Below, piece by piece: positions 1-64,000 of a stretch of DNA of 64,000 nucleotides; the stretch's first letter is position 1, and each line of letters begins with the position of its first letter. Where the stretch lies: NCBI RefSeq assembly GCF_964213995.1, contig NC_135821.1, positions 54,064,001 through 54,128,000 on the forward strand. Reading direction: 5' to 3'. The notes under the pieces were generated by a model, which had not been told where the DNA came from, searched no databases, and saw only the letters and a program-made list of their open reading frames with translations. This DNA is from Mustelus asterias. Lineage: Eukaryota. The position numbers and the translations under genes are program-made.

Positions 1-478
1 TCTGAAATGTAATCTTCCAGTAAACGGAAGAGATGAAAATCACAGGTTACAATACTCAAATGAATTCAAAACTTTTCTAATCAAGTCAAACACATGTTGG
101 AAATACGAACATACGAATTAGGAGGCCGCCGCCACTCGGCCCTTTGGATCTGCTCTACCATTCAGTATCATGGCGAATAACCTCAACCCCACATTCCCAC
201 CTACTCCCAATAACCTTTCAAGCCCTTGTTAGGTCATTCAATAATGTATTAGCTGTACCTTAAAAACATTCAAAGATTCTGCTTCCATTGGCTTGTGTAG
301 AGTTTCATGGACTTAATGATCCTCAGAGAAAGAAATTCTCATCTATTTTAAATGAATGATCCCATATTTTTAAACAGTCACCCCTAGTCCTAGATTCTAA
401 TATACTTTAGAAATGTAACCAAAGGAGTAGCTGCGATTCAGGAAAAGGAGGAGAGAGAGAAATCTTTGTAATGCTCAC

Positions 479-567
479 AGTTTGCGTTTCATGAGAACTT
501 CCCGGGCCATCTGCTCCTCCTCATCTTCCTCCTTCTCATCATCTTCCTCTTCACCACTTTTCTCATC
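479..567 (-). CDS. CLSPN: CLSPN exon 19 ([10 protein letters not shown]...MKRKL)
   Basis: Acidic; atcag acceptor, gtgagc donor. A probable next acceptor (atttcag) sits at positions 2-8. Confidence 0.85.
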
Positions 568-3500
568 CTGATTATAGAAAGTTGACGAATTAATCTTTTT
601 CACATCACCAATTTGAAAAAACAAAAATACCACATGACTTTAATTACATCATATTCTCCAGAGAAATTAATCAGATGTGACGTGTTTAGCATATCAGAAG
701 CGACACAAATTCCTCTGGCAGCAATATTACCTTCAATTCTGGTAGACTGCCCCTAACTAAACCAGTGTGAACTGTTCCGTTCATTTGATCAGGTACTCTT
801 ACAGCATCTAGGCAGGGCTGCCAATTTATAGTTAGTTAGCTTTTGTGCTTTGGTCTCTGTTTCTCCTCTACATCCCCACCACCCACCCCCATGTGAACAA
901 AGTGGTCTCAATCGTTCACAATTTTCACCTCTCCATCCTGCATATTTCTGCAGAAACACACCATTACACCAACAGGAAATTACTGTCTTGGACTGCGTTT
1001 ATCCCACCTGCCCAGGAATGTTATGGTTCAGCTCAAACTCAACACAGTATATCGTAAGTAAAGTCTGTTTATTACCATTGCTGAAGGTTGTATTTGAACC
1101 TACAATGTTGCTGACAAGGTCCAGTACATAATCAGTATAACTAGTGAGAGGTCCCAAAATCATTCTTCAAGTGTACATTCCCTCACCTCACTCTGAAAAA
1201 CTTCATCGTCCGTCAGCAACTGAAATTGGTTGTCGTCATTTTCTTCATCATCTTCCCTAAGTAGAGATTTAAAAAATACTTAAGATGCATGTTTCATTCA
1301 AGAATAATATTCCAGCTCATTAGAAAAGGATTCCTGATCTATACAACATTGTGATTGGATCACGATGTTGCTTTGCAGAATTGAAGTTTTGTCTTACTTG
1401 TCTGTTGGAAAAGAGCCCGAGCAAAGTGCAAGCACCTCAGTCATTAGATCATCTGATGCATTGGTTGTTGCTTTTTGTTGCTTTGCAGCAGAAGAGATGG
1501 AACATGAGGATTCTGCTACAGAGAAGCAAGAAATTAAAATTATCAGATTCATTTTGGTGACATTAATTTTACTAGGAAGCTACTTCAAATGTATATTTGG
1601 CCAGTCTACGTTGTGAAATAAGGATAAAGACAGGAACATGCAATCTCCCGACCCTCTCAAAACACATCCACAGAATATAAAAAGAGGACAATTAAAATTT
1701 ATATATAACAAAAACCACCAGTACCTGGAGATACAAACTTGCCAGAACAAAGTCCAAGCAACTCATCGATATTTTCCTCTTTTTCTTTGTTCTTTTCCTT
1801 TAGTGTATCAAGATTTTGAGATTTAAATTCTCCTGAACAAAAACCCAGCAACTCCCCCATGTTCGCATCCATTGCATTCTCATCCATATTATCCAGGAGC
1901 AGTTGACGTTTTGATAACTGCCACTTGTTACTGCGATGACCAACATTCAAAAACCTACAATTTTTAAAAAAAGAAATCAAAGTTTATTTACAAGTTGCGC
2001 TGGTTCTTAATTTTATTACTAATTTGAAGTTTTAAAATACATCAATCCTCCATGCATATTACAGCAGGCAAACTGGAAAAATACATTCATTAATACACAG
2101 CGAGAAATACATTAAAGTAGCCCAATATTTATTTGGGGAAAGCAACTTAAAAAGTTCTACACAATAGTAAAATACTCAAGTTCTTCAATAATGCTGCTTC
2201 AGCACTCATCATATAGAACGCTACAATTTTTGCAACTGTGAAAGATGTAGGCCCCTAACTTCCGGTGGAGCGACAATTGAGTCGGATTGCCATTCCGTTC
2301 ATAATTACATAGCTTGAAATCCAGCTGATTCTATCTCGCCCCGATCTTCCAACTCAGGCCGGGCAAGAGCTGTGCAGCACAGCTGGTTTTAATTCTAACT
2401 TTTTTTCTTAGTAACTATTGCTGTACGAGTAAGAACCATCCAAAGTTTGCGATTTGAAACGCATTTTCGGATGGTTCCCAGTGCAGAGCAATTGACCAAA
2501 GGAAGCTTGAACTTTGTGGATAATTGCCGTGCAATCTTTCTCTGGGAACTTGCAGGGGAATTCCGTAGGGCATCTTTGGGATCATCCCTCCCAGGTACAC
2601 TGCCCTGGAGCTCGGAAGTTACAACTTCCAGTGGCAAATATAATTGTATGGTCAGAGCAGAGAAAGAAATTATAGTAATTTTCTCTCAAGTTATTATTCC
2701 CATTACCTCAGACATCTAATAGATCCAACTTACCCATCTGCATCTAGTAACTGACTTTGTGTTTCATCTTCAAGAGAGAACCTGAACTGAGATTCACCAG
2801 TTGAGTTCTTCGGTTCTGGAGATGTATTGTATAAATCTTGTGAATCCTCTACAGGCATTGAGGGCTCAGATAGCTTCCCAGAGCTCTGTTGGTATGAAAG
2901 ATGCATGGACATGATTTTTGGCAATTTATACAGTAGTTTTCCTATATAGTGTCCGGTTTGTCACCTGAAATGTCAGAGTAGAAAACACTTGTGGCAAACT
3001 ATTCATGACCATCTTTTGAATCTAGCTGGCAAATTTTCTCTGTTTACCGCCAAATGTACAGTATTCAATTCCACCTATATTTATAGGTGGTCAACTTTTT
3101 ATTACCTTTTTGTGTTGGTCTCTCCAATCACCAACAGCAAATTGTTCTTCAGGCAAGATAGGTACAAAGGCCCAAGTCTTGAAAATGTACCTCAAAACTG
3201 CTGCCATTGGAGCTACCAATATTTACACTAAAGCCAGTACTTGAATCCAAGACATCAATAGTTTGTTTTAAAATTGAAATCTCAAGTTTTGCAATTTAAG
3301 CGTACCTTAGATGCTGAACTCATGAAGCTGGTTTTGAACTGACTGTTTGGATTAAAGAGGTTAGGTGATGGTGATCTGAATCCTCCCAGTAGAGCACCTC
3401 CAAATCTGCCTGGCTGTTTGTTACATGGTTGGTATGAGGGAATCATTGACCCGATTAGCTCAAAGCTACTGTTGTGACTATTCTCCTTGGTCGTTGAGGC

Positions 3501-6500
3501 CTGTGAAGTGGAATCATCTTCATCTGAAACACATATTAAATTGTTTAAGCGATATACAATAACGACTATCAATTCTAAGCCAAAACTGCCCTGTCACTTC
3601 TGAAAACATCTTGATCACTAATCAGCCACTGTTTCAGGCAAGCAAAGTTTCTCCTAAATTTAAAAACTATAACAAAAAGTACATTTAGCTACCATTGGCA
3701 ATTCAAAGTTTCAGACATCAGTTTCTGTGGAAACTTGCACTTAGCAAGAAGCAGGGGTTCACAAAATCATCAGGCCCAGGTCACCTGTTTTACAGCATAA
3801 CGGTAAAATAAACTAGTTTGGTCATTGTTAGAATTGCCTCATTGTCTGTGCTAGGAAAGAGAACACGTGAGAAAAAAAATCTTGATTACAATTTGACAAC
3901 TTTGTCTGAAAAGGAGTTCCACAGAGGGGTTTAGGTGTTGCTGGGCTAACTCCTAACAGTTGACATGTTATCAATACTGACCATTCACAGTAGTACAAAT
4001 CATCAGTTTGCAGAGATAGCTGCAATCTATCATAAAGTGCAGTTGCACAGAAGCCAATTTTGTTCTCCCAAAAATCAAAAACCCATATCAAGTTGAATGC
4101 CACCTGATCAAAAACAAAGGGCTAAAAGCTTTCCTTCTCTTCTGTACACCTTAAAAATTACTTTTGAATAAATAAATAGGAGAGTACAGTGGCACAATGG
4201 TTAGCACTGCTGCCTCAGTGCCAGGGACCCGGATTTGATTCCAGCCTTGGACGACCGTGTGGTGAGTTTGCACGTTCGCCCCATGTCTGTGTGGGTTTCC
4301 TCTGGGTGTTCCAGTTTCCTTATGATAGTCTGATAATTTGAGAGATCTTTTTAACAACAACAGATCATCAAAAACAAACTAAAATTACCAAGTTTGCTAT
4401 TCCCTTTGGGTGGCGTTTGTTGAAGTTGTAGCCTCAATTTGTTGCCAGAAGTCTGTTCTCTGAAAGATATTACAACAACTCTAGATTAGTTAAACAAAGT
4501 ACATTTATTAGTCATTGTTACACATATACGTCACTAAGATTTGATTTAGCATTCCACCAGAACTATCTTAGGGGACAGCCTCAACTTCTAACTAATTTGA
4601 TTAGTCAGGAGCGCAATGAACTTGAAAACGTCAGGCAGAGAATGTCATCTCAGAGTTTCTCTCCATCTCACACAGTTAACTAAATCCAAAACTCACTATC
4701 CAGTGTTTGAATGCTCTGACATTCTACAAACTCTACACCGGTCAATATATCATAGATACTGTATCTATACAAAGATATTCTTGGGAGACCAGACTGGCTA
4801 TAAATATAGGGCAGGATTCTCCGGCCATTAACGGCAGTGAGATCCTCTGGTTCTGCTGAAGTAAATGGAGATTTGGCTGAGCGTCAAATTTTCTGGCCTC
4901 GCTTGCAGCGGTGTTGGGCCGTGAACAGCCGAAGAATTCTTGCTATTGTCTCAATTCAAATCAGTTATTAACCCCCACCTAACTTACCGATTTAACTAAG
5001 GCACAGTAACAAATGTACTTTAACATATATCAGTTTTCACAACTAACACAAAATGCATTTTTGACAAGCTCAAGTACAAACTTTTAAGAACAAGATAAAT
5101 TGTGGACAAAACAGACAGATAGAAACGGAAATATTTCAAAGGATCACATAATCTTTAATACATATGCATTTAATTCTAGGGCACCCTATTGTTTAAAGCA
5201 CCAGAGAATGAATCAAGCCGAAATATCTTTAAATTACCCAAATTTAAAGGAGGAAGCAGTCGCAGATTTTAAGGACCGTGAACATTCTAAAGCAGCAGGT
5301 TTTGGTATTGGTGTAGATTCCTTTTGGATTACAAGATCCTGATCTGAAATAAAACATCAGAAGGTCAGTGCGAGATGTAATTTTGGTTACACATGATAAA
5401 TGAAACTGTATAAGTAACTAGAGATGATCAGGTGCCCACCGGCACATTTTCAAAGCTGAATTTAGTAAGTTTAACCACTTTCTGTAAATTAACACCTTAA
5501 TCATTCCATTTACTGGAATACTGGAACCTTTTTATAATAAAGGTTTGGAATAAGTGCAATACTATGTATAAATTCAAACACAAAAGCTTTCTTGGGTCAA
5601 GGCATCAGCTTTAGGAAACTCTGCAACGAGGGGTCCTGAACCTTTGCCCCGTATAAAGTTGAAAGGCGGATAATGGTGATTCCACGATATACATGGGATT
5701 TCCATAGAAATCTCACTTGAATTACTAATGATTTAAAAAAAATCCTTATTTCACACAAGTCTTCATGTCAAAATACTGAGCACGTTACACATCCATTAGT
5801 TAAATGTTTGTCTCACTGCAGAGCCTACAGTGCCACAATCTGCATAAACTGCAATAAAGCATGGAAAAACCACAAGCAGCTATTGCAAACTAGATATTCA
5901 ATATTTTACACTAAACAATAACATTCTGGTAAGCTTACTTCTACTGAGTTTCTCATGAGCTGAAAAACTGAACAGAAATGAATCCCAGGACATTTAAGAG
6001 CTAGTCAGACCAGAATACCAGTATTGACGACTCCACCCTGTTAAACTGTAGATTTATTACAACAAATCTCTATCAAAAAGTTGCTACCCCCCCGAATTTA
6101 TCATGCCTGACATGCCCAAGACCTCCTCTTTCTCCCTTTCTCATAGCTCAGTGGTAAGAGTAGCTAGTGGCACTGAACATACAGATCAGAGTTGCCCCAC
6201 ACAGTCACAGGCTTGTGTCAAGTCACGTAATTCATAAACCAATCCTTATATATCTGAAGTCATTTTAAGAAACAAGCTTGCTTCTTAAATACACAGCACA
6301 TTGATTCAATTTTGATAGGGTTTCACTTACTCTGTGCTGTATCAGTAGATTGAGTGTCATCATCTGCTTCTGCCCCAGCCTCCTCCCCATCACCAAGCAG
6401 GAATTCTACAGTCTAAGACAAATGCAAAAGCAAGTGTCAATCTAAATGAAATGTAACAGGACTTGACAAATACAGACCATGCCACAGGCCAACCAAAGCA

Positions 6501-9500
6501 TTTAAATATGTTTAATCATCCTGTTTGTGCATAATTCCCATTCCAACTAATGTTTACTCCCTCCATTTTACTCTATTTTGATGCCTCAGACATTCAACTG
6601 TTCCAAAGAATTCGGAGTATTTCCAGTCCTTTTAAGGCAAGCAGCGAGAAGAGTTGCTCTGGGATGTATGAACACCTCACCTGACACCTTGCTACAAAAT
6701 ACATCAACAGACTGGACAGAACTTGAGTGATGGTCCTTGCAACAGGAAAGTAAAATAAACCCAATTTACAGGGGATATCTTGTTTATATCAACACAAATG
6801 GGAAAATACTTTGTACAGGAAGTGCTCTCCTTTCAGTTTCCCCCTCACCAGTATTTCAACTGACGTCAAATTAAAATGGTTTAAAAGATTATACCTCAGG
6901 GTTGTCATCTTCTTCAGACTCTGTTAGTTCTTCTTCCTCGTCCTCTTCATTCTCAAAGCCCTGCTCATTATCAAGCTTATACAATGCTTGCCGTTTCTGA
7001 CGCTCTTCCATGCGACGCAATTTCATGGCTTCCTGGAGTTTGGCTTTCAAAACTTGAAGTTTTTCACCTGTACAGTGCAACAGAGAGGCAACCGGAAAAT
7101 ACAAGATTTTAAATGTACAGCAGTAGATAACTAAAATATCTTAATTTTGCACCATAAAATTTGGTTGACAAATGGACTAGCCTCTTACGCTCTTTACAAT
7201 TTTAAGGCCTAGGATCATAGAAACCTGATCCAGGAGTTGCCATGACCCTTGATTATTTGGCCTGCTTTCTGGTGTATAACTCTATTTAGTGAAAACCAAG
7301 AACAGATATTGCTGGTACAAGGTATAGTTTTCACATACAATGCAGTTTTAACTTTACATCCAGCTACTCCGATTGCCAACAAATCTTACTATTGGCGCTT
7401 TTAAGAAATTCTCCCTTCATTTCTTCCCACCACGCGCCAAACCCCGCAAGCTGCTATTCATTTAGCCCAACTAAAAGCTTTGATCCGCAACCAGATCAGA
7501 AATATCATATTAAACTCTAACAATGGGATCAATTTAACACATTCAAACTCACCATGAATAATGGAGGCAAGTGATACTGTAAGTCTGTAAAAATCAAGTA
7601 ACTATGATGTACAATGAAAGGGAATAGATTGGAAATTAGTGCCTCAGAATTAGTGGACACCTTGCAGCGATTATTGTCCATTTAGCCACCCAATTCATTA
7701 ATTTCAAATGCTTTACTGAATTTGACTACAACTACCATTTAGCACTCTAGGCACAGACCTCATGGCCAGAGGAGCGATTGGTAATAGTTGCAGATCTAGA
7801 CTAAAACTCCATGCTGGAACCACCCCTCTGCCATAGTGCTCTCTCTGATTCGCCAACATCACCCACCTACCCAGCCCTCGCACCAGTTTTTTCCACCAGA
7901 GTTGGTGACCCTGCCAGAGCAAACGGTTGAGGAGAGAAAGACAGGTGACGGTAGCTTAGCAAAAATGTCAGGTTTGTGGACGTGGCTGGTTCTCGGATAG
8001 CCGGATTTGAGGCATTGTACAGGATGGATACTGAGTGGATGTTCCCCCTTGATTAGAGACACCAGAGCTAGGGGACGTAGTTTTAAAAAAGGGTAACCAA
8101 TTTAAAATGGAAATGAGAACTTATTTCTCAGTGGGTTGGTAGCCTGTGGAATTCTCTTCTCCGGAGAGCAGTGCAGGCAAGGCCATTGAAAATTATAAAG
8201 TCAAAGTTAGTTGGCTTCTTGATTGACAAGGAAGTCAAAACATATAGTGGACAGACAGGAAAGTGGAGTTGATACCACAATCAGATCAGCGGTGATGTTA
8301 TCAAATGACAGAGCAAGCCAAGTGGCCTACCCATGCTCATAATTCATATATATCTCTTATCACTGAAACACTTGCCTGGCTTTGTAGGACCAAATTCCTC
8401 CACTTCTTTTGTGCCCAGGGTTACAGCTACTGAATCTGCTATAAGTTCTTCCTTTCCATCAGTGCAAGTTTTCCGAATAATATTAAGCTCTATATGGCGC
8501 TCTTGGTTCTGTTTTACAGGCTTGATGCTATGTTTCAGAAAGCGCTCCTTTAATGCTTGAAGCTCTGAATAGAAAGAAAAGCCATCTTTACATGGACATT
8601 GGACATGTTGTACTAACAGCACAAGCTTTTCAAAATTTGCTTTCACTGAGCAGGATTTGCTTGGCCAATTTAACAAAAACGCTTTGAAATACTCGGTTAA
8701 CACGCATGTGAAAGTTATAAAACTGGAATAAGATTAAATCTGAAACCATATTTTCAAAGACACAGATTTAAGGTAATTGGCAAAGAACAAGAAACAGGAT
8801 GAATAGATTTGTGTTCTGAAGATTTGGACTGGACAGCCTAAAAGGATGGTGAATGCTATTATTGAATCTACTTCCAAGGGGAAATTAAATATTAGAAGGA
8901 AAAATTTCACAGCCCCAAAGGGAAAGGGACTAATTGGATAGCTCTTTCAAAGGGTTAGCACAAGCACAATGGTTTGAATGGCCTCCCTCTGTGCTGTATC
9001 ATTGCATGACTCAGATCTGTAATTTCAAATCACTGTCGTCACATAGCTGACATGTAGCATTCATTTGAATGGTCCTGGATTCATTCATTCCAGCCAGACA
9101 ATTAAAGAGTGACTAAATATTCAACATTTCTTGCTTTTCTCAAATAGCTCTTGGCACCACATACTTTACAAGTGCTCAACTCTCCAAAACGACTCAGTTA
9201 AAAGATGCTCAAAAAATGATCCAGTACTGATTTTCTGAACGTGCCTTCCTTCTGGTGAGAGAAACAGCTCCAGTTAATGGCTTATTGTGATCATGAATTT
9301 GAGATGGTATTTGAGATCATATTGCAGCACTGCTACCTAAATGTGCTTCTGTTACACCACCAAAATCAACAGCAATTTCTGGAGTTTCCACACGTGCAGT
9401 TAAACATGGAAATCCGAAAGCTGCTGTCGACTGATTCTATGCTTCACTGTCGGGTGCACTTTTGAAGACTGCCCACCACATCCCCACCCCCAACAGAGGC

Positions 9501-12500
9501 TGCAGTCAATTAGAAATCAATGAACTAATGAAAACTTGCCTTTATATGCTGTTTGTCTCACTGTAAATATCATCTTCTTACAGATGTAACTGGAAATTCA
9601 TTGTTACTGATGAATAGCATCACTTGCTCCGAAAGATTAGTTTAATGTGTGATAAAATTCATATTTTTAGAATATATTTAAACATTTTTGATATTCAGCT
9701 TCTACCTTATCCAATTTGGTTGTCCCAATCACTTGTTTTACTTCCTGTAAAATTTTAATTAGGAGTGAAAATTACTTCCTGGTTTGCTATCTATGGGAAT
9801 ACTTCAGTGTGACTGGCTGTTTACCCTGCTTAATGAATATCCCTGCTGGATGCATGAAGATCCCCTTAATTTGGCGTCAGATTCAAATCATTGTCAGAAA
9901 AAGGGGAAATTCATGCCACAGAGATTGCCAAATTATTGCGTGCAACTTTCTTTCTTCAAGGACAGAGGGGCAAATTACTTCGCTGCTGAACATAAAATAT
10001 AGGGTAATCTTTTTGTTTCATGTCCCTCAGCATAAAATGCCCGCCGGCTTAAAATTCAATACTACTTAGTAAATAGCATCTGAGAAAGACAACCTTTGTT
10101 TTCTTTGGGCTCTTCCAGGTTTACAAATGTACCCTCATCTGCACAAAGGCGAGGTTTCAATGTCAGGTCCACGCCCAGCACCCGTAATTTATCCAATTTG
10201 GATTTCCGATGCCTGGTTATTGAAGTTGCCTCCAACTGTTTTTGCTCTTCCACTGTCACGTTTGGTGCATCATTGGAGAGTTTCACCACAGCATCAGGTA
10301 TTACTTTAACAAGCTCGACATGAGAATTCTCGTGCATAGTTATTAGTCCGTCACTGGACCCAGTTTCCTCAGATAGTTCCAAACAAAAATAGTGGTCAGG
10401 TTTGATGTTAGGTTCAGTATCTACAGAGTCTCTTTCTTTGCTATCCAGGTCTGTGGAAATATCAGGTTGTTCTATTGCCTCAACAGGTCCTTTGTTCTTT
10501 TCCATCTGAATTTCACTTCCAGCTGGATTAGGACAAGTATTTTCTTTATTATTTGAATCGTTTAAATTGGGTTCTTCTATTTCTGGAATCGCTGCAGTTG
10601 CGACATTTTCATTGTTAAGAACCAATTGATCAAGTAGTCCATGATCTTGAGGAACGACATTTAATATTTCAGTCTCTGTTGTGGAATCTGAGGTTTTCTG
10701 CAGCGAGCAGGGCTGGTATTTAGACGATCTGAAAGAAAATTGTGCATAGTTTTGCCACGATCAAAAACAAACTTCAGTCAAAGAAACAATTTCAAACAGG
10801 GACAGTTTAGAAATAAAGCATACATCTACAAAGAATATTTTTGCTAATGAAATAATGCAAGTTGGGCAAGTCCTGGAAATTTAATTATGCTTTGCAAAAC
10901 TTCAGAACAGAATGAAGCAATTACTCCAGGAGTAAAACATACTTTGTGGCCGATGTTGTGCAATAACAAGTAAATTCTATAACTGTTTTACCAGAGCAAA
11001 ATTGAGGGTACAGCTTATATCCTTACACGTGGCTTTTTTCTCATTCTTGTTTAGTATAGCTCATTTCTTGCATTATTTAAGTAATGCACAAAGAGCTTTT
11101 TAATACAGCAAATGGGAGAAAGGGTACTTGCATATTTTAACTGTTACCTTGAAAAATACAGTGGCTTTATTTTTGGGACTTGGCAAAGATGGAGAGGGTT
11201 GATCCAAATGTGCTTACTTCTAATTACATTATAGCGAGGCATAAATACAGTGATAAAAAAGTCCATTAGTATTGTTGGCAGCAGTAGACGAGGAGGAAAA
11301 AAAATGCAGAATCCAGAAATTTGAAAGATCCAAATATTGAGTTTTCCTGTTTGTTCTTCTCAGAGACATTTTAAAATCTAGCTCACTGAAAATCGCAAGA
11401 CCCTTTCAAATTGTTCTGGCAGTATAGTTATTTTCCCCATCCTAGTTACATTTATTTAAAAGTTTTTACAGAATGTGGGCATCGCTGGCTGGGCCAGCAT
11501 TTATTGCCCATCCCTAACTGCCCTCTATTTCAGAGGGCATTTGAGAGTCAACCACAGCCAGGTGAGGATGGCAGATTTCCTTCTCTAAAAAGAAATTAAT
11601 GGACCAGATGGGTTTTTACAACAAATCGACAATGGTTTCACGATCATTAGACTTTTAAACGGAATTCAAATTTCACCATGGTGGGATTCGAACCCAGGTC
11701 CCCAGAGCATTCTCCTGGGGCTCTGAATTGCCAGTCCAGGGATAATTCCACTGCCTCCCCAGAGAATTAAAAGACATATTAGCATCCAATTATGATTTTA
11801 TTTTACTCCTGAACCCCCATTTAGGAACAAAAACTTGCACTTATGCAACACGTTGCAGGTCCTTCGCAACTAATAGAGATGTTGCCACTGTAGTGTGGGG
11901 AGATGTGACAGCCAAATCTCTCTCAGCCAGTGAACTTTCATTAGTGCCACGAGCTGTTTCATATTCACCTGAACAAGCAGATAGGACCTTTTTTTTTCCC
12001 ATCTCAACATTGCCAACAGGGTAGCACATTCTCAGTTCTGCGCTGAAGTGTCAGATCAGATAATGCACGAGGTGTTCACGATGTGCTTCAGACACATATG
12101 ATCTTTTCTGAATCAGAGATGAGCATGCTATCACTGTGCTAAGGCTGACACATTATGACAGACTCCTGAAACTTCTGCATTGAAATCGACACATTTTATT
12201 GTAATTACACCTAAAAAGTAATCAACTGTGAAGCACTTTGCAATGCCCAAAGGAAATAAGGCACCATATAAAACAAATTATTTCCTTTAACCAGCGATCG
12301 AGCATACTTAATGAACTCTAGAAATTCGAATCACTTGTCAGGAGAATAAAAGATCTGCTGCAATAGAAATGTTCTGCTACATGGCAAATAAACATATATT
12401 ATATTATATATCTTATACACCAATGTAAAGCACATGACGACATCTAGCGGCAGAAAACAGTTACTACATGCACATTTTCTCCACTTCTTTGAATAAGTTT

Positions 12501-15500
12501 CAGAATACTGAATGTATCCAGGAAACTTTTCTGTATAGAATGGTTAACTATTTCAGTACAGGCAGTCCCCGGGTTACGAACGAGTTCCGTTTTTAAGTCT
12601 GTCTGTAAGTCGAATTTGTATGCAATTCAGAGCAGTTACGTACGGTTCACATCTAGCGTCAATTAGTTAAATGTTTGTCTTAGTATATAGTATATATTTT
12701 ACCCAAAACATCTTAAATATAATACAGTAATAATAGTAATAATTAATGGAAATGACAAAACTTGGATTATTTTTATATTTATATGTGTGTTTGCAGGTAC
12801 AGTATAAAAAACATTAAAGTAATTTCTTAAAGTAAACATCAAGGGAGGCTTGAACAGAGCTTTTATTTTTCTCATTATAAATGGCCTTGTAGCAGCTGAG
12901 GCCGTCGGTAACTATCCGGTAAACTTTGGTGAACCTCTCTGCATTAGGATCTTGCTCCTCTAACTTTGCCATCCCTGCTTCAATGAGACGAAAGGCTTCA
13001 GCTAACTCCTTCGTCAGAAACTTCTTGGGTTCTGGGGTTTCTACATCCCGGACTTCTTCCTCAAATGCTATCATCTGCTGCTCCAGCTCCATAAGGTCCT
13101 CATTGGTCAGTTCTTCGTCATGGGATTCAAGCAAGTCTAAGACATCATCTTCATTGATGTCTAACTGCAGTTGATTATTACCAATATCAACCACAGCCTG
13201 CCTGGCTTCGGCAATGTCCTCAGCTGTGAACCCCTTAAAACCATGTGCGAATTGGGGGCACAATTTGTTCCACACTCCTTTCATGTTGGTTGTCTTCACT
13301 TCCTCCCAAGAATCTGCAATGTTTTTGATGCCATCGTAGATGTCGTAATTCCTCCAGAACTCCTTTAAGGTCATTGCATCATCTTGGGTAGCCCTGACTG
13401 CTTGTGAGAAGGTCCGGCGTAAATAGTAAGCCTTAAAGGAGGCTATGACCCCTTGATCCATTGGTTGAAGTAGTGATGTGGTGTTGGGTGGTAAAAAGAC
13501 GACCTTTACATTGAGGTGCAGGTCATCTAAAATGCTTGGATGTCTGGGGGCATTGTCAAGCACGAGAACTTTGAAAGGAATCTTCTTGGCCAAGCAATAA
13601 CATTCAGCAGCAGGAACAAAATAGTTCAGGAACCATTCTTCGAAGAGAGCTTTTGTTACCCAAGCCTTTGTGTTTGACTTCCAAATGACGGGAAGAGATG
13701 CCTTGATGATTCGGCTAAGTGCCCTCGGATTTAGGGAGCGATACACAAGCATAGGCTTAAGCTTGCAATCTCCGGATGCATTACCACCAGGCAATAACGT
13801 TAGCCTATCCTTGGATGCCTTATGCCCTGGAGCAGTTTTTTCCTCTTTTGAAATGTATGCCCTTTCAGGCATTTTTTTCCCCCAAAATAAGCCAGTCTCG
13901 TCTACATTAAATATTTGCTCAGGCACATAACCTCCCTCCTCAATAATTTTTTCCAACATTTCAGGAAACTCTCTCACAGCACTGACATCGGCACTCGCTG
14001 CTTCACCTGGCGCTTTAACATTGTGTAAATTTACCCTCCCTCTGAAACGCTTGAACCAACCCCTACTCAACAAATTCTTCATCACAAGCATCTTCACTTG
14101 CTGCACGTGCAGCTTTTAAATCACTGAAAAGGCTTTGAGCCTTTTCTTGCACTAAGCCAAGGCTAATAGGAATGTTACGCTGATTTTGATCCTCTAACCA
14201 AATTACCAATAGCCTTTCCATTTCGATAATTAAACCACTGCGCTGCTTAGTGATAATTGTCGCTTTCATCGGGACAGAGCCTTTTACATGCTCCATTATT
14301 CTCCCCTTGTCCTTTATAATTGTCCCGATCGTTGACCGACTGTAGCCTCACGTTTTTTCAACGTTTGTTGGCGTTTCACCACTCTCCGATTGCTTTATTA
14401 TTTCCATTTTCGTTTCGTGACCGTTTTCCTTTTCTTCGATGCATCACCATCACTTGCATCAGATTTACGCTTTGGAGCCATGATTACGAGGGTAAATACA
14501 CGAAAACTTTAAGTCAAAACAACGCACACAACACCGTTTACGCAATCCGACTTAAAATGGCGACGTCGTCGTGGCGCTGTTCTCCCTCGGGCCGACGAAC
14601 CGCTGAAAACGCGCAGTGTTTTGAGCGCCGCACAATGTAGTCCGCCCGTTCGTTAGTACGAACCATTGTATGTCACTCAATTTTTTTAAATAATAGGAAT
14701 AATAGGTCGGTACACAAGTACGGGCGTTCGTAACCCGGGGACTGCCTGTATAAAGTCCTCTGTTCAATTTAATGCTTGGAAATCTATACATCCTTGCAGT
14801 CTTTGAATTGACCAGCTGGGACAAACAAGTCTCGAACAGGTGCCAGAGTGTGGCAACTGGCGGATTTTCACAGTAACTTCATTGCAGTGTTAATGTAAGC
14901 CTACTTGTGACACTAATAAACAAACTTTAAAACTTTAAACTGATGAACCTATTGCTCTTCACACTCCGGAGGTCAAACCAAAGGAGGTCTGCATTTCAGC
15001 AATTGTAAGCATCTCAAGGAATTTTGCCAAAGCCAGATTCCTGGATAACAAACTACCAATCTGCTAAAAAGTAAGACAGCAAATGTGAGTAAGTGGGATG
15101 TTACACAAGTGCAGAATGAGACGTTTCTAATGTAGGAGCTTTACTCTAGATTTGCAAGATATCATACAGGAAGATGTCTCTAAAAATGTTCTCTTACTTG
15201 AGCAAGGACATGGCACTTCCTTGGCAAGCTGGTCGTGGTCGTTTCTTGAAGAAGTCATGAATGGTTTTTGGCTGTGGCAGATGATATGGTAGAGATAAGT
15301 TTGCCTCTGAGAAAAGAAGTGCATAACGTTACTAACAGGGTTACAAGCGGTTCAACAACTGGCATTCCAGGTCAGAACTGTAGTTTTTGTTGCACGGCAG
15401 GGCAATGGTCAGGTCTTTCCCCACCACTTCTCCCCCGCTCCACTTCATGCCCACCCTGCTCTCGCTCTCCAAACTAAAGCTTCTCACCCCGGGTACCATC

Positions 15501-18500
15501 TGAGTAAATTTCTTCACAATGCTCTGTCACTTGGACATCCTTTCTGAATCACAGCATCCAAAAGCTGAGCATAACAATTCAATTGTTACAAAGGGATACA
15601 AAGCATGAAGCATTGACTTCTGGATGACACCACATTGTACATCACGTCAGCCTGAAAAACATCCATTAACCATTACTAGTTTATAACCACCTTTGGATCA
15701 TACCACTATATCCTCAAATACCGTTTTCTTACATCTGCAGTACTCCTCAACCAATGCCTTTTCAATGTGTATACCAAATCAGATGTACTTTTGTCCAAAG
15801 ATTAATTATTCATCAAGTCCTTAAAACGGAGTAGCAGGAAGTAGCAAGAGGAAATATACGTACAGGCAGTCCGTTCTTAGACTTACGACACAATTGGTTC
15901 CCAAAAACCACGCTGTAGCTCAAACATCAAAGTCAAGGACTGCCTGCACAAGTAGAAGTTAATTCAGATGCTTTAAACCTCACCTCGCATCAAGCGCTGA
16001 GTTTCACTGTGAATCTGACGGATTGCCTCCTTACTCTGTTTCGCCGCCTTCCTCTCTGTACGTACCTTTAAAGGACAAAAGCAATAAAAATTATATTAGG
16101 TAGAGAGGTATAGAACCCAAGACATGAGCAAATGAAATATAATATCCAAAAGTAACCATAAAATGTTTATCTTGGGAGTGCTGGTCACCAGAAAGACTGC
16201 ACTGGATGCAGCATAGCTTCAGTGATCCTTTAGCCTCATCCTCAATAACTGGTTTTATCTATACTCAGGCAATAGAGATTCACAATTTCATTTGAATCAC
16301 GAAAAATAGTCCAAAAAGATGTACATAAACATTGAAAAATTTCTCAATACCGATGCAGAACATTGAAATTTGAGCAATCACATCATGCAGCACTACATTT
16401 TGTCAATGACTCAACACGGAAGTCATGGATTGGTTAGTGGCCAGAATGTCTTAATGGTAGTCAAGCATCACCAGAGATCAGAAAATCAAATAATGTCACA
16501 AACCACTGTTATAATGAAAGAAATATCCCTGTATATTTCATAAATCAGCAGTCACTTCCTATACATAGGTGCTCATGATTGAAGGCATGATGACTACTGC
16601 GACTTCAGTAGCTGCCTGATTGAATAACATTGCACTTTTAGTGCATCTGCAATAGTTAGTGTCTGAAAGAAATATTACATTTCAAACCATAACTTATATT
16701 TAAGTTTTTGAGATGTGGCTGGTGACCACAACTTAACATTATCATAGGCTCAAGATTTGTTGGTTAGGCATGTATCCATGTTTTAAAAAGCAGAAGTTGT
16801 AGCACAGAAACAGACCATTTGGCTCAACTGGTCAATGTCAGCATTTATGCTCCACAGAAATTTCTCCTCAAGGGCACAGGAAAAGGATAAGATGACCAAA
16901 TAACTCATTGAACCAGCCTGCTCTGCTGTTCAATACGGTTGTGGCTGACCTTGGGCTTCAACTCCACATTCCTACCCTCTCCCCATATCCTGCGATTCTG
17001 AGAGACTATCCGAGGTTGAAAGGTATTCAATGGTGGAACGTCCACGATGCCTGGGGCAGAGAATTTCAAAGATTCGTCCCCTTTAAGTGAAGTAATTTCT
17101 CATCTCAGCCCGAAACAATTGGCCCCTTATCCTGAGACTGTGTTTTAGATTGCCAGACCAGTGGAAACAATCTCTCAACATCTACCTCATCAAGTCCTTT
17201 CAGAACCTTCTTTGTTTCAATAAGACAGCCTCTCATTTCTTAGGGAGACCCAAACTGAGTTGATTAGGCTCAATAAGGATTTACTGATTTAAATTACAAA
17301 TACAACATTCATATAAAGTTCAGGAACTTTGAGCTAACTGGACAAACTAAATAAGTAATATCAAATGCCTGAATAAGAGTGTATTAAGCAAGGGGCACGA
17401 TAGACTTGCCTTATTGAACTCACTTATAGTTTCCCAAATGTCTCTCTCTTTATATATCTATTTCAATTCTAAAATATGAACCAATTCAAGGTGCAGTAAA
17501 TAGGGATAGCCATAGCCCCCAAGAGACCATAGGTATCTGTCAGAGAAAGAAGTGGTTACAAAGCTTATGGGGCACCATTCTGCATCGAGCAAGGGGAGGA
17601 GGCAGGCACCCACTAACTACCACATGTGAGCATGTCACAACATAATAAATCCCAGTAATAGAATTGCAGCAAATAACCTACAAATAAAACAATCCTTCAA
17701 AAGAGCAGATTGGTAGAAAAAGCATACAGATTGCAGTAAACATAATCTGCTTAGGGAAACTGCTATAAAGTTATTTATAAAAAAACCTAATTAGGTTGTA
17801 GAGTTTTTTTTAAAAAGGAATTTAAGAATAAAAATTTATAAAGCGTTAAAATAGAACGGGAGAAAATGTCAAAAGATTATTTCAGTCACTACTATAATTT
17901 TGAGGAAAGTGGCTATTCCTAAACATGACACGTTGGGCCTGATTTTACCATTTTGCGTCTAAGTGCCGAATCCGGGCATCAAATAGATCCGCGCCTGGAA
18001 TCCTCTTTCCAGCGCGCCCATACGCATTTTGCCAGTTCCGGTCCGATTCACGCTGTGGGCAGGGCTTAGCGCTGGCGGACCGATCGGAGCTCTGAACTGC
18101 GCATGCACAGTTCGAAAAAAATATCGGCGCAGCCAGTCTGTGGCCGATCCCTCCTCTCAGAGTGGACGTGTGGCCATGCCATCCCACAACACCTTCAGGA
18201 TGAAGCGATTCCTTGCTAAGATGATGAGGCAGAACCAGCCGATTCCACAGTGGATCCGCATGAAAACCGGCTACAAGATCAGTACAACTCCAAGAGGAGA
18301 CACTGGAGAAGGACCAAGCTGGGCCTGTAAAGGGATACACCATCACTGGTACACTACCAGCCACAGATTACTCTTCCCTGCAGGGGCAAGAGAGCGGGAG
18401 AGATGGCAGTGGCTGGTAGTGTACCAGTGATGGTGTATCCCTTTACAGGCCCAGCTTGGTCCTTCTCCAGTGTCTCCTCTTGTACTTATACTGATCTTGT

Positions 18501-21500
18501 AGCCGGTTTTCATGCAGATCCACTGTGGAATCGGCCGGTTCTGCTTCATCTTCTTAGTGAGGAATCGCTTCATCCTGAAGGTTTTGTGGGATGGCATGGC
18601 CGCACGTCCACTCCGGGAACAGGGATCGGCCGCTTTATAAATTTTTATTCTTAAATTCCTTTTTAAAAAAAACTCTACAACCTAATTAGGTTTTTTTATA
18701 AATAACTTTATAGCAGTTTCCCTAAGCAGATTATGTTTACTGCAATCTGTATGCTTGGCAGCGGACCCCCCCCCCACCAGAGGATGACCTGCCCCCCCCC
18801 CACCCACCCAAACCAGAGGATGACCTGGGTCAGAGAGCCGTTGCAGGCTCTGACCCCGCTCTTCGGAAGCTGCAGCGACGACTTCAGACTTTTATTTTTC
18901 AGGTCGCTTACAGCGCGGATGCGGAACAGACCAGAGGACGGTAAAGTGGGATTTGGCGGTAGAGTTGGGTGCGCGGTTCATTAAGTCGATTTAAATGCAT
19001 GCAAATGCATTCAAATCGTCAGGCCGCCCGATTCGGGAGCGGGCCGGACCCGCGCCCGAATCGGGTGTCAGTAAAGCCGCGACCTGCTCGGAATTGGGTG
19101 CAGATCGCGGTATAGGCCCAATGCCCAACTTTACCGTGATTTCGCGTCCGAAAACAGAACCTTGTGTGCAATAAACAGTGACCTATCCTTAGCCAATTAC
19201 CTTTTTCTCTTCTATTTGCATCAACGATTCCTCGCAGTCATAATCCTGGAGATTTTTAGCAGATGGAACCAGTTTGGTACTCTAAAATCAGAAATAAACA
19301 ACTGGGAAAACGCTCAGCAACTGTACAAGAAACCAAACTCCAACACAATTAAATTTACAAATGCCTAAATCCTGCACTGAAATAGTTTCGAATTAAAAGA
19401 ACAAAAAGTAATAATGATCGGGTGAACTATTTGCTCAATCATGTGAGATATTTTATTCCCTATACTATATCGAATAGATGGTAAGAAATCATCAATCCAG
19501 ATAGAATCCTCTCTACTCTTGATCTCCATCCAATGTGTCCTGCTAGGAAGTGCACGCAAATGGACACTGACAAGGGCAAGATCGGCATCATGAATAAGTG
19601 ATTTTTAACATTTAATTTCAATCAGAGTGCAGATGGTAATTGTTGTTCACGGACTAAAATAAATGTCTAGAAAAGAGTTTGGCAGCAACAACTTCTATTT
19701 ATGTAGCACCTTTAATATAAAGCTTCCCAAGGCTCTTCACAGAAACATTATAAAACAAAGTATTACACGGTGTCACAAAATAAAAGGAGATATGTCAGAT
19801 GAGCAAAGGCTTGGGAAAAAGGAGGTAGGTAATGTGGAGTTCTTGACGAGAAAAGCAAGATAGAGAGATGTCTGGAGTGTTTCCAGAGTTTGGAGCTGAG
19901 TCAACTGAAGGGCTGGCCACCAACAATGAAGCGATTGAAATGGGGAATCCACAAGAGGCTGGAATTAGGGAAGCGCAGATACCACAAGAGGGTTGTGGGG
20001 TTGGAGGAGAATACAGAGGAAGAGGGAGCCGAGGCCATAGAAGGATTTGAAAACAAGGATGAATATTTTAAAATAAGATGTTGCTTGACTGGGAATCAAT
20101 GGAGGTCAATGTGCACAGTAGTGATAAGGGAACAGCAGCTGGCAAGCAGGTCTAAAATTATACAACTAAGAATTTCTTGTACCATGAATAGCTGAAATTG
20201 TGTCATGAGTGATTCCATGCAGCCAAAACCTAGTTCTGGTAACTGTATTGCATTAATGAATAACCTTCACAAATGATTTGATGACGACTGAGTTTATAAC
20301 AGGTTGGATTAACCCCACCATCTTAAATTTATGTTTGACAGATGTACAAAATCTATTCCTGCACAATCAGATAAACCATTGTAACCTGGGATTCACATTA
20401 CTCATACAGTTCTCACGAGCTCGAATTTTACCCTCCTCACCGGCAGTCTTTTAGTCTGGGGGAAGTATTTGCGTGAAGAGAGAGAACGTGAAATTGAGGG
20501 GATAGGATCTCCCTAGGCTACACAGCAATTTTACTCTGCGGTGGGCAAGGCCATGGATGGGAAGCCTGCCCTTGCTCCAACTGAGACCCTTAAAATAAGG
20601 GCTGTTTCCTGGCCAACCTCAATCTTTAGGCTGGCAGGAAAATTTAATCTTTGTGCAAGCAGGCTGGAAAGAATCAAAGTTGCATCTCAGGTGACGGTGG
20701 TTGGGGGTTCCTCCATGAGAAGCCCCCCATTCTTTCCTTTCCCTCCCAAGGCTTGACCTCTGGCACCTCACCCTCCCCCCCGCTCCATGACCCTCATCCA
20801 CCCGCCCCGCCCCCCCCTCCCTCCGACCACAATACCCCAATTCTTCTCTGCCCTGGCTCCTGTATACACATCTTATCCTGTGACACCAGCCAGGATGTTG
20901 GATTTATGTCACATTATCAGTAACCCCCACAGCTTGCCTCCTGGACTTGCAGAATCTCACTAGCTGTTCTGTCTGGAGACAATACACATCTCTTTAACCT
21001 GTGTTTAATGTTCCCTCCACCCACATTGTCTGTACCTTTAAGACCTGGCTGGCTTTCGGGATTCGCATTCTAATCAGTATTCTGTAACTTGATGTTGTGT
21101 CGCTGTGCACTGTTTAAGAGCACATTTCCACTCCATCTGACGAAGGAGCAGCGCTCTGAAAGCTTATGGTATTTGCTACCAAATAAACCTGTTGGACTTT
21201 AACCTGGTGTTGAGAGACTTCTTACTGGGCTCCAGCACTTAGGCAGGTTGGTCGCTCTTCTGTCCGCTGCAGCGTGGGCAAGCACATATACAAACAAGGA
21301 AGTTGCAAAAGGCAGGACTTTATTGTACTCAAAAGGCAGATTATAGATGGTAAAATCCAGGCTGCTTCTGCCCATGGTACTGCACCCCAACAACAGTTAA
21401 CCCCCTTCTTCACATAAAATTGGCAAAATATTTCAATTTGCGTCGTGAAATACAATTGAAAAAGATGGAAATTGCACTCACTTTGGATTGCTTTGCTTTC

Positions 21501-24500
21501 TTTTTCACTGCTGCCCGTATGGCTTCCAATGATAACTCATCTTCTGCGTCGAGTTCATGTTCATCATCCATTTCAGTCTCAAACAGGTCACTGTTGTTAA
21601 GCAGACAGCCACTGTCATCTGCTGCCTTGAATTCTGTAGACTCTTCCTGAACAGAAGAATTAAAAGTTTAGAGAAATTAATAACGAAAGCGATAATGTAA
21701 TTACTACTATATACTATCTTTAGAGTGCTGGAGTAAATAAAGCTCAAAAGAAATCTTAAAATGTCAAATGGTTCAGGTGGTCAAGTTTAAGCTGTTTTAG
21801 GACACATGGGTAAATATCCATTTCCATACCGGTTTTGCCCGTTTCTTCTTTTTCCTCTTCAGTTTCTCAATCACTTCAAGTTTTTTCTGTGTTTTTTCTC
21901 GCTGTCTCTGAGATTTGTCCTTTCGATTTGCTCGTTCCTTGCGATACTTTGAACATTTTGATTTTTCCTGGCTAAGTGAAGAGCTATCTGAATCAGAGTT
22001 TTTGCATTGGGTTTCTGTTGTGGACAGTTCTTCATCTTCACTGCCAACACAACTAGGTTTCGTCTTCCTCACTTGGTCTTTCTTGTTGAGAACATCCAAG
22101 TCACTTTCATCACTATCCAATGTCACTCTCCGAACACGTCGTAACTTTTTGCTCTTTTCTACAACATTAATATCCAAGTTTTGCTCTTCATTCTCACTCT
22201 CGCCATCCGATTTTGAATTGCTGATTTTGTTCACGTTGCTTGCCTCCCCGTCGCTATCACTCTCCTGCAGAGGTTTTCTTGTAATTTTCTTACAAGTAAA
22301 AATCTCCTCTTCTGAGTCTGGAAGGAAACAAAAAAGCAATTGATTCACTTCTGAAGTGCTCCCAATTCATTATTTATTACATTTGAGTTGGATGTCAACT
22401 TTATTGAATTCCTATTGAAGCATTGAAATTATAGGTTCTGCTTTCTTTGCTACTCAACTAGGAAACAGTTTAAAAGATAGCTCGTAAGAGCCATAGCTTG
22501 AATGTAACACTGGACCTGGGACATTGGGGAGAATACTGCAATTTGAATGTTGGTGTATTATTCAACTGCAGTTGGTCGTACATATTAATCCTCACATCAT
22601 GAGCAACGTGATTATATGCCAGGACATAAGCAAACTGCTGAATTATAATAGTTGTTTAAAAACTTAAGCTTCAGAAACACATTTTCATGACCTATATTTC
22701 CAAAGCCAGTTGGCTTTTGTCAAGAAGCACTCATCTCCAGTACCTACTACTCTCGATCCAAGCCATTTCAAAAGTTGATCACAAATGGCCCACTGAAGTT
22801 AATTCCAACATTCAAGTTTACATTGAGATTTAAGTCTAAAAGAACGATAGAATCATATAGCACTGGAGGAGGCCACTAAGCCCAATGTGCCATCGAAAGT
22901 TGTCTAATTTAATCCTATACCTTGGCTTTCTTCCCCAAACCTCTTCAAGCATACATCCAACTGACTTCCTAAAGATACTATGGAATTTGCTTCCACTACC
23001 CTTTCAGTAGGACATTTCAGATTCTATTATATAATTTCCTCAAAGTATTTTCTTTGATGATTTTAAATATAGGGTTTCTGGTTACCAAAAGACTTGCCAA
23101 ATGAAACAGTTTCTCCATACTTTATCAGAACACCTAATTTTTGAATATTAGAGTTTTGAGGAGAACAATTCCACTCCACAGAATTCGTGTTGCTCGTCTC
23201 TGGGTTCATCCTTGTCATCATTCCCTGTATCCCCTGCAAGGCCATGACATCCTCTCTCTAATATGGCACCTAGATTTGTACCTGATTTCTCCTGCTGGGC
23301 CTAACCAGTAACTGATTATGGTTTCCTGTGTTTCAAGTCAAGTGTAGCTCTTTATAAAGTCAAGGATACTATTGACTCTTAACTGCTTAATCAACTTCAT
23401 TCAACCATTTCCATTGCAGTATTCATAAAAAAGCCAAGAGAATTAACTGGAATTAGGGCGCACTGTCTTCCACTACCTGGTACAAACAACTAACTTAGAT
23501 CAGCAAACACTGACATCTGGAACATTCACAATTGGCATACTCAAGTATTTTTTGACAGAAAGCTTTCAAGACAATAAACATCAGGTTTGATATTATGAAT
23601 GAACTAATGGGACCTTGCAAGCTGATAATCAAGTCACGCAGAATAGAACACAAACCTTTGTCAGAGTGGCAGGTTTCTTTGTTCAAATGCAGGGAGACAA
23701 GTCCACAACTTCCCTTGCCGCTGTCAGTATCACTGTCATTTATTTTCTCCTCACCAAAAGTTAACTGGAAAGAAAACACAAAAACAGATCACATTTTGGT
23801 CGCAGAAACAAAATTCCTAATTCCTATTGAATTTTCTCAATATTTCAAAGTTGGAAGGGAAGAGAGCTATTAGATGTGGAATGGATTACAATCATTGACT
23901 TCAACTTTGGGCATTATTCAGACCAGAGTGTCAGTACAAAGGATTCTCCCCCATATTTGTTTGAACCTTTTAAATCAACCAGCCTCTCAAACAAATTGCA
24001 TTGATTTTACAGCTCAAACAGGCTACGTGGCCTCAACCAGTCCACGCCAATGTTTATGCTCCAGTCAAGCCTCCTTCCACCTAACGAATCTAACCCCATC
24101 AGTATATCCTTCTATTCCTTTCTCCTTCTTGTGGATCCCCAACATTGCATTAAAATGTTATCACATGGAGCAGTTGAGGTAATAGATGCATTTTAAAGGT
24201 GGATGCTAATACTTTCTTAGAGATTTCCCCTAAGTTCCTCATCGAATTTAATATCGACGAACATACATCTTGAACCATCTCAAATAGAAGAACAAAGAAC
24301 AATACAGCACAGGAACAGGCCCTTCGGCCCTCTAAGCCCGTGCCGCTCCCTGGTCCAAACTAGACCATTCTTTTGTATCCCTCCATTCCCACTCCGTTCG
24401 TGTGGCTATCTAGATAAATCTTAAACGTTCCCAGTGTGTCCGCCTCCACCACCTTGCCTGGCAGCGCATTCCAGACCCCCACCATCCTCTGTGTAAAATA

Positions 24501-27500
24501 CGTCCTCTGATATCCGTGTTAAACCTCCCCCCCCGCCTCACCGTGAACCTATGACCCCTCGTGAACGTCACCACTGACCTGGGAAAAAGCTTCCCACCGT
24601 TCACCCTATGCCTTTCATAATTTTATACACCTCTATTAAGTCTCCCCTCATCCTCCGTCTTTCCAGTGAGAACAACCCCAGTTTACCCAATCTCTCCTCA
24701 TAACTAAGCCCTTCCATACCAGGCAACATCCTGGTAAACCTCCTCTGCACTCTCTCTAAAGCCTCCACGTCCTTCTGGTAGTGTGGCGACCAGAACTGGG
24801 CGCAGTATTCCAAATGCAGCCGAACCAACGTTCTATACAACCGCAACATCAGATCCCAACTTTTATACTCTATGCCCCGTCCTATAAAGGCAAGCATGCC
24901 ATATGCCTTATTCACTACCTTCTCCACCTGTGACGTCACCTTCAAGGATCTGTGGACTTGCACACCCAGGTCCCTCTGCGTATCAACACCCTTTATGGTT
25001 CTGCCATTTATCGTATAGCTCCCCCGTACGTTAATTCTACCAAAATGCATCACTTCGCATTTATCTGGAGTGAACTCCATCTGCCATTTCTTTGCCCAAA
25101 TTCCCAGCCTATCTATATCCTTCTGTAGCCTCTGACAATGTTCCTCACTATCTGCAAGTCCAGCCATTTTCGTGTCGTCCGCAAACTTATCACCCCAGTT
25201 ACACCTTCTTCCAGATCGTTTATATAAATCACAAACAGCAGAGGTCCCAATACAGAGCCCTGCGGAACACCACTAGTCACAGGCATCCAGCTGGAAAAAG
25301 ACCCTTCCACTACCACCCTCTGTCTTCTGTGACCAAGCCAGTTCTCCACCCATCTAGCCACCTCCCCCTTTATCCCATCTCGTGTCAAACTCCTTCATAA
25401 TTTTACAATCATAGAATCTCTACAGTGCAGGTGGTGGTCATTCAGCCCATTAAGCCTGCACCAACTCTCCGAAAGAGCATCTTACCCTGGACCTGCGCCC
25501 CACCTAACCCCATAACCCTGTGCATTTACCATGGCTAATCTACACATCTTTCAGTCTTTCCTTTTCTGCAAGAAAGCCTCACGCCTATTGATCTTTCCTC
25601 TAGTTACAACCTCAGTGCTACTATCATCCACGTAATTCTTTGTTGCACCTTCTCCAATACCTGGATATCCTTTTAACAAACGCACTTATTCACTCAGATA
25701 CCGGGTTGGATTAATGTACATGTGCATCAATCTTGCCCTTTCTTCAAAATGGGAAAATCAGTGAGGGAACCATTTAACCCGCTGTTTGATAGAATTGTCT
25801 GCTGACCTCTGTGGCAGAGTACTTCACAGTAAGAAGTTTAACAACACCAGGTTAAAGTCCAACAGCTTTATGTGGTAGCAAAAGCCACAAGCTTTCGGAG
25901 CCTTAAGCCCCTTCTTCTTGAGACACAAACTCAATTTACAGAATAATGGTTGGAATGTGAATACTTACAGCTAATCAAGTCTTTAAGATACAAACAATGA
26001 GAGTAGAGAGAGCATTAAGACAGGTTAAAGAGATGTGTATTGTCTCTAGACAGGACAGCCAGTGAGACTCTGCAGGTCCAGGCAAGCTGTGGGGATTCCA
26101 GATAGTGTGACATGAACCCAATATCCCAGTTGAGGCCGTCCTCATGAGTGCGGAACTTGGCAATCAGTTTCTGCTCAGCGACTCTGCACCGCCATGTGTC
26201 TTGAAGGCCGCCTTGGAGAACGCTTACCCGAATATCAGAGGCCAAATGCCTGTGACTGCTGAAGTGCTCCCCAACAGGAAGAGAACAGTCTTGCCTGGTG
26301 ATTGTCGAGCGGTGTTCAGAACACACGACGGCGCAGAGTCGCTGAGCAGAAACTGATAGCCAAGTCCTGCACACGAGGACGGCCTCAACCGGGATATTGG
26401 GTTCATGTCACACTATCTGGAATCCCCACAGCTTGCCTGGACCTGCAGAGTCTCACTGGCTGTCCTGCCTAGAGACAATACACATCTCTTTAACCTGTCT
26501 TAATGCTCTCTCCACTCACATTGTTTGTATCTTAAAGACTTGATTAGCTGTAAGTATTCGCATTCCAACCATTATTCTGTAAATTGAGTTTGTGTCTTTA
26601 TATGCCCTGTTTGTGAACAGAATTCCCACTCACCTGAAGAAGGGGCTTAAGGCTCCGAAAGCTTGTGGCTTTTGCTACCAAATAAACCTGTTGTACTTTA
26701 ACCTGGTGTCGTTAAACTTATTACTGTGTTTACCCCAGTCCAACGCCGGCATCTCCACAGCAGAGTACTTCAGCCAGGGGTTGTCTTAAAGCTTTTGAAA
26801 TCTATTGTTCATTTTTCTGAATCATAGTTTTGGGGTAAGTAGTTCATAAACCACAAATTACTGAAACAAGTTGCTTAATAGCTTATTTCCAGCCAATTTC
26901 ATCCATAACATTTTGCAAGTACAAGACTTCCATTGCCAAGCTAAGGATTTGTGTGGTATTGCATCTTTTTGTTTTTGGCGGTCATGACATGGACTTAAAT
27001 TTGCTGATGACATTTACAAGTTGATTGTTTAAAACTGCTTGTGGATGAATAATGAATGGTCAGAATTGATTTGTACCAATATGCAAATATAAACCTGCAA
27101 CTTATACATCAGTAAATCATAAGACCCAGAATATTTATAGAACGTACCCTTTCTTAGTTTGTGATGAACTCACTGGAGCACCTACCACAGCCTAGCAATT
27201 AGATAAATGAGGAAGCTACAATACAGATCGCAAGTTTACGAAACATAAAAAGTGCCTCAAAAACTGTCTGTAGTATTGGACTTCAAGTGACTGCTTCGGC
27301 ATCGAGGTTAGTATTTTTCAGACAAATAGCAGCAGTCTATTTTACAAATGCAATTCTATAATGATTAATTGCTGCATGTATCAACATGAAAAACAAAGTG
27401 ATTTTAATACTGCATTTTGCAATTGTGCAGGAGTTTACAATGGAGACACACACCTGGCATTGCACTTTGAAAATTAAACTTTCTGATTCAGGTTGGAAAG

Positions 27501-29167
27501 AACAGTATTGGTATTCAAAATGGAATTGCAGGTGCTATTTAGAGTTTGGGAGCAAATGCGTGATTCAAATTTCTAGAGCCCATAAAAACATCAACTTAAA
27601 ATAAAGTCATTTCAGAAGTCAATTAAGCCCCCACCTTATTCTTACCGAATACTCTCAGATCACTGGATAACAACCTTAAGAAAACCAACATATCAACCTC
27701 AGATCCTGAGTACTGAATCTAGGACTGTACAGATTTAGCTTAGGATATTGTACAGCACATTTATACAGTGAGCCATTTGACTCAAATTTCAATACAAAGG
27801 ACAGCATCTAATGTACTGGTTTGAGGGCATTGTGGAATTCAAACGCACATTGGTTCTCATCCATGAGAACATAGGAAATAGAGGAGGATTGGAGCCAATC
27901 GAACCTGCTTTGCCATTCAATAAGATCAAGACTGAACTTCAGCATCAACTCCACCTTTCCACCACATCCCGGATTACTGTAGATTCTTTGGAAATTATCG
28001 ATCTGTCTTGAGCATACACAAAAACTGAACATTCACAGCCTTCTGAGGCAGATAATTCCAAACATTTACAATCCCCAGCAGAAACTCCTAGTCAACTCAG
28101 TTCTAAATGAGCAGCCTCTTAACCCTGAGACTACAATCGCTGTTCTTGACTCTCCAGTTACAAATACAACCCTTCAACAAATACTCAGTCAAGCAAGCCC
28201 TTTAAGAATTTTAGGTTTTAACTACATCACTCCTCATTGTTCCAACTGATTAGATGGCCTAAAAGATTACAGGCCCATTCTAAAGTTAAAGTTTTAGTCA
28301 CAAGTTACATTGACATCCTACTCAATGAAAAACACACAAACAGTCCAAGAAGCACAACGTGATTGTCACGGAGGTTTTCCAAAAAATCCATCTTACAGAA
28401 ATATAATCGTTTTCTAGCCACAATATCTAATCTTAAGCTTTCCCTCGCGTTGCATCAGGCAATTATAAGCTTTGTGTTGCAGTTCTATTTTCGAGAGATG
28501 GCGAAAATATTCAAAAGCCATGAAACTTTACGCAGCTTTGCAAATTCTTAGATTAAATAAACCGTTTCCAAAATTGTGCGCCAAAAATAAAACTGAAAAA
28601 GAGCAGCAGCAGGTAATGTCAGCAATGTTGGGCGGTGGCTAGACTGGGGAGGGAGAATTTAAGGTATTAAAGAGTGAGTAAATGCTTAACCAATTAGCAG
28701 TTTAGGAGTAAACCGCCATCCTCACACTACAAGTGTATTAACCCAAATCAACAGCCCCGCCAAAAACAAAACTGACCACCCACCCCTCAAAAAAAGTAGA
28801 TAAAATGCAGAACCACACTGAGAAACAAGACTATCTGTAGTTACTGAATAAATATATAAACAGGAGCAGCCGTTTAATAAAGAATGGGAGGACTACAACA
28901 ACTGACATTTTTAAACCCACTGGGGAGACAGTGAACCCCCAGCGACTGACAGGCTGCAAAATGTCCCACACAGAGCCGGTGATGATCCCCGGGAGCGGGG
29001 GCAGCGGGCCCAACCGGCAGACAAAGGGTCTGGGAGGCCTTACCTGTGGGAACAATCTCCCCCTCCCCTCCCCTCCCCCGGAGCCCGGGGGCCCCCAGCC
29101 AGCGCGCCAAGCCGGAGCCGGCCTCCATTACCTCAGAGTGCGGCTGCGGCTCCGACACCGCCGACAT
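479..29167 (-). CDS. CLSPN: Claspin (Chk1 adaptor, replication checkpoint); exons 1-19, 3' end continues past the left edge
   Basis: 19 exons join in one frame (18 GT donors, one GC). The protein has the DSGKGS phosphodegron, [60 protein letters not shown] and three ExxxxCSGxF Chk1-binding repeats, all characteristic of vertebrate claspin. Confidence 0.97.
1187..1256 (-). CDS. CLSPN: CLSPN exon 18 ([23 protein letters not shown])
   Basis: Acidic; cttag acceptor, gtgagg donor; phase 2 to 0. Confidence 0.88.
1398..1515 (-). CDS. CLSPN: CLSPN exon 17, Chk1-binding repeat 3 ([14 protein letters not shown])
   Basis: Hand translation; tandem tag/cag acceptor; gtaaga donor. Confidence 0.92.
1725..1954 (-). 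CDS. CLSPN: CLSPN exon 16, Chk1-binding repeats 1 and 2 ([20 protein letters not shown])
   Basis: Within ORF 1699..1980; CKB motifs. Confidence 0.95.
2734..2885 (-). CDS. CLSPN: CLSPN exon 15 (SSGKLSEP...EDSQDLYN...LLDADG)
   Basis: Within ORF 2730..2924; highly conserved. Confidence 0.95.
3306..3523 (-). CDS. CLSPN: CLSPN exon 14 (DEDDS...[20 protein letters not shown]...SASK)
   Basis: Within ORF 3282..3572; highly conserved. Confidence 0.95.
4185..4320 (+). mobile_element. V-SINE 5' fragment
   Basis: tRNA-like head plus V domain. Confidence 0.75.
4389..4459 (-). CDS. CLSPN: CLSPN exon 13 (EQTSGNK...NSKL)
   Basis: tttcag acceptor, gtaatt donor; restores the SKL-DEDDS junction. Confidence 0.8.
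4808..4945. mobile_element. Short MITE-like element
   Basis: Imperfect TIRs gcaggattctccggc / gccgaagaattcttgc. Confidence 0.5.
5238..5343 (-). CDS. CLSPN: CLSPN exon 12 ([10 protein letters not shown]...SSFKFG)
   Basis: tttcag acceptor, gtaatt donor; open and phase-consistent. Confidence 0.78.
6331..6412 (-). CDS. CLSPN: CLSPN exon 11 ([11 protein letters not shown]...)
   Basis: cttag acceptor, gtaagt donor; phase 0 to 1. Confidence 0.85.
6895..7067 (-). CDS. CLSPN: CLSPN exon 10 ([19 protein letters not shown]...)
   Basis: Within ORF 6889..7104; conserved claspin block. Confidence 0.93.
8376..8564 (-). CDS. CLSPN: CLSPN exon 9 ([12 protein letters not shown]...TKP); ends at a GC donor
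   Basis: CAG|gcaagt donor gives the phase needed for TKPG-EKLQVL. Confidence 0.9.
10094..10728 (-). CDS. CLSPN: CLSPN exon 8 (SSKYQP...[19 protein letters not shown]...)
   Basis: ORF 10062..10625 extended to a tttcag acceptor; phase 2 to 1. Confidence 0.92.
12559..14748 (-). mobile_element. Full-length Tigger/pogo DNA transposon (2190 bp), DD32D transposase with 5' frameshifts
   Basis: Perfect 24-bp TIRs CAGGCAGTCCCCGGGTTACGAACG; TA target duplications; CDS from MAPKRK (14481) to 12814 with NVDETG, LDNAP and QPMDQG, 32 residues between D2 and D3. Confidence 0.96.
15198..15306 (-). CDS. CLSPN: CLSPN exon 7 ([26 protein letters not shown]...)
   Basis: Conserved [12 protein letters not shown] (PIP-box-like); gtaaga donor. 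Confidence 0.95.
15863..15946. mobile_element. ~84-bp Tigger-type MITE
   Basis: TA-CAGGCAGTCC ... GGACTGCCTG-CA; same terminal 10 bp as the Tigger element. Confidence 0.7.
15984..16065 (-). CDS. CLSPN: CLSPN exon 6 ([27 protein letters not shown])
   Basis: Resembles human [24 protein letters not shown]; gtgagg donor. Confidence 0.93.
18176..18330 (+). pseudogene. RPL39: Processed RPL39 pseudogene, copy A (1-nt deletion at codon 36)
   Basis: [50 protein letters not shown]; intronless; 155 nt rather than 156. Confidence 0.95.
18443..18597 (-). pseudogene. RPL39: Processed RPL39 pseudogene, copy B (same deletion), inverted relative to copy A
   Basis: [50 protein letters not shown]; 10 mismatches to copy A over 155 nt by hand count. 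Confidence 0.95.
19201..19281 (-). CDS. CLSPN: CLSPN exon 5 ([27 protein letters not shown])
   Basis: ttttag acceptor, AAG|gtaatt donor; 81 nt, open, phase 0-0; sequence poorly conserved. Confidence 0.7.
20885..21226 (+). mobile_element. Penelope-like element 3' fragment
   Basis: End of GIY-YIG ORF (DVGFMSHY); tail similar to the 26360-26725 and 33437-33928 copies; hammerhead motif. Confidence 0.8.
21133..21169 (+). ncRNA. Minimal hammerhead ribozyme motif (Penelope-associated)
   Basis: ccat-CTGACGA-aggagc agc gctct-GAAA-gctt-atgg. Confidence 0.6.
21482..21646 (-). CDS. CLSPN: CLSPN exon 4 (EESTEF...DSGCLL...[17 protein letters not shown])
   Basis: Hand translation resembles human DSGCLL..LESIRAAVK; gtgagt donor. 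Confidence 0.93.
21830..22317 (-). CDS. CLSPN: CLSPN exon 3 (DSEEEIF...KRAKP)
   Basis: Within ORF 21797..22348; ccag acceptor, gtatgg donor; phase 1 to 0. Confidence 0.92.
23656..23764 (-). CDS. CLSPN: CLSPN exon 2 (LTFGEEK...DSGKGS...SDK)
   Basis: tttccag acceptor, gtttgt donor; DSGxxS beta-TrCP degron. Confidence 0.9.
24287..25380 (-). mobile_element. CR1-type LINE, 5'-truncated RT fragment
   Basis: [20 protein letters not shown]...[10 protein letters not shown]...[14 protein letters not shown], one frameshift, simple-repeat tail. Confidence 0.93.
25827..26759. mobile_element. Penelope-like element as two inverted 3' halves, 13-bp target duplication
   Basis: GIY-YIG C-terminus ([28 protein letters not shown]); ~25827-26180 inverted at ~26340-26726; GCAGAGTACTTCA at 25814 and 26760. 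Confidence 0.88.
26631..26667 (+). ncRNA. Minimal type-I hammerhead ribozyme motif (Penelope-associated)
   Basis: cac-CTGAAGA-aggggc ttaa ggctcc-GAAA-gctt-gtg: core boxes, stem II, palindromic stem III. Confidence 0.65.
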
Positions 29168-29880
29168 GGCGGAGTTAGGAATTAAATCACTTCGAGTGAG
29201 GGGATAAAGAAGGAGGCGGTGGTTCCGAAGCGCTGTCGCTGACAGAAACTCTTATGTTTTTTTAACGGTCACTTCAGGCCAGCCATCAATAACAGGCGCC
29301 TCTCCACTCGCCAGCAGCGGGAAAGCTTCTGCCGCAAAAAAAACTCGGAGACGCTCGTCTAATTCGGCCTTCCCGCCAGCCGCACAGCGCATGCGCCCCG
29401 ATTGAAGCCCCGCCCCTGCTTGGTGCCCAGGAAAGGCTGGAGGCGCCCCGCCCCCCCTCTGTGACTGGTGCCGAGGAGCAAGACCCAGCCCCTTTTCCAC
29501 AAGCCACGCCCCCTTTCTGCTCAGGAGGCTCCGGGCCCCGCCCCCACGCCCTCTGTGACTTGGTGTCCAGGAGCAAAGCCCCGCCCCCTCCGAATCGGGA
29601 GGCCCCTTCTCTCACAGACCGCACCCGGACTGACTGGTGCCGAGGAGCAAGGCCACGCCCCTTCCCCCCAGCCCCGCCCCTGGCTCCGGAGGCTCCGCCT
29701 CTGGTTGTTCTGTCAAAGGAGACTCCGCCCTTCAGCGCTGAGTGAGACGCGCCCAGCGGCAGCTGGCGCCTCTGATTGGAGCCTTCCTTCCTCAGCGCTG
29801 CAGCGGCAAATTTGAAATAGACCCTCTCTGATTGACAGTGGGCGGTGGGCACACGGGGGACACGACTGGGCCCCACCGTT
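28950..29880 (-). promoter_or_regulatory. CLSPN CpG-island promoter
   Basis: GC/CpG-rich; E2F-like GCGGGAAA (~29317) and TTCCCGCC (~29370), NRF1-type GCGCATGCGC (~29388), many GC boxes, CCAAT (ATTGG ~29775), CHR-like TTTGAAA (~29810). Confidence 0.8.
29132..29167 (-). CDS. CLSPN: CLSPN exon 1 coding part ([12 protein letters not shown])
   Basis: ATG in gccATG context in a CpG island; GAG|gtaatg donor, phase 0, matches exon 2. Confidence 0.8.
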
Positions 29881-29982
29881 ACATAATAGAAATAAAAAAT
29901 CATCATAACAATTGCATGTAGGGCACCATTTTTATAATCACTAAACAATGGGTTTAAATATACATATTTTTAAAATTATATA

Positions 29983-30411
29983 GAAACATAGACGATAGGA
30001 GCAAGAGGCCATTTGGCCCTTCACGCCACTCTGCTATTCATCACAATCATGGCTGATCGTCCATCCCGAGCCTAATCCTGCTTTCTCCCCATATCCTTTG
30101 ATCCTATTCACCCCAAGTGCTATATCTAGTCCCCTCTTGAATACATTCAATCTTTTTGACATCGCCTTCTTCCTGTGGTAATGATTTCCATAGGCTCACC
30201 ACTTTTTGGGTGAAGAAATGTCTCCTCACCTCCATCTTAAATGGTCTACCCCGACTCCTCAGATGGTGACCCCTGGTTCTGGACTCCCCCACCATTGGGA
30301 TTATCCTCCCTGCAGCTACTCTGTCTAGCCCTGTTAGAATGTTATAAGTCCCTATGGAGGACCTCCCCCCTCATTCATCTGAACTGCAGCGAAAACAATC
30401 CTAACCTAATC
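29983..30411 (-). mobile_element. CR1 LINE 3' end
   Basis: GESRTRGH.LR..GRPFK.EVRRHFFTQKVV; tail similar to the other CR1 copies. Confidence 0.8.
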
Positions 30412-30589
30412 AAGTTACAGGGAACCCGACAGAGAACCAATCTACAGAGAAAGGAAACTTAGCTATGACTGTAACACTCCATTCTGCACACTCTCCTTTC
30501 CTTCTCTATGAACAGTATGCTTTGTCTGTATAGTGCACAAGAAATAATACTTTTCATTGTATAATTACATGTGACAATAAATCAAATCA

Positions 30590-31377
30590 AATCATAGAAT
30601 CCCTACAGCACAAAAGACGGCCATTCGACCCATCGAGCCTGCACTGACAAGTTTTCTTTTTTAAGTTTTTTATTTATTTTTATTAGTGTCACAAGTAGGC
30701 TTACATTAACACGGCAATGAGGTTACTGTGAAAATCCCCTAATTGCCACACTCCGATGTCAGTTTGGGTACACTGAGGGAGCATTTAGCATGGCCAATGC
30801 ACCTAACCAGCACTTCCCTGGGAGGAAACCGGGGCATCCGGAGAAAACCCATGCAGACACGGGGAGAAAATGCAGACTCTGCACAAACAATGACCCAAGC
30901 CGGGAATTGAACCTGGGTCCTTGGTGCTGTGTGGCAGCAGTGCTAACCACTGTGCTGTCCTAAAAATCCAAAACAGAATTCAGAAAAAACTTCACCCGAT
31001 AAGTGATAAGAACATTAAACCCTGTGATACTGAGTGTTGAAGCAAATAGCATTGATACATTTAAGGGTAAACGAGACAAGCATGAAAGACAGGGATAATT
31101 AAAAGTTTATTTATTAGTCACAAGTAGGCTTACATTAACACTGCAATGAAGTTAATTGTGAAAATCCCATAGTAGCCACACTCCGGTGCCTGCTTGGGTT
31201 CACTGTGGGAGAATTTTAGCATGGCCAATCCACCTAACCAGCATATCTTTCGGACTGGGGGAGGAAACTGAAGCACTTGGAGGAAACCCACGCAGACATG
31301 GAGAACGTGCAGACTCCGCACAGACAGTGACCCAAGCCTGGAATCAAACCCAGGTCCCTGGTGCTGTGAGGCAGCAG
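30590..31377 (-). mobile_element. Two V-SINEs (~30670-30955, ~31103-31377) with an alternative tail (...gtaagcctacttgtgacactaataaa)
   Basis: V domain plus a tail also present at ~14830-14930 and ~48010-48110. Confidence 0.8.
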
Positions 31378-33436
31378 AGCCACCCCATTGTTTGGCAACA
31401 ATGGCAGATTTAGATTACGATGAGGCACAAGGTCAGCATAACTGTTGGGCTAGCTGGCCTGTTTCTATGCCATATATCCTATAAAATCCTGTGAGGTTTT
31501 TCACCTTCCTTCTCTTAACTGTTGTTCCCTGTAGACAAAAAGGATGTTTATCCTTCAATAAACACACAGATGGTGGTAGAAGTTGAGTCGATTTGACATG
31601 GTAGAAGCACAAATAAGGAAGAGGAATGGAGACTGCAAAGAGTTCTTGCACGTGGAAAATTTCCTTTGCGATGTCTTGCTGGTCACATTTTCCCCTCAGT
31701 CAGCAGGTTAAGGAATACATTGAGGAATACATTCAAGCTCCCACGTTACTATTTTGAAGAGCAGGGATTTTCACTCCAGTACCCTGGCCCATGTTTTCCC
31801 CTCAATCAACATCTGTAAAACTGTTCTTACATTAGAAAATGCTGGAATTACTCAGCAGATCAGGCAGCATCACACTTGCAATGTTAATTTCTCTCCACTA
31901 AGAACATAAGAAATAGGAGCAGGAGTAGGCCATCTAACCCCTCGAGCCTGCCCCGCCATTCAATACGATCATGGCTGATCTGAAGTGGATCAGTTCCACT
32001 TACGCGCCTGATCCCTATAACCCCTAATTCCCATACCGATCAGGAATCCATCTATCCGTGATTTAAACATATTCAACGAGGTAGCCTCCACCACTTCAGT
32101 GGGCAGAGAATTCCAGAGATTCACCACCCTCAGAGAAGTTCCTCCTCAACTCTGTCCTAAACTGACCCCCCTTTATTTTGAGGCTGTGCCTCCAGTTCTA
32201 GTTTCCTTTCTAAGTGGAAAGAATCTCTCCATCTCTACCCTATCCAGCCCCTTCATTATCTTATAGGTCTCTATAACATCCCCCCTCAGCCTTCTAAATT
32301 CCAACGAATACAAACCCAATCTGCTCAGTCTCTCCTCATAATCAACACCCCTCATCTCTGGTATCAACCTGGCAAACCTTCTCTGCACTCCCTCCAAGGC
32401 CAATATATCCTTCCGCAAATAAGGGGACCAATACTGCACACAGTATTCCAGCTGCGGCCTCACCAATGCCCTGTACAGATGCAGCAAGACATCTCTGCTT
32501 TTATATTCTATCCCCCTTGCGATATAGGCCAACATCTCATTTGCCTTCTTGATCACCTGTTGCACCTGCAGACTGGGTTTTTGCATCTCATGCACAAGGA
32601 CCCCGAGGTCCCTCTGCACAGCAGCATGTTGTAATTTCTTTCCATTTAGATAATAATCCAATTTGCTATTATTTCTTCCAAAGTGAATAACCTCGCATTT
32701 GTTAACGTTATACTCCATCTGCCAGATCCTCGCCCACTCACTCAGCCTGTCCATATCTCTCTGCAGACCTTCTACGCCCTCCACATGATTCACTTTTCCA
32801 CTTATCTTTGTGTCGTCTGCAAACTTTGTTACCCTACACTCTGTCCCCTCCTCCAGATCGTCTATATAAATGGTAAATAGTTGAGGCCCCAGTACCGATC
32901 CCTGCGGCACGCCACTAGTTACCATCTGCCAACCAGAAAAGCACCCATTTATTCCGACTCTCTGCTTCCTGTCAGATAGCCAATCCCCAATCCACGCTAA
33001 CACCCTACCCCCAACTCCGTGTGACCCAATCTTCTTCAGCAACCTTTTGTGAGGCACCTTATCAAACACCTTTTGGAAATCCAAAAACACCGCATCCACC
33101 GGTTCCCCTCCGTCAACTGCACTAGTCACATCTTCATAAAAATCCAACAAGTTCGTCAAGCACGACTTTCCCCTCATGAATCCATGCTGCGTCTGCTTAA
33201 TCGAACCATTCTTATCCAGATGGCCTGCTATTTCTTCTTTAATGATGGATTCCAGCATTTTCCCAACTACAGACGTCAAGCTAACCGGCCTGTAGTTACC
33301 CGCTTTTTGTCTATTTCCTTTTTTACACAGCGGCGTAACATTAGCCGTTTTCCAATCCGTCGGCACTACCCCAGAATCCAACGAATTTTGATAAATAACC
33401 ACTAACGCATCCGCTATTACCTCTGACATTTCTTTC

Positions 33437-33928
33437 AGTAAGAAGTTTAACAACACCAGGTTAAAGTCCAACAGGTTTATTTGGTAGCAAAAGCCACACA
33501 AGCTTTCGGAGCTCCAAGCCCCTTCTTCAGGTGAGTGGGAATTCTGTTCACAAACAGGGCATATAAAGACACAAACTCAATTTACATGAATAATGGTTGG
33601 AATGCGAATACTTACAACTAATCAAGTCTTTAAGAAACAAAACAACGTGAGTGGAGAGAGCATCAAGACAGGCTAAAAAGATGTGTATTGTCTCCAGACA
33701 AGACAGCCAGTGAAACTCTGCAGGTCCAGGCAACTGTGGGGGTTACAAATAGTGTGACATGAACCCAATATCCCGGTTGAGGCCGTCCTCGTGTGTGCGG
33801 AACTTGGCTATCAGTTTCTGCTCAGCGACTCTGCGCCGTCGTGTGTCGCGAAGGCCGCCTTGGAGAATGCTTACCCGAATATCAGAGGCCGAATGCCCGT
33901 GACCGCTGAAGTGCTCCCCAACAGGAAG
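33437..33928 (-). mobile_element. 5'-truncated Penelope-like element inserted in a CR1 ORF2
   Basis: Same family as the 25827 copy; TCTTTCAGTA duplicated at 33431 and 33929; CR1 reads HPRVLK|EMSEVIAD once it is removed. Confidence 0.9.
33497..33533 (-). ncRNA. Minimal hammerhead ribozyme motif (Penelope-associated)
   Basis: Reverse complement cac-CTGAAGA-aggggc ttgg agctcc-GAAA-gctt-gtg. Confidence 0.62.
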
Positions 33929-35054
33929 TCTTTCAGTACCCTGGGATGCATTCCATCCGGGCCCGGGTACTTGTCCACCTTCAGTCCCGTTAGTCTACCA
34001 AGCACCGCCTCCCTGGTAACATTAATTGTATTGAGTACCTCTCCTCCTACCAACCCTCTATCGTTAATATTCGGTAAACTATTTGTGTCTTCCACCGTGA
34101 AGACCGACACAAAAAACTTATTTAAAGTTTCAGCCATTTCCTCATTTCCCACTATTAAATCCCCCCTCTCGTCCTCCAAGGGTCCAACATTCACTCTTGC
34201 CACTCTATTCCTTTGTATATATTTGTAAAAGCTTTTACTATCATTTTTTATATTTAGAGCAAGCCTAGCTTCATAACCTATCTTTCCTTTCTTAATCGCT
34301 TTCTTAGTCGTTCTTTGTTGATACTGTCTTGCCTGAGTTCTTCGAGTATTCTTAGTTTTAGTTCAGATTTTCAGCATCCACAATATTTTGCTTTTGCATT
34401 GATAAAATTGATGATCTGGTTATTAGTATGTTGCTGTTTAAGGGACCATGTTGTGTATAATTAGCTACCACTTATGTTACATTACAACATTCCAAAAAGT
34501 ACTTTGGCAGCTGTACAATGCCTAGGACATTGAGGTTGCGAAATTCACTATATAAATGCACGTGGCTCCGAGAAATTCAGAGCACAGTAGGTATTCATTT
34601 AGCCGATCCTGTCTTCACATACTCTTTGAAAGAGCACTTAGTCCCACATCCATGCTTCTTGTCCATACCCTTCTTCATCTCATTTTGCATTGCCTATTAC
34701 TCTTAACACAAACTTGCTTAACCTAAACTGAAAATTTATTGCAGACTTATACTTTGAGTTTTAAATTCATCAGCCTGAAGCATTAACTCAGTTTTAATTT
34801 GCACTTTAAAGTTTGCTTTTAAATAAAAATAAACTTTGCATTAGTATATCTTACAATGGTATCAGCCATCAGCTAGATTGCATTAAACCAATAATGGTAT
34901 CTTATCTCATTAGACTATCTTAAACCATAACTTACAATGCATCACCACTTGCTTTACAATTATGGGAACAGAGCAGCATAAGCATGCAGCAGTTGATTAA
35001 AAATCCTAGTAATCACCCACCCTGACTGGCATTAGAGCACAACGGCAGTAAATA

Positions 35055-35470
35055 AAAGACTTGCATTTATATATCATCTTTCACAATCTCAAGATGTTCC
35101 AAAATGCTTCACAACAAACTAAATAATTCTAATGTGGAGTCACTGTCGCAATGTAAAAGATATGGCAGTAATGTGTGCACAGCTAAAATTCCACAAATAG
35201 CAAAAAGTAATAATGACCAGATATGTTTAAGATGTTAATGAAGGGATAAATATTGGCCAGGACATGAGGGACATTTCCTCTGCTCATTTTCAGAAGTGCC
35301 ACAGTAATGTTTATATCCACTTAAGCGAAAATGAGGCCTTGACTTGACGTCTCATTTGAAAGACCACCTATGGCCATGCAACATTCCCTCAGTCATGCAT
35401 CAAAGAGGTAGCCTCGATTTTAAATGGTCAAATCTCTGGAATATGACTTCAACTCAAGAAGCAGGAATGT
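35055..35470 (-). mobile_element. Deu-SINE (SacSINE1-like), old copy; related copies at ~58430-58760, ~62015-62290 and ~63165-63390
   Basis: Shared core gtcactg..gtaatgtaggaaa..gcagcc..tttgcacacagcaa..cccacaaa..gagggataa.tattggccaggaca. Confidence 0.65.
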
Positions 35471-35779
35471 TACCAACCACCAAACTACATTCCTAACAAA
35501 GGCGGATTACTGAAATTACATTTTGAAAATTTGTTCTCGGGTGCGTGGCTGACATTGGCAAGGCAGAATTTATTGTCCATCTCCAATTGCCCCAAGAGCG
35601 TGGGAGTACAGCCACTTGAATGCAGGATGGCAGTTCACTTTCTTGAAAGAGCTTAAGTGAACAAATTAGGTTTCTAAGAGTTTTATGGCCATTCATTTCA
35701 GATGCCAAGCAATTATATTACTCTTTGAAAAATTTCCCCTTAATTGGACAATAGCCTTATATGCCTTGGCAATTTAAGT

Positions 35780-37180
35780 GCTCGTTCAGATGCTTTTTAA
35801 ATGCTGTACTTCTGCTTCTACCATTCTCTCATGGCAGCATGTTCCATATTTTCACCACCCTAATTACCTGTGTTGCAAGCTTCAGGGATCTACAGACTTG
35901 TACATCAACGTCCCTTTGTTCCTCAATACTCCCTAGGGCCCGACTGTTCATTGTGTATAACCTACCCTTATTAGAGCTCCCAAAATGCATCACCTCATAC
36001 ATCTCAGGATTAAATTCCATCTGCCATTGCTCTGCCCAATTTACCAACTGATCAATATCAGTCTGTAGCCTAAGACTGTCCTTGTCACCATCAATGACAC
36101 CACCAATTTTCGTGTCATCTGTAAACTCACTAATTATACCTTCTATTTTCACATCCAACAGCATATAACAAAGGATCCCAGCACCAATCCCTGTCATACA
36201 CCACTGGTCATAGGCTTCCAATCACAAAATCTGCTCTCTTTGCCCCCTACTAACAAGCTAATTTTGGATGTAATTTCATAGAATCATAGAAACCCTACAG
36301 TGCAGAAGGAGGCCATTCGGCCCATCGAGTCTGCACCGACCACAATCCCACCCAGGCCCTACCCCCACATATTTACCCGCTAATCCCTCTAACCTACGAA
36401 TCTCAGGGGCAATTTTAACCTGGCCAATCAACCTAACCCGCACATCTTTGGACTGTGGGAGGAAACCGGAGCACCCGGAGGAAACCCACGCAGACACGAG
36501 GAGAATGTGCAAACTCCACACAGACAGTGACCCGAGACGGGAATCGAACCCGGGACCCTGGAGCTGTGAAGCAGCAGTGCTAACCACTGTGCTACCGTGC
36601 CGCCCTGGATCCATGGATTTGCCATGAATTTGCCATGGATCCCATGGGTTCTAACCTTTTGGACCAGCCTTCCATGTGGGACCTTGTCAAAGGCCTTACT
36701 GAAGTATATGTAAACCACATCAACTGTGCTACCTTCATCAATATATTTAGTAACCTTTACAAAGAAAACTTCAGTTAGACAGGATCTCCCACCAATAAAT
36801 CTGTGCTGACCATCCTTGATCAATCCCTGCCTTTCTACGTGTTGATTAATCTTGGCCCTCAATTTTTTTCCAATAATTTCTCTGTCACTGACGTGTAATT
36901 ACCTGTCTTACCCCTGCTGCCCTTCTTGAATCAAGGTACCACATTAGCTATCCAGCACTGCACCTGTGGCCAGCAAAAATTTAAATATCTGTGTCAGGGC
37001 CCCTGCAATCTCTTCCCTTGCCTCCCATAGAAGTCTTAAGATACATCTTATCAGGCCCTTATCAGGGATTTATGCACTTCTATACCCGCTAAAATATATA
37101 CCTCCTCCTTATTAACCTTAATGTGCTTAGAACTTCACCATCCCAAATAAAATCGCCAGTTACCATGTCTTTCTCCTCAG
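35780..37180 (-). mobile_element. Degraded CR1 LINE interrupted by a SINE
   Basis: ORFs 35829..36221 and 36428..36862 (FSKAFDKVPH, FTDDTKIGG). Confidence 0.85.
36277..36605 (-). mobile_element. HE1-like V-SINE
   Basis: Near-identical to the reverse complement of the 47129 copy. Confidence 0.92.
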
Positions 37181-37182
37181 TG

Positions 37183-37342
37183 ACCACAATTCCACCCAGG
37201 CCCTACCCCCAGATCCTTACATATTTTACCCGCTAATCCCTCTAACCTATGCATCTCAGGACACTAAGGGGCAATTTTAGCATGGCCAATCAACCTAACC
37301 CGCACATCTTTGGACTGTGGGAGGAAACCGGAGCACCCGGAG
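37183..37342 (-). mobile_element. V-SINE fragment
   Basis: Matches consensus. Confidence 0.8.
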
Positions 37343-38464
37343 GTAGAAAATATTCATTTAAGGTCTCACCCACAGATTGCTCTACGCAGATTGTCCCTAT
37401 GGTCTCTAATGGGCCCCACTCTTTCCCTGGTTATCCTTTTTCTTAATATATTTATAAAATGCCTTGCAGTTTTCCATAATCTTGTCTGCTAATTATATTT
37501 GCCTTCCTAATTTATTTTTTTAAGCACCCTACCCCCTTCCACAGACTATACTCCAGAAGGACCCACCCCTCCCCTCCGTTTTTAGGGCTGTATACCTACC
37601 ATGTGCTTCCATTTTTAAAAATCAAACTCTTGATATCCCGAGCTCCCTGGACCCGTCACCCTTACCTTTCACTCTCAGAGAAACATGTTGGCCCTGAACT
37701 CTCGCTATTTCACTTTTAGAAAGACTCTGACTTCCCAAAAAAAATGTAATCGTGAGTGTTCCGGGCCAATGTTTTCCTTCCAAGAGTGATGGTCTAAGCT
37801 CTCGTGGAGCTCAGAATTACAACAGCCTCCAAGCAGCCCTTAAATATTTCATTGGAGGAGTTGGTGTTTAACAACTTTGAAGTGTCACGTACACAAAGTG
37901 TGGATTACAGAGGTCAACACTTTAGTTTAAGAAAGTTAATGAGACAATGAATGAGACAGAAAGTGAATGAGGGGCCGAAGAACAATGCCCAAACAAAATA
38001 GACAAACACACAGAAGGTGGCAAGAGAAAGATGTGCCAAAAGCGATTGAAAGACAGAAATTAATTTGAGAATGGAAATCGGGAGAGTTACAGGAAAGGAG
38101 ATACTTTTCAAACGATGAGTTGTGGCACAGGACTAATCCGTTCGAATGAATTGTACACACATACTTAAATATTAAGTTATTTCAATTCTGCCCAGTTGGC
38201 AGAATAGATTAGAAAAATATTTGGCACTGCAGAAACAACCAGCCTATTTTGTGATATATTGCACAGGGCATAGAAAGTGCCTCATCAAATAGATACGGAC
38301 TTCAGACAAATACTGAAGCCAGTGTTTCCTTCATCTTTATTCCTGCTCTCATTTTTTACATCAACAGCAAATGGCCAGTGGCAATATGTAGTCCTTAAAA
38401 AGATTGAATAAATGGGGGAGGTGCATTATGAAAGCCACATTGCGCTCTTGTTGAATGGATAATT

Positions 38465-38620
38465 CAATCGGTGCCCCACAACGCTGTGTCCTCAGCTCCC
38501 TACTCTACTCCTTATACACTTATGACTGTGTGGCCAAATTCCCCTCCAACTCAATTTTCATATTTGCTGTAGTGGGTTGGATCTCAAGCATTGACGAGAC
38601 AGAGTACAGGAAAGAGATTA
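38465..38620 (+). mobile_element. Rex1/Babar-like LINE RT fragment
   Basis: GAPQRCVLSSLLYSLYTYDCVAKF, compared with the Rex-Babar motif GAPQGCVLSPLLYSLYTHDC. Confidence 0.65.
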
Positions 38621-40179
38621 ATTTTGCCATATCTCCATACAATCCAGTAAATAAATATTTCCTTTGTACCCATTTCCTGTTGACTTAAAGCAGAAATGAT
38701 GATTTAGCACACTGAAGTCCTGAAAAAAAAAGAAAAGCATCCCTTGAGTACACAACTCATCTACATCTGTGTCACAACTTGGTGCTGATCTGTAATCAAG
38801 AAACTGGTATCGAAGTAGTGTAGCAGACTGCAAACTGAAGAAAGATATTTACAGAGACTGCAGCTTATTCAGTATGATTGTGAATTGAGATCTGCAAACT
38901 TGGACAATTATAATAAGAGAATTATACTCCCAATATAAAGTTCTCATTTGTCTCAAGGTGATGTGGCTTGATTGAAAAGCACTTTGGAAAATTTAGGAGG
39001 TTCTTGGCAGTATACTAAGGATGTAGATGCACAAAACAAATAATTCAAAATTTATATTTTTCCATGTTTCACGTTTGAAGATTAAAAAAAGTTTCGAACA
39101 GCATGTTAAAAAAATTAGTATCCGCAGGAAGCATCAATGATGTTGTGGCAGAGATTAAATTACAGCCATTCTCCATTTTCACAAGGGAGTTAAAAATGCA
39201 CTGTGGGTTAATGTTGTTAAGCACTGAAAGAAAACAATATTTAAAAACATGGTTACAAGATTTACTCCTCACACAAAAAACAAAACATTCAATTGGCATA
39301 TTTTAGATTTTATGCCAGTAAATTGTTTAATTTGAGGAAGCACAGAAAAAACACACAAAAACAATCTGCAATATATGAATGAAGTAAAATATCTGTGTTA
39401 CTCAAAGATGTCCTTTAACAGAAGCATGTGCTGTCACCGGACTTTATATCCAGCACTTGCTCAAGTCGCATTTTCTATTTAGACAAATTAGTAATCGCGT
39501 TTAGACATTTAGAATAAAAATATTGCGCTTGGGTCTTAAATATGAAATAGAAAGGAAAAAGGACAGACAGGTCGACAATAATATACCATCTCAGCACATC
39601 ATGGAAACATTCCAAAGTGTTTAACAGAAAATGAAACACCAGAAATGGGTTTAAAATAAATAAGCCACAGTGAGGTGCAGTTTGGAAGTGAGGTGCAATT
39701 TGGATGCCAGTGCAATTGAGTCACAGTATCATACTCGCATGAGGAACCCATTCTAACTGAAACAGTGAGTTGCAGAAGGTGGGAAAACCTATGAATATCT
39801 TGACTGGGTGTCACAGCAGCTGACTTCTTCCAAAAGGGGAGATAAATACATTAGCTACATGTATGTTCTAAAATTGCAACATTACTTCCCTATACAACTC
39901 TACATTTTCCATTATACCATCGAGCTCTTTGTCCAGCAGCATAATGCCAAGCGTGACAGACAGTGCTCTACCTGAAGTAGCCACAAGGTCATGACAGCTA
40001 TGATCATTCATTAAAAAATCATTTTGGGGGACAAAGGATAGAATGTTTGTTATCACCTGCACAATGTCAGGGAACTTTTGAGGGAAAATGAAAGATATTT
40101 TTATGCAGTAAAAAAACTATTGCAAAGAAAATGAGACATCTAAACAAAAGCAAAATACTGTGGATGTTGGAAATCTGAA

Positions 40180-40498
40180 ATAGAATCAGTGCAGAAAGAG
40201 GCCATTCAGCCCATCGAGTCTGCACCGACCACAATCCCACCCAGGCCCTACATATTTTACCCCCTAATCCCTCCAATCTACACATCTCAGGACACTAAGG
40301 GGCAATTTTAGCATGGCCAATCAACCTAACCCGCACATCTTTGGACTGTGGGAGGAAACCGGAGCACCTGGAGGAAACCCACGCAGACACGAGGAGAATG
40401 TGCAAACTCCACACAGACAGTGACCCAAGCCGGGAATCGAACCCAGGTCCCTGGCGCTGTGAAGCAGCAGTGCTAACCACTGTGCTACCGTGCCGCCC
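40180..40498 (-). mobile_element. HE1-like V-SINE inserted in a short inverted-repeat element (40141-40675)
   Basis: Same consensus; flanks rejoin as ggaaatctgaaata|aaaacagaacatgctgg. Confidence 0.9.
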
Positions 40499-40694
40499 GT
40501 AATAAAAACAGAACATGCTGGAAAAACTCAGCAGGTCTGGCAGCATCTGTGGAGAGAGACATCGAGTTAACGTCGAGTCCAAATAATTCTTCCTTCAGAG
40601 TCATTGTCTCAAGAGTCATATGGATTCGAAACATTTACTGTTTCTTTCTCCACAGATGCTGCCAGACCTGCTGACACATCCAAAAGGAATTTTG

Positions 40695-41367
40695 ATTGAA
40701 CCTGAATGTCTGAGTCTTACTTTCAGTTCCTTTTTCATTTTGTAGATTGCTCTCTGTTTGTCCAAAAGAGCATCAAAAGCATTCTGCTTTTCATTGTCAG
40801 GTTTCAGGTGGCCTGATAGTTATAGTCCATGCCATAACCACATGGCTCAATCCCAAACTCAGAATATCATCACTTCAGCACTGCATCAGTATATCATTTT
40901 TAAATATGTTCAAACCGATGATTCAGATTTAGACAAGTTATGCCACACCCTGGGACTTCTGTTCTATGGATTCATTCTCAGTTGGGCAGCACGGTGGCAC
41001 AGTGGTTGGCACTGCTGCCTCACAGCGCCAGGGACCCAGGTTCGATTCCTGGCTTGGGTGACTGTGTGGAGTTTGCACATTCTCCCCATGTCTGTGTACG
41101 TTATCTCTGGGTGCTCCGGCTTCCTCCCACAGTCCAAAGATGTATGGGTTAGCTGGATTGGCCATGCTAAATTGCCTCTTAGTGTCAGGAGGACTAGCTA
41201 GGGTAAATGCATAGGGTTATGGGGATATGGCGTAGACTATAACTATCAGGCCACCTGAAACCTGACAATGAAAAGCAGAATGCTTTTGATGCTCTTTTGG
41301 ACAAACAGAGAGCAATCTACAAAATGAAAAAGGAACTGAAAGTAAGACTCAGACATTCAGGTTCAAT
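40695..41367. repeat. Perfect 133-bp inverted duplication (40695-40827 / 41235-41367)
   Basis: attgaacctgaatgtctgag...gatagttatagtc against gactataactatc...cattcaggttcaat. Confidence 0.94.
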
Positions 41368-41460
41368 ACAGGGCCTGGGGGGGGGGTTGCGGTCGATGCA
41401 GACTCGATGGGCCAAATGGCCTCCTTCTGCACTGTATGATTCTGTGATATCTATGATTCT
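40983..41460 (+). mobile_element. HE1-like V-SINE with a 133-bp inverted local duplication in its tail
   Basis: SINE consensus interrupted at ~41231-41369. Confidence 0.88.
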
Positions 41461-42034
41461 AATAAGAATTGCATTGATATTGTCCAAATTGATTTTTATT
41501 TCGGGCCACCAGAGCTATGAGGGGAAAAGGATATTTCTATGAAATAGGGTTGGAAAATTATTCCAATATACAGCTGCACAGTTAACTCAAGGTGAAAAAT
41601 CAAAATGAATTTTTTCTTCTTGCATTTATTTCAGATTCACAATTCTTGCGAACGATTTGTTTTCTTACGGTATGTTACTGATTACAAAACATCTTCTGGA
41701 GGTGGACTGGATTAGAAAACCTACCAAGAAGATTTTCGCAACCAAGGGCAAAAGTGAGTGAGTGCCAGCGAGAGCGAGTAATCAAGTGATTTCCTGGCTG
41801 CAAGAATATACAGGGATGCAGTTGCTGCAACTCCCAACTTATCAAAATAATTGAGTGCTCCAACTTTAATCTGCTAATGTTAAATGTTTCAAAACAAAAT
41901 ATTAACTGGTTTAAAAAATTCTTCAGCATTAAAACTTGTCACCTGCTGGAAGCAGTACCAAGCCCCAGGAATCTTCAGATTATTGCGCTGGAAGCCTTAC
42001 TTGGCCATTTTAGGTGGAGGAGGTTGGCTAGTCA

Positions 42035-42471
42035 CTAATTTTGACAGAGACATTGCTCCAAAGCTGACATTCCATACAGGTTTGCTTTCTCCTCGCCATT
42101 ATTCAGCAATATAATGTCTTTACATGGTTTGCTGTTCTTTGCCAGTTCAGCTAAAACACACTGGAAGGCAGCGATAATGTCAAACTCAACCGTCATGGGT
42201 GAAGCCTTATTTAGCAAGTCGAAAATGTCACTCAACCATTCTGATTCAATTACACTTTGTGGCAGCCACGGCAGTAAGGGTACACAACTACCGAAAGCCT
42301 GCATTCCCAGAAACCAAAGCTCTGAGATTTGATCCCAAGCTTCGTGGTATCTCTCGGTCACCACAATCTGCGTTCGGTCAACAACCTCCTCCAGCTGAGT
42401 TGTATGTGCTTTGGATAGAAAGTGAATCGCCCCTCGGAAAAAGCCCCTGGATACTGTGGTTCCTTGTAACA
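42035..42471 (-). CDS. NCDN: NCDN last coding exon (VLQGTT...ALEQCLCQN*)
   Basis: Within ORF 42035..42496; ctttag acceptor; TAG stop. Confidence 0.94.
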
Positions 42472-45400
42472 CTAAAGAAAAAAGCATTACTTTCAATATA
42501 TAACTTGGAAGACAAATTCAACCATATCTTCATTACAAATTCATGCCAAATCGGAGAACAACTTCTTGGCCTCCAAAATAGAGGATATGCATTTGTCTGC
42601 CTTAACATCCTCTTCACATTTCCCATTCACGGTCTTTCCTGAACTTCTCAAATCTCTTACAAAGGCAGCCCAGACTCCAAACCCTCTAGCTTCATTTAAT
42701 CCGTCTCCATGAAACCCAACTCCTTCAGTGATGTCAGTGACACCACTTTATTCATCATTCTGCTCCCGTCTGTCCTAGTATATCTCTGACAAAGACTTCT
42801 TCTGCCCTTGCAGAATGACCTCTGCTATCCCCAACATTGTATGCAAATTGATATCAAGCCACTTATTCTTTTCTCCAGCGTTATACTTTTACAGGTGCAC
42901 AGCACTATTTATTCTATAAGCTTCTCTCCACAAACTACTCAAAACTGTATTAGTTTTACATTGTATGCAGTGCTTGGAGATCGCGATGATGATTAGGGTT
43001 GGAGGAATGGTTGGGTTAAACAATTCGCTTTTTGTACCTGGTGTGCCAGCAAGTATGCGACTCATCATCAGACCCAGAGTGGTGAAGTTAGCAGCAAGAA
43101 TCAAGTGACGTTGGCTATAAAGCAATGACTGTAGGGATTCCATTAACAAACTAAGTAAAGATGAGAAACATTCTTCCTGCCTGCAGCAACAGATAAAAAG
43201 GGCAAGGGTAAGCAAAACTTAAAACAGTGCAGGAACCTCCCCCCACCCTTAATAAATATCAGGTCTCACCAAGAATCATTGTGAAACCCATTCAACAACT
43301 TAATTATTTTAAATACCATTTTCGGTCCGGAGAGAGAAATCAATAAATTATCGCCAGCCTGTAATCAGCAGTTCATTTGTGAAAATAGATGTTGAATATT
43401 AGATACGGGAAAAAGATGCCTGACCATTTAGTAAATTGAAACACTGAGTAAATAGTTTTAATAGTGAATTTCAAAACTGTCAATATTCAGCTTTCTGATA
43501 GCTCAGCAGATTAACACAGCGAGTCGTCAAATCATACCACCTGGGAAGGACTCAGGATTGATCCATCAACCCAGGCAGGAATCTGCCAGCCTCACCTGGT
43601 CAAACCAATACATGACTCCAGTCCTACACAAATTGAATCTTAATGCTCATTGATCAAATAGGATAGACAAAAGAACTTGCAGGGGATGATGGGCCTCATG
43701 TGTAATGCCCCACAACTGAATTATCTGCTAGCAGTCACTGGTAAAACTTATGCATGCGCCACAATAATTTGAACACCGTACTATGTCCCAGCAAAAAGTC
43801 ATGCCTTCTGGAGAAGTGGAAAGGATATATTGAAGGGGAATTAAAGATACATATTCATAAACCGTGTTTGTACTTTCGATGAACAGTATCACAGGCAGAG
43901 CATTAGTGGTTGGAGTAATTAAAACAAAATGGTGCCACGGGTGGCATAGTGGTTAGCACTACTGTCTCTCAGCGCCAGGGACCCAGGTTCAATTTCAGCC
44001 TTGGGTTACTGTCTGTGTGAAGTTTGCATTTCTCCCTGTGTCTGCGTGGGTTTCTTCCAGGTGCTCCAGTTTCCTCCCACAGTCCAAAGATGTGCGGGTT
44101 CGGTTGATTAGCCATGCTAAACTGACCCTAGTGTCGGGGGATTAGCAGGATAAATATGTGGGGTTTTGGGAATAGGGCCTGGGTGGGATTGTGGTTGGTA
44201 CCGACTCGATGGGCCAAATGGCCTCCTTCTGTACTGTAGGGATTCTATGATTCACTATCCTGACAAGTCCGTCTCTTGCATTGTCAAAGCGGTTGATTTT
44301 CCTGGCTTGTTTCTGCCCTGACACTGGACAAGAAGAACATACTCAAAGTACATGTGCTTGTCCAGCCATTGGAGCATTGCTATCGCCCATCCTGGAATCT
44401 GGCCCAGAACCTGGGCCTTTGGCCGGATGAAATGGGAAAAATATAAATGTAGCTACAGCACTGGGCCTCTGCATGGAGTTTTCCAGCTGCTGATGGAGTT
44501 TAATAAGCTCATTTTGATCAACTCCAGCCCAGACTGAAAAACAACAATTTGCCGCAGCTTATGTTTTGTATATAAATTGCAATTACTTGTTGCATTGAAG
44601 GGTATAGCACTGAGCTCTGCTAAACTTTTATTTCCTAACCATTGTTTATTTTTTCTCCAGACTCATTCACTAAGCTTCTGCCTTCCATTTCAATTTCTGA
44701 TTTTGTCTCACCCAAATTCACCTTTAGCTTCCCAAGCCCCTGCCAACAATTATACACTAAATATTGTAAACCTCCTGTCTGGGGGTGGGGTACTGAGTAC
44801 CTGATCAACGCAGGCTCTGTTACCACAAGGTTTAGAAAAATTCCACAGGCCGTTCGAAGACTCATCTCTGCATCATCCGGCAAAATCAGTGCATTTTGAG
44901 AAGAACTGAAGACCTCCCACTGTTGTGTGAAATAACGAAGAAGCAGAACATGAAACCCATGTGAAATTAAGATCCTCCGAGGGATGTCCTCAGCCGAAAG
45001 GTGACAGAATCCAGGTAACAGGAACCTATACGTGGAGACATACCATTAGTAAAACACTGCATGTGCACTCAAATGGCGAGACACAGCTTTCTATCTATAA
45101 TCTTCAACATAATTTTAGCCATAACTATCTTAAAAGTTAAAAATTGAGTTAGTGATCTTTCATAGTTAACGGGTATAGTTGCACTACTGTTTCATCATTT
45201 AGTTTCAAACCTCATTAATCTGCCAGCTAAAGCATTTCACATGAACATTAGTAATAATCATGATGCTGAAAAGCCAAAAAGGAGGTAACTTCTCAAACTG
45301 AACTCTAAATTTAGCAACAGACGGAATGGCTATAATTTTTCAGCAACAAATCAGATCACATGTTCAAAACCCTATCTCCTGAGCACAGAAAGTCTGAAGT

Positions 45401-48400
45401 GTGGCATGGAAAACACCTAGGAAGTGTTCATTGATTCAGCCAGTGATAATTTAACAGTTTGTCTGTGAGGAGTGAGGTCACTTTAGCAAGGTGTAGCTGT
45501 GATAATTGTGGCAAATTATACATTGGTGCACCCCATCCCCCCCCAAAAAAAAATTTGAGATTTTCTTTGGCCACTGAATGATAGAAGTAGAACACCAGCC
45601 GAAGCGAAGCTCTGACCCATCAGGTTGAGAGGTTAATATTACAATGCACAATATTAGTGATCATTAAATGGACTCCATTTAATGCTGTATCATATTTTCA
45701 TTCTTACCTCAAGGCGTCTTTAGACCAGGTTGTTGCCTCGGAGCTCTCAGCTAGCGATAGTCCTTTCACTTGATTGTCTAGGTCATCAGATTTTATTGGA
45801 CATTCAAACAACACCTGAGCATAACGAATCAGAAAAGGCAGTACATCACAGATTTCCTGTCTGAGTGCATAAGTCTCTTCAGCCATCCACGCGCCCAGAA
45901 TCCGGACTGAAGCAAATAGGAATGGACTCCACAGCTGTTCCTCTGTAACCTACGGTATAGGGAAGAGTAAACAAGTGTGAACTGCATTTGCTTTTTAAAA
46001 TATATAAAAGAATTTCACAGCAAAAATGTGTACTGCAAGAGATTGAAACTAAGCTTCGACGCCATAAGTCTTGGAGTCAGAGAGGATAACAGCATAGAAA
46101 CAGGCCCTTCGGCCGAACTTGTCCATGCTGCCCCTTTGTTTTTAACCACTAAGCTAGTCCCAATTGCCCTCATTTGGCCCATATTCCTCGATAGCCATCT
46201 TACCCATGTAACTGTCTAAATGCTTTTTAAAAGACAAAATTGTACCCGCCTCTACTACTACCTCTGGCAGCTTGTTCCACACACTCACCACCCTCTGAAA
46301 TAATTGCCCCTCTGGACCCTTTTGTATCTCTCCTCTCGTATCTTAAACCTATGCCCCCCTAATTTTGGACTCCCCTACCTTTGGGAAAAGATGTTGACCA
46401 TCTAGCTGATCTATGCCCCTCATTATTTTACAGACCTCAATAAGATCACCCCTCAGCCTCCTACACGCCAGAGAAAAAAGTCCCAGTCTATCCAGCCTCT
46501 CCTTATAACTCAAACCATCAAGTCCCGGTAGCATCCTAGCAATTTTTTTCTGCACTCTTTCTAGTTTAATAATATTCTTTCTATAATAGGGTGATCAGAA
46601 CTGTACACACAGTATTCCAAACGTGGCCTTACCAATGTCTTGTACAACTTCAACAAGACGTCCCAACTCTTGTATTCAATGTTCTGACCAATGAAACCAA
46701 GCATGCCAAATGCCTTCTTCACCACTCAGATTGCAATAAGCAAGTGAGGTCTGCACCACTGGAGAGGAATTGTTAAAACTGCACCCAGTGTTTCTCAGAA
46801 GAATATATTGACTCCCACAGGATTAAACATCACTCATTCTGTCATCCTAAAAATATCTTGTAGAACAAGGAAGTAAGACTGAGCTTGGAAAATAGGGCTT
46901 AAACATTTACAACATTTGTAAACCTTCAACCACTGCAACCTTCATACTCATCTGATAGAAATTCAGTTTCCCCTTTGGCACTTGCTGTCTACTTTTCTTG
47001 GTTACTTTCTTGAGATCAATTTAAAAGTTTGCCTGCAATGATGGCCAATTGGACTGTACCAAGTGTACTGCACACTGTTCCAACTGAATCTGTGGTTTGA
47101 TAATTTCTGAACTCTCTCAAGCAGTTATGGGCGGCACGGTAGTACAGTGGTTAGCGCTGCTGCTTCACAGCTCCAGGGTCCCGGGTTCGATTCCCGGCTC
47201 GGGTCACTGTCTGTGTGGAGTTTGCACATTCTCCTCGTGTCTGCGTGGGTTTCCTCCGGGTGCTCCGGTTTCCTCCCACAGTCCAAAGATGTGCGGGTTA
47301 GGTTGATTGGCCAGGTTAAAAATTGCCCCTTAGAGTCCTGAGATGCGTAGGTTAGAGGGATTAGCGGGTAAAATATGTGGGGGTAGGGCATGGGTGGGAT
47401 TGTGGTCGGTGCAGACTCGATGGGCCGAATGGCCTCCTTCTGCACTGTAGGGTTTCTATGATTTCTATGAGTTATCAAATATAATAGTACAGCTGGGAAC
47501 CAACTCCCTCGCCCCACCCCAATCTGGCCGAGATCGAGAATTTACGATCTGTTGTGAAAACATAACAGCAGTGTGTGACAGCCCGATAGTTTATCATTTC
47601 TTACAACTTCAAACAACAGCAGTAAGAATTTCCACCATACAAAATATACTTTCAGAGGTGAGACAGGCACTGTTTCAAGTCCACATCCACTAGTGACCAT
47701 AACACAAAATATTGAACGTGGGAAATGCATTAATTGCACTGCATTCATGAAATGGTTAAGGGCCTGCATTACACTAATCAAATATAAAAGAGAACTCTGA
47801 ACTACGTTATTCTGACATAAATATATGATTACATTCACCCCACTGGGGTGGCACAGTAGCTAGCACTGCTGCTTCACAACGTCAGGGCTCCGGGTTCAAT
47901 TCCCGGCTTGGGTCACTGTCTGTGCAGTTTGCGCGTTCTTCCCGTGTCTGCGTGGGTTTCCTCCGGGTGATCCAGTTTCCTCCCACATTCTGAAAGACGC
48001 GCTGGTTAGGTGCATTGACCCAGACAGGCACCGGACTACGGCGACTAGGCTAATTTCACAGTAATTTCATTGCAGTGTTCGTGTAACCCTTACTTGTAAC
48101 TAATAAATCAACTTTACTTGACTTCAACCCACCATCCCAAGCTTCCCACTGTGAACAATATTAAATGGGCTAGATCAAAGGCAAAAACAATAACCTGAAC
48201 ATTCGTGAATGTTTGAATGTGAGGATTCAAAACCAAAGCAACATAATCTGCACTTTTGACAAATGTGGTTAGAAGAAAATACAAATTACAAATACAGTAA
48301 ATTATTCCAATGATAGTCACATTTCCATACTTCACCTGCTTAAAATAGCCAATGACTGCTCCAAAAGCCTCCACCATTATCTGTACTAATTGGCTACTTT

Positions 48401-51400
48401 CAGCTTCTGTTAGACAGACTTTATCCCCAAGTACACAAACCATCATCCCAAACTCAATGATACTGTAACATGCCGTGATGACATCTGGTTTAGAGTTAGC
48501 TGCATCCAGGTCTGGGTCCTCCAAACAAATCCGAACTTCCACACAGGCCAGATTCACCATCAGTGCCAGGAATTTACTTCTTGTTTCGGTATTTTCTGCC
48601 AGTATCCAGTCTGAACCATAGACAGTCAATAATAAGCCGGCAAGTTTCAGTGCTGGGTCCCGTTGTGAGACACTCAGCTTGCTGCTGAGAATGCTGAAGA
48701 GACCAGTGTGAAAGTTCTTTAAGCACCCAGTGAGAGATGGGTCCTCAGTTAGGATAGGTACGGCAGGCAGAAAATGCTGCAAAACGTTACACAGGTTAAA
48801 TTTCCGGTTATCTTCTTCTGTAGCAAACTGTTCACTGAGCTTGATCAGTACCTTCAAAAGGTCGAGCTTACAAGTTTTCCAACACTTGTTTTCCATTGCA
48901 TTCAGGAGAGTGACAAGAAGACACAGTGCCTGCTCGTGGCCATGACTTTGGTTTAGATAAGCCTGACATAATGCTGACACTGTTCCTTGAGTTACTAGAT
49001 GTTTCTGACCCTGAGGATGGGCAGATATCGCATGGAGACATTGGTAACAGTCATCGATCATTGGTGTGAAGGTGGCAACATCTGCTCCAGAGTCTACTTC
49101 TGAACTAATAATTTCATTAAAAATCGGGATTTTGTTGAGGATTTGTGGGTGAGTAACCAATTCTGGATTTGTGGAAAAACATGCAAGCAGAGTAATGCCG
49201 AGAGCTCGGAAAATTTGGCTGGGACAGCCGTGTGGTGACTCCTTGGTAATAAGAAGTCGGTTTGGGAAAGAGAATCCAATTGCATCAAATATCCGTCGCC
49301 GGGTTCCCGCATCAATTTCACCTGCCTTCACCACCTTGGTCACCTAAAAGAAACACATTTAATTCAATGCATTGTCAAACACTGAATGATGCTGCACAAA
49401 ACTGTCAGGAACAGTCTTTCAATTGTCTAATCAGTTCAATGGTAGTGATTTTTTTTCAGTTTTTTTCCCCCAAATGGAATACAAATCAAAAGGTTATTTC
49501 TTTATTCTTTCATGGGGTGGATGGGTGTCTCTGGCAAGGCTAGCATTTGTTGCCCTTGAGTTGAGGGGCTTTATCAGCCATTTCACAGGGCAGTTAAAAT
49601 TCAACCACATTGCTGTGGGTCTGGAGTAACATGTGGGCCAGAACAGGCAAGGGGACTCGTGAACTAGATGGGTTTTTATGACAATCAATGATACCTGTCA
49701 TGGTCACAATCATTGATTATAGCTTTATATTCCAGATTTATTAATTGAATTTAAATTCCATAGATGCCATGTTGGAGCATTAACCTGGATCTCTGGATTA
49801 TTAGTCCAGTGACATTAATTTGCACTATCGTTTCCTCATAAGAAATAGGAGCAAGTGTAGGCCAATCAGCCCATCAGACCTTTTCTGCTACTTCAGAACA
49901 TAGCCGATCTGATTGTCGCCTTAACTCCACTTTCCTGCTCAAGTTAACCCTCGAGTCCTTCACCAATTTTTTTTCTAACTCAGCCTCAAACAGATTCAAT
50001 GACTCAGTCTCCACTGCCTGCTGGAAAGTTAATTCCAAACATTAGTGATCCTCAGAAAAAAAATCCTCATCTTCATCTTAAATTGGGACCAACGTAATTG
50101 GGCATCTACTCTGTCGAACCACCTCAGAACCATATGTTTCAACCAGATCCATCTCATTTGTTCTGAACGCCAATGAATATAAACCTTTCCACCATTTCAA
50201 CCTTTCCCCAGAAAGAAAACCAACCTCTTCACCCCAGGAATCAGCCAAGTGAGCTTTCTCTGAATCATTTCCAACACATGTATATCCCTCTAAAGTAAGC
50301 AGAGCAAAAACATTCACCCTCTTTTAAGCGCAGTCTCGCCAATAATCTGTACATTTGTATCAAACCTTCCCTACTTTTATACTCCATCCCCATTGCAATA
50401 AAAGCCAATATTCTATTTGCCTTCCTAATTACTTGCTATAGCTGCATGCTAACCTTTTGTGCATCATGTACTTATGATTGCTCTACACTGTAGAATCCTG
50501 CAGTCCCTCTGTTTGCAAACTCTTTTTATGCTCTTCACCACTTGCTTTCCCACTGAAATTCGTATTGCAGCCAAATTTGTTGATGATACAATCTGCCTCA
50601 TGTCAATATAGTTGAGGTCCCAGTACAAATTCTGATTTGCCTTTCCTGGATCACTCGTCCAGACCTCTGAATTGCGAGCCTGTCAACATGACCACGATAA
50701 ATGCAGTATTCCTAAATAACCTGGCTTCATAATTTAACCTTTTAAATCCCTGTTTTATTCTAGTGAACCTGCATTGACCTCCTCCAAGGCTAACATGCCT
50801 CAGAAAGGGTGTGTCGAAAATTGCGTGCACTCCTGATGGGATCTGACCAACCCTCTGTACAAATGCAGAGTAACTCTCCCCACTTGGGCCTCTTGAAAGA
50901 AAGGACAAAAATCCATTAACCTCAAATTATTTCCATACTTGTGCATTAACCTTCAGTGATTTGTGCACATACAACCAAATCCCTTTGATCATCCATAGTT
51001 ACTGGTTTCTCATCAAGAAAATATTCAGATTTGTTCATGCTGGATCCAAAGTGGATGTCCTCACACTTCACACAGCTACAGATTTGCTTAGAACTTAATC
51101 TGTCCATGTCCCTTCTTGCTCCCATGTATACAATTTACTGTGCTCTTTAATATAGTGTCTTCTGCAAACATGGTACTCTCCATTCCTTCATCCATGTCAA
51201 TGATTGTTATGGTAAAAGGTGGAGACTCTAATTAGAATTTTCAATTTCCATACATTCTGACGACTACTATCCCACCAATTGTCATTCAGTGTCACAAAGT
51301 TCTCTCCAATTCTGCTTGCTTTTAGTTTTGTGAATAATCTCTTGCGGGTAAGGTACTATAGAAATGCAAGTCCCTGACTGGTTATACAAACTCATCCACT

Positions 51401-52498
51401 TAAAACTCAAATTAAAATTATTTTTATTCACTTGTGTGCTCACCAATGTTGTTGGAGAACTCAATACCTTTTTTGTCACAACCATCTGCTCAACTCAAAT
51501 CTCAGGAGGAACATTTTGCATTGTAATTTTCTCCCTCACACAGCTACTTACATGTCTTCACCAAATAAATCTGCCAGATAAGCACAAGCCCTTGTTTTAT
51601 TGAAGCACTGTTTCACATAGGGAGTAGTGGAAATCTAGAGCTCTCTTCCCTAACAGCTGTTGAGGCCAAATCAATTTAAAATTTCAAAACAGAATCACAG
51701 AATTGTTATGGTGCTGGAGGTGGTCATTTGGCCCATTGTAACTGCATCAACTCTCCAAATGAGCATCATGACTTAGTCAAAACGGAAGTGGAGAGACTCT
51801 TGTTAGTCAAGGGTTTTAAGGATTATAGAACCAAGGGAGGTAGATAAGAGTTACAATACAGATCAAGCATGGACTAAATAAGCAACAGGGTGAACCCGAT
51901 GACTGAATGTTCTGCTCCTTTTCCTTTGTTCCTACTTTATATTGGTGATCAACACCAAGTATAAAACACTCAGAAATGTATAACTACTAAAGATGAAGAT
52001 TTTCAGCTTTAATCGTGATGGCTTAAAGTTGACTCAACAGCGTCTAAAGTTACTGCAGCGGTCAGTAATGTTCATTTAAAATGGAAGCTTTTATTTTTAA
52101 AAAGCCATATCCCAATTTCAGTTATTCTTCCCTCAGCCAGGATTGCACTAAATATTATTCAAGTAAATTGAAAATAAGGGAAATTAACTGCTTAATGAAG
52201 TGGCAAGTCACAGCAGGCAAAATAAATGCTTAAATTTAATAAGTTGAAATATAAATTTATTTCAATACACTGGGAAACTTGGGTGTAAAATTCTCAGATT
52301 GTTACAGTTAGTTTGAACAGAGAAAGAAAAACAGTATATTTGTATTAGACTGGAATACTAAAAGATTCTTACCAGTAAAAGAGCTGCAAACTGTTCACTA
52401 TCATTTTTTGCATCTTGCAGAACCTGGAGACATTGTTCGAGTGCTTTGCTCCTTGCCCCATCTTCAGTCCCACATGGATTTTCTGAATTTGATGCCAT
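42035..52498 (-). CDS. NCDN: Neurochondrin (norbin), complete CDS in 6 coding exons
   Basis: AKNDSEQFAALLLVTK..AG.IDA.TRRRIFDA.GF.FPNRLL, SQRDPALKLA, LACVEVR, FASVRILGAW.AEET, DALRFLLPG.CHL, ELWFLGMQAF are neurochondrin signatures; all GT-AG junctions in phase. Confidence 0.97.
43038..43180 (-). CDS. NCDN: NCDN exon (QEECFSSLL...LAANFTTLGLMMSRILAGTP)
   Basis: Phase 2 to 1. Confidence 0.92.
43932..44252 (+). mobile_element. HE1-like V-SINE
   Basis: Matches consensus. Confidence 0.88.
44801..45025 (-). CDS. NCDN: NCDN exon (FLLPGFCHLSAED...TEPALIR)
   Basis: Phase 2 to 2. Confidence 0.92.
45708..45949 (-). CDS. NCDN: NCDN exon (VTEEQLWSPFLFASVRILGAW...KDALR)
   Basis: Phase 0 to 2; gtaaga donor. 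Confidence 0.93.
46083..46725 (-). mobile_element. CR1 LINE 3' fragment
   Basis: RMLPGLDGLSYKERLDRLGLFSL..RRLRGDLIEV. Confidence 0.85.
47129..47469 (+). mobile_element. Full-length tRNA-derived V-SINE (HE1-like), TSD AGTTAT
   Basis: A/B-box head, V domain GTGGGTTTCCTCCGGGTGCTCCGGTTTCCTCCCACA, (TTCTATGA)n tail. Confidence 0.92.
47845..48110 (+). mobile_element. V-SINE, alternative tail
   Basis: V domain plus the same alternative tail as the 30590-31377 copies. Confidence 0.8.
48336..49343 (-). CDS. NCDN: NCDN large exon (VTKVVKAG...GYFKQ)
   Basis: ORF 48114..49343; CAG|gtgaag donor; 1008 nt. Confidence 0.95.
49838..50500 (-). mobile_element. Old CR1 3' fragment
   Basis: cataagaaataggagc tail and degraded similarity to the 31899 copy. 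Confidence 0.6.
52373..52498 (-). CDS. NCDN: NCDN first conserved coding exon (MASNSE...FAALLL); acceptor at 52512
   Basis: ttgcag acceptor, gtaaga donor. Confidence 0.92.
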
Positions 52499-52759
52499 TA
52501 GTGCAATCCCAACTGCAATAAAACATTTAACAAATTCTGAGCAGATTTCAATAAAATGGTGAGTTTCAGCAGAAAATGATTCAGGTTTTGCAAATGGAAA
52601 TAGATTTTCACAGCTTGACAAAAACATTTAGAAATACTTGAGTAAGCACAAGAATGACAATTTCACCCAACACCAACCCTTTAGCGAAAGCCAAATACTG
52701 TGGATGCTTTCATATCTGGGTAAGACAATAAGTGATACATAACCAAAACATCAATTGAG

Positions 52760-53000
52760 ATAGAATCATAGAATCCTACAATACAGGAGGCTATTCGGCC
52801 CATTGAATCTGCACCGACCACAACCCCACCCACACCTATCCCCATAACCCCATGGATTTACCCCAGCTAGTCCCCTTGACAAGAAGGGGCAATTTAGCAT
52901 GGCTAATCCACCTAATCTGCACATCTTTGGAGTGTGGCAGGAAACTGGAGCACCTGGAGGAAGCGCACACAGACACGGGGAGAACATGCAAGCTCCACAC
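52760..53000 (-). mobile_element. V-SINE, partial
   Basis: Matches consensus. Confidence 0.8.
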
Positions 53001-53489
53001 AATGTGAGAGATTTATAAACATCTCAATTCATATAAAGGTACCATTAGCAGGTATAAAAATTAATTAGACTGGAGAAGCAATCTTCAAAAACAAATTGAT
53101 TAAAAACAAACATTTAAAGAGTGTCCAAAAACTGTCCCCCACACACAAACGTTTTTGAATGAGAACAAAATCTAATGCAAACTAAAACAAGCGAAATAGA
53201 CACTCAACTGATCAATAAATAAGTTCTCCAAAAATGTCATAAAGAAGAAATAGATCTCCCTATGTGGAATTTTGTGCATCTGCAACAGTTCTGCAAGTAT
53301 TGCTAGACTAAAGCGAGGGATGCTATTTATCTCCAGTCGCAAACTCCAGTTCCAAGCCACTGATTCTACCCTTCTCCCTGGCAACTCTCTGAAGTGGAAC
53401 AGGACTATTTACAGTCTTGTTTTCGTATTTGACACCACGATGAGCTTCCGGCCATGCGTCCTTTCCATCAACAGGACTGACTCCTCCAC

Positions 53490-54020
53490 TCTGCCCCTGC
53501 CTCAGCTCATCTGAAGCTGAAATCCTCACTCATGCCCTTGTTGCCCAACTTGATTATTTCAATGTTCCCTTGGCGAGTGCTCCATCTTCACCCTTATCCA
53601 AATCTCTACTGCTCATATTCTACCTCAATCCAAATCCTATTTATCCATCAATATCACACTGTGACCTGTGGTGGTTCTCATCCCACAATGTCTCGATTTT
53701 AAAATTCACATCCTCTTAATCTCTGTAACCTCCAGCCCTGAAGGATCACTGCATTCCTCGAAATCTGGTCTCTTGTGCCTCCCAGATTATAATTACTCCA
53801 TCATAGAGGACTGTGCCTGCAGCTGCCTAGCTCTTAAGCTCTGGCATTTCCTTCCTAAACCTCTCCATCTCCCTCGTGGCATTGGAGACCATTCTTAAAA
53901 TATACCTGTTTGACCAAACCTTTGGTCATCTGTCTGAATTGCATCTAATTTGGCTTAGTGTCAATCTGTTGTTTTGTAACACTCCTCTGAAGCATTTTGG
54001 CAAGTGTTAGATAAATGCAA
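53490..54020 (+). mobile_element. L2-type LINE 3' fragment
   Basis: LSSSEAEILTHALV..LDY-like L2 ORF2 end; ...aaatgcaag tail. Confidence 0.55.
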
Positions 54021-54697
54021 GCTAATGTAGCTGCTTAAGAATGGAATGCTTCCCATTTCAGGCATGCAGGTCAGATGGAGAGTAAAGCTTTCACTGCCCC
54101 AATTTCAGAATGAAACCCACCAGTTGTAACATTTCCTATGAGAGTCATATCCAATCCCAAAGTGCTGCAAAATTGACCCACATCCCACTGCTCCTTAGAA
54201 ACTGGACTAGACTACCAAATTTCAAACACTGCCAAAAAAAATTTACACCAGCAGAGTGCTGGAGTTTGGTCAGGCATTTAACCTAGAGGTTAGATAATAA
54301 ATTAACAAACTGTTTCCAACATAAATAACATTTCCTTGCTAAAGCTGATAAGCATGATGCTATCAATAATTTAATTTTATACCAAATATTCAAATACTTT
54401 CACTTGATGAAAACACATGTTGTAACAAAGCACCTTTTCTCAACATTGGTAGGAGTTAAATAAAAGATCTCCCAAGCAAGAAATTCCAAATCAGCTTATT
54501 AATCCCCAAAATACATCACTTACATTCAGAGTCTTCACAAAAACAATAGTGATATTTATCTCCAAGGCCCCATAATCCTAGAAGTTTTTTTTGATCATCT
54601 ATGTTGCAAGATATACCACACTATGGTATATTCACGACTTTGAACTGTTGGGGGCTAGTGAGCCAACCACAAAAGTTTAAAATGAAAGAACAACTTG

Positions 54698-55420
54698 GCA
54701 GCACAGGGGTTAGCACCTGCTGCCTCACAGCACCAGGAACACAAGTTCAATTCCAGCCTTGGGTGTCTGCGTGGAGTTCCACATTCACCTACTGTCTGCG
54801 TGGGTTTCCTCTGGGTGCACCAGTTTCCCCCCCCCCCCCCAGTCTAAAAATGTGTAGGTTAGGGGGATTAGCCATGGGAAATGTGTGGGGTTACAGGGAT
54901 AGGGCATGGGTAAGATACCCTCAGAGTCAATGCAGGCTCAATAGTCTGAATGGCCTCCTTCCACACTGTACAGATTCTAACTTTTTTTTAATACACTCCC
55001 TAAAAGTACTTTAAAAACCGTTGGTTATTTTGATGGGCAATGCTCATTGTTTTCCAGGAGCAATCCTGTACACAGCAAGATTCCACAGGCAGCACAGTGG
55101 CACGGTGTTTGGCACTGCTGCCTCACAGCACCAGGGACCCAAGTTCATTTGTAGCCTTGAGCGACTGTCTGTGTTGAGTTTGTATGTGTCCCCCCCCGGC
55201 CGCCGCACACCCCACAATGTCTGCTTGGGTTTCCTCCAGCCGCACTGGTTTCCACCCACAGCCTAAAGATATGCGGGTTAGGTTGATCGGCCATGCTGAA
55301 TTGCACCCTAGTGTCAGGGGGATTAGCAGGGTAAATGTGTGGGGTTACGGGGATAGGGCCTGGGTGGGATTGTTGTCAGTGCGGGCTCGATGGCCCTCCC
55401 TCTGCACTGTAGGGATTCTA
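54698..55420 (+). mobile_element. Two diverged V-SINEs (~54698-54980, ~55088-55420)
   Basis: Match consensus. Confidence 0.78.
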
Positions 55421-56510
55421 CGAAGCAGAAAGGAAAGGGGCGGCTGATTTGATTGTGAGGATGATGGTGCGGGGAGAGGATTCGATGCGGTTGTAACAGG
55501 GAACCTTCAGCCCCCCCCCCAAAACCTGAGCCACCTCTCAAATGGCCAAGTGCGGCTTCAGAAAGGCCTCCAGGGAAGCGGCACCAGGGTCGCCCTGGGC
55601 GGAGAGTCAGCTTGAACCAGGCTGAAGCCTCACCTGAAGCAAATCATAGACCACAGCGGCACCTTTACTGGGAGCTCTCCCGTTCGGTGGGGGGGGACAG
55701 CGCGGCCGCCGGCGACCAAATTAAAGAAGCAGCAAAACCAGAGTCACAAGAGCAGCGACTCACCCTGCACCGCAACAGCAGCATCCGGGGTATGATCAAC
55801 TCTGACCCCCAAAGCAGCATCCGGGGTATGGTGAACTCTGACCATCCCCCCAAGCAGCATCAGCCAATCAGCACCACCGACCTATCAGAGCTCGACCCAT
55901 CCCCCCAGCAACCGTCGCTAGGCGGCGGGCGGACCAATAGGGAGCGAGGGGCCCCGCGGAGAGTCACGTGGGGCTGAGCCCGCGGGGTCTGTCCTGTTCA
56001 GCCTGACATTCGCAGCGCAGCTCCCGCTATGTGCGCACCGCCCCGCCGGAGATGACTGGATCTTCACCACCGGCCCATCTGCAACCGCGAGTATCGGTGT
56101 TTTAAATCCCTGAACATTGGAAAGTCCGCCTCGCCTCCTGTCCAAAGGTTTTGTTTTGAATTGGTTGCAATAATTATTCACCCTCCCGGGCGGCCCGGAA
56201 CCAGTGCACTCCGCTCCCCGGTTTCTCCGGATCCTGTTGGTGGGCGGACACATTTCCCCCTTATGGGGGGTTTCAGGCGCCAAGGACAACCTGCTCCCCG
56301 GCTGATGTGTTGGTGGGTATTTTCCTGACCCGCTGTCTGGTCGGGTATTGAGCGGCGTCACTGATACATTTATTTATAAATTATAATCGGGGTTTACTGG
56401 CGGGGCGGGGGGGGGGGGGGGGGGGATCAGGGAGCGGAAATGACACGGAGCTTGTGTTTGAGATGCTGGAGGCGCTGGCAGTTGGAATCGTGAATCGCGG
56501 GGTGGGGAGG
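55420..56510. promoter_or_regulatory. CpG island: NCDN promoter and first exon (donor AGG|gtgagt at 55763, minus strand), probably bidirectional
   Basis: CCAAT boxes (~55864, ~55934), GC box, E-box GTCACGTG (~55963), ETS-type CGGAAAT (~56435), strong minus-strand donor. Confidence 0.7.
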
Positions 56511-57740
56511 AGGAGGAGAGAGAGAGGATAGACGGACAGAGAGGGGGGGAGAGGATAGAGAGAGGGAGAGGGGATAGACAGAGAAAGAGGATAGACAGAA
56601 AGAGGATAGACAGAAAGAGGATAGACAGAAAGAGGATAGACAGAAAGAGGATAGACAGAAAGAGGGGATAGACAGAAAGAGGGGATAGACAGGGAGAGGG
56701 GATGGACAGAAAGAGGATAGACAGAAAGAGGGGATAGACAGGGAGAGAGGATAGATAGAGAGAGGATAGACAGAGGGGGAGAGAGAGGATAGACAGAGGG
56801 GGGGGAAGAGAGGATAGACAGAGAGAGGGGATAGACAGAGAGGGGATAGACAGGATCGACAGAGAGAGGGGATAGACAGAGAGAGGGGAGAAAGGATAGA
56901 CAGAGAGAGAGGATAGACAGAGAGGGGGGGAGAGAGGATAGACAGAGAGAGAGGGGAGAGAGGATAGACAGAGAGGGAAGAGGATAGACAGAGAGAGGGG
57001 AGAGAGGATAGACAGAGAGAGGGGAGAGAGGATAGACAGAGAGAGGGGAGAGAGGATAGACAGAGAGAGGGGAGAGAGGATAGACAGAGAGAGGGGAGAG
57101 AGGATAGACAGAGAGAGGGGAGAGAGGATAGACAGAGAGAGGGGAGAGAGGATAGACAGAGAGAGGGGAGAGAGGATAGACAGAGAGAGGGGAGAGAGGA
57201 TAGACAGAGAGAGGGGAGAGAGGATAGACAGAGAGAGGGGAGAGAGGATAGACAGAGAGAGGGGAGAGAGGATAGACAGAGAGAGGGGGAGAGAGGATAG
57301 ACAGAGTGAGGATAGACAGGGAAAGAGGAGAGAGGATAGACAGGGAGAGAGGATAGACAGGGAGAGAGGATAGACAGGGAGGGTGGATAGACAGGGAGGG
57401 TGGATAGACAGGGAGAGAGGGGGGAGAGAGGATAGACAAAGAGAGAGGGGGGAGAGAGGATAGATAGAGAGGGGAGGGAGCTTAGATCGATAGGGAGAGA
57501 GGATAGATCGATAAGAAGAGGGGGGAGAGAGTGAAGGGGGAGAGGATACGAGAGAAGGCGAGAGAGGGGATAGGATAAGAGGTAGGGATGAGAACATAAA
57601 TGAGAGGGAGATAAAGAGGAAGGAAGGAATATTAGGTAGTAGGAGAGAGGGGAATAGAGAGGAAAGGATGCGAGAGAGGGATAGCTGACTAGAGATAGAA
57701 AGGGGAAGGGATAATTGATAGAGGGTGAGAGACAAAGTGA
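56505..57740 (+). repeat. Polypurine minisatellite; core 24-mer GGATAGACAGAGAGAGGGGAGAGA and 14-mer GAGGATAGACAGAA
   Basis: Directly visible; about a dozen near-perfect 24-mers at ~56980-57290 with degenerate flanks. Confidence 0.97.
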
Positions 57741-59527
57741 ATCATGGGACGGAGAGATCGAGGGGGAACAGGGATAAGTCGGGAGTAAGGAATATAGAGG
57801 TTGGGGGGGCGAGAGGATAGCAACAACCAGGTGACCGAGGAAGGTAAACCGGAGACAAGAGTGAGGGAGAGATCTGGACAGAAAGAGACTCAGAGAGCCG
57901 GTGACTGCAGGATCGGCATCGATGGGGGCAATAAACAACAGTGGTGTGTGCCAGAGTGTAGGCTTGACAGCCGGATATTGTTCCGGCGACACTCATCCTG
58001 ATCAGGCGTCTGTGGAGCCCGAGCGGCAGGTGCCCGATGCGTTTTATTTGTTTTCATATTCATTGCCCAGCAATGTTTTTCTCACGCATTCCAGCAGCAG
58101 CAGGGAGGTGGTCCGGATTTCACTGGCGAGTACATTAACCCGCTGTTCCTCAGTCTAGATTCACCATATGGTCGATGAATATTCTGGAAGTTGGTAGCAG
58201 CCGAATAGCACTTGGAGTTGGGAAATCTCCTACTCTGATCATTTACCCGACATTGTACAAGTGATGTCATATCGGTTCAGTCGATTGTAGTTTTAAGTCT
58301 TAAACAGTGATGAGCAATAAGCGTTAGACAGTTGTGCTGCTAGGTATGATAGCATCTGTGAGATCACTAGAATGGTCAAAGATTTTTTACAATATTTGCA
58401 ATAACATGCTTTTCATGTTGGAGATTTAAAAAAACTTGCATTTATATAGTGCTTTTCATTTCCATATGATATCCAAACGTGCTTTTAACGCAGTTGCTAA
58501 TTTGCACACAAACGGCAGTGCTGGTTCAGAGGTAAATGCTGACCAGCACAAAGAACTGCCATCTTCTTTGCGTGATGTTGTACGTTGAACAGAAGAATCT
58601 TGGTGTAGGGTCTTGCCAAATGGTTGGCATTTCTGCCGATGCAGTGTTCCTTCAATCCTGGACTACAGAATCAGGTTAAACCAGTTACTAATACTCTGGA
58701 ATGGAAATGAATCTGCAACTTCCTGGCTGAAGTGAGACTGCGACAACTGAGGCAAGCTGACATGAGGGAATTAGTTAACTCTTTCAGGGTTTCAGAATCA
58801 TGTTTGCAATAGTTTTAACTTCTTTAATCAAATCTGCATAAAATTGTGTAAAATTTCTATTTGGATTTAACAGTCGGTGGCTAAAATAGATTTTGGAATG
58901 GGAAATGTTTTAGTGTTTATAGTTTAGTCGATGTATGGAAAATCTGAAGGAATGTTTTTTCACGTAGCTATGTTGTTTCATCAATTAATCATTGTAAAAT
59001 GAATTATCCATATGGAATTTATTGGGTAACTAACAATTCATTGTAGATGTCTTTAGTTAATGCTGTTGGATAGACTATTCTGCAAATGATTATGAACTGA
59101 TGAGCATTTTATGTAGTAATAGTTAACTTAAAAACTTGACCATGCACAGCATTTTCAAAGGTTTCCAGAGATGCACAATACTGACTGTTTAAAATTAATT
59201 TTTAATGACATTATTGTAGGTCACCTCTTTAAAAAGTAAACTAGTGATGTGAATAGTTTCCAAGGGCAAGGTTCATTGCTCCAGAGAAAGTCTTTGGTAG
59301 TTATGCTTGGCATTTAAATGCAAGTACAGTGTGCATATTTAGGAAATAATGAACATTATATTTGACTTGTACAATTAGTAAATTGCATTGGGGTGTTTAT
59401 TATCTAAATGCCATATGAGTCCAAGATGCTGCATTATCAAAATGTTCAACCCTTGCTTGAATTTACAGAAAGTTGGAACTCAAAGTTTCTTGTATCATTT
59501 TTGGTTTCCTTCAGACTTTCACTAAGA

Positions 59528-60602
59528 ACCATAGAAAATTACAGTTCAGAAACAGGCCTTTTGGCCCTTCTTGTCTGTGCCGAACCATTTTTTGCCTAGT
59601 CCCACTGACCTGCACTTGGACCATATCCCTCCACACCCCTCTCATCCATGAACCTGTCCAAGTTTTTCTTAAATGTTAAAAGTGACCCCGCATTTACCAC
59701 TTTATCCAGCAGCTCATTCCACACTCCCACCACTCTCTGCATGAAGAAGCCCCCCCTAATATTCCCTTTAAACTTTTCTCCTTTCACCCTTAACCCATGC
59801 CCTCTGGTCTTTTTCTCCCCTAGCCTCAGTGGAAAAAGCCTGCTTGCATTCACTCTATCTATACCCATCAAAATCTTATACACCTCTATCAAATCTCCCC
59901 TCAATCTTCTACGCTCCAGGGAATAAAGTCCCAACCTATTCAATCTCTCTCTGTAACTCAGCTTCTCAAGTCCCGGCAACATCCTTGTGAACCTTCTCTG
60001 CACTCTTTCAACCTTATTTACATCCTTCCTGTAACTAGGTGACCAAAACTGTACACAATACTCCAAATTCGGCCTCACCAATGCCTTATATAACCTTACC
60101 ATAACACTCCAACTTTTATACTCGATACTCCGATTTATAAAGGCCAATGTACCAAAGGCACTCTTTACGACCCTATCCACCTGTGACGTCACTTTTAGGG
60201 AATTCTGTACCTGTATTCCCAGATCCCTCTGTTCAACTGCACTCTTCAGAGTCCTACCATTTACCCTGTACGTTCTACTTTGGTTTGTCCTTCCAAAGTG
60301 CAATATCTCACACTTGTCTGTGTTAAATTCCATTTGCCATTTTTCAGCCCATTTTTCTAGTTGGTCCAAATCCCTCTGCAAGCTTTGAAAACCTTCCTCA
60401 CTGTCCACTACACCTCCAATCTTTGTATCATCAGCAAACTTGCTGATCCAATTGACCACATTATCATCCAGATCATTGATATAGATGACAAACAACAATG
60501 GACCCAATACCGATCCCTGCGGCACACCACTAGTCACAGGCCTCCACTCAGAGAAGCAATCCTCCACAACCACTCTCTGGCTTCTTCCATTGAGCCAGTG
60601 TC
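59528..60602 (-). mobile_element. CR1 LINE 3' half, uninterrupted RT
   Basis: ORF 59596..60762 ([18 protein letters not shown]). Confidence 0.95.
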
Positions 60603-63600
60603 TTCTTCCACTATAATCTGTAGTGTGAGGAAACATGAAGGAGTGCATTCTTAAGTATAAAAATTTGAAACTTGCAACATAATGTGGATCATCCGTGGTG
60701 GTAATCTCTTTCTGGTTTGCTAATAGATTAAATCTCTTCTTTTCTAGCCAACTGCAATACAAGTGTAAAAATGGCTGAAGCTTAACTCTTACTTAATTCA
60801 TCTTGTTAAGTAGTCAGTTAATGAGGATTTGATACAGTACTTTGACGGCATTTGCACTGTGAATTACTGAGGATCATAAGAAAAGCTGTAAAGAACCCAA
60901 AAGGCAGCATGCTTGTGTAGCAGAGCTTGTTTATGCTTAAATCCTACAAAAATGAACTCTTATACTATGTCAAATCTGGTGTACCAGATGGTTATTAGAT
61001 GCTTCCTCTGACCCTTCACTTCTTAGAAGAACAACGGTAAGCAAATTAAACATATACTAATAACCAGCTCCAGCAAAATTAGGAGTAAATGGAGAATAAT
61101 ATGTGCAAGGCCTGAAATTATACCTTTTACTGGAAACTCTCGGTGTGAAGGAGTGAGAGGGAATATGCCCTCCACATTGATTCCATAAAACATGTTTTGA
61201 AGGAACGGGCTAAATTAAAGTAAAGTTGCATAAATACTTAGAATATAATTTCAAGTTTTCCTCTTTTTTTATTGACCTAGTATCCAGTTTTCATTAGGAT
61301 AATTCCACTAACGGTAGATGGTTCAATTACTGATTGTACCACAATGTAGAGACATAAATGGTATATGTACAATTGTTGGGAGTGAACATGGTGTACTGTG
61401 GTTTATATGTTGTCAAGCTGCAAGAGTAAAGTGAGTCAGATCCCTAAGGCTAAAACTGCATCAAAACAGCATCATTTGATGTACCTTTTTAAACTAACTC
61501 GCCCTAAGATCTCAATGGTTTTCAGGACTCAAATGATTTGAAAAAGTACTTTGACCTTCCTTGTTAGTTACAGAATATACCATTAGTGCAATTTGTCATA
61601 GATGGTTAATTAGTTAGCAGTAAAGCTAAAATTCTAATAGTTGAGGACTGTGAGAGAGTGCTTTGATATTTACAGAGTACGCTGAAGGCCTGTCACATGA
61701 AGTGAAATGAAATGGAACTTCATTTCCAATCATGTAATTCATTTGACAGACCCTGTCATGCGTTGCTCTCCATCCTGATCCTAGCTGCGGGCAAAATTAC
61801 ATCCACTAAAAAGATGAATAAGGTCAACCCACAAGTTTCACTTGCACATCATGTTCCAAACAATATTGGTTTGAGCTCTATTTCAACAGCGAAAGGTGTT
61901 TTTTGGACTGTTGACAATTACAGTGTAAATAAAACGAAACAGGAAAGATTACTATGTAGCTTCTTTCATGGCAACAGTAAAGCTGTTCAAACACTCCGTG
62001 ACAATAAAATGCTTTTTAAAGTATAGTCACTGCGGTAATGTAGGAAATGCAGCAGCCGATTTGCACACAGCAAACTCCCACAACCAGCAACGAGACAATC
62101 AGATAATCTGTTTTAGTGATGTTGATTGAGGGATAAGCAGTAACCAGGACATTGGGGATACGATATCTGTTCTTTTTCAAATTAGTGCCATGTGATTTTT
62201 TTCTAATATTCACTTGAGAGGATAAGTGGGCCCTTGGTTTAATGCTCCATGGCACCTGCAATGGTGCAGTCTTCCTGTTCAAGTCCTGGATAGGACATAA
62301 CTCAAAGCCACAACTGAATCAAATGCACAATATATTTTTTAATTAACTAAAAGTCTTTCCAGTGTCATGACTCTTGCTACACCTGAAAGACACAATAGCT
62401 GCTACTTTATAGTGAGAGTAGAATAATCTTGCATTGAACATTACTGTAGTTTTCTTTTCCTGAAAATCTTATTCACCTGCCATTTTCTTTTGTTGAGTTA
62501 GTAAATTTCTAATAGTCAAAATAAGGGTATATATAAAATTTCTTAACTTAATACGTTTGTCTCACTCAGCTCTGTGTAGTGAGCTGAATTTGAACTGTAG
62601 TCTGTTTGTCCAGTGAGCCCACTCATAGCAGATTATGTGCCAACCTGGATGTTTTTAAGCTTTTTTCATCTTGAGCTAAATCGGCAAAGAAATTTCAATG
62701 CTTCTTACTCATCAATGATAAATACAATTACCTAGTAAAAATAAACAATGTCATTTTATTTAATACCGTCCTGAACTGTTGCTTTATTTAAATGGACTCC
62801 AATTTGAGGAGACACTTGGGAATAATAAGCCAAACTATCAATCTAAAGTAATAGAAGGACTGACAGAGCTGGAGGGTGATCAACTTGTATACATAAAAAG
62901 TGCTGTGAAAAAAACATTGTTTCAGAGTATAAGTACAAATAATTTTTTTTAGAAATTAAATTTCTTACAAAAAGCTTACCATATTTATGCTGGAAGTTTT
63001 GCTCTTAAAGTGGGGAATTTTTGAAAATTTGGATTGGAAAGTTTTCATTGTTTAATGTTGATTTTACTGGTACAATTGTGTCACTTTTTTCTTTAAGTGT
63101 CTGCTCAGAAGCGGAATGTGAAGGAGAGCTTCATTTAAATATTGCCTATCCCAAACTTGGGATACCCCCCAAGTGATGCACTTGGAACTATGGTCGCAGT
63201 TGTAATGTAGGAAACATGACAGCCAGCTTGAGCATAGCAAGGTTCCACAAACTGTACCGAGATGAAGAGTTCTTGTTTGTGATGTTGGTTGAGGGATAGA
63301 TATCAATTAAGTCTGGGAGAACCTCCTGCCTCTTTGGAAAGCACATGGAAATTTTTGTGTCCTCCTGAGAGGGCAGATACGGCCTCAGAAGTTGCAGATT
63401 CTGTTATCTGGTGCTTTGTTGGTTACCATGATGCAGGTGTGGGTTTCCATGTACTACCAGCCACAGTGCTTCGAATGTGAGTCCCAAGATAATTTTGTCC
63501 GGCCAGTTTATTTGGTGAAAATTCCTGTGTTTTATAAAAAAAAATTTTGCCATTTCGCAATGATTGAACTTTACAGAAATTTATCTTAATAAAATAATAC

Positions 63601-63859
63601 TATATGACACATTTATATGTGATCGGAATAGAAAGAAGAGGAGATAGATGCAAAGCTAGACCTCGTCATGAATAGGCTCTTTATAACCCTTGTGGGCTAA
63701 ACTATGTGTAGTATCCCATTGTTCTCTTTGTGTAATGAATCCAGTGTAATGCAAGCCTGGCCTGGTTGCTAATGTCACAATTAATAGGACATTGCTGCTG
63801 ATGCAATCTGAAATCTTATGCTCAGAATCTTAACTGACATGAGGATCTTTTTTTGCACA

Positions 63860-64000
63860 GAAATCACAGAATCACAGAAACCCTACAGTGCAGAAAGAGG
63901 CCATTCGGCTCATCGAGTCTGCATCGACCACAATCCCACCCAGGCCCTACCCCTATATCCCTACATATTTACCCACTAATCCCTCTAACCTACACATCCC
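63860..64000 (-). mobile_element. V-SINE 3' end, cut by the window edge
   Basis: Tail matches consensus. Confidence 0.85.

Follow-up and report, generated by a model that had tools for sequence, protein, structure and literature searches.

The window is a 64,000-nucleotide stretch of the Mustelus asterias genome (contig NC_135821.1, forward-strand positions 54,064,001 to 54,128,000) that includes CLSPN sequence on the minus strand. tblastn placed CLSPN exon 5 at 19281-19198 and the coding match of exon 6 at 16068-15985 (numbering follows isoform X2, counted from the ATG exon). Intron 5, between them, carries the two mirrored RPL39 copies described in the initial annotation. The left arm (18142..18364, plus strand) and the right arm (18409..18631, minus strand; 1 base longer than the earlier end at 18630) each hold RPL39 sequence and differ at 15 of 223 nt, with 10 mismatches within the CDS and the innermost 74 nt identical, in agreement with the earlier estimates of ~94% CDS identity and a ~75-nt perfect core. 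The 44-nt spacer (18365..18408, minus strand) had been read as a palindrome around CCTGCAGG; we rejected this as a derived feature, since the sequence is 3′UTR of the host’s own RPL39, matching host exon 3 and extending the right arm. The true axis of symmetry falls at 18366|18367.

The RPL39 mRNA in the left arm (18160-18366, plus strand) comprises 5′UTR, CDS (18176-18330) and 3′UTR, with 222 identities to the host spliced mRNA and a Pfam Ribosomal_L39 match; the right part (18367-18614, minus strand; CDS 18597-18443) has 238 identities, 10 mismatches and 1 gap. The host RPL39 gene, intact elsewhere in the genome (G000:C14:8582829-8590117), has three exons, with SNORA69 within intron 2. The cargo is 95–96% identical to its spliced mRNA, crosses both exon joints and lacks both introns, so the two copies are intronless, as first proposed. 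Both coding sequences lack 1 nt where exons 2 and 3 meet (ATC AG-TA) and both read GYKI, again as reported, but the MPSH ‘substitution’ was rejected as a derived feature because host RPL39 begins in the same way. The cargo ends 76 nt into the RPL39 3′UTR and then gives way to transposon sequence. At this locus we saw neither a poly(A) tail, whose absence had been pointed out, nor a target duplication belonging to the RPL39 cargo itself; transposon sequence flanks it instead. Aligned to host RPL39, as the initial annotation had proposed, the arms proved near enough to target it: 57/203 and 95/247 of their 21-mers are identical to the host mRNA, with a longest exact run of 63 nt.

The predicted folding energy of the fold-back is −454.6 kcal/mol (z −41.5), which none of 100 shuffled sequences equalled, and the fold check suggested earlier thus favours a strong hairpin. 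On the minus strand, which is the one transcribed with CLSPN, the prediction is −450.7 kcal/mol, so that a long RPL39 stem in CLSPN pre-mRNA, as had been claimed, is predicted. Missed in the earlier reading was a perfect 126-bp inverted repeat, 17720-17845/18631-18756. Its plus-strand intron stretch (17720..17845) served as template and is present in a relative’s empty-site contig (see below), while the inverted copy of this left flank (18631..18756, minus strand; 100% complementary) sits at the hairpin base with 1–2 nt of microhomology. The insert was absent from 29/29 other loci of the transposon family described below and is therefore private to the window copy; its stem lengthens the hairpin, with a predicted fold of −725.7 kcal/mol for 17720-18756.

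Palindromes may be chimeric, and a 126-bp repeat that is 100% identical could raise the suspicion of an assembly or library artefact. Against this stand the 15 differences between the arms, the recurrence of this junction at 1,568 sites, contigs in another organism (G) that bridge the junction, and a same-species contig graph that breaks at 17720, with depth raised over the duplicated stretch (although that sample may be the assembly’s own). A same-species contig also spans the broken right-end junction with 0 differences; contigs of the species at the 18756 and 17935 junctions (n = 2) fall below our 31-letter bridging rule. An artefact is extremely improbable, and the fold-back structure is genuine.

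A non-autonomous PIF/Harbinger DNA transposon carries the fold-back as its cargo and is present here as a damaged copy (17935..19155, plus strand) that had also gone unnoticed. Its ends are 78–94% identical to other loci, and its broken right end lies 42 nt from the donor of CLSPN exon 5. The left terminal inverted repeat (TIR; 17935..17950, 16 bp, beginning GGGCC) is where similarity to sister copies starts in most loci. It is followed by a left subterminal region (17951..18122), after which the GC-rich repeats that come next in sister copies have been deleted; in several sister loci the matches to 17935-18122 and 18128-18633 are separated by about 200–300 bp. The right subterminal region (18756..19155) lacks its final ~30 bp including the right TIR, to which sister copies continue. 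Pairs of 16-bp TIRs were found in sister copies, and these are shorter than the 25–50 bp described as usual for Harbinger elements (PMC2572040). Of 109 unique closed copies, 77 were flanked by a 3-bp target duplication, mostly A/T-rich (shifted control, 0/109), and 32 had no perfect duplication. Because the window copy has neither target duplication nor right TIR, its membership of this RPL39 fold-back subfamily rests on its other parts and on the empty site: a contig of a relative (organism C) joins 17928 directly to 19162.

One locus, L181, bears a transposase (DDE_Tnp_4, 120 bits; a Myb match of 19.6 bits is below the cut-off of 21.7) between the same TIRs as the family, with an AGA duplication and ends that are 71–86% alike. 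As L181 and the left end of the window copy share only 76% identity, and no single frame encodes its whole transposase, we regard L181 as a relative of the family’s mobiliser, not as the proven mobiliser.

The exact 22-mer across the fold-back junction has 1,568 matches in the shark genome and a 21-mer over the frameshifted CDS has 900 (controls, 0 in each case), while the junction pattern with the host’s base has only 2. Among 1,192 candidates, all 40 that were scored had 95–100% identity. In organisms A and B the summed depth over the cargo was close to that over the ends (ratio ~1), against a ratio of 0.008 for organism C; this ratio is not a copy number, but the contrast hints at a lineage-specific burst. 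Host gene sequence lies inside the TIRs and the donor gene is intact elsewhere, as in a Pack-TIR.

These results bear on the proposal of the initial annotation that a single dead RPL39 retrocopy was mirrored within CLSPN intron 5 and kept there as a source of endo-siRNAs tying CLSPN expression to RPL39. That the cargo is RNA-derived, frameshifted and mirrored holds, and both the long predicted pre-mRNA stem, extended by the private 126-bp repeat, and the high identity of the arms to host RPL39 would suit such a role. However, the mirroring took place elsewhere: the junction and the frameshift are common to the whole family, the site is empty in the relative, which means that the element inserted at CLSPN later, and the arms have diverged independently. 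A local origin is refuted, the regulatory link between CLSPN and RPL39 is unsupported, and we consider the proposal as a whole very improbable. Since the locus holds one damaged copy of an element found mirrored at >1,500 places in the genome, its RPL39 hairpin is likely to be a passenger in CLSPN and not a claspin-specific regulator; by sequence comparison the CLSPN copy is not singled out, its arm divergence being like that of other copies.

The window copy has 7 private changes in one arm and 5 in the other, with 0 shared. Across 13 full fold-backs, arm divergence was 3.7% within copies versus 4.0% between copies, and no general homogenisation of arms after insertion was seen; some private changes were nevertheless common to both arms in 3 of the 13, so some conversion between arms does occur. 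No compensatory changes were seen in the stem of the window copy. CpG sites were mutated at 64/856 positions versus 136/10,166 for non-CpG sites, a hypermutation that suggests a methylated family. We rejected a special status for the perfect inner 74 nt, as every copy shows little divergence there (1.8% within copies and 2.1% between them) and the stretch contains 0 of 16 CpG sites. Only 3/30 junction loci have both arms ≥200 nt, and in 25/30 the stem is <30 nt. An open frame was retained in 26/32 sampled single-arm copies (a sample biased to intact copies), but purifying selection on intact single-arm copies was also rejected: 57 non-synonymous and 25 synonymous changes in 25 copies gave 0.70 against an expected 0.76–0.78 (z about −1.4), which is not clearly different. 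Taken at the sequence level, the arms appear to decay neutrally.

RPL39 is not the only cargo. Sister subfamilies carry OPA1 pieces, which are mirrored too (an inverted arm was found in 38/40 scored copies), and MRPL55 pieces resembling cDNA; both cargoes are probably spliced, judging by their uninterrupted frames and by the structure of these genes in vertebrates. A further locus, L010, is a palindrome over the whole element. Mirroring therefore recurs in this Harbinger family (RPL39, OPA1 and L010).

We consider it highly probable that the fold-back is mirrored, spliced RPL39 cargo of a non-autonomous PIF/Harbinger element, and that its hairpin probably arose within the element, was dispersed as the element transposed, and in CLSPN is likely to be a neutral passenger. 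In the route that we propose, a repair gap at the centre of the element would have been filled by copying either RPL39 cDNA or part of a retrocopy that has since disappeared, and fold-back synthesis at the element’s internal inverted repeats would then have produced the mirrored RPL39. A variant with the frameshift may have come to occupy both arms by copying, and a Harbinger transposase acting in trans would have multiplied it. Once the element sat in intron 5, the repair of breaks at the base of the hairpin would have introduced the templated flank insertion, and loss of the right TIR would have fixed the copy in place. Within the nucleus, the predicted stem of about 350 bp in the pre-mRNA would likely undergo editing or be broken down along with the intron, and not be diced to an RPL39 regulator.

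For the capture step, it is only slightly less than an even chance that gap repair copied the DNA of a pre-existing, LINE-made RPL39 retrocopy, the standard Pack-TIR route, and not RNA or cDNA directly. Gap filling is given as the main route to Pack-TIRs (PMC8277862), and an old, 5′-truncated RPL39 retrocopy with an A-rich end (L138, 81%) means that RPL39 has been retroposed in this lineage; L138 itself, however, has diverged too far to have supplied cargo of 96–98% identity. We found no young donor, as the distal RPL39 3′UTR matches the host gene and L138 only, and a family TIR lies ≤1.5 kb from each of the 27/27 intact exon-joint matches.

A broader possibility shares this origin but adds an effect in trans of the family as a whole. 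Its many copies would give rise to hairpin transcripts or piRNAs that cross-target the mRNA of host RPL39 (and OPA1), a vertebrate counterpart of the silencing conflict described for captured genes in maize (10.1101/777037). The exact 21-mers and the 63-nt run, the predicted folding of both strands, the CpG hypermutation of a seemingly methylated family and a single X21 contig bridging the junction (from another species, its RNA nature only guessed) are all consistent with it. On the other side, few siRNAs are reported from long hairpins outside mouse oocytes, with their truncated Dicer (PMC6391682), most junction loci retain only the short stem noted above, and the window copy has no compensatory changes; we think such cross-targeting unlikely. 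Equally doubtful is the wider scheme in which the shark Harbinger family repeatedly captures spliced mRNAs (RPL39, OPA1 and MRPL55) and mirrors them about its own axis of symmetry, and in which thousands of hairpins yield small RNAs in the germline that target the captured genes; if true, it would constitute a transposon-built, genome-wide source of hairpin RNA in a vertebrate. X21 and X23 are both contig sets of other species whose RNA nature is guessed. In X21, pieces of host-like RPL39 reach depths in the thousands, against 3.6 for the one junction contig, but depth is a poor measure of expression and was given no weight.

The shark genome holds at least three amplified cargo genes, one with >1,500 junction copies and two mirrored, with intermediates preserved. 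It thereby offers a natural series for the uptake of RNA-derived sequence by DNA transposons and for the rise and decay of fold-backs, and a system in which one could test directly whether transposon silencing costs a vertebrate its donor genes. For annotation it is also a warning: thousands of RPL39-like matches are transposon cargo, many single-arm copies in our sample with an open frame.

Our search of the open-licence literature found no matching report. In a survey of animal Pack-TIRs (Tan et al. 2021, PMC8277862), multicopy capture is reported as rare, with 4 multicopy cases among 370, a frog example of 3 copies and 0 in the one cartilaginous fish surveyed, the elephant shark; its text and 12 supplementary files contain no mention of RPL39, OPA1 or MRPL55, and Supplementary Data 1 has 37 mentions of PIF-Harbinger. 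The multicopy cases of that survey had arisen by transposition, and their target duplications differed. The shark family is likewise a TIR transposon with host gene sequence, but it has >1,500 junction copies and spliced, mirrored cargo. The hAT elements of Pseudocercospora fijiensis that carry histone H3 likewise place a housekeeping spliced transcript or retrocopy in a DNA transposon, there in 471 elements, but these are fungal, 9.5 kb long with a transposase domain and 8-bp duplications, and RIP-inactivated, and we noted no fold-back in the account in PMC6710886. Turmoil-1 of C. elegans is a Harbinger with inverted host coding fragments, for which a capture hotspot was suggested, but its cargo retains an intron and lies in long terminal repeats, and it has 9 copies and its own transposase (PMC2572040). 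As in maize Pack-MULEs, Helitrons and Sireviruses, small RNAs guided by captured exons could act on the gene that donated them, although maize uses a plant pathway of 24-nt siRNAs and DNA methylation with measured small RNAs (10.1101/777037), whereas the shark family is known from sequence. The mouse-oocyte endo-siRNA loci also form long RNA hairpins nearly identical to a host mRNA but need an oocyte-truncated Dicer (PMC6391682), and the shark hairpin is the cargo of an intronic transposon. Set beside these systems, the shark family is a new form of gene capture by Pack-TIRs, and its copy number, RNA-derived cargo and repeated mirroring are unusual in a vertebrate.

The fold-back lies between coding exons 5 and 6 of CLSPN, a minus-strand gene, as placed by mapping of the claspin isoform X2 protein, and its assignment to intron 5 in the initial annotation is therefore right on the isoform X2 coding-exon numbering. 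The M. asterias isoform X2 record was 100% identical to one large exon in the window. The inverted repeat itself was present as proposed, with arms at 18142-18364 and 18409-18631 that differed at 15 of 223 nt and were perfectly matched over the inner 74 nt. Its predicted folding energy was −454.6 kcal/mol, which lay at z = −41.5 relative to 100 shuffled sequences, and that of the minus strand was −450.7 kcal/mol. Elsewhere in the window, a minus-strand open frame of 433 codons lies within a CLSPN intron (12814-14115) and contains a DDE_1 transposase domain, neurochondrin exons at 44635-49343 (minus strand) mark the adjoining gene, and 56374-57992 is occupied by a long tandem repeat that is rich in purines and strongly skewed between strands.

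Host RPL39, located through SNORA69 and a Pfam match, is on contig C14 and has an ATG exon, a 104-nt exon 2 and an exon 3, with GT-AG introns and an intact frame beginning MPSH; the MPSH in the arms, earlier listed as a substitution, is therefore host sequence. The arms crossed both exon joints without introns and were 95-96% identical to the host mRNA, with exact 21-mer matches at 57/203 positions in the left arm and 95/247 in the right arm plus loop. The supposed spacer is no separate element; it is host RPL39 3′UTR continuing from the right arm, so that mRNA 52-259 is fused to the reverse of mRNA 299-51 (numbered with the ATG at 68) across an axis at 18366|18367. The 1-nt deletion was confirmed and falls at the exon 2/3 joint; the absence of poly(A) also held, the cargo being tailless and truncated at both ends.

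The initial annotation had a single dead retrocopy mirrored in CLSPN intron 5. Its observation of an inverted repeat is confirmed and its interpretation partly supported: the fold-back is cargo of a dispersed transposon with terminal inverted repeats. Likeness to sister loci spanned 17935 to about 19155, bounded by 16-bp inverted repeats, and a related-species contig provided the empty site, joining 17928 to 19162. Among 109 unique copies with both terminal repeats, drawn from 171 loci examined, 77 had a 3-bp target duplication (shifted control, 0/109). A query with one arm gave 95-100% identity for 40/40 scored candidates (of 1,192), spread over many contigs. Exact genome matches numbered 1,568 for the junction 22-mer, 900 for the frameshifted CDS 21-mer and 2,182 for the left end, with 0 for every control. 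Full-length fold-backs were a minority at 30 junction loci, where both arms were at least 200 nt in 3, 30-199 nt in 2 and below 30 nt in 25. At least 12 head-to-head pairs of the CDS 21-mer occurred among the 100 matches listed; by extrapolation, the genome would hold roughly 100-300 full fold-backs. The features tested for a non-autonomous Harbinger, and for a Pack-TIR, were found. Of those tested for a LINE-primed RPL39 retrocopy inserted at CLSPN, intron removal was seen, but a poly(A) tail and a target duplication of its own were not.

Screening of 30 Harbinger transposase loci, taken from 150 scored, identified a locus (L181) that shares these terminal repeats, is flanked by an AGA duplication and has ends 71-86% like those of the RPL39 element. 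It encodes DDE_Tnp_4 and a sub-threshold Myb domain, a pair matching the two-gene transposase-plus-Myb layout of Harbingers as outlined in PMC9392472. The genome's Harbinger load is very large; a first look gave 10,689 transposase candidates, many with long open frames.

The CLSPN copy is damaged, having neither the GC-rich repeats after 18122 nor the right terminal repeat. Flank 17720-17845 recurs as a perfect inverted copy inserted at the base of the hairpin, its junctions showing 1-2 nt of microhomology, an arrangement that we take to resemble templated insertion at a repaired break. A same-species contig, which may derive from the assembly's own sample, spanned the broken right end with 0 differences. 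In pre-mRNA, the flank repeat is predicted to add a second stem, stacked on that of RPL39 (−725.7 kcal/mol).

We infer the history of the family as a whole from sequence comparison. A single RPL39 capture is suggested because all family copies compared share one base change from the host. Organism G, one of the sequence sets compared, has contigs that bridge the junction, and its contigs carry the host nucleotide at 18202; this pattern suggests an order in which the junction formed first and subsequent changes spread to both arms ahead of the burst. The deletion was in 38/39 short and 24/24 long arms of the fold-back subfamily; one locus (L042) had the junction and an intact RPL39 frame. A family terminal repeat lay near 27/27 exact matches to the intact exon joint. 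A single-arm subfamily of ~1.9 kb carries mRNA 51-240, its frame intact in 26/32 sampled copies. In such copies (L031-L041, L080-L106) the frame, where intact, has 51 codons, and ~600 bp of AT-rich sequence follows; the L088 frame is identical to host RPL39 protein. The orientation of the centre relative to the ends flips among copies, many have partial arm loss, and one (L010) is a palindrome from end to end. An abundant short derivative (L065:918-2040, L072:963-2070) has only a putative 29-bp RPL39 3′UTR hairpin, nearer in size to a microRNA precursor, and L138:1369-1587 is an old 5′-truncated RPL39 retrocopy, 81% identical to host, with an A-rich end.

Cargo at 30 left-end loci comprised RPL39 (at least 11), MRPL55 (at least 2) and OPA1 (at least 2). 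MRPL55 cargo was 96-100% identical in 40/40 scored of 129 candidates, with target duplications in 11/15 copies; the ~2-kb sister subfamily (L118:1715-2460, L139-L158) has a cDNA-like insert that in L118 contains UTRs and an open frame. OPA1 cargo was 98-100% identical in 40 scored of 565 candidates, 38/40 with an inverted arm, and duplications flanked 14/18 copies; this subfamily, with a mirrored Dynamin_N fragment (L128:1130-1335, L189-L208), is apparently younger than that of RPL39. An OPA1 C-terminal piece is cargo at L133, and further inserts, some with inverted ends, lie at the element symmetry axis in L122:2100-2700, L126 and L129.

Selection is unnecessary to account for the perfect inner stem. 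Across 13 full fold-backs, arms diverged by 3.7% within copies versus 4.0% between copies; 3/13 had a few private changes common to both arms, and the CLSPN arms had 7 and 5, with 0 shared. CpG sites were mutated at 64/856 versus 136/10,166 for other sites, and 0/16 CpG sites fell in the perfect stretch. The CLSPN copy, once proposed as a candidate endo-siRNA locus, is likely a neutral passenger; any RPL39 targeting, if it occurs at all, would come from the whole family and not from CLSPN. Long hairpins expressed in mouse cells gave rise to few siRNAs except in the presence of the Dicer form of oocytes (PMC6391682), and cross-talk between captured exons and donor genes is described for maize (10.1101/777037).

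Searches of openly licensed papers turned up no earlier account of such a shark element. Pack-TIRs, some of them Harbingers, have been described in animals; PMC8277862 gives 4/370 as multicopy and none for elephant shark. Spliced housekeeping-gene cargo amplified to hundreds of copies is also described for a fungal hAT (PMC6710886), and inverted cargo inside a Harbinger for Turmoil-1 (PMC2572040).

Follow-up and report, generated by a model that had tools for sequence, protein, structure and literature searches.

The window, which is the whole 64,000-nt stretch of Mustelus asterias DNA that was analysed (NC_135821.1), contains a fold-back whose two arms (18142-18377 and 18396-18631, 236 nt each) are 91% complementary, and its cargo matches the Pfam family Ribosomal_L39 with an E value of 3e-11. 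The fold-back is part of a non-autonomous PIF/Harbinger element that is damaged in this copy and belongs to a family whose intact members measure 1.2-1.5 kb (Table 1). In the left arm the RPL39 sequence comprises the final 20 nt of exon 1 with the start codon at 18176, exon 2 (18179-18282) and exon 3, which lacks one base at the join and runs past the stop codon of the parent (18328-18330) into 36 nt of 3′ UTR. Directly after position 18122 about 140-380 bp are gone, including the mirrored G-rich minisatellite; the 126-bp insertion on the right is a perfect inverted copy of the upstream flank and is absent from all other loci examined; and the right terminal repeat is deleted, the left one being retained. 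All these changes are unique to the window locus.

The preliminary description had reported the RPL39 fold-back and a duplicated sequence in the flank of the element, and both were found again, the latter as a 25-mer at 18767 and 18803 within the minisatellite on the right side. It had also described the flanks as rich in CpG and MITE-like and set them apart from AT-rich intron DNA. The flanks of the element are GC-rich and the surroundings AT-rich, as it said; the MITE-like character did not hold, the family being too long, and an intronic site was not demonstrated. When 150 of the 339 unmasked frames were scanned, the sole host gene recognised in the window was neurochondrin (42038-52627, minus strand), and none was recognised around the element copy.

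Table 1. Features of the element copy and its flanks (positions within the window)
Feature	Position	Strand	Basis or remarks
Host flank, template of the 126-bp insertion	17720..17845	+	
3 nt abutting the left terminal inverted repeat	17932..17934	+	family target profile and window copy
Left terminal inverted repeat of the Harbinger element, 16 bp	17935..17950	+	
Left subterminal region	17935..18122	+	91-93% identity to intact copies; ~83% to a transposase-bearing element
Mirrored element-derived sequence and filler, cargo 5′ junction	18128..18158	+	
Left arm, spliced RPL39, frameshifted	18159..18366	+	
Hairpin loop: more RPL39 3′ UTR, antisense, and family-wide turn junction	18367..18406	-	
Right arm: second spliced RPL39 copy, frameshift as in the left arm	18407..18614	-	
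Copy-specific templated insertion, 126 bp	18631..18756	-	replaces ~5 bp of the element
C-rich minisatellite of the element, contains the duplicated 25-mer	18757..18840	+	
Right subterminal region	18840..19155	+	85-89% identity to intact copies; 73-75% to transposase-bearing elements
Right-hand target duplication, probable remains (2 of 3 bases), and right half of the favoured target	19162..19167	+	family target profile; host flank restarts here

The 103 complete elements have terminal inverted repeats of 16 bp at either end. The identical 16-mer begins 27 of the 50 hairpin elements, as it does 23 of 26 elements of a sister family with OPA1 cargo, and a G-rich variant of it begins 15 of the 50 hairpin elements. 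An exact 3-bp target duplication was observed for 72 of the 103 complete elements and one with a single mismatch for 25, where the shuffled control gave a mean of 6.4 and a maximum of 15 in 2,000; a 4-bp target duplication was seen in none of the 103. At the 72 sites the preferred target is palindromic, with a symmetry that extends across about 11 bp and peaks of 0.60-0.79, and for PIF/Harbinger elements an extended target preference of 9-15 bp has been described (PMC2836001). In three loci (L198, L199 and L200) both ends are homologous to those of the hairpin family (73-90% identity) with DDE_Tnp_4 sequence between them, and a fourth (L197) has an open frame of 408 aa with a transposase match (E 6e-41). 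Myb_DNA-bind_5 matched in L199 with E 9e-4 and 19.6 bits, which is under the Pfam cut-off of 21.7, and in L198 with E 0.01, with no match in L197. The superfamily is PIF/Harbinger. No autonomous element was found with ends more than about 83% (5′) or 75% (3′) identical to the hairpin family.

Typical MITEs are shorter than 1.2-1.5 kb. The median element length is 1,290 bp for the hairpin family, 1,213 bp for the OPA1 family and 1,879 bp for a family with a single RPL39 arm; because of its size the hairpin family is not a typical MITE, and it also differs from Tourist-like MITEs, which measure a few hundred bp and have no coding cargo. Most non-Pack elements are below 500 bp (PMC8903248).

Exact copies of the RPL39 turn junction number 1,623 across the genome, against 0 for the control, with 757 insertions in one orientation and 866 in the other, i.e., both equally, and the initial genome search had given 1,217 candidates for the RPL39 arm. 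When other loci were chosen by the left flank alone, RPL39 sequence was present in 25 of 29. Of 76 sampled arms, 76 lack the single base where exons 2 and 3 join, and both arms of the hairpin family show five fixed differences from the parent. The same cargo junctions occur at differing target sites, showing that the elements transposed after the capture. Since the exact turn junctions are so many and the five differences are fixed in both arms, we infer that the RPL39 hairpins on more than 1,600 sites go back to one origin. The proposal of the preliminary description, that a transposon captured an RPL39 cDNA, mirrored it and spread it, is thus borne out by the turn junctions, the distinct 3-bp duplications and the Harbinger-homologous ends; the many loci with a shared junction and the shared deletion by which it was to be judged were found, and terminal repeat (16 bp), target duplication (3 bp) and superfamily, which it had left to be defined, are now defined. 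Another organism (organism D, run X10) was not counted as a further host: its own divergent exon 2 is present at depth 17 and the near-identical element pieces at a depth of about 10, which trace contamination fits.

The RPL39 parent lies on contig C14, its introns being 1.7 and 5.3 kb long; the cargo joins its three exons, and the exon 1/2 join is exact. Taking RPL39 and OPA1 cargo together, all four introns spanned are cleanly missing. The cargo ends about 70 nt short of the polyadenylation signal of the parent, has no poly(A) and shows no evident target duplication of its own at its ends, as had been noticed before. It thus resembles a LINE-made processed pseudogene in the absence of introns but not in poly(A) tail and own duplication, both of which may have been lost later during the fold-back. 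To judge from these joins the RPL39 cargo was likely copied from spliced mRNA, i.e., as cDNA. A retrocopy without element flanks (L082, 89% identical) was considered as the donor and judged too old.

The inverted repeat takes in the minisatellite of the element, which cargo-free relatives have in one direction only, and the mirroring therefore likely happened at the DNA level. Among 58 copies the loop has one orientation in 19 and the other in 32, and 7 are without a loop; both arms are complete in just 26 of these copies, over half having lost an arm wholly or partially. One locus (L277) has formed a new head-to-head fold-back, and two other cargo families have kept, on either side, the initial 6 nt of the RPL39 piece. 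Arm divergence is 4.7% within a copy and 5.0% between copies (n = 26), and shared private changes per arm pair amount to 0.31 within and 0.15 between copies; homogenisation of the arms after insertion finds little support in these values. The 3′ UTR of the parent has a stem that would prime a snap-back (z -0.96, 32 of 200 shuffles equally good; z -1.93 and 8 of 200 in a wider stretch), and a strong priming stem was rejected as not going beyond the shuffles, which counts against the snap-back.

The hairpin family has several sisters. In the single-arm RPL39 family, to which 31 of 34 matches of a 28-nt pattern belong, the reading frame is often intact, and one of the five fixed differences is common to it (27 of 28). 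The OPA1 family (278 exact junctions) carries a spliced, mirrored fragment in which three exons of a parent on C3 are joined exactly at both joins. A third family with 892 candidates carries a fragment of RPS19, named by Pfam only and without a located parent; none of 20 loci has this fragment mirrored, and mirroring is therefore not obligatory. Further sister families hold other cargo pieces, including non-coding DNA, for which Pfam (0 of 54 frames), PDB (0 of 3) and Rfam (0 in 8 loci) gave no match. OPA1, RPS19 and other cargo in the same clan had not been foreseen in the preliminary description. Given the OPA1 and RPS19 pieces in the sister families, this transposon clan likely captures mRNA-derived DNA repeatedly. 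A tree of the element ends, built from 51 of 129 rows by random subsampling, has RPL39 cargo on two end types with other cargo between them; 30 of its 48 inner branches are open, and with such poor resolution the order of the captures is uncertain.

We consider it highly probable that the window holds a damaged non-autonomous PIF/Harbinger copy with mirrored, intron-free RPL39, and this includes the whole of the following history. An RPL39 cDNA would have been captured, likely once, and inserted beside the minisatellite of the element; candidate routes of entry are retroposition, a template switch to a retrocopy and direct RNA-templated repair. A break in the 3′ UTR of the cDNA would have taken away the poly(A) end, whereupon the free end may have snapped back, copied cDNA and minisatellite and rejoined the left end by fold-back DNA synthesis. 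In a master lineage the arms would later have been equalised, so that the frameshift became fixed in both of them along with three further changes. The spread was likely driven in trans by a related transposase and without benefit to the host. The long palindrome is likely still fragile, so that loops would flip, arms collapse and new pieces fill in by repeated breakage and refilling at its centre; OPA1 cDNA, non-coding DNA and, at the window locus, the 126-bp flank copy would be such pieces.

Possibly, although we think it unlikely, the hairpins are kept or tolerated because their transcripts would be cut by Dicer to small RNAs (or edited) and would, probably in the germline, tune RPL39 and OPA1. 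The predicted fold of the window copy (-444 kcal/mol, 91% of the bases paired, perfect runs of 19, 23, 27 and 74 bp) is consistent with this, as are the 21-mers identical to the parent mRNA, 58 of 216 in one arm and 78 of 216 in the other. The mirrored frameshifted family also seems far commoner than the single-arm family, the counts by turn junction and by 28-nt pattern being not strictly comparable, mirroring befell two unrelated mRNAs, and small RNAs against Pack elements are able to hit the parent gene (PMC8903248). However, the two arms of one copy differ from each other about as much as arms taken from different copies, so the pairing is not under maintenance; more than half of the sampled copies are without all or part of an arm, and transposition alone accounts for the copy number. 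An equally low probability is assigned to a fold-back Harbinger acting as an mRNA trap, where DNA copies of mRNAs abundant in the germline (RPL39, OPA1, RPS19) would patch palindrome breaks, be mirrored anew and multiply to thousands of sites, and read-through small RNAs would regulate the parents. The share of words in RNA runs was 0.06-0.09, and 0.20 in one presumed RNA run, which speaks neither way on expression. Pseudogene-derived hairpins that give rise to endo-siRNAs are known from mouse oocytes, and the hairpin copies are likewise predicted to form a long and nearly perfect duplex that matches an expressed gene.

It is very improbable that genomic RPL39 DNA was captured and lost its introns afterwards by microhomology-guided deletion, without an RNA step. 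Parent intron 2 and exon 3 do start with the same 6 bases, the hairpin consensus has at this place the seventh base of the intron and not that of the exon, and the one-base loss lies exactly at the join. Against this, the base of the exon itself is found at this position in 31 of 33 non-parent loci, among them those of the single-arm family and L075, an intermediate; the exon 2/3 join is exact in all 33, which is no frequency as these loci had been chosen by the junction base. With the exon 1/2 join and both OPA1 joins exact as well, four exact intron losses by chance are unlikely, and genomic capture is thus largely refuted. A retroelement, Helitron or Crypton as carrier, with merely incidental terminal repeats, has practically no chance of being right: the cargo is RNA-derived and retroposition by way of LTRs is on record for fish (PMC5131818), but terminal inverted repeats, 3-bp duplications and the homology to DDE_Tnp_4 elements refute it, and a retroelement is further contradicted by the lack of a poly(A) tail and of long direct repeats and by the equal insertion orientations. 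Just as negligible is a one-off retrocopy in a common repeat followed by local inversion, which would fit the changes restricted to the window locus but is refuted by the genome-wide turn junctions and the RPL39 sequence in flank-selected loci.

With a captured and mirrored RPL39 cDNA in a Harbinger element as the preferred reading, one vertebrate Harbinger clan holds two or more genes as spliced, mirrored copies, on hundreds to thousands of sites and with the intermediates kept, a natural series for the entry of mRNA-derived DNA into DNA transposons without LINE hallmarks and for how long germline palindromes form, flip and refill. Transcribed copies would give double-stranded RNA against RPL39, a housekeeping gene, and more than 1,600 such potential sources with five diagnostic differences are predicted. 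Read mapping, qPCR and pseudogene counts for RPL39 will be confounded by the hairpin copies in this lineage. Cut-and-paste transposons of animals are reported to hold captured genes in many copies only rarely, with four families in 100 genomes (PMC8277862). We found no description of an RPL39-hairpin Harbinger family in the published literature; subscription journals, Repbase and Dfam lay outside this search, and a library entry may exist.

In its repeats of about 15 bp, 3-bp duplication and extended target preference the hairpin family is like zebrafish Harbinger3_DR/Harbinger3N_DR and rice Ping/mPing, and autonomous PIF/Harbinger relatives are described as having a DDE transposase of about 400 aa and a second, Myb-like gene (PMC2836001, PMC9710019). 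Unlike Harbinger3N_DR and mPing as described there, members of the clan hold cargo derived from host mRNA, together with a long palindrome in their interior. Turmoil-1 of C. elegans is likewise a Harbinger with host fragments (rsp-2, cpg-3) doubled in inverted arms, but the account of it gives 9 copies, an rsp-2 intron that is retained (DNA capture) and fragments placed in 760-bp terminal repeats around the transposase (PMC2572040), whereas the cargo of the hairpin family is spliced and central, in a tight hairpin with more than 1,600 copies.

The Pack-TIRs of animals and the Pack-PIFs of plants are also non-autonomous terminal-repeat elements with host gene pieces (PMC8277862, PMC8903248), and the multicopy Pack-TIRs transpose after capture by template switch (PMC8277862). 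The animal survey lists 370 cases in 100 genomes, four of them multicopy; it discarded intronless captures by design, and its text as available contains no Harbinger, PIF or shark (PMC8277862). In the main text of the Pack-PIF paper the words intron, cDNA and spliced are absent (PMC8903248). The hairpin family has host fragments with identifiable parents, as Pack-TIRs do, but its cargo was likely not copied from genomic DNA; it behaves like a Pack-TIR and yet, being intronless in its cargo, falls outside the definition given in PMC8277862. The bat Helitron HelibatN424 with RPLP0 is likewise an amplified ribosomal-protein mRNA copy in a DNA transposon, but the carrier is a rolling-circle element and the inserts have poly(A) and duplications of their own, the hallmarks of LINE-1; 118 copies are given for four cases, six of them for RPLP0, in a text that as available makes no mention of mirroring (PMC4224331). 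Loci of the psiPPM1K type (PMC3616710) are also inverted-repeat mRNA copies, possibly feeding Dicer; they are single loci with shown small RNAs, whereas the hairpin family has more than 1,600 mobile copies. As these sources describe them, Turmoil-1, the bat Helitron retrogenes and the plant Pack-PIFs are precedents for the hairpin family, the two animal ones at a far lower copy number.

The RPL39 fold-back lies inside mobile DNA, as the preliminary description had proposed. When loci elsewhere in the genome were selected on the left flank alone, 25 of 29 carried RPL39 sequence, the remaining four being one truncated copy, two with different cargo and one copy that enters a masked stretch or a gap in the assembly. 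Searches of the own genome gave 3,203 candidates with the left flank and 1,217 first-look candidates (40 scored) with the RPL39 arm. A 21-nt pattern spanning the turn, i.e., the junction at the centre of the hairpin cargo, occurs 757 + 866 = 1,623 times genome-wide (control: 0), and this number is a lower bound because the copies deviate from the consensus by about 2.5%. The element, its arms and its loop also turn up under three other organism labels of a single study, with contig depths that add up to hundreds or thousands, against 0–4 for the distal unique flank; these are depths of contigs, none of which is demonstrated to span the turn.

We analyzed the ends of 103 different complete elements (50 of hairpin type, 7 of partial, 20 of single-arm and 26 of OPA1 type; the latter two are sister families with unmirrored or other cargo). 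The elements end in 16-bp inverted repeats, and an exact 3-bp target duplication is present in 72 of them (shuffled mean 6.4, maximum 15), a 4-bp duplication in none of the 103. According to the family profile the target site is symmetric across about 11 bp. Ends, duplications and target agree with the PIF/Harbinger traits described in PMC2836001 and PMC9710019. With the DDE_Tnp_4 profile the genome gave 10,689 candidates, of which 150 were scored, and many of the top 30 loci have an end homologous to that of the hairpin family. Three transposase-bearing relatives, L198 (5.8 kb), L199 and L200, possess both family ends, with 73–83% identity to a hairpin copy and 78–90% to a single-arm copy. 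In L197 the transposase frame is open over 408 aa (E 6e-41), and the ends are more distant from the hairpin family; a Myb-like frame among the transposase-bearing relatives stays below the Pfam cut-off (E 9e-4). A tree of element ends leaves 30 of its 48 branches open but strongly supports a split between the single-arm, cargo-free and autonomous rows on one side and the rows of young hairpin and OPA1 elements on the other. Several young Harbinger copies (L158–L161, L178, L197, L203) are 97–99% alike and lie on small contigs, and their transposase frame is open over about 410 aa; they are possibly recently active or else collapsed duplicates. In cargo-free relatives (L204, L208, L212, L224, L228) a short unit has grown into a long minisatellite, and L227 is a cargo-free fold-back of independent origin.

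The RPL39 cargo starts 20 nt before the end of exon 1, includes exon 2 and continues in exon 3 through about 73 nt of the 3′ UTR, which forms the loop, and ends about 70 nt upstream of the polyadenylation signal of the intron-bearing parent. The expectation that the loci have an RPL39 base deletion in common was confirmed: all 76 hairpin arms compared lack one base where exon 2 joins exon 3, and both arms have four fixed substitutions. In the parent, intron 2 and exon 3 open with the identical six bases (G000:C14:8584671 and 8589993), and in the hairpin arms the base following these six is that of intron 2. A pattern retaining the junction base is found at 34 places in the genome, one of them the parent. 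The other 33 comprise 31 of the single-arm family (within L061–L094; 1.9 kb, with older ends), an old free retrocopy (L082, G000:C13:19539651; 89% to the parent, longer 3′ UTR, no element flanks) and L075, which has the hairpin's turn with the junction base retained. An intact 51-codon frame is present in 24 of these 33, the pattern itself selecting for an intact frame, and 25 have a codon 17 change in common. Judged from their sequence, single-arm copies with an intact frame could be expressible retrogenes. Since the single-arm family and the hairpins have the 5′ junction and one substitution in common (27 of 28), RPL39 was likely captured once.

Mirroring likely occurred at the DNA level. 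In intact copies the inverted repeat runs beyond the cDNA into the element's minisatellite, which in cargo-free relatives has one direction only, and the left rejoining point, where the mirrored minisatellite meets the element's left end, has 1,396 exact occurrences. A stem in the parent UTR closing at the turn would be a plausible snap-back primer; this stem is no better than in shuffled sequence. As the turn is present in L075 and the base loss is not, the later changes would have been copied into both arms in a master lineage. After insertion the arms drift independently, their divergence being 4.7% within copies versus 5.0% between copies.

The hairpin centre is unstable and refills with other sequence. 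Of 58 copies, 26 retain both RPL39 arms in full, and the loop lies one way in 19, the other way in 32 and is absent in 7. Thirty loci taken by the left rejoining point contained RPL39 (19), a collapsed remnant (1), OPA1 (1), a 560-bp non-coding piece (4), a small unassigned hairpin (2) and an RPS19 piece (1), two being interrupted. Twenty further loci, 19 picked to avoid the listed RPL39 and OPA1 junctions plus the extension of the RPS19 locus, gave nine RPL39 remnants, three OPA1, three of the unassigned hairpin family, three with an AT-rich piece and two unclassified. The 560-bp cargo (L245, L252, L253, L264) has 56-bp mirrored ends and the same junction as RPL39, and at L277:1127-1352 the 5′ part of RPL39 and adjoining DNA form a new fold-back, head to head (111-bp arms, 97%).

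In the OPA1 cargo (PDB match, E 3.5e-32) three exons of the parent (G000:C3:37323130-37325353) are joined precisely, and the cargo forms a fold-back with arms of 78 bp; its turn has 278 exact occurrences. In contrast to the RPL39 loop, the OPA1 loop has one orientation in 26 of 26. At the centre of this fold-back 5′ ends meet and in RPL39 3′ ends, so the two fold-backs are independent. An RPS19 coding fragment (L287:1506-1619; Pfam E 7e-7) has 892 candidates in the genome and is mirrored in none of the 20 loci examined (within L287–L307); some RPS19 elements retain a transposase half, others a 700-bp piece of no assigned identity. A 350-bp cargo with mirrored ends (L279:2080-2480; 68 candidates) has no match in Pfam, PDB or Rfam and collapses to a small hairpin (also listed: L250, L256, L268, L280).

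Positions of the features in the window and in the searched genome
Feature	Position	Strand	Remarks
RPL39 inverted repeat	18142-18377 / 18396-18631		arms of 236 nt, 91%
Second inverted repeat	17720-17845 / 18631-18756		126 bp, perfect
Neurochondrin gene	42038-52627	-	six Pfam-matching exons
RPL39 parent, contig C14	exon 1 end 8582829; exon 2 8584567-8584670; exon 3 from 8589993		exon 3 preceded by acceptor
OPA1 sister family	L056, L058, L128-L157		individual loci

The window copy has GC-rich DNA on either side of its inverted repeat, and its left minisatellite and right terminal repeat are missing; the Ribosomal_L39 match covers the first 35 codons of the arm. The second inverted repeat, absent from the preliminary description, arises from 126 bp of upstream flank that sit reversed in the copy. 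This insertion is in no other locus among those compared. Its identity to the source is 100%, compared with an element drift of about 5–9%, which points to templated repair at the edge of the palindrome at a much later time, the alternative being an assembly error. No gene enclosing the copy was recognised in the 150 of 339 unmasked window frames scanned; neurochondrin lies 23 kb away. The window also holds a Pogo/Tigger-like transposase remnant (12817-14347, minus strand; an open frame of 433 aa matches DDE_1 at E 1e-38, and HTH_Tnp_Tc5 is matched as well). At 56377-57992 there is probably a tandem repeat, with repetitive long open frames in several phases that match Cornifin weakly.

RPL39 cannot be encoded by the hairpin arms, and we consider it probable that the element is selfish. 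If transcribed, the window copy would have a predicted folding energy of -444 kcal/mol; of the 216 21-mers in each arm, 58 in one and 78 in the other are identical to the parent mRNA. A selected role is not favoured because the arms are not maintained, and a role of the hairpins in small-RNA production appears improbable.

To sum up, this is a real Pack-type Harbinger of high copy number, whose cargo is spliced and mirrored and in which capture has occurred repeatedly. We found no description of the hairpin family in the literature searched, which left out Repbase, Dfam, subscription papers and supplements. Pack-PIFs are known in plants (PMC8903248), LTR-mediated retroposition is a separate route (PMC5131818), and a survey of animal Pack-TIR elements, from which intronless cargo was excluded, lists four multicopy cases in 100 genomes (PMC8277862). 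In bats, Helitrons have amplified retrogenes that bear LINE hallmarks, RPLP0 among them, to 118 copies over four cases (PMC4224331). Turmoil-1 (PMC2572040) is likewise a Harbinger with gene pieces in inverted arms; it is, however, intron-bearing and has 9 copies, whereas the cargo of the hairpin family is spliced and its turn is found 1,623 times.
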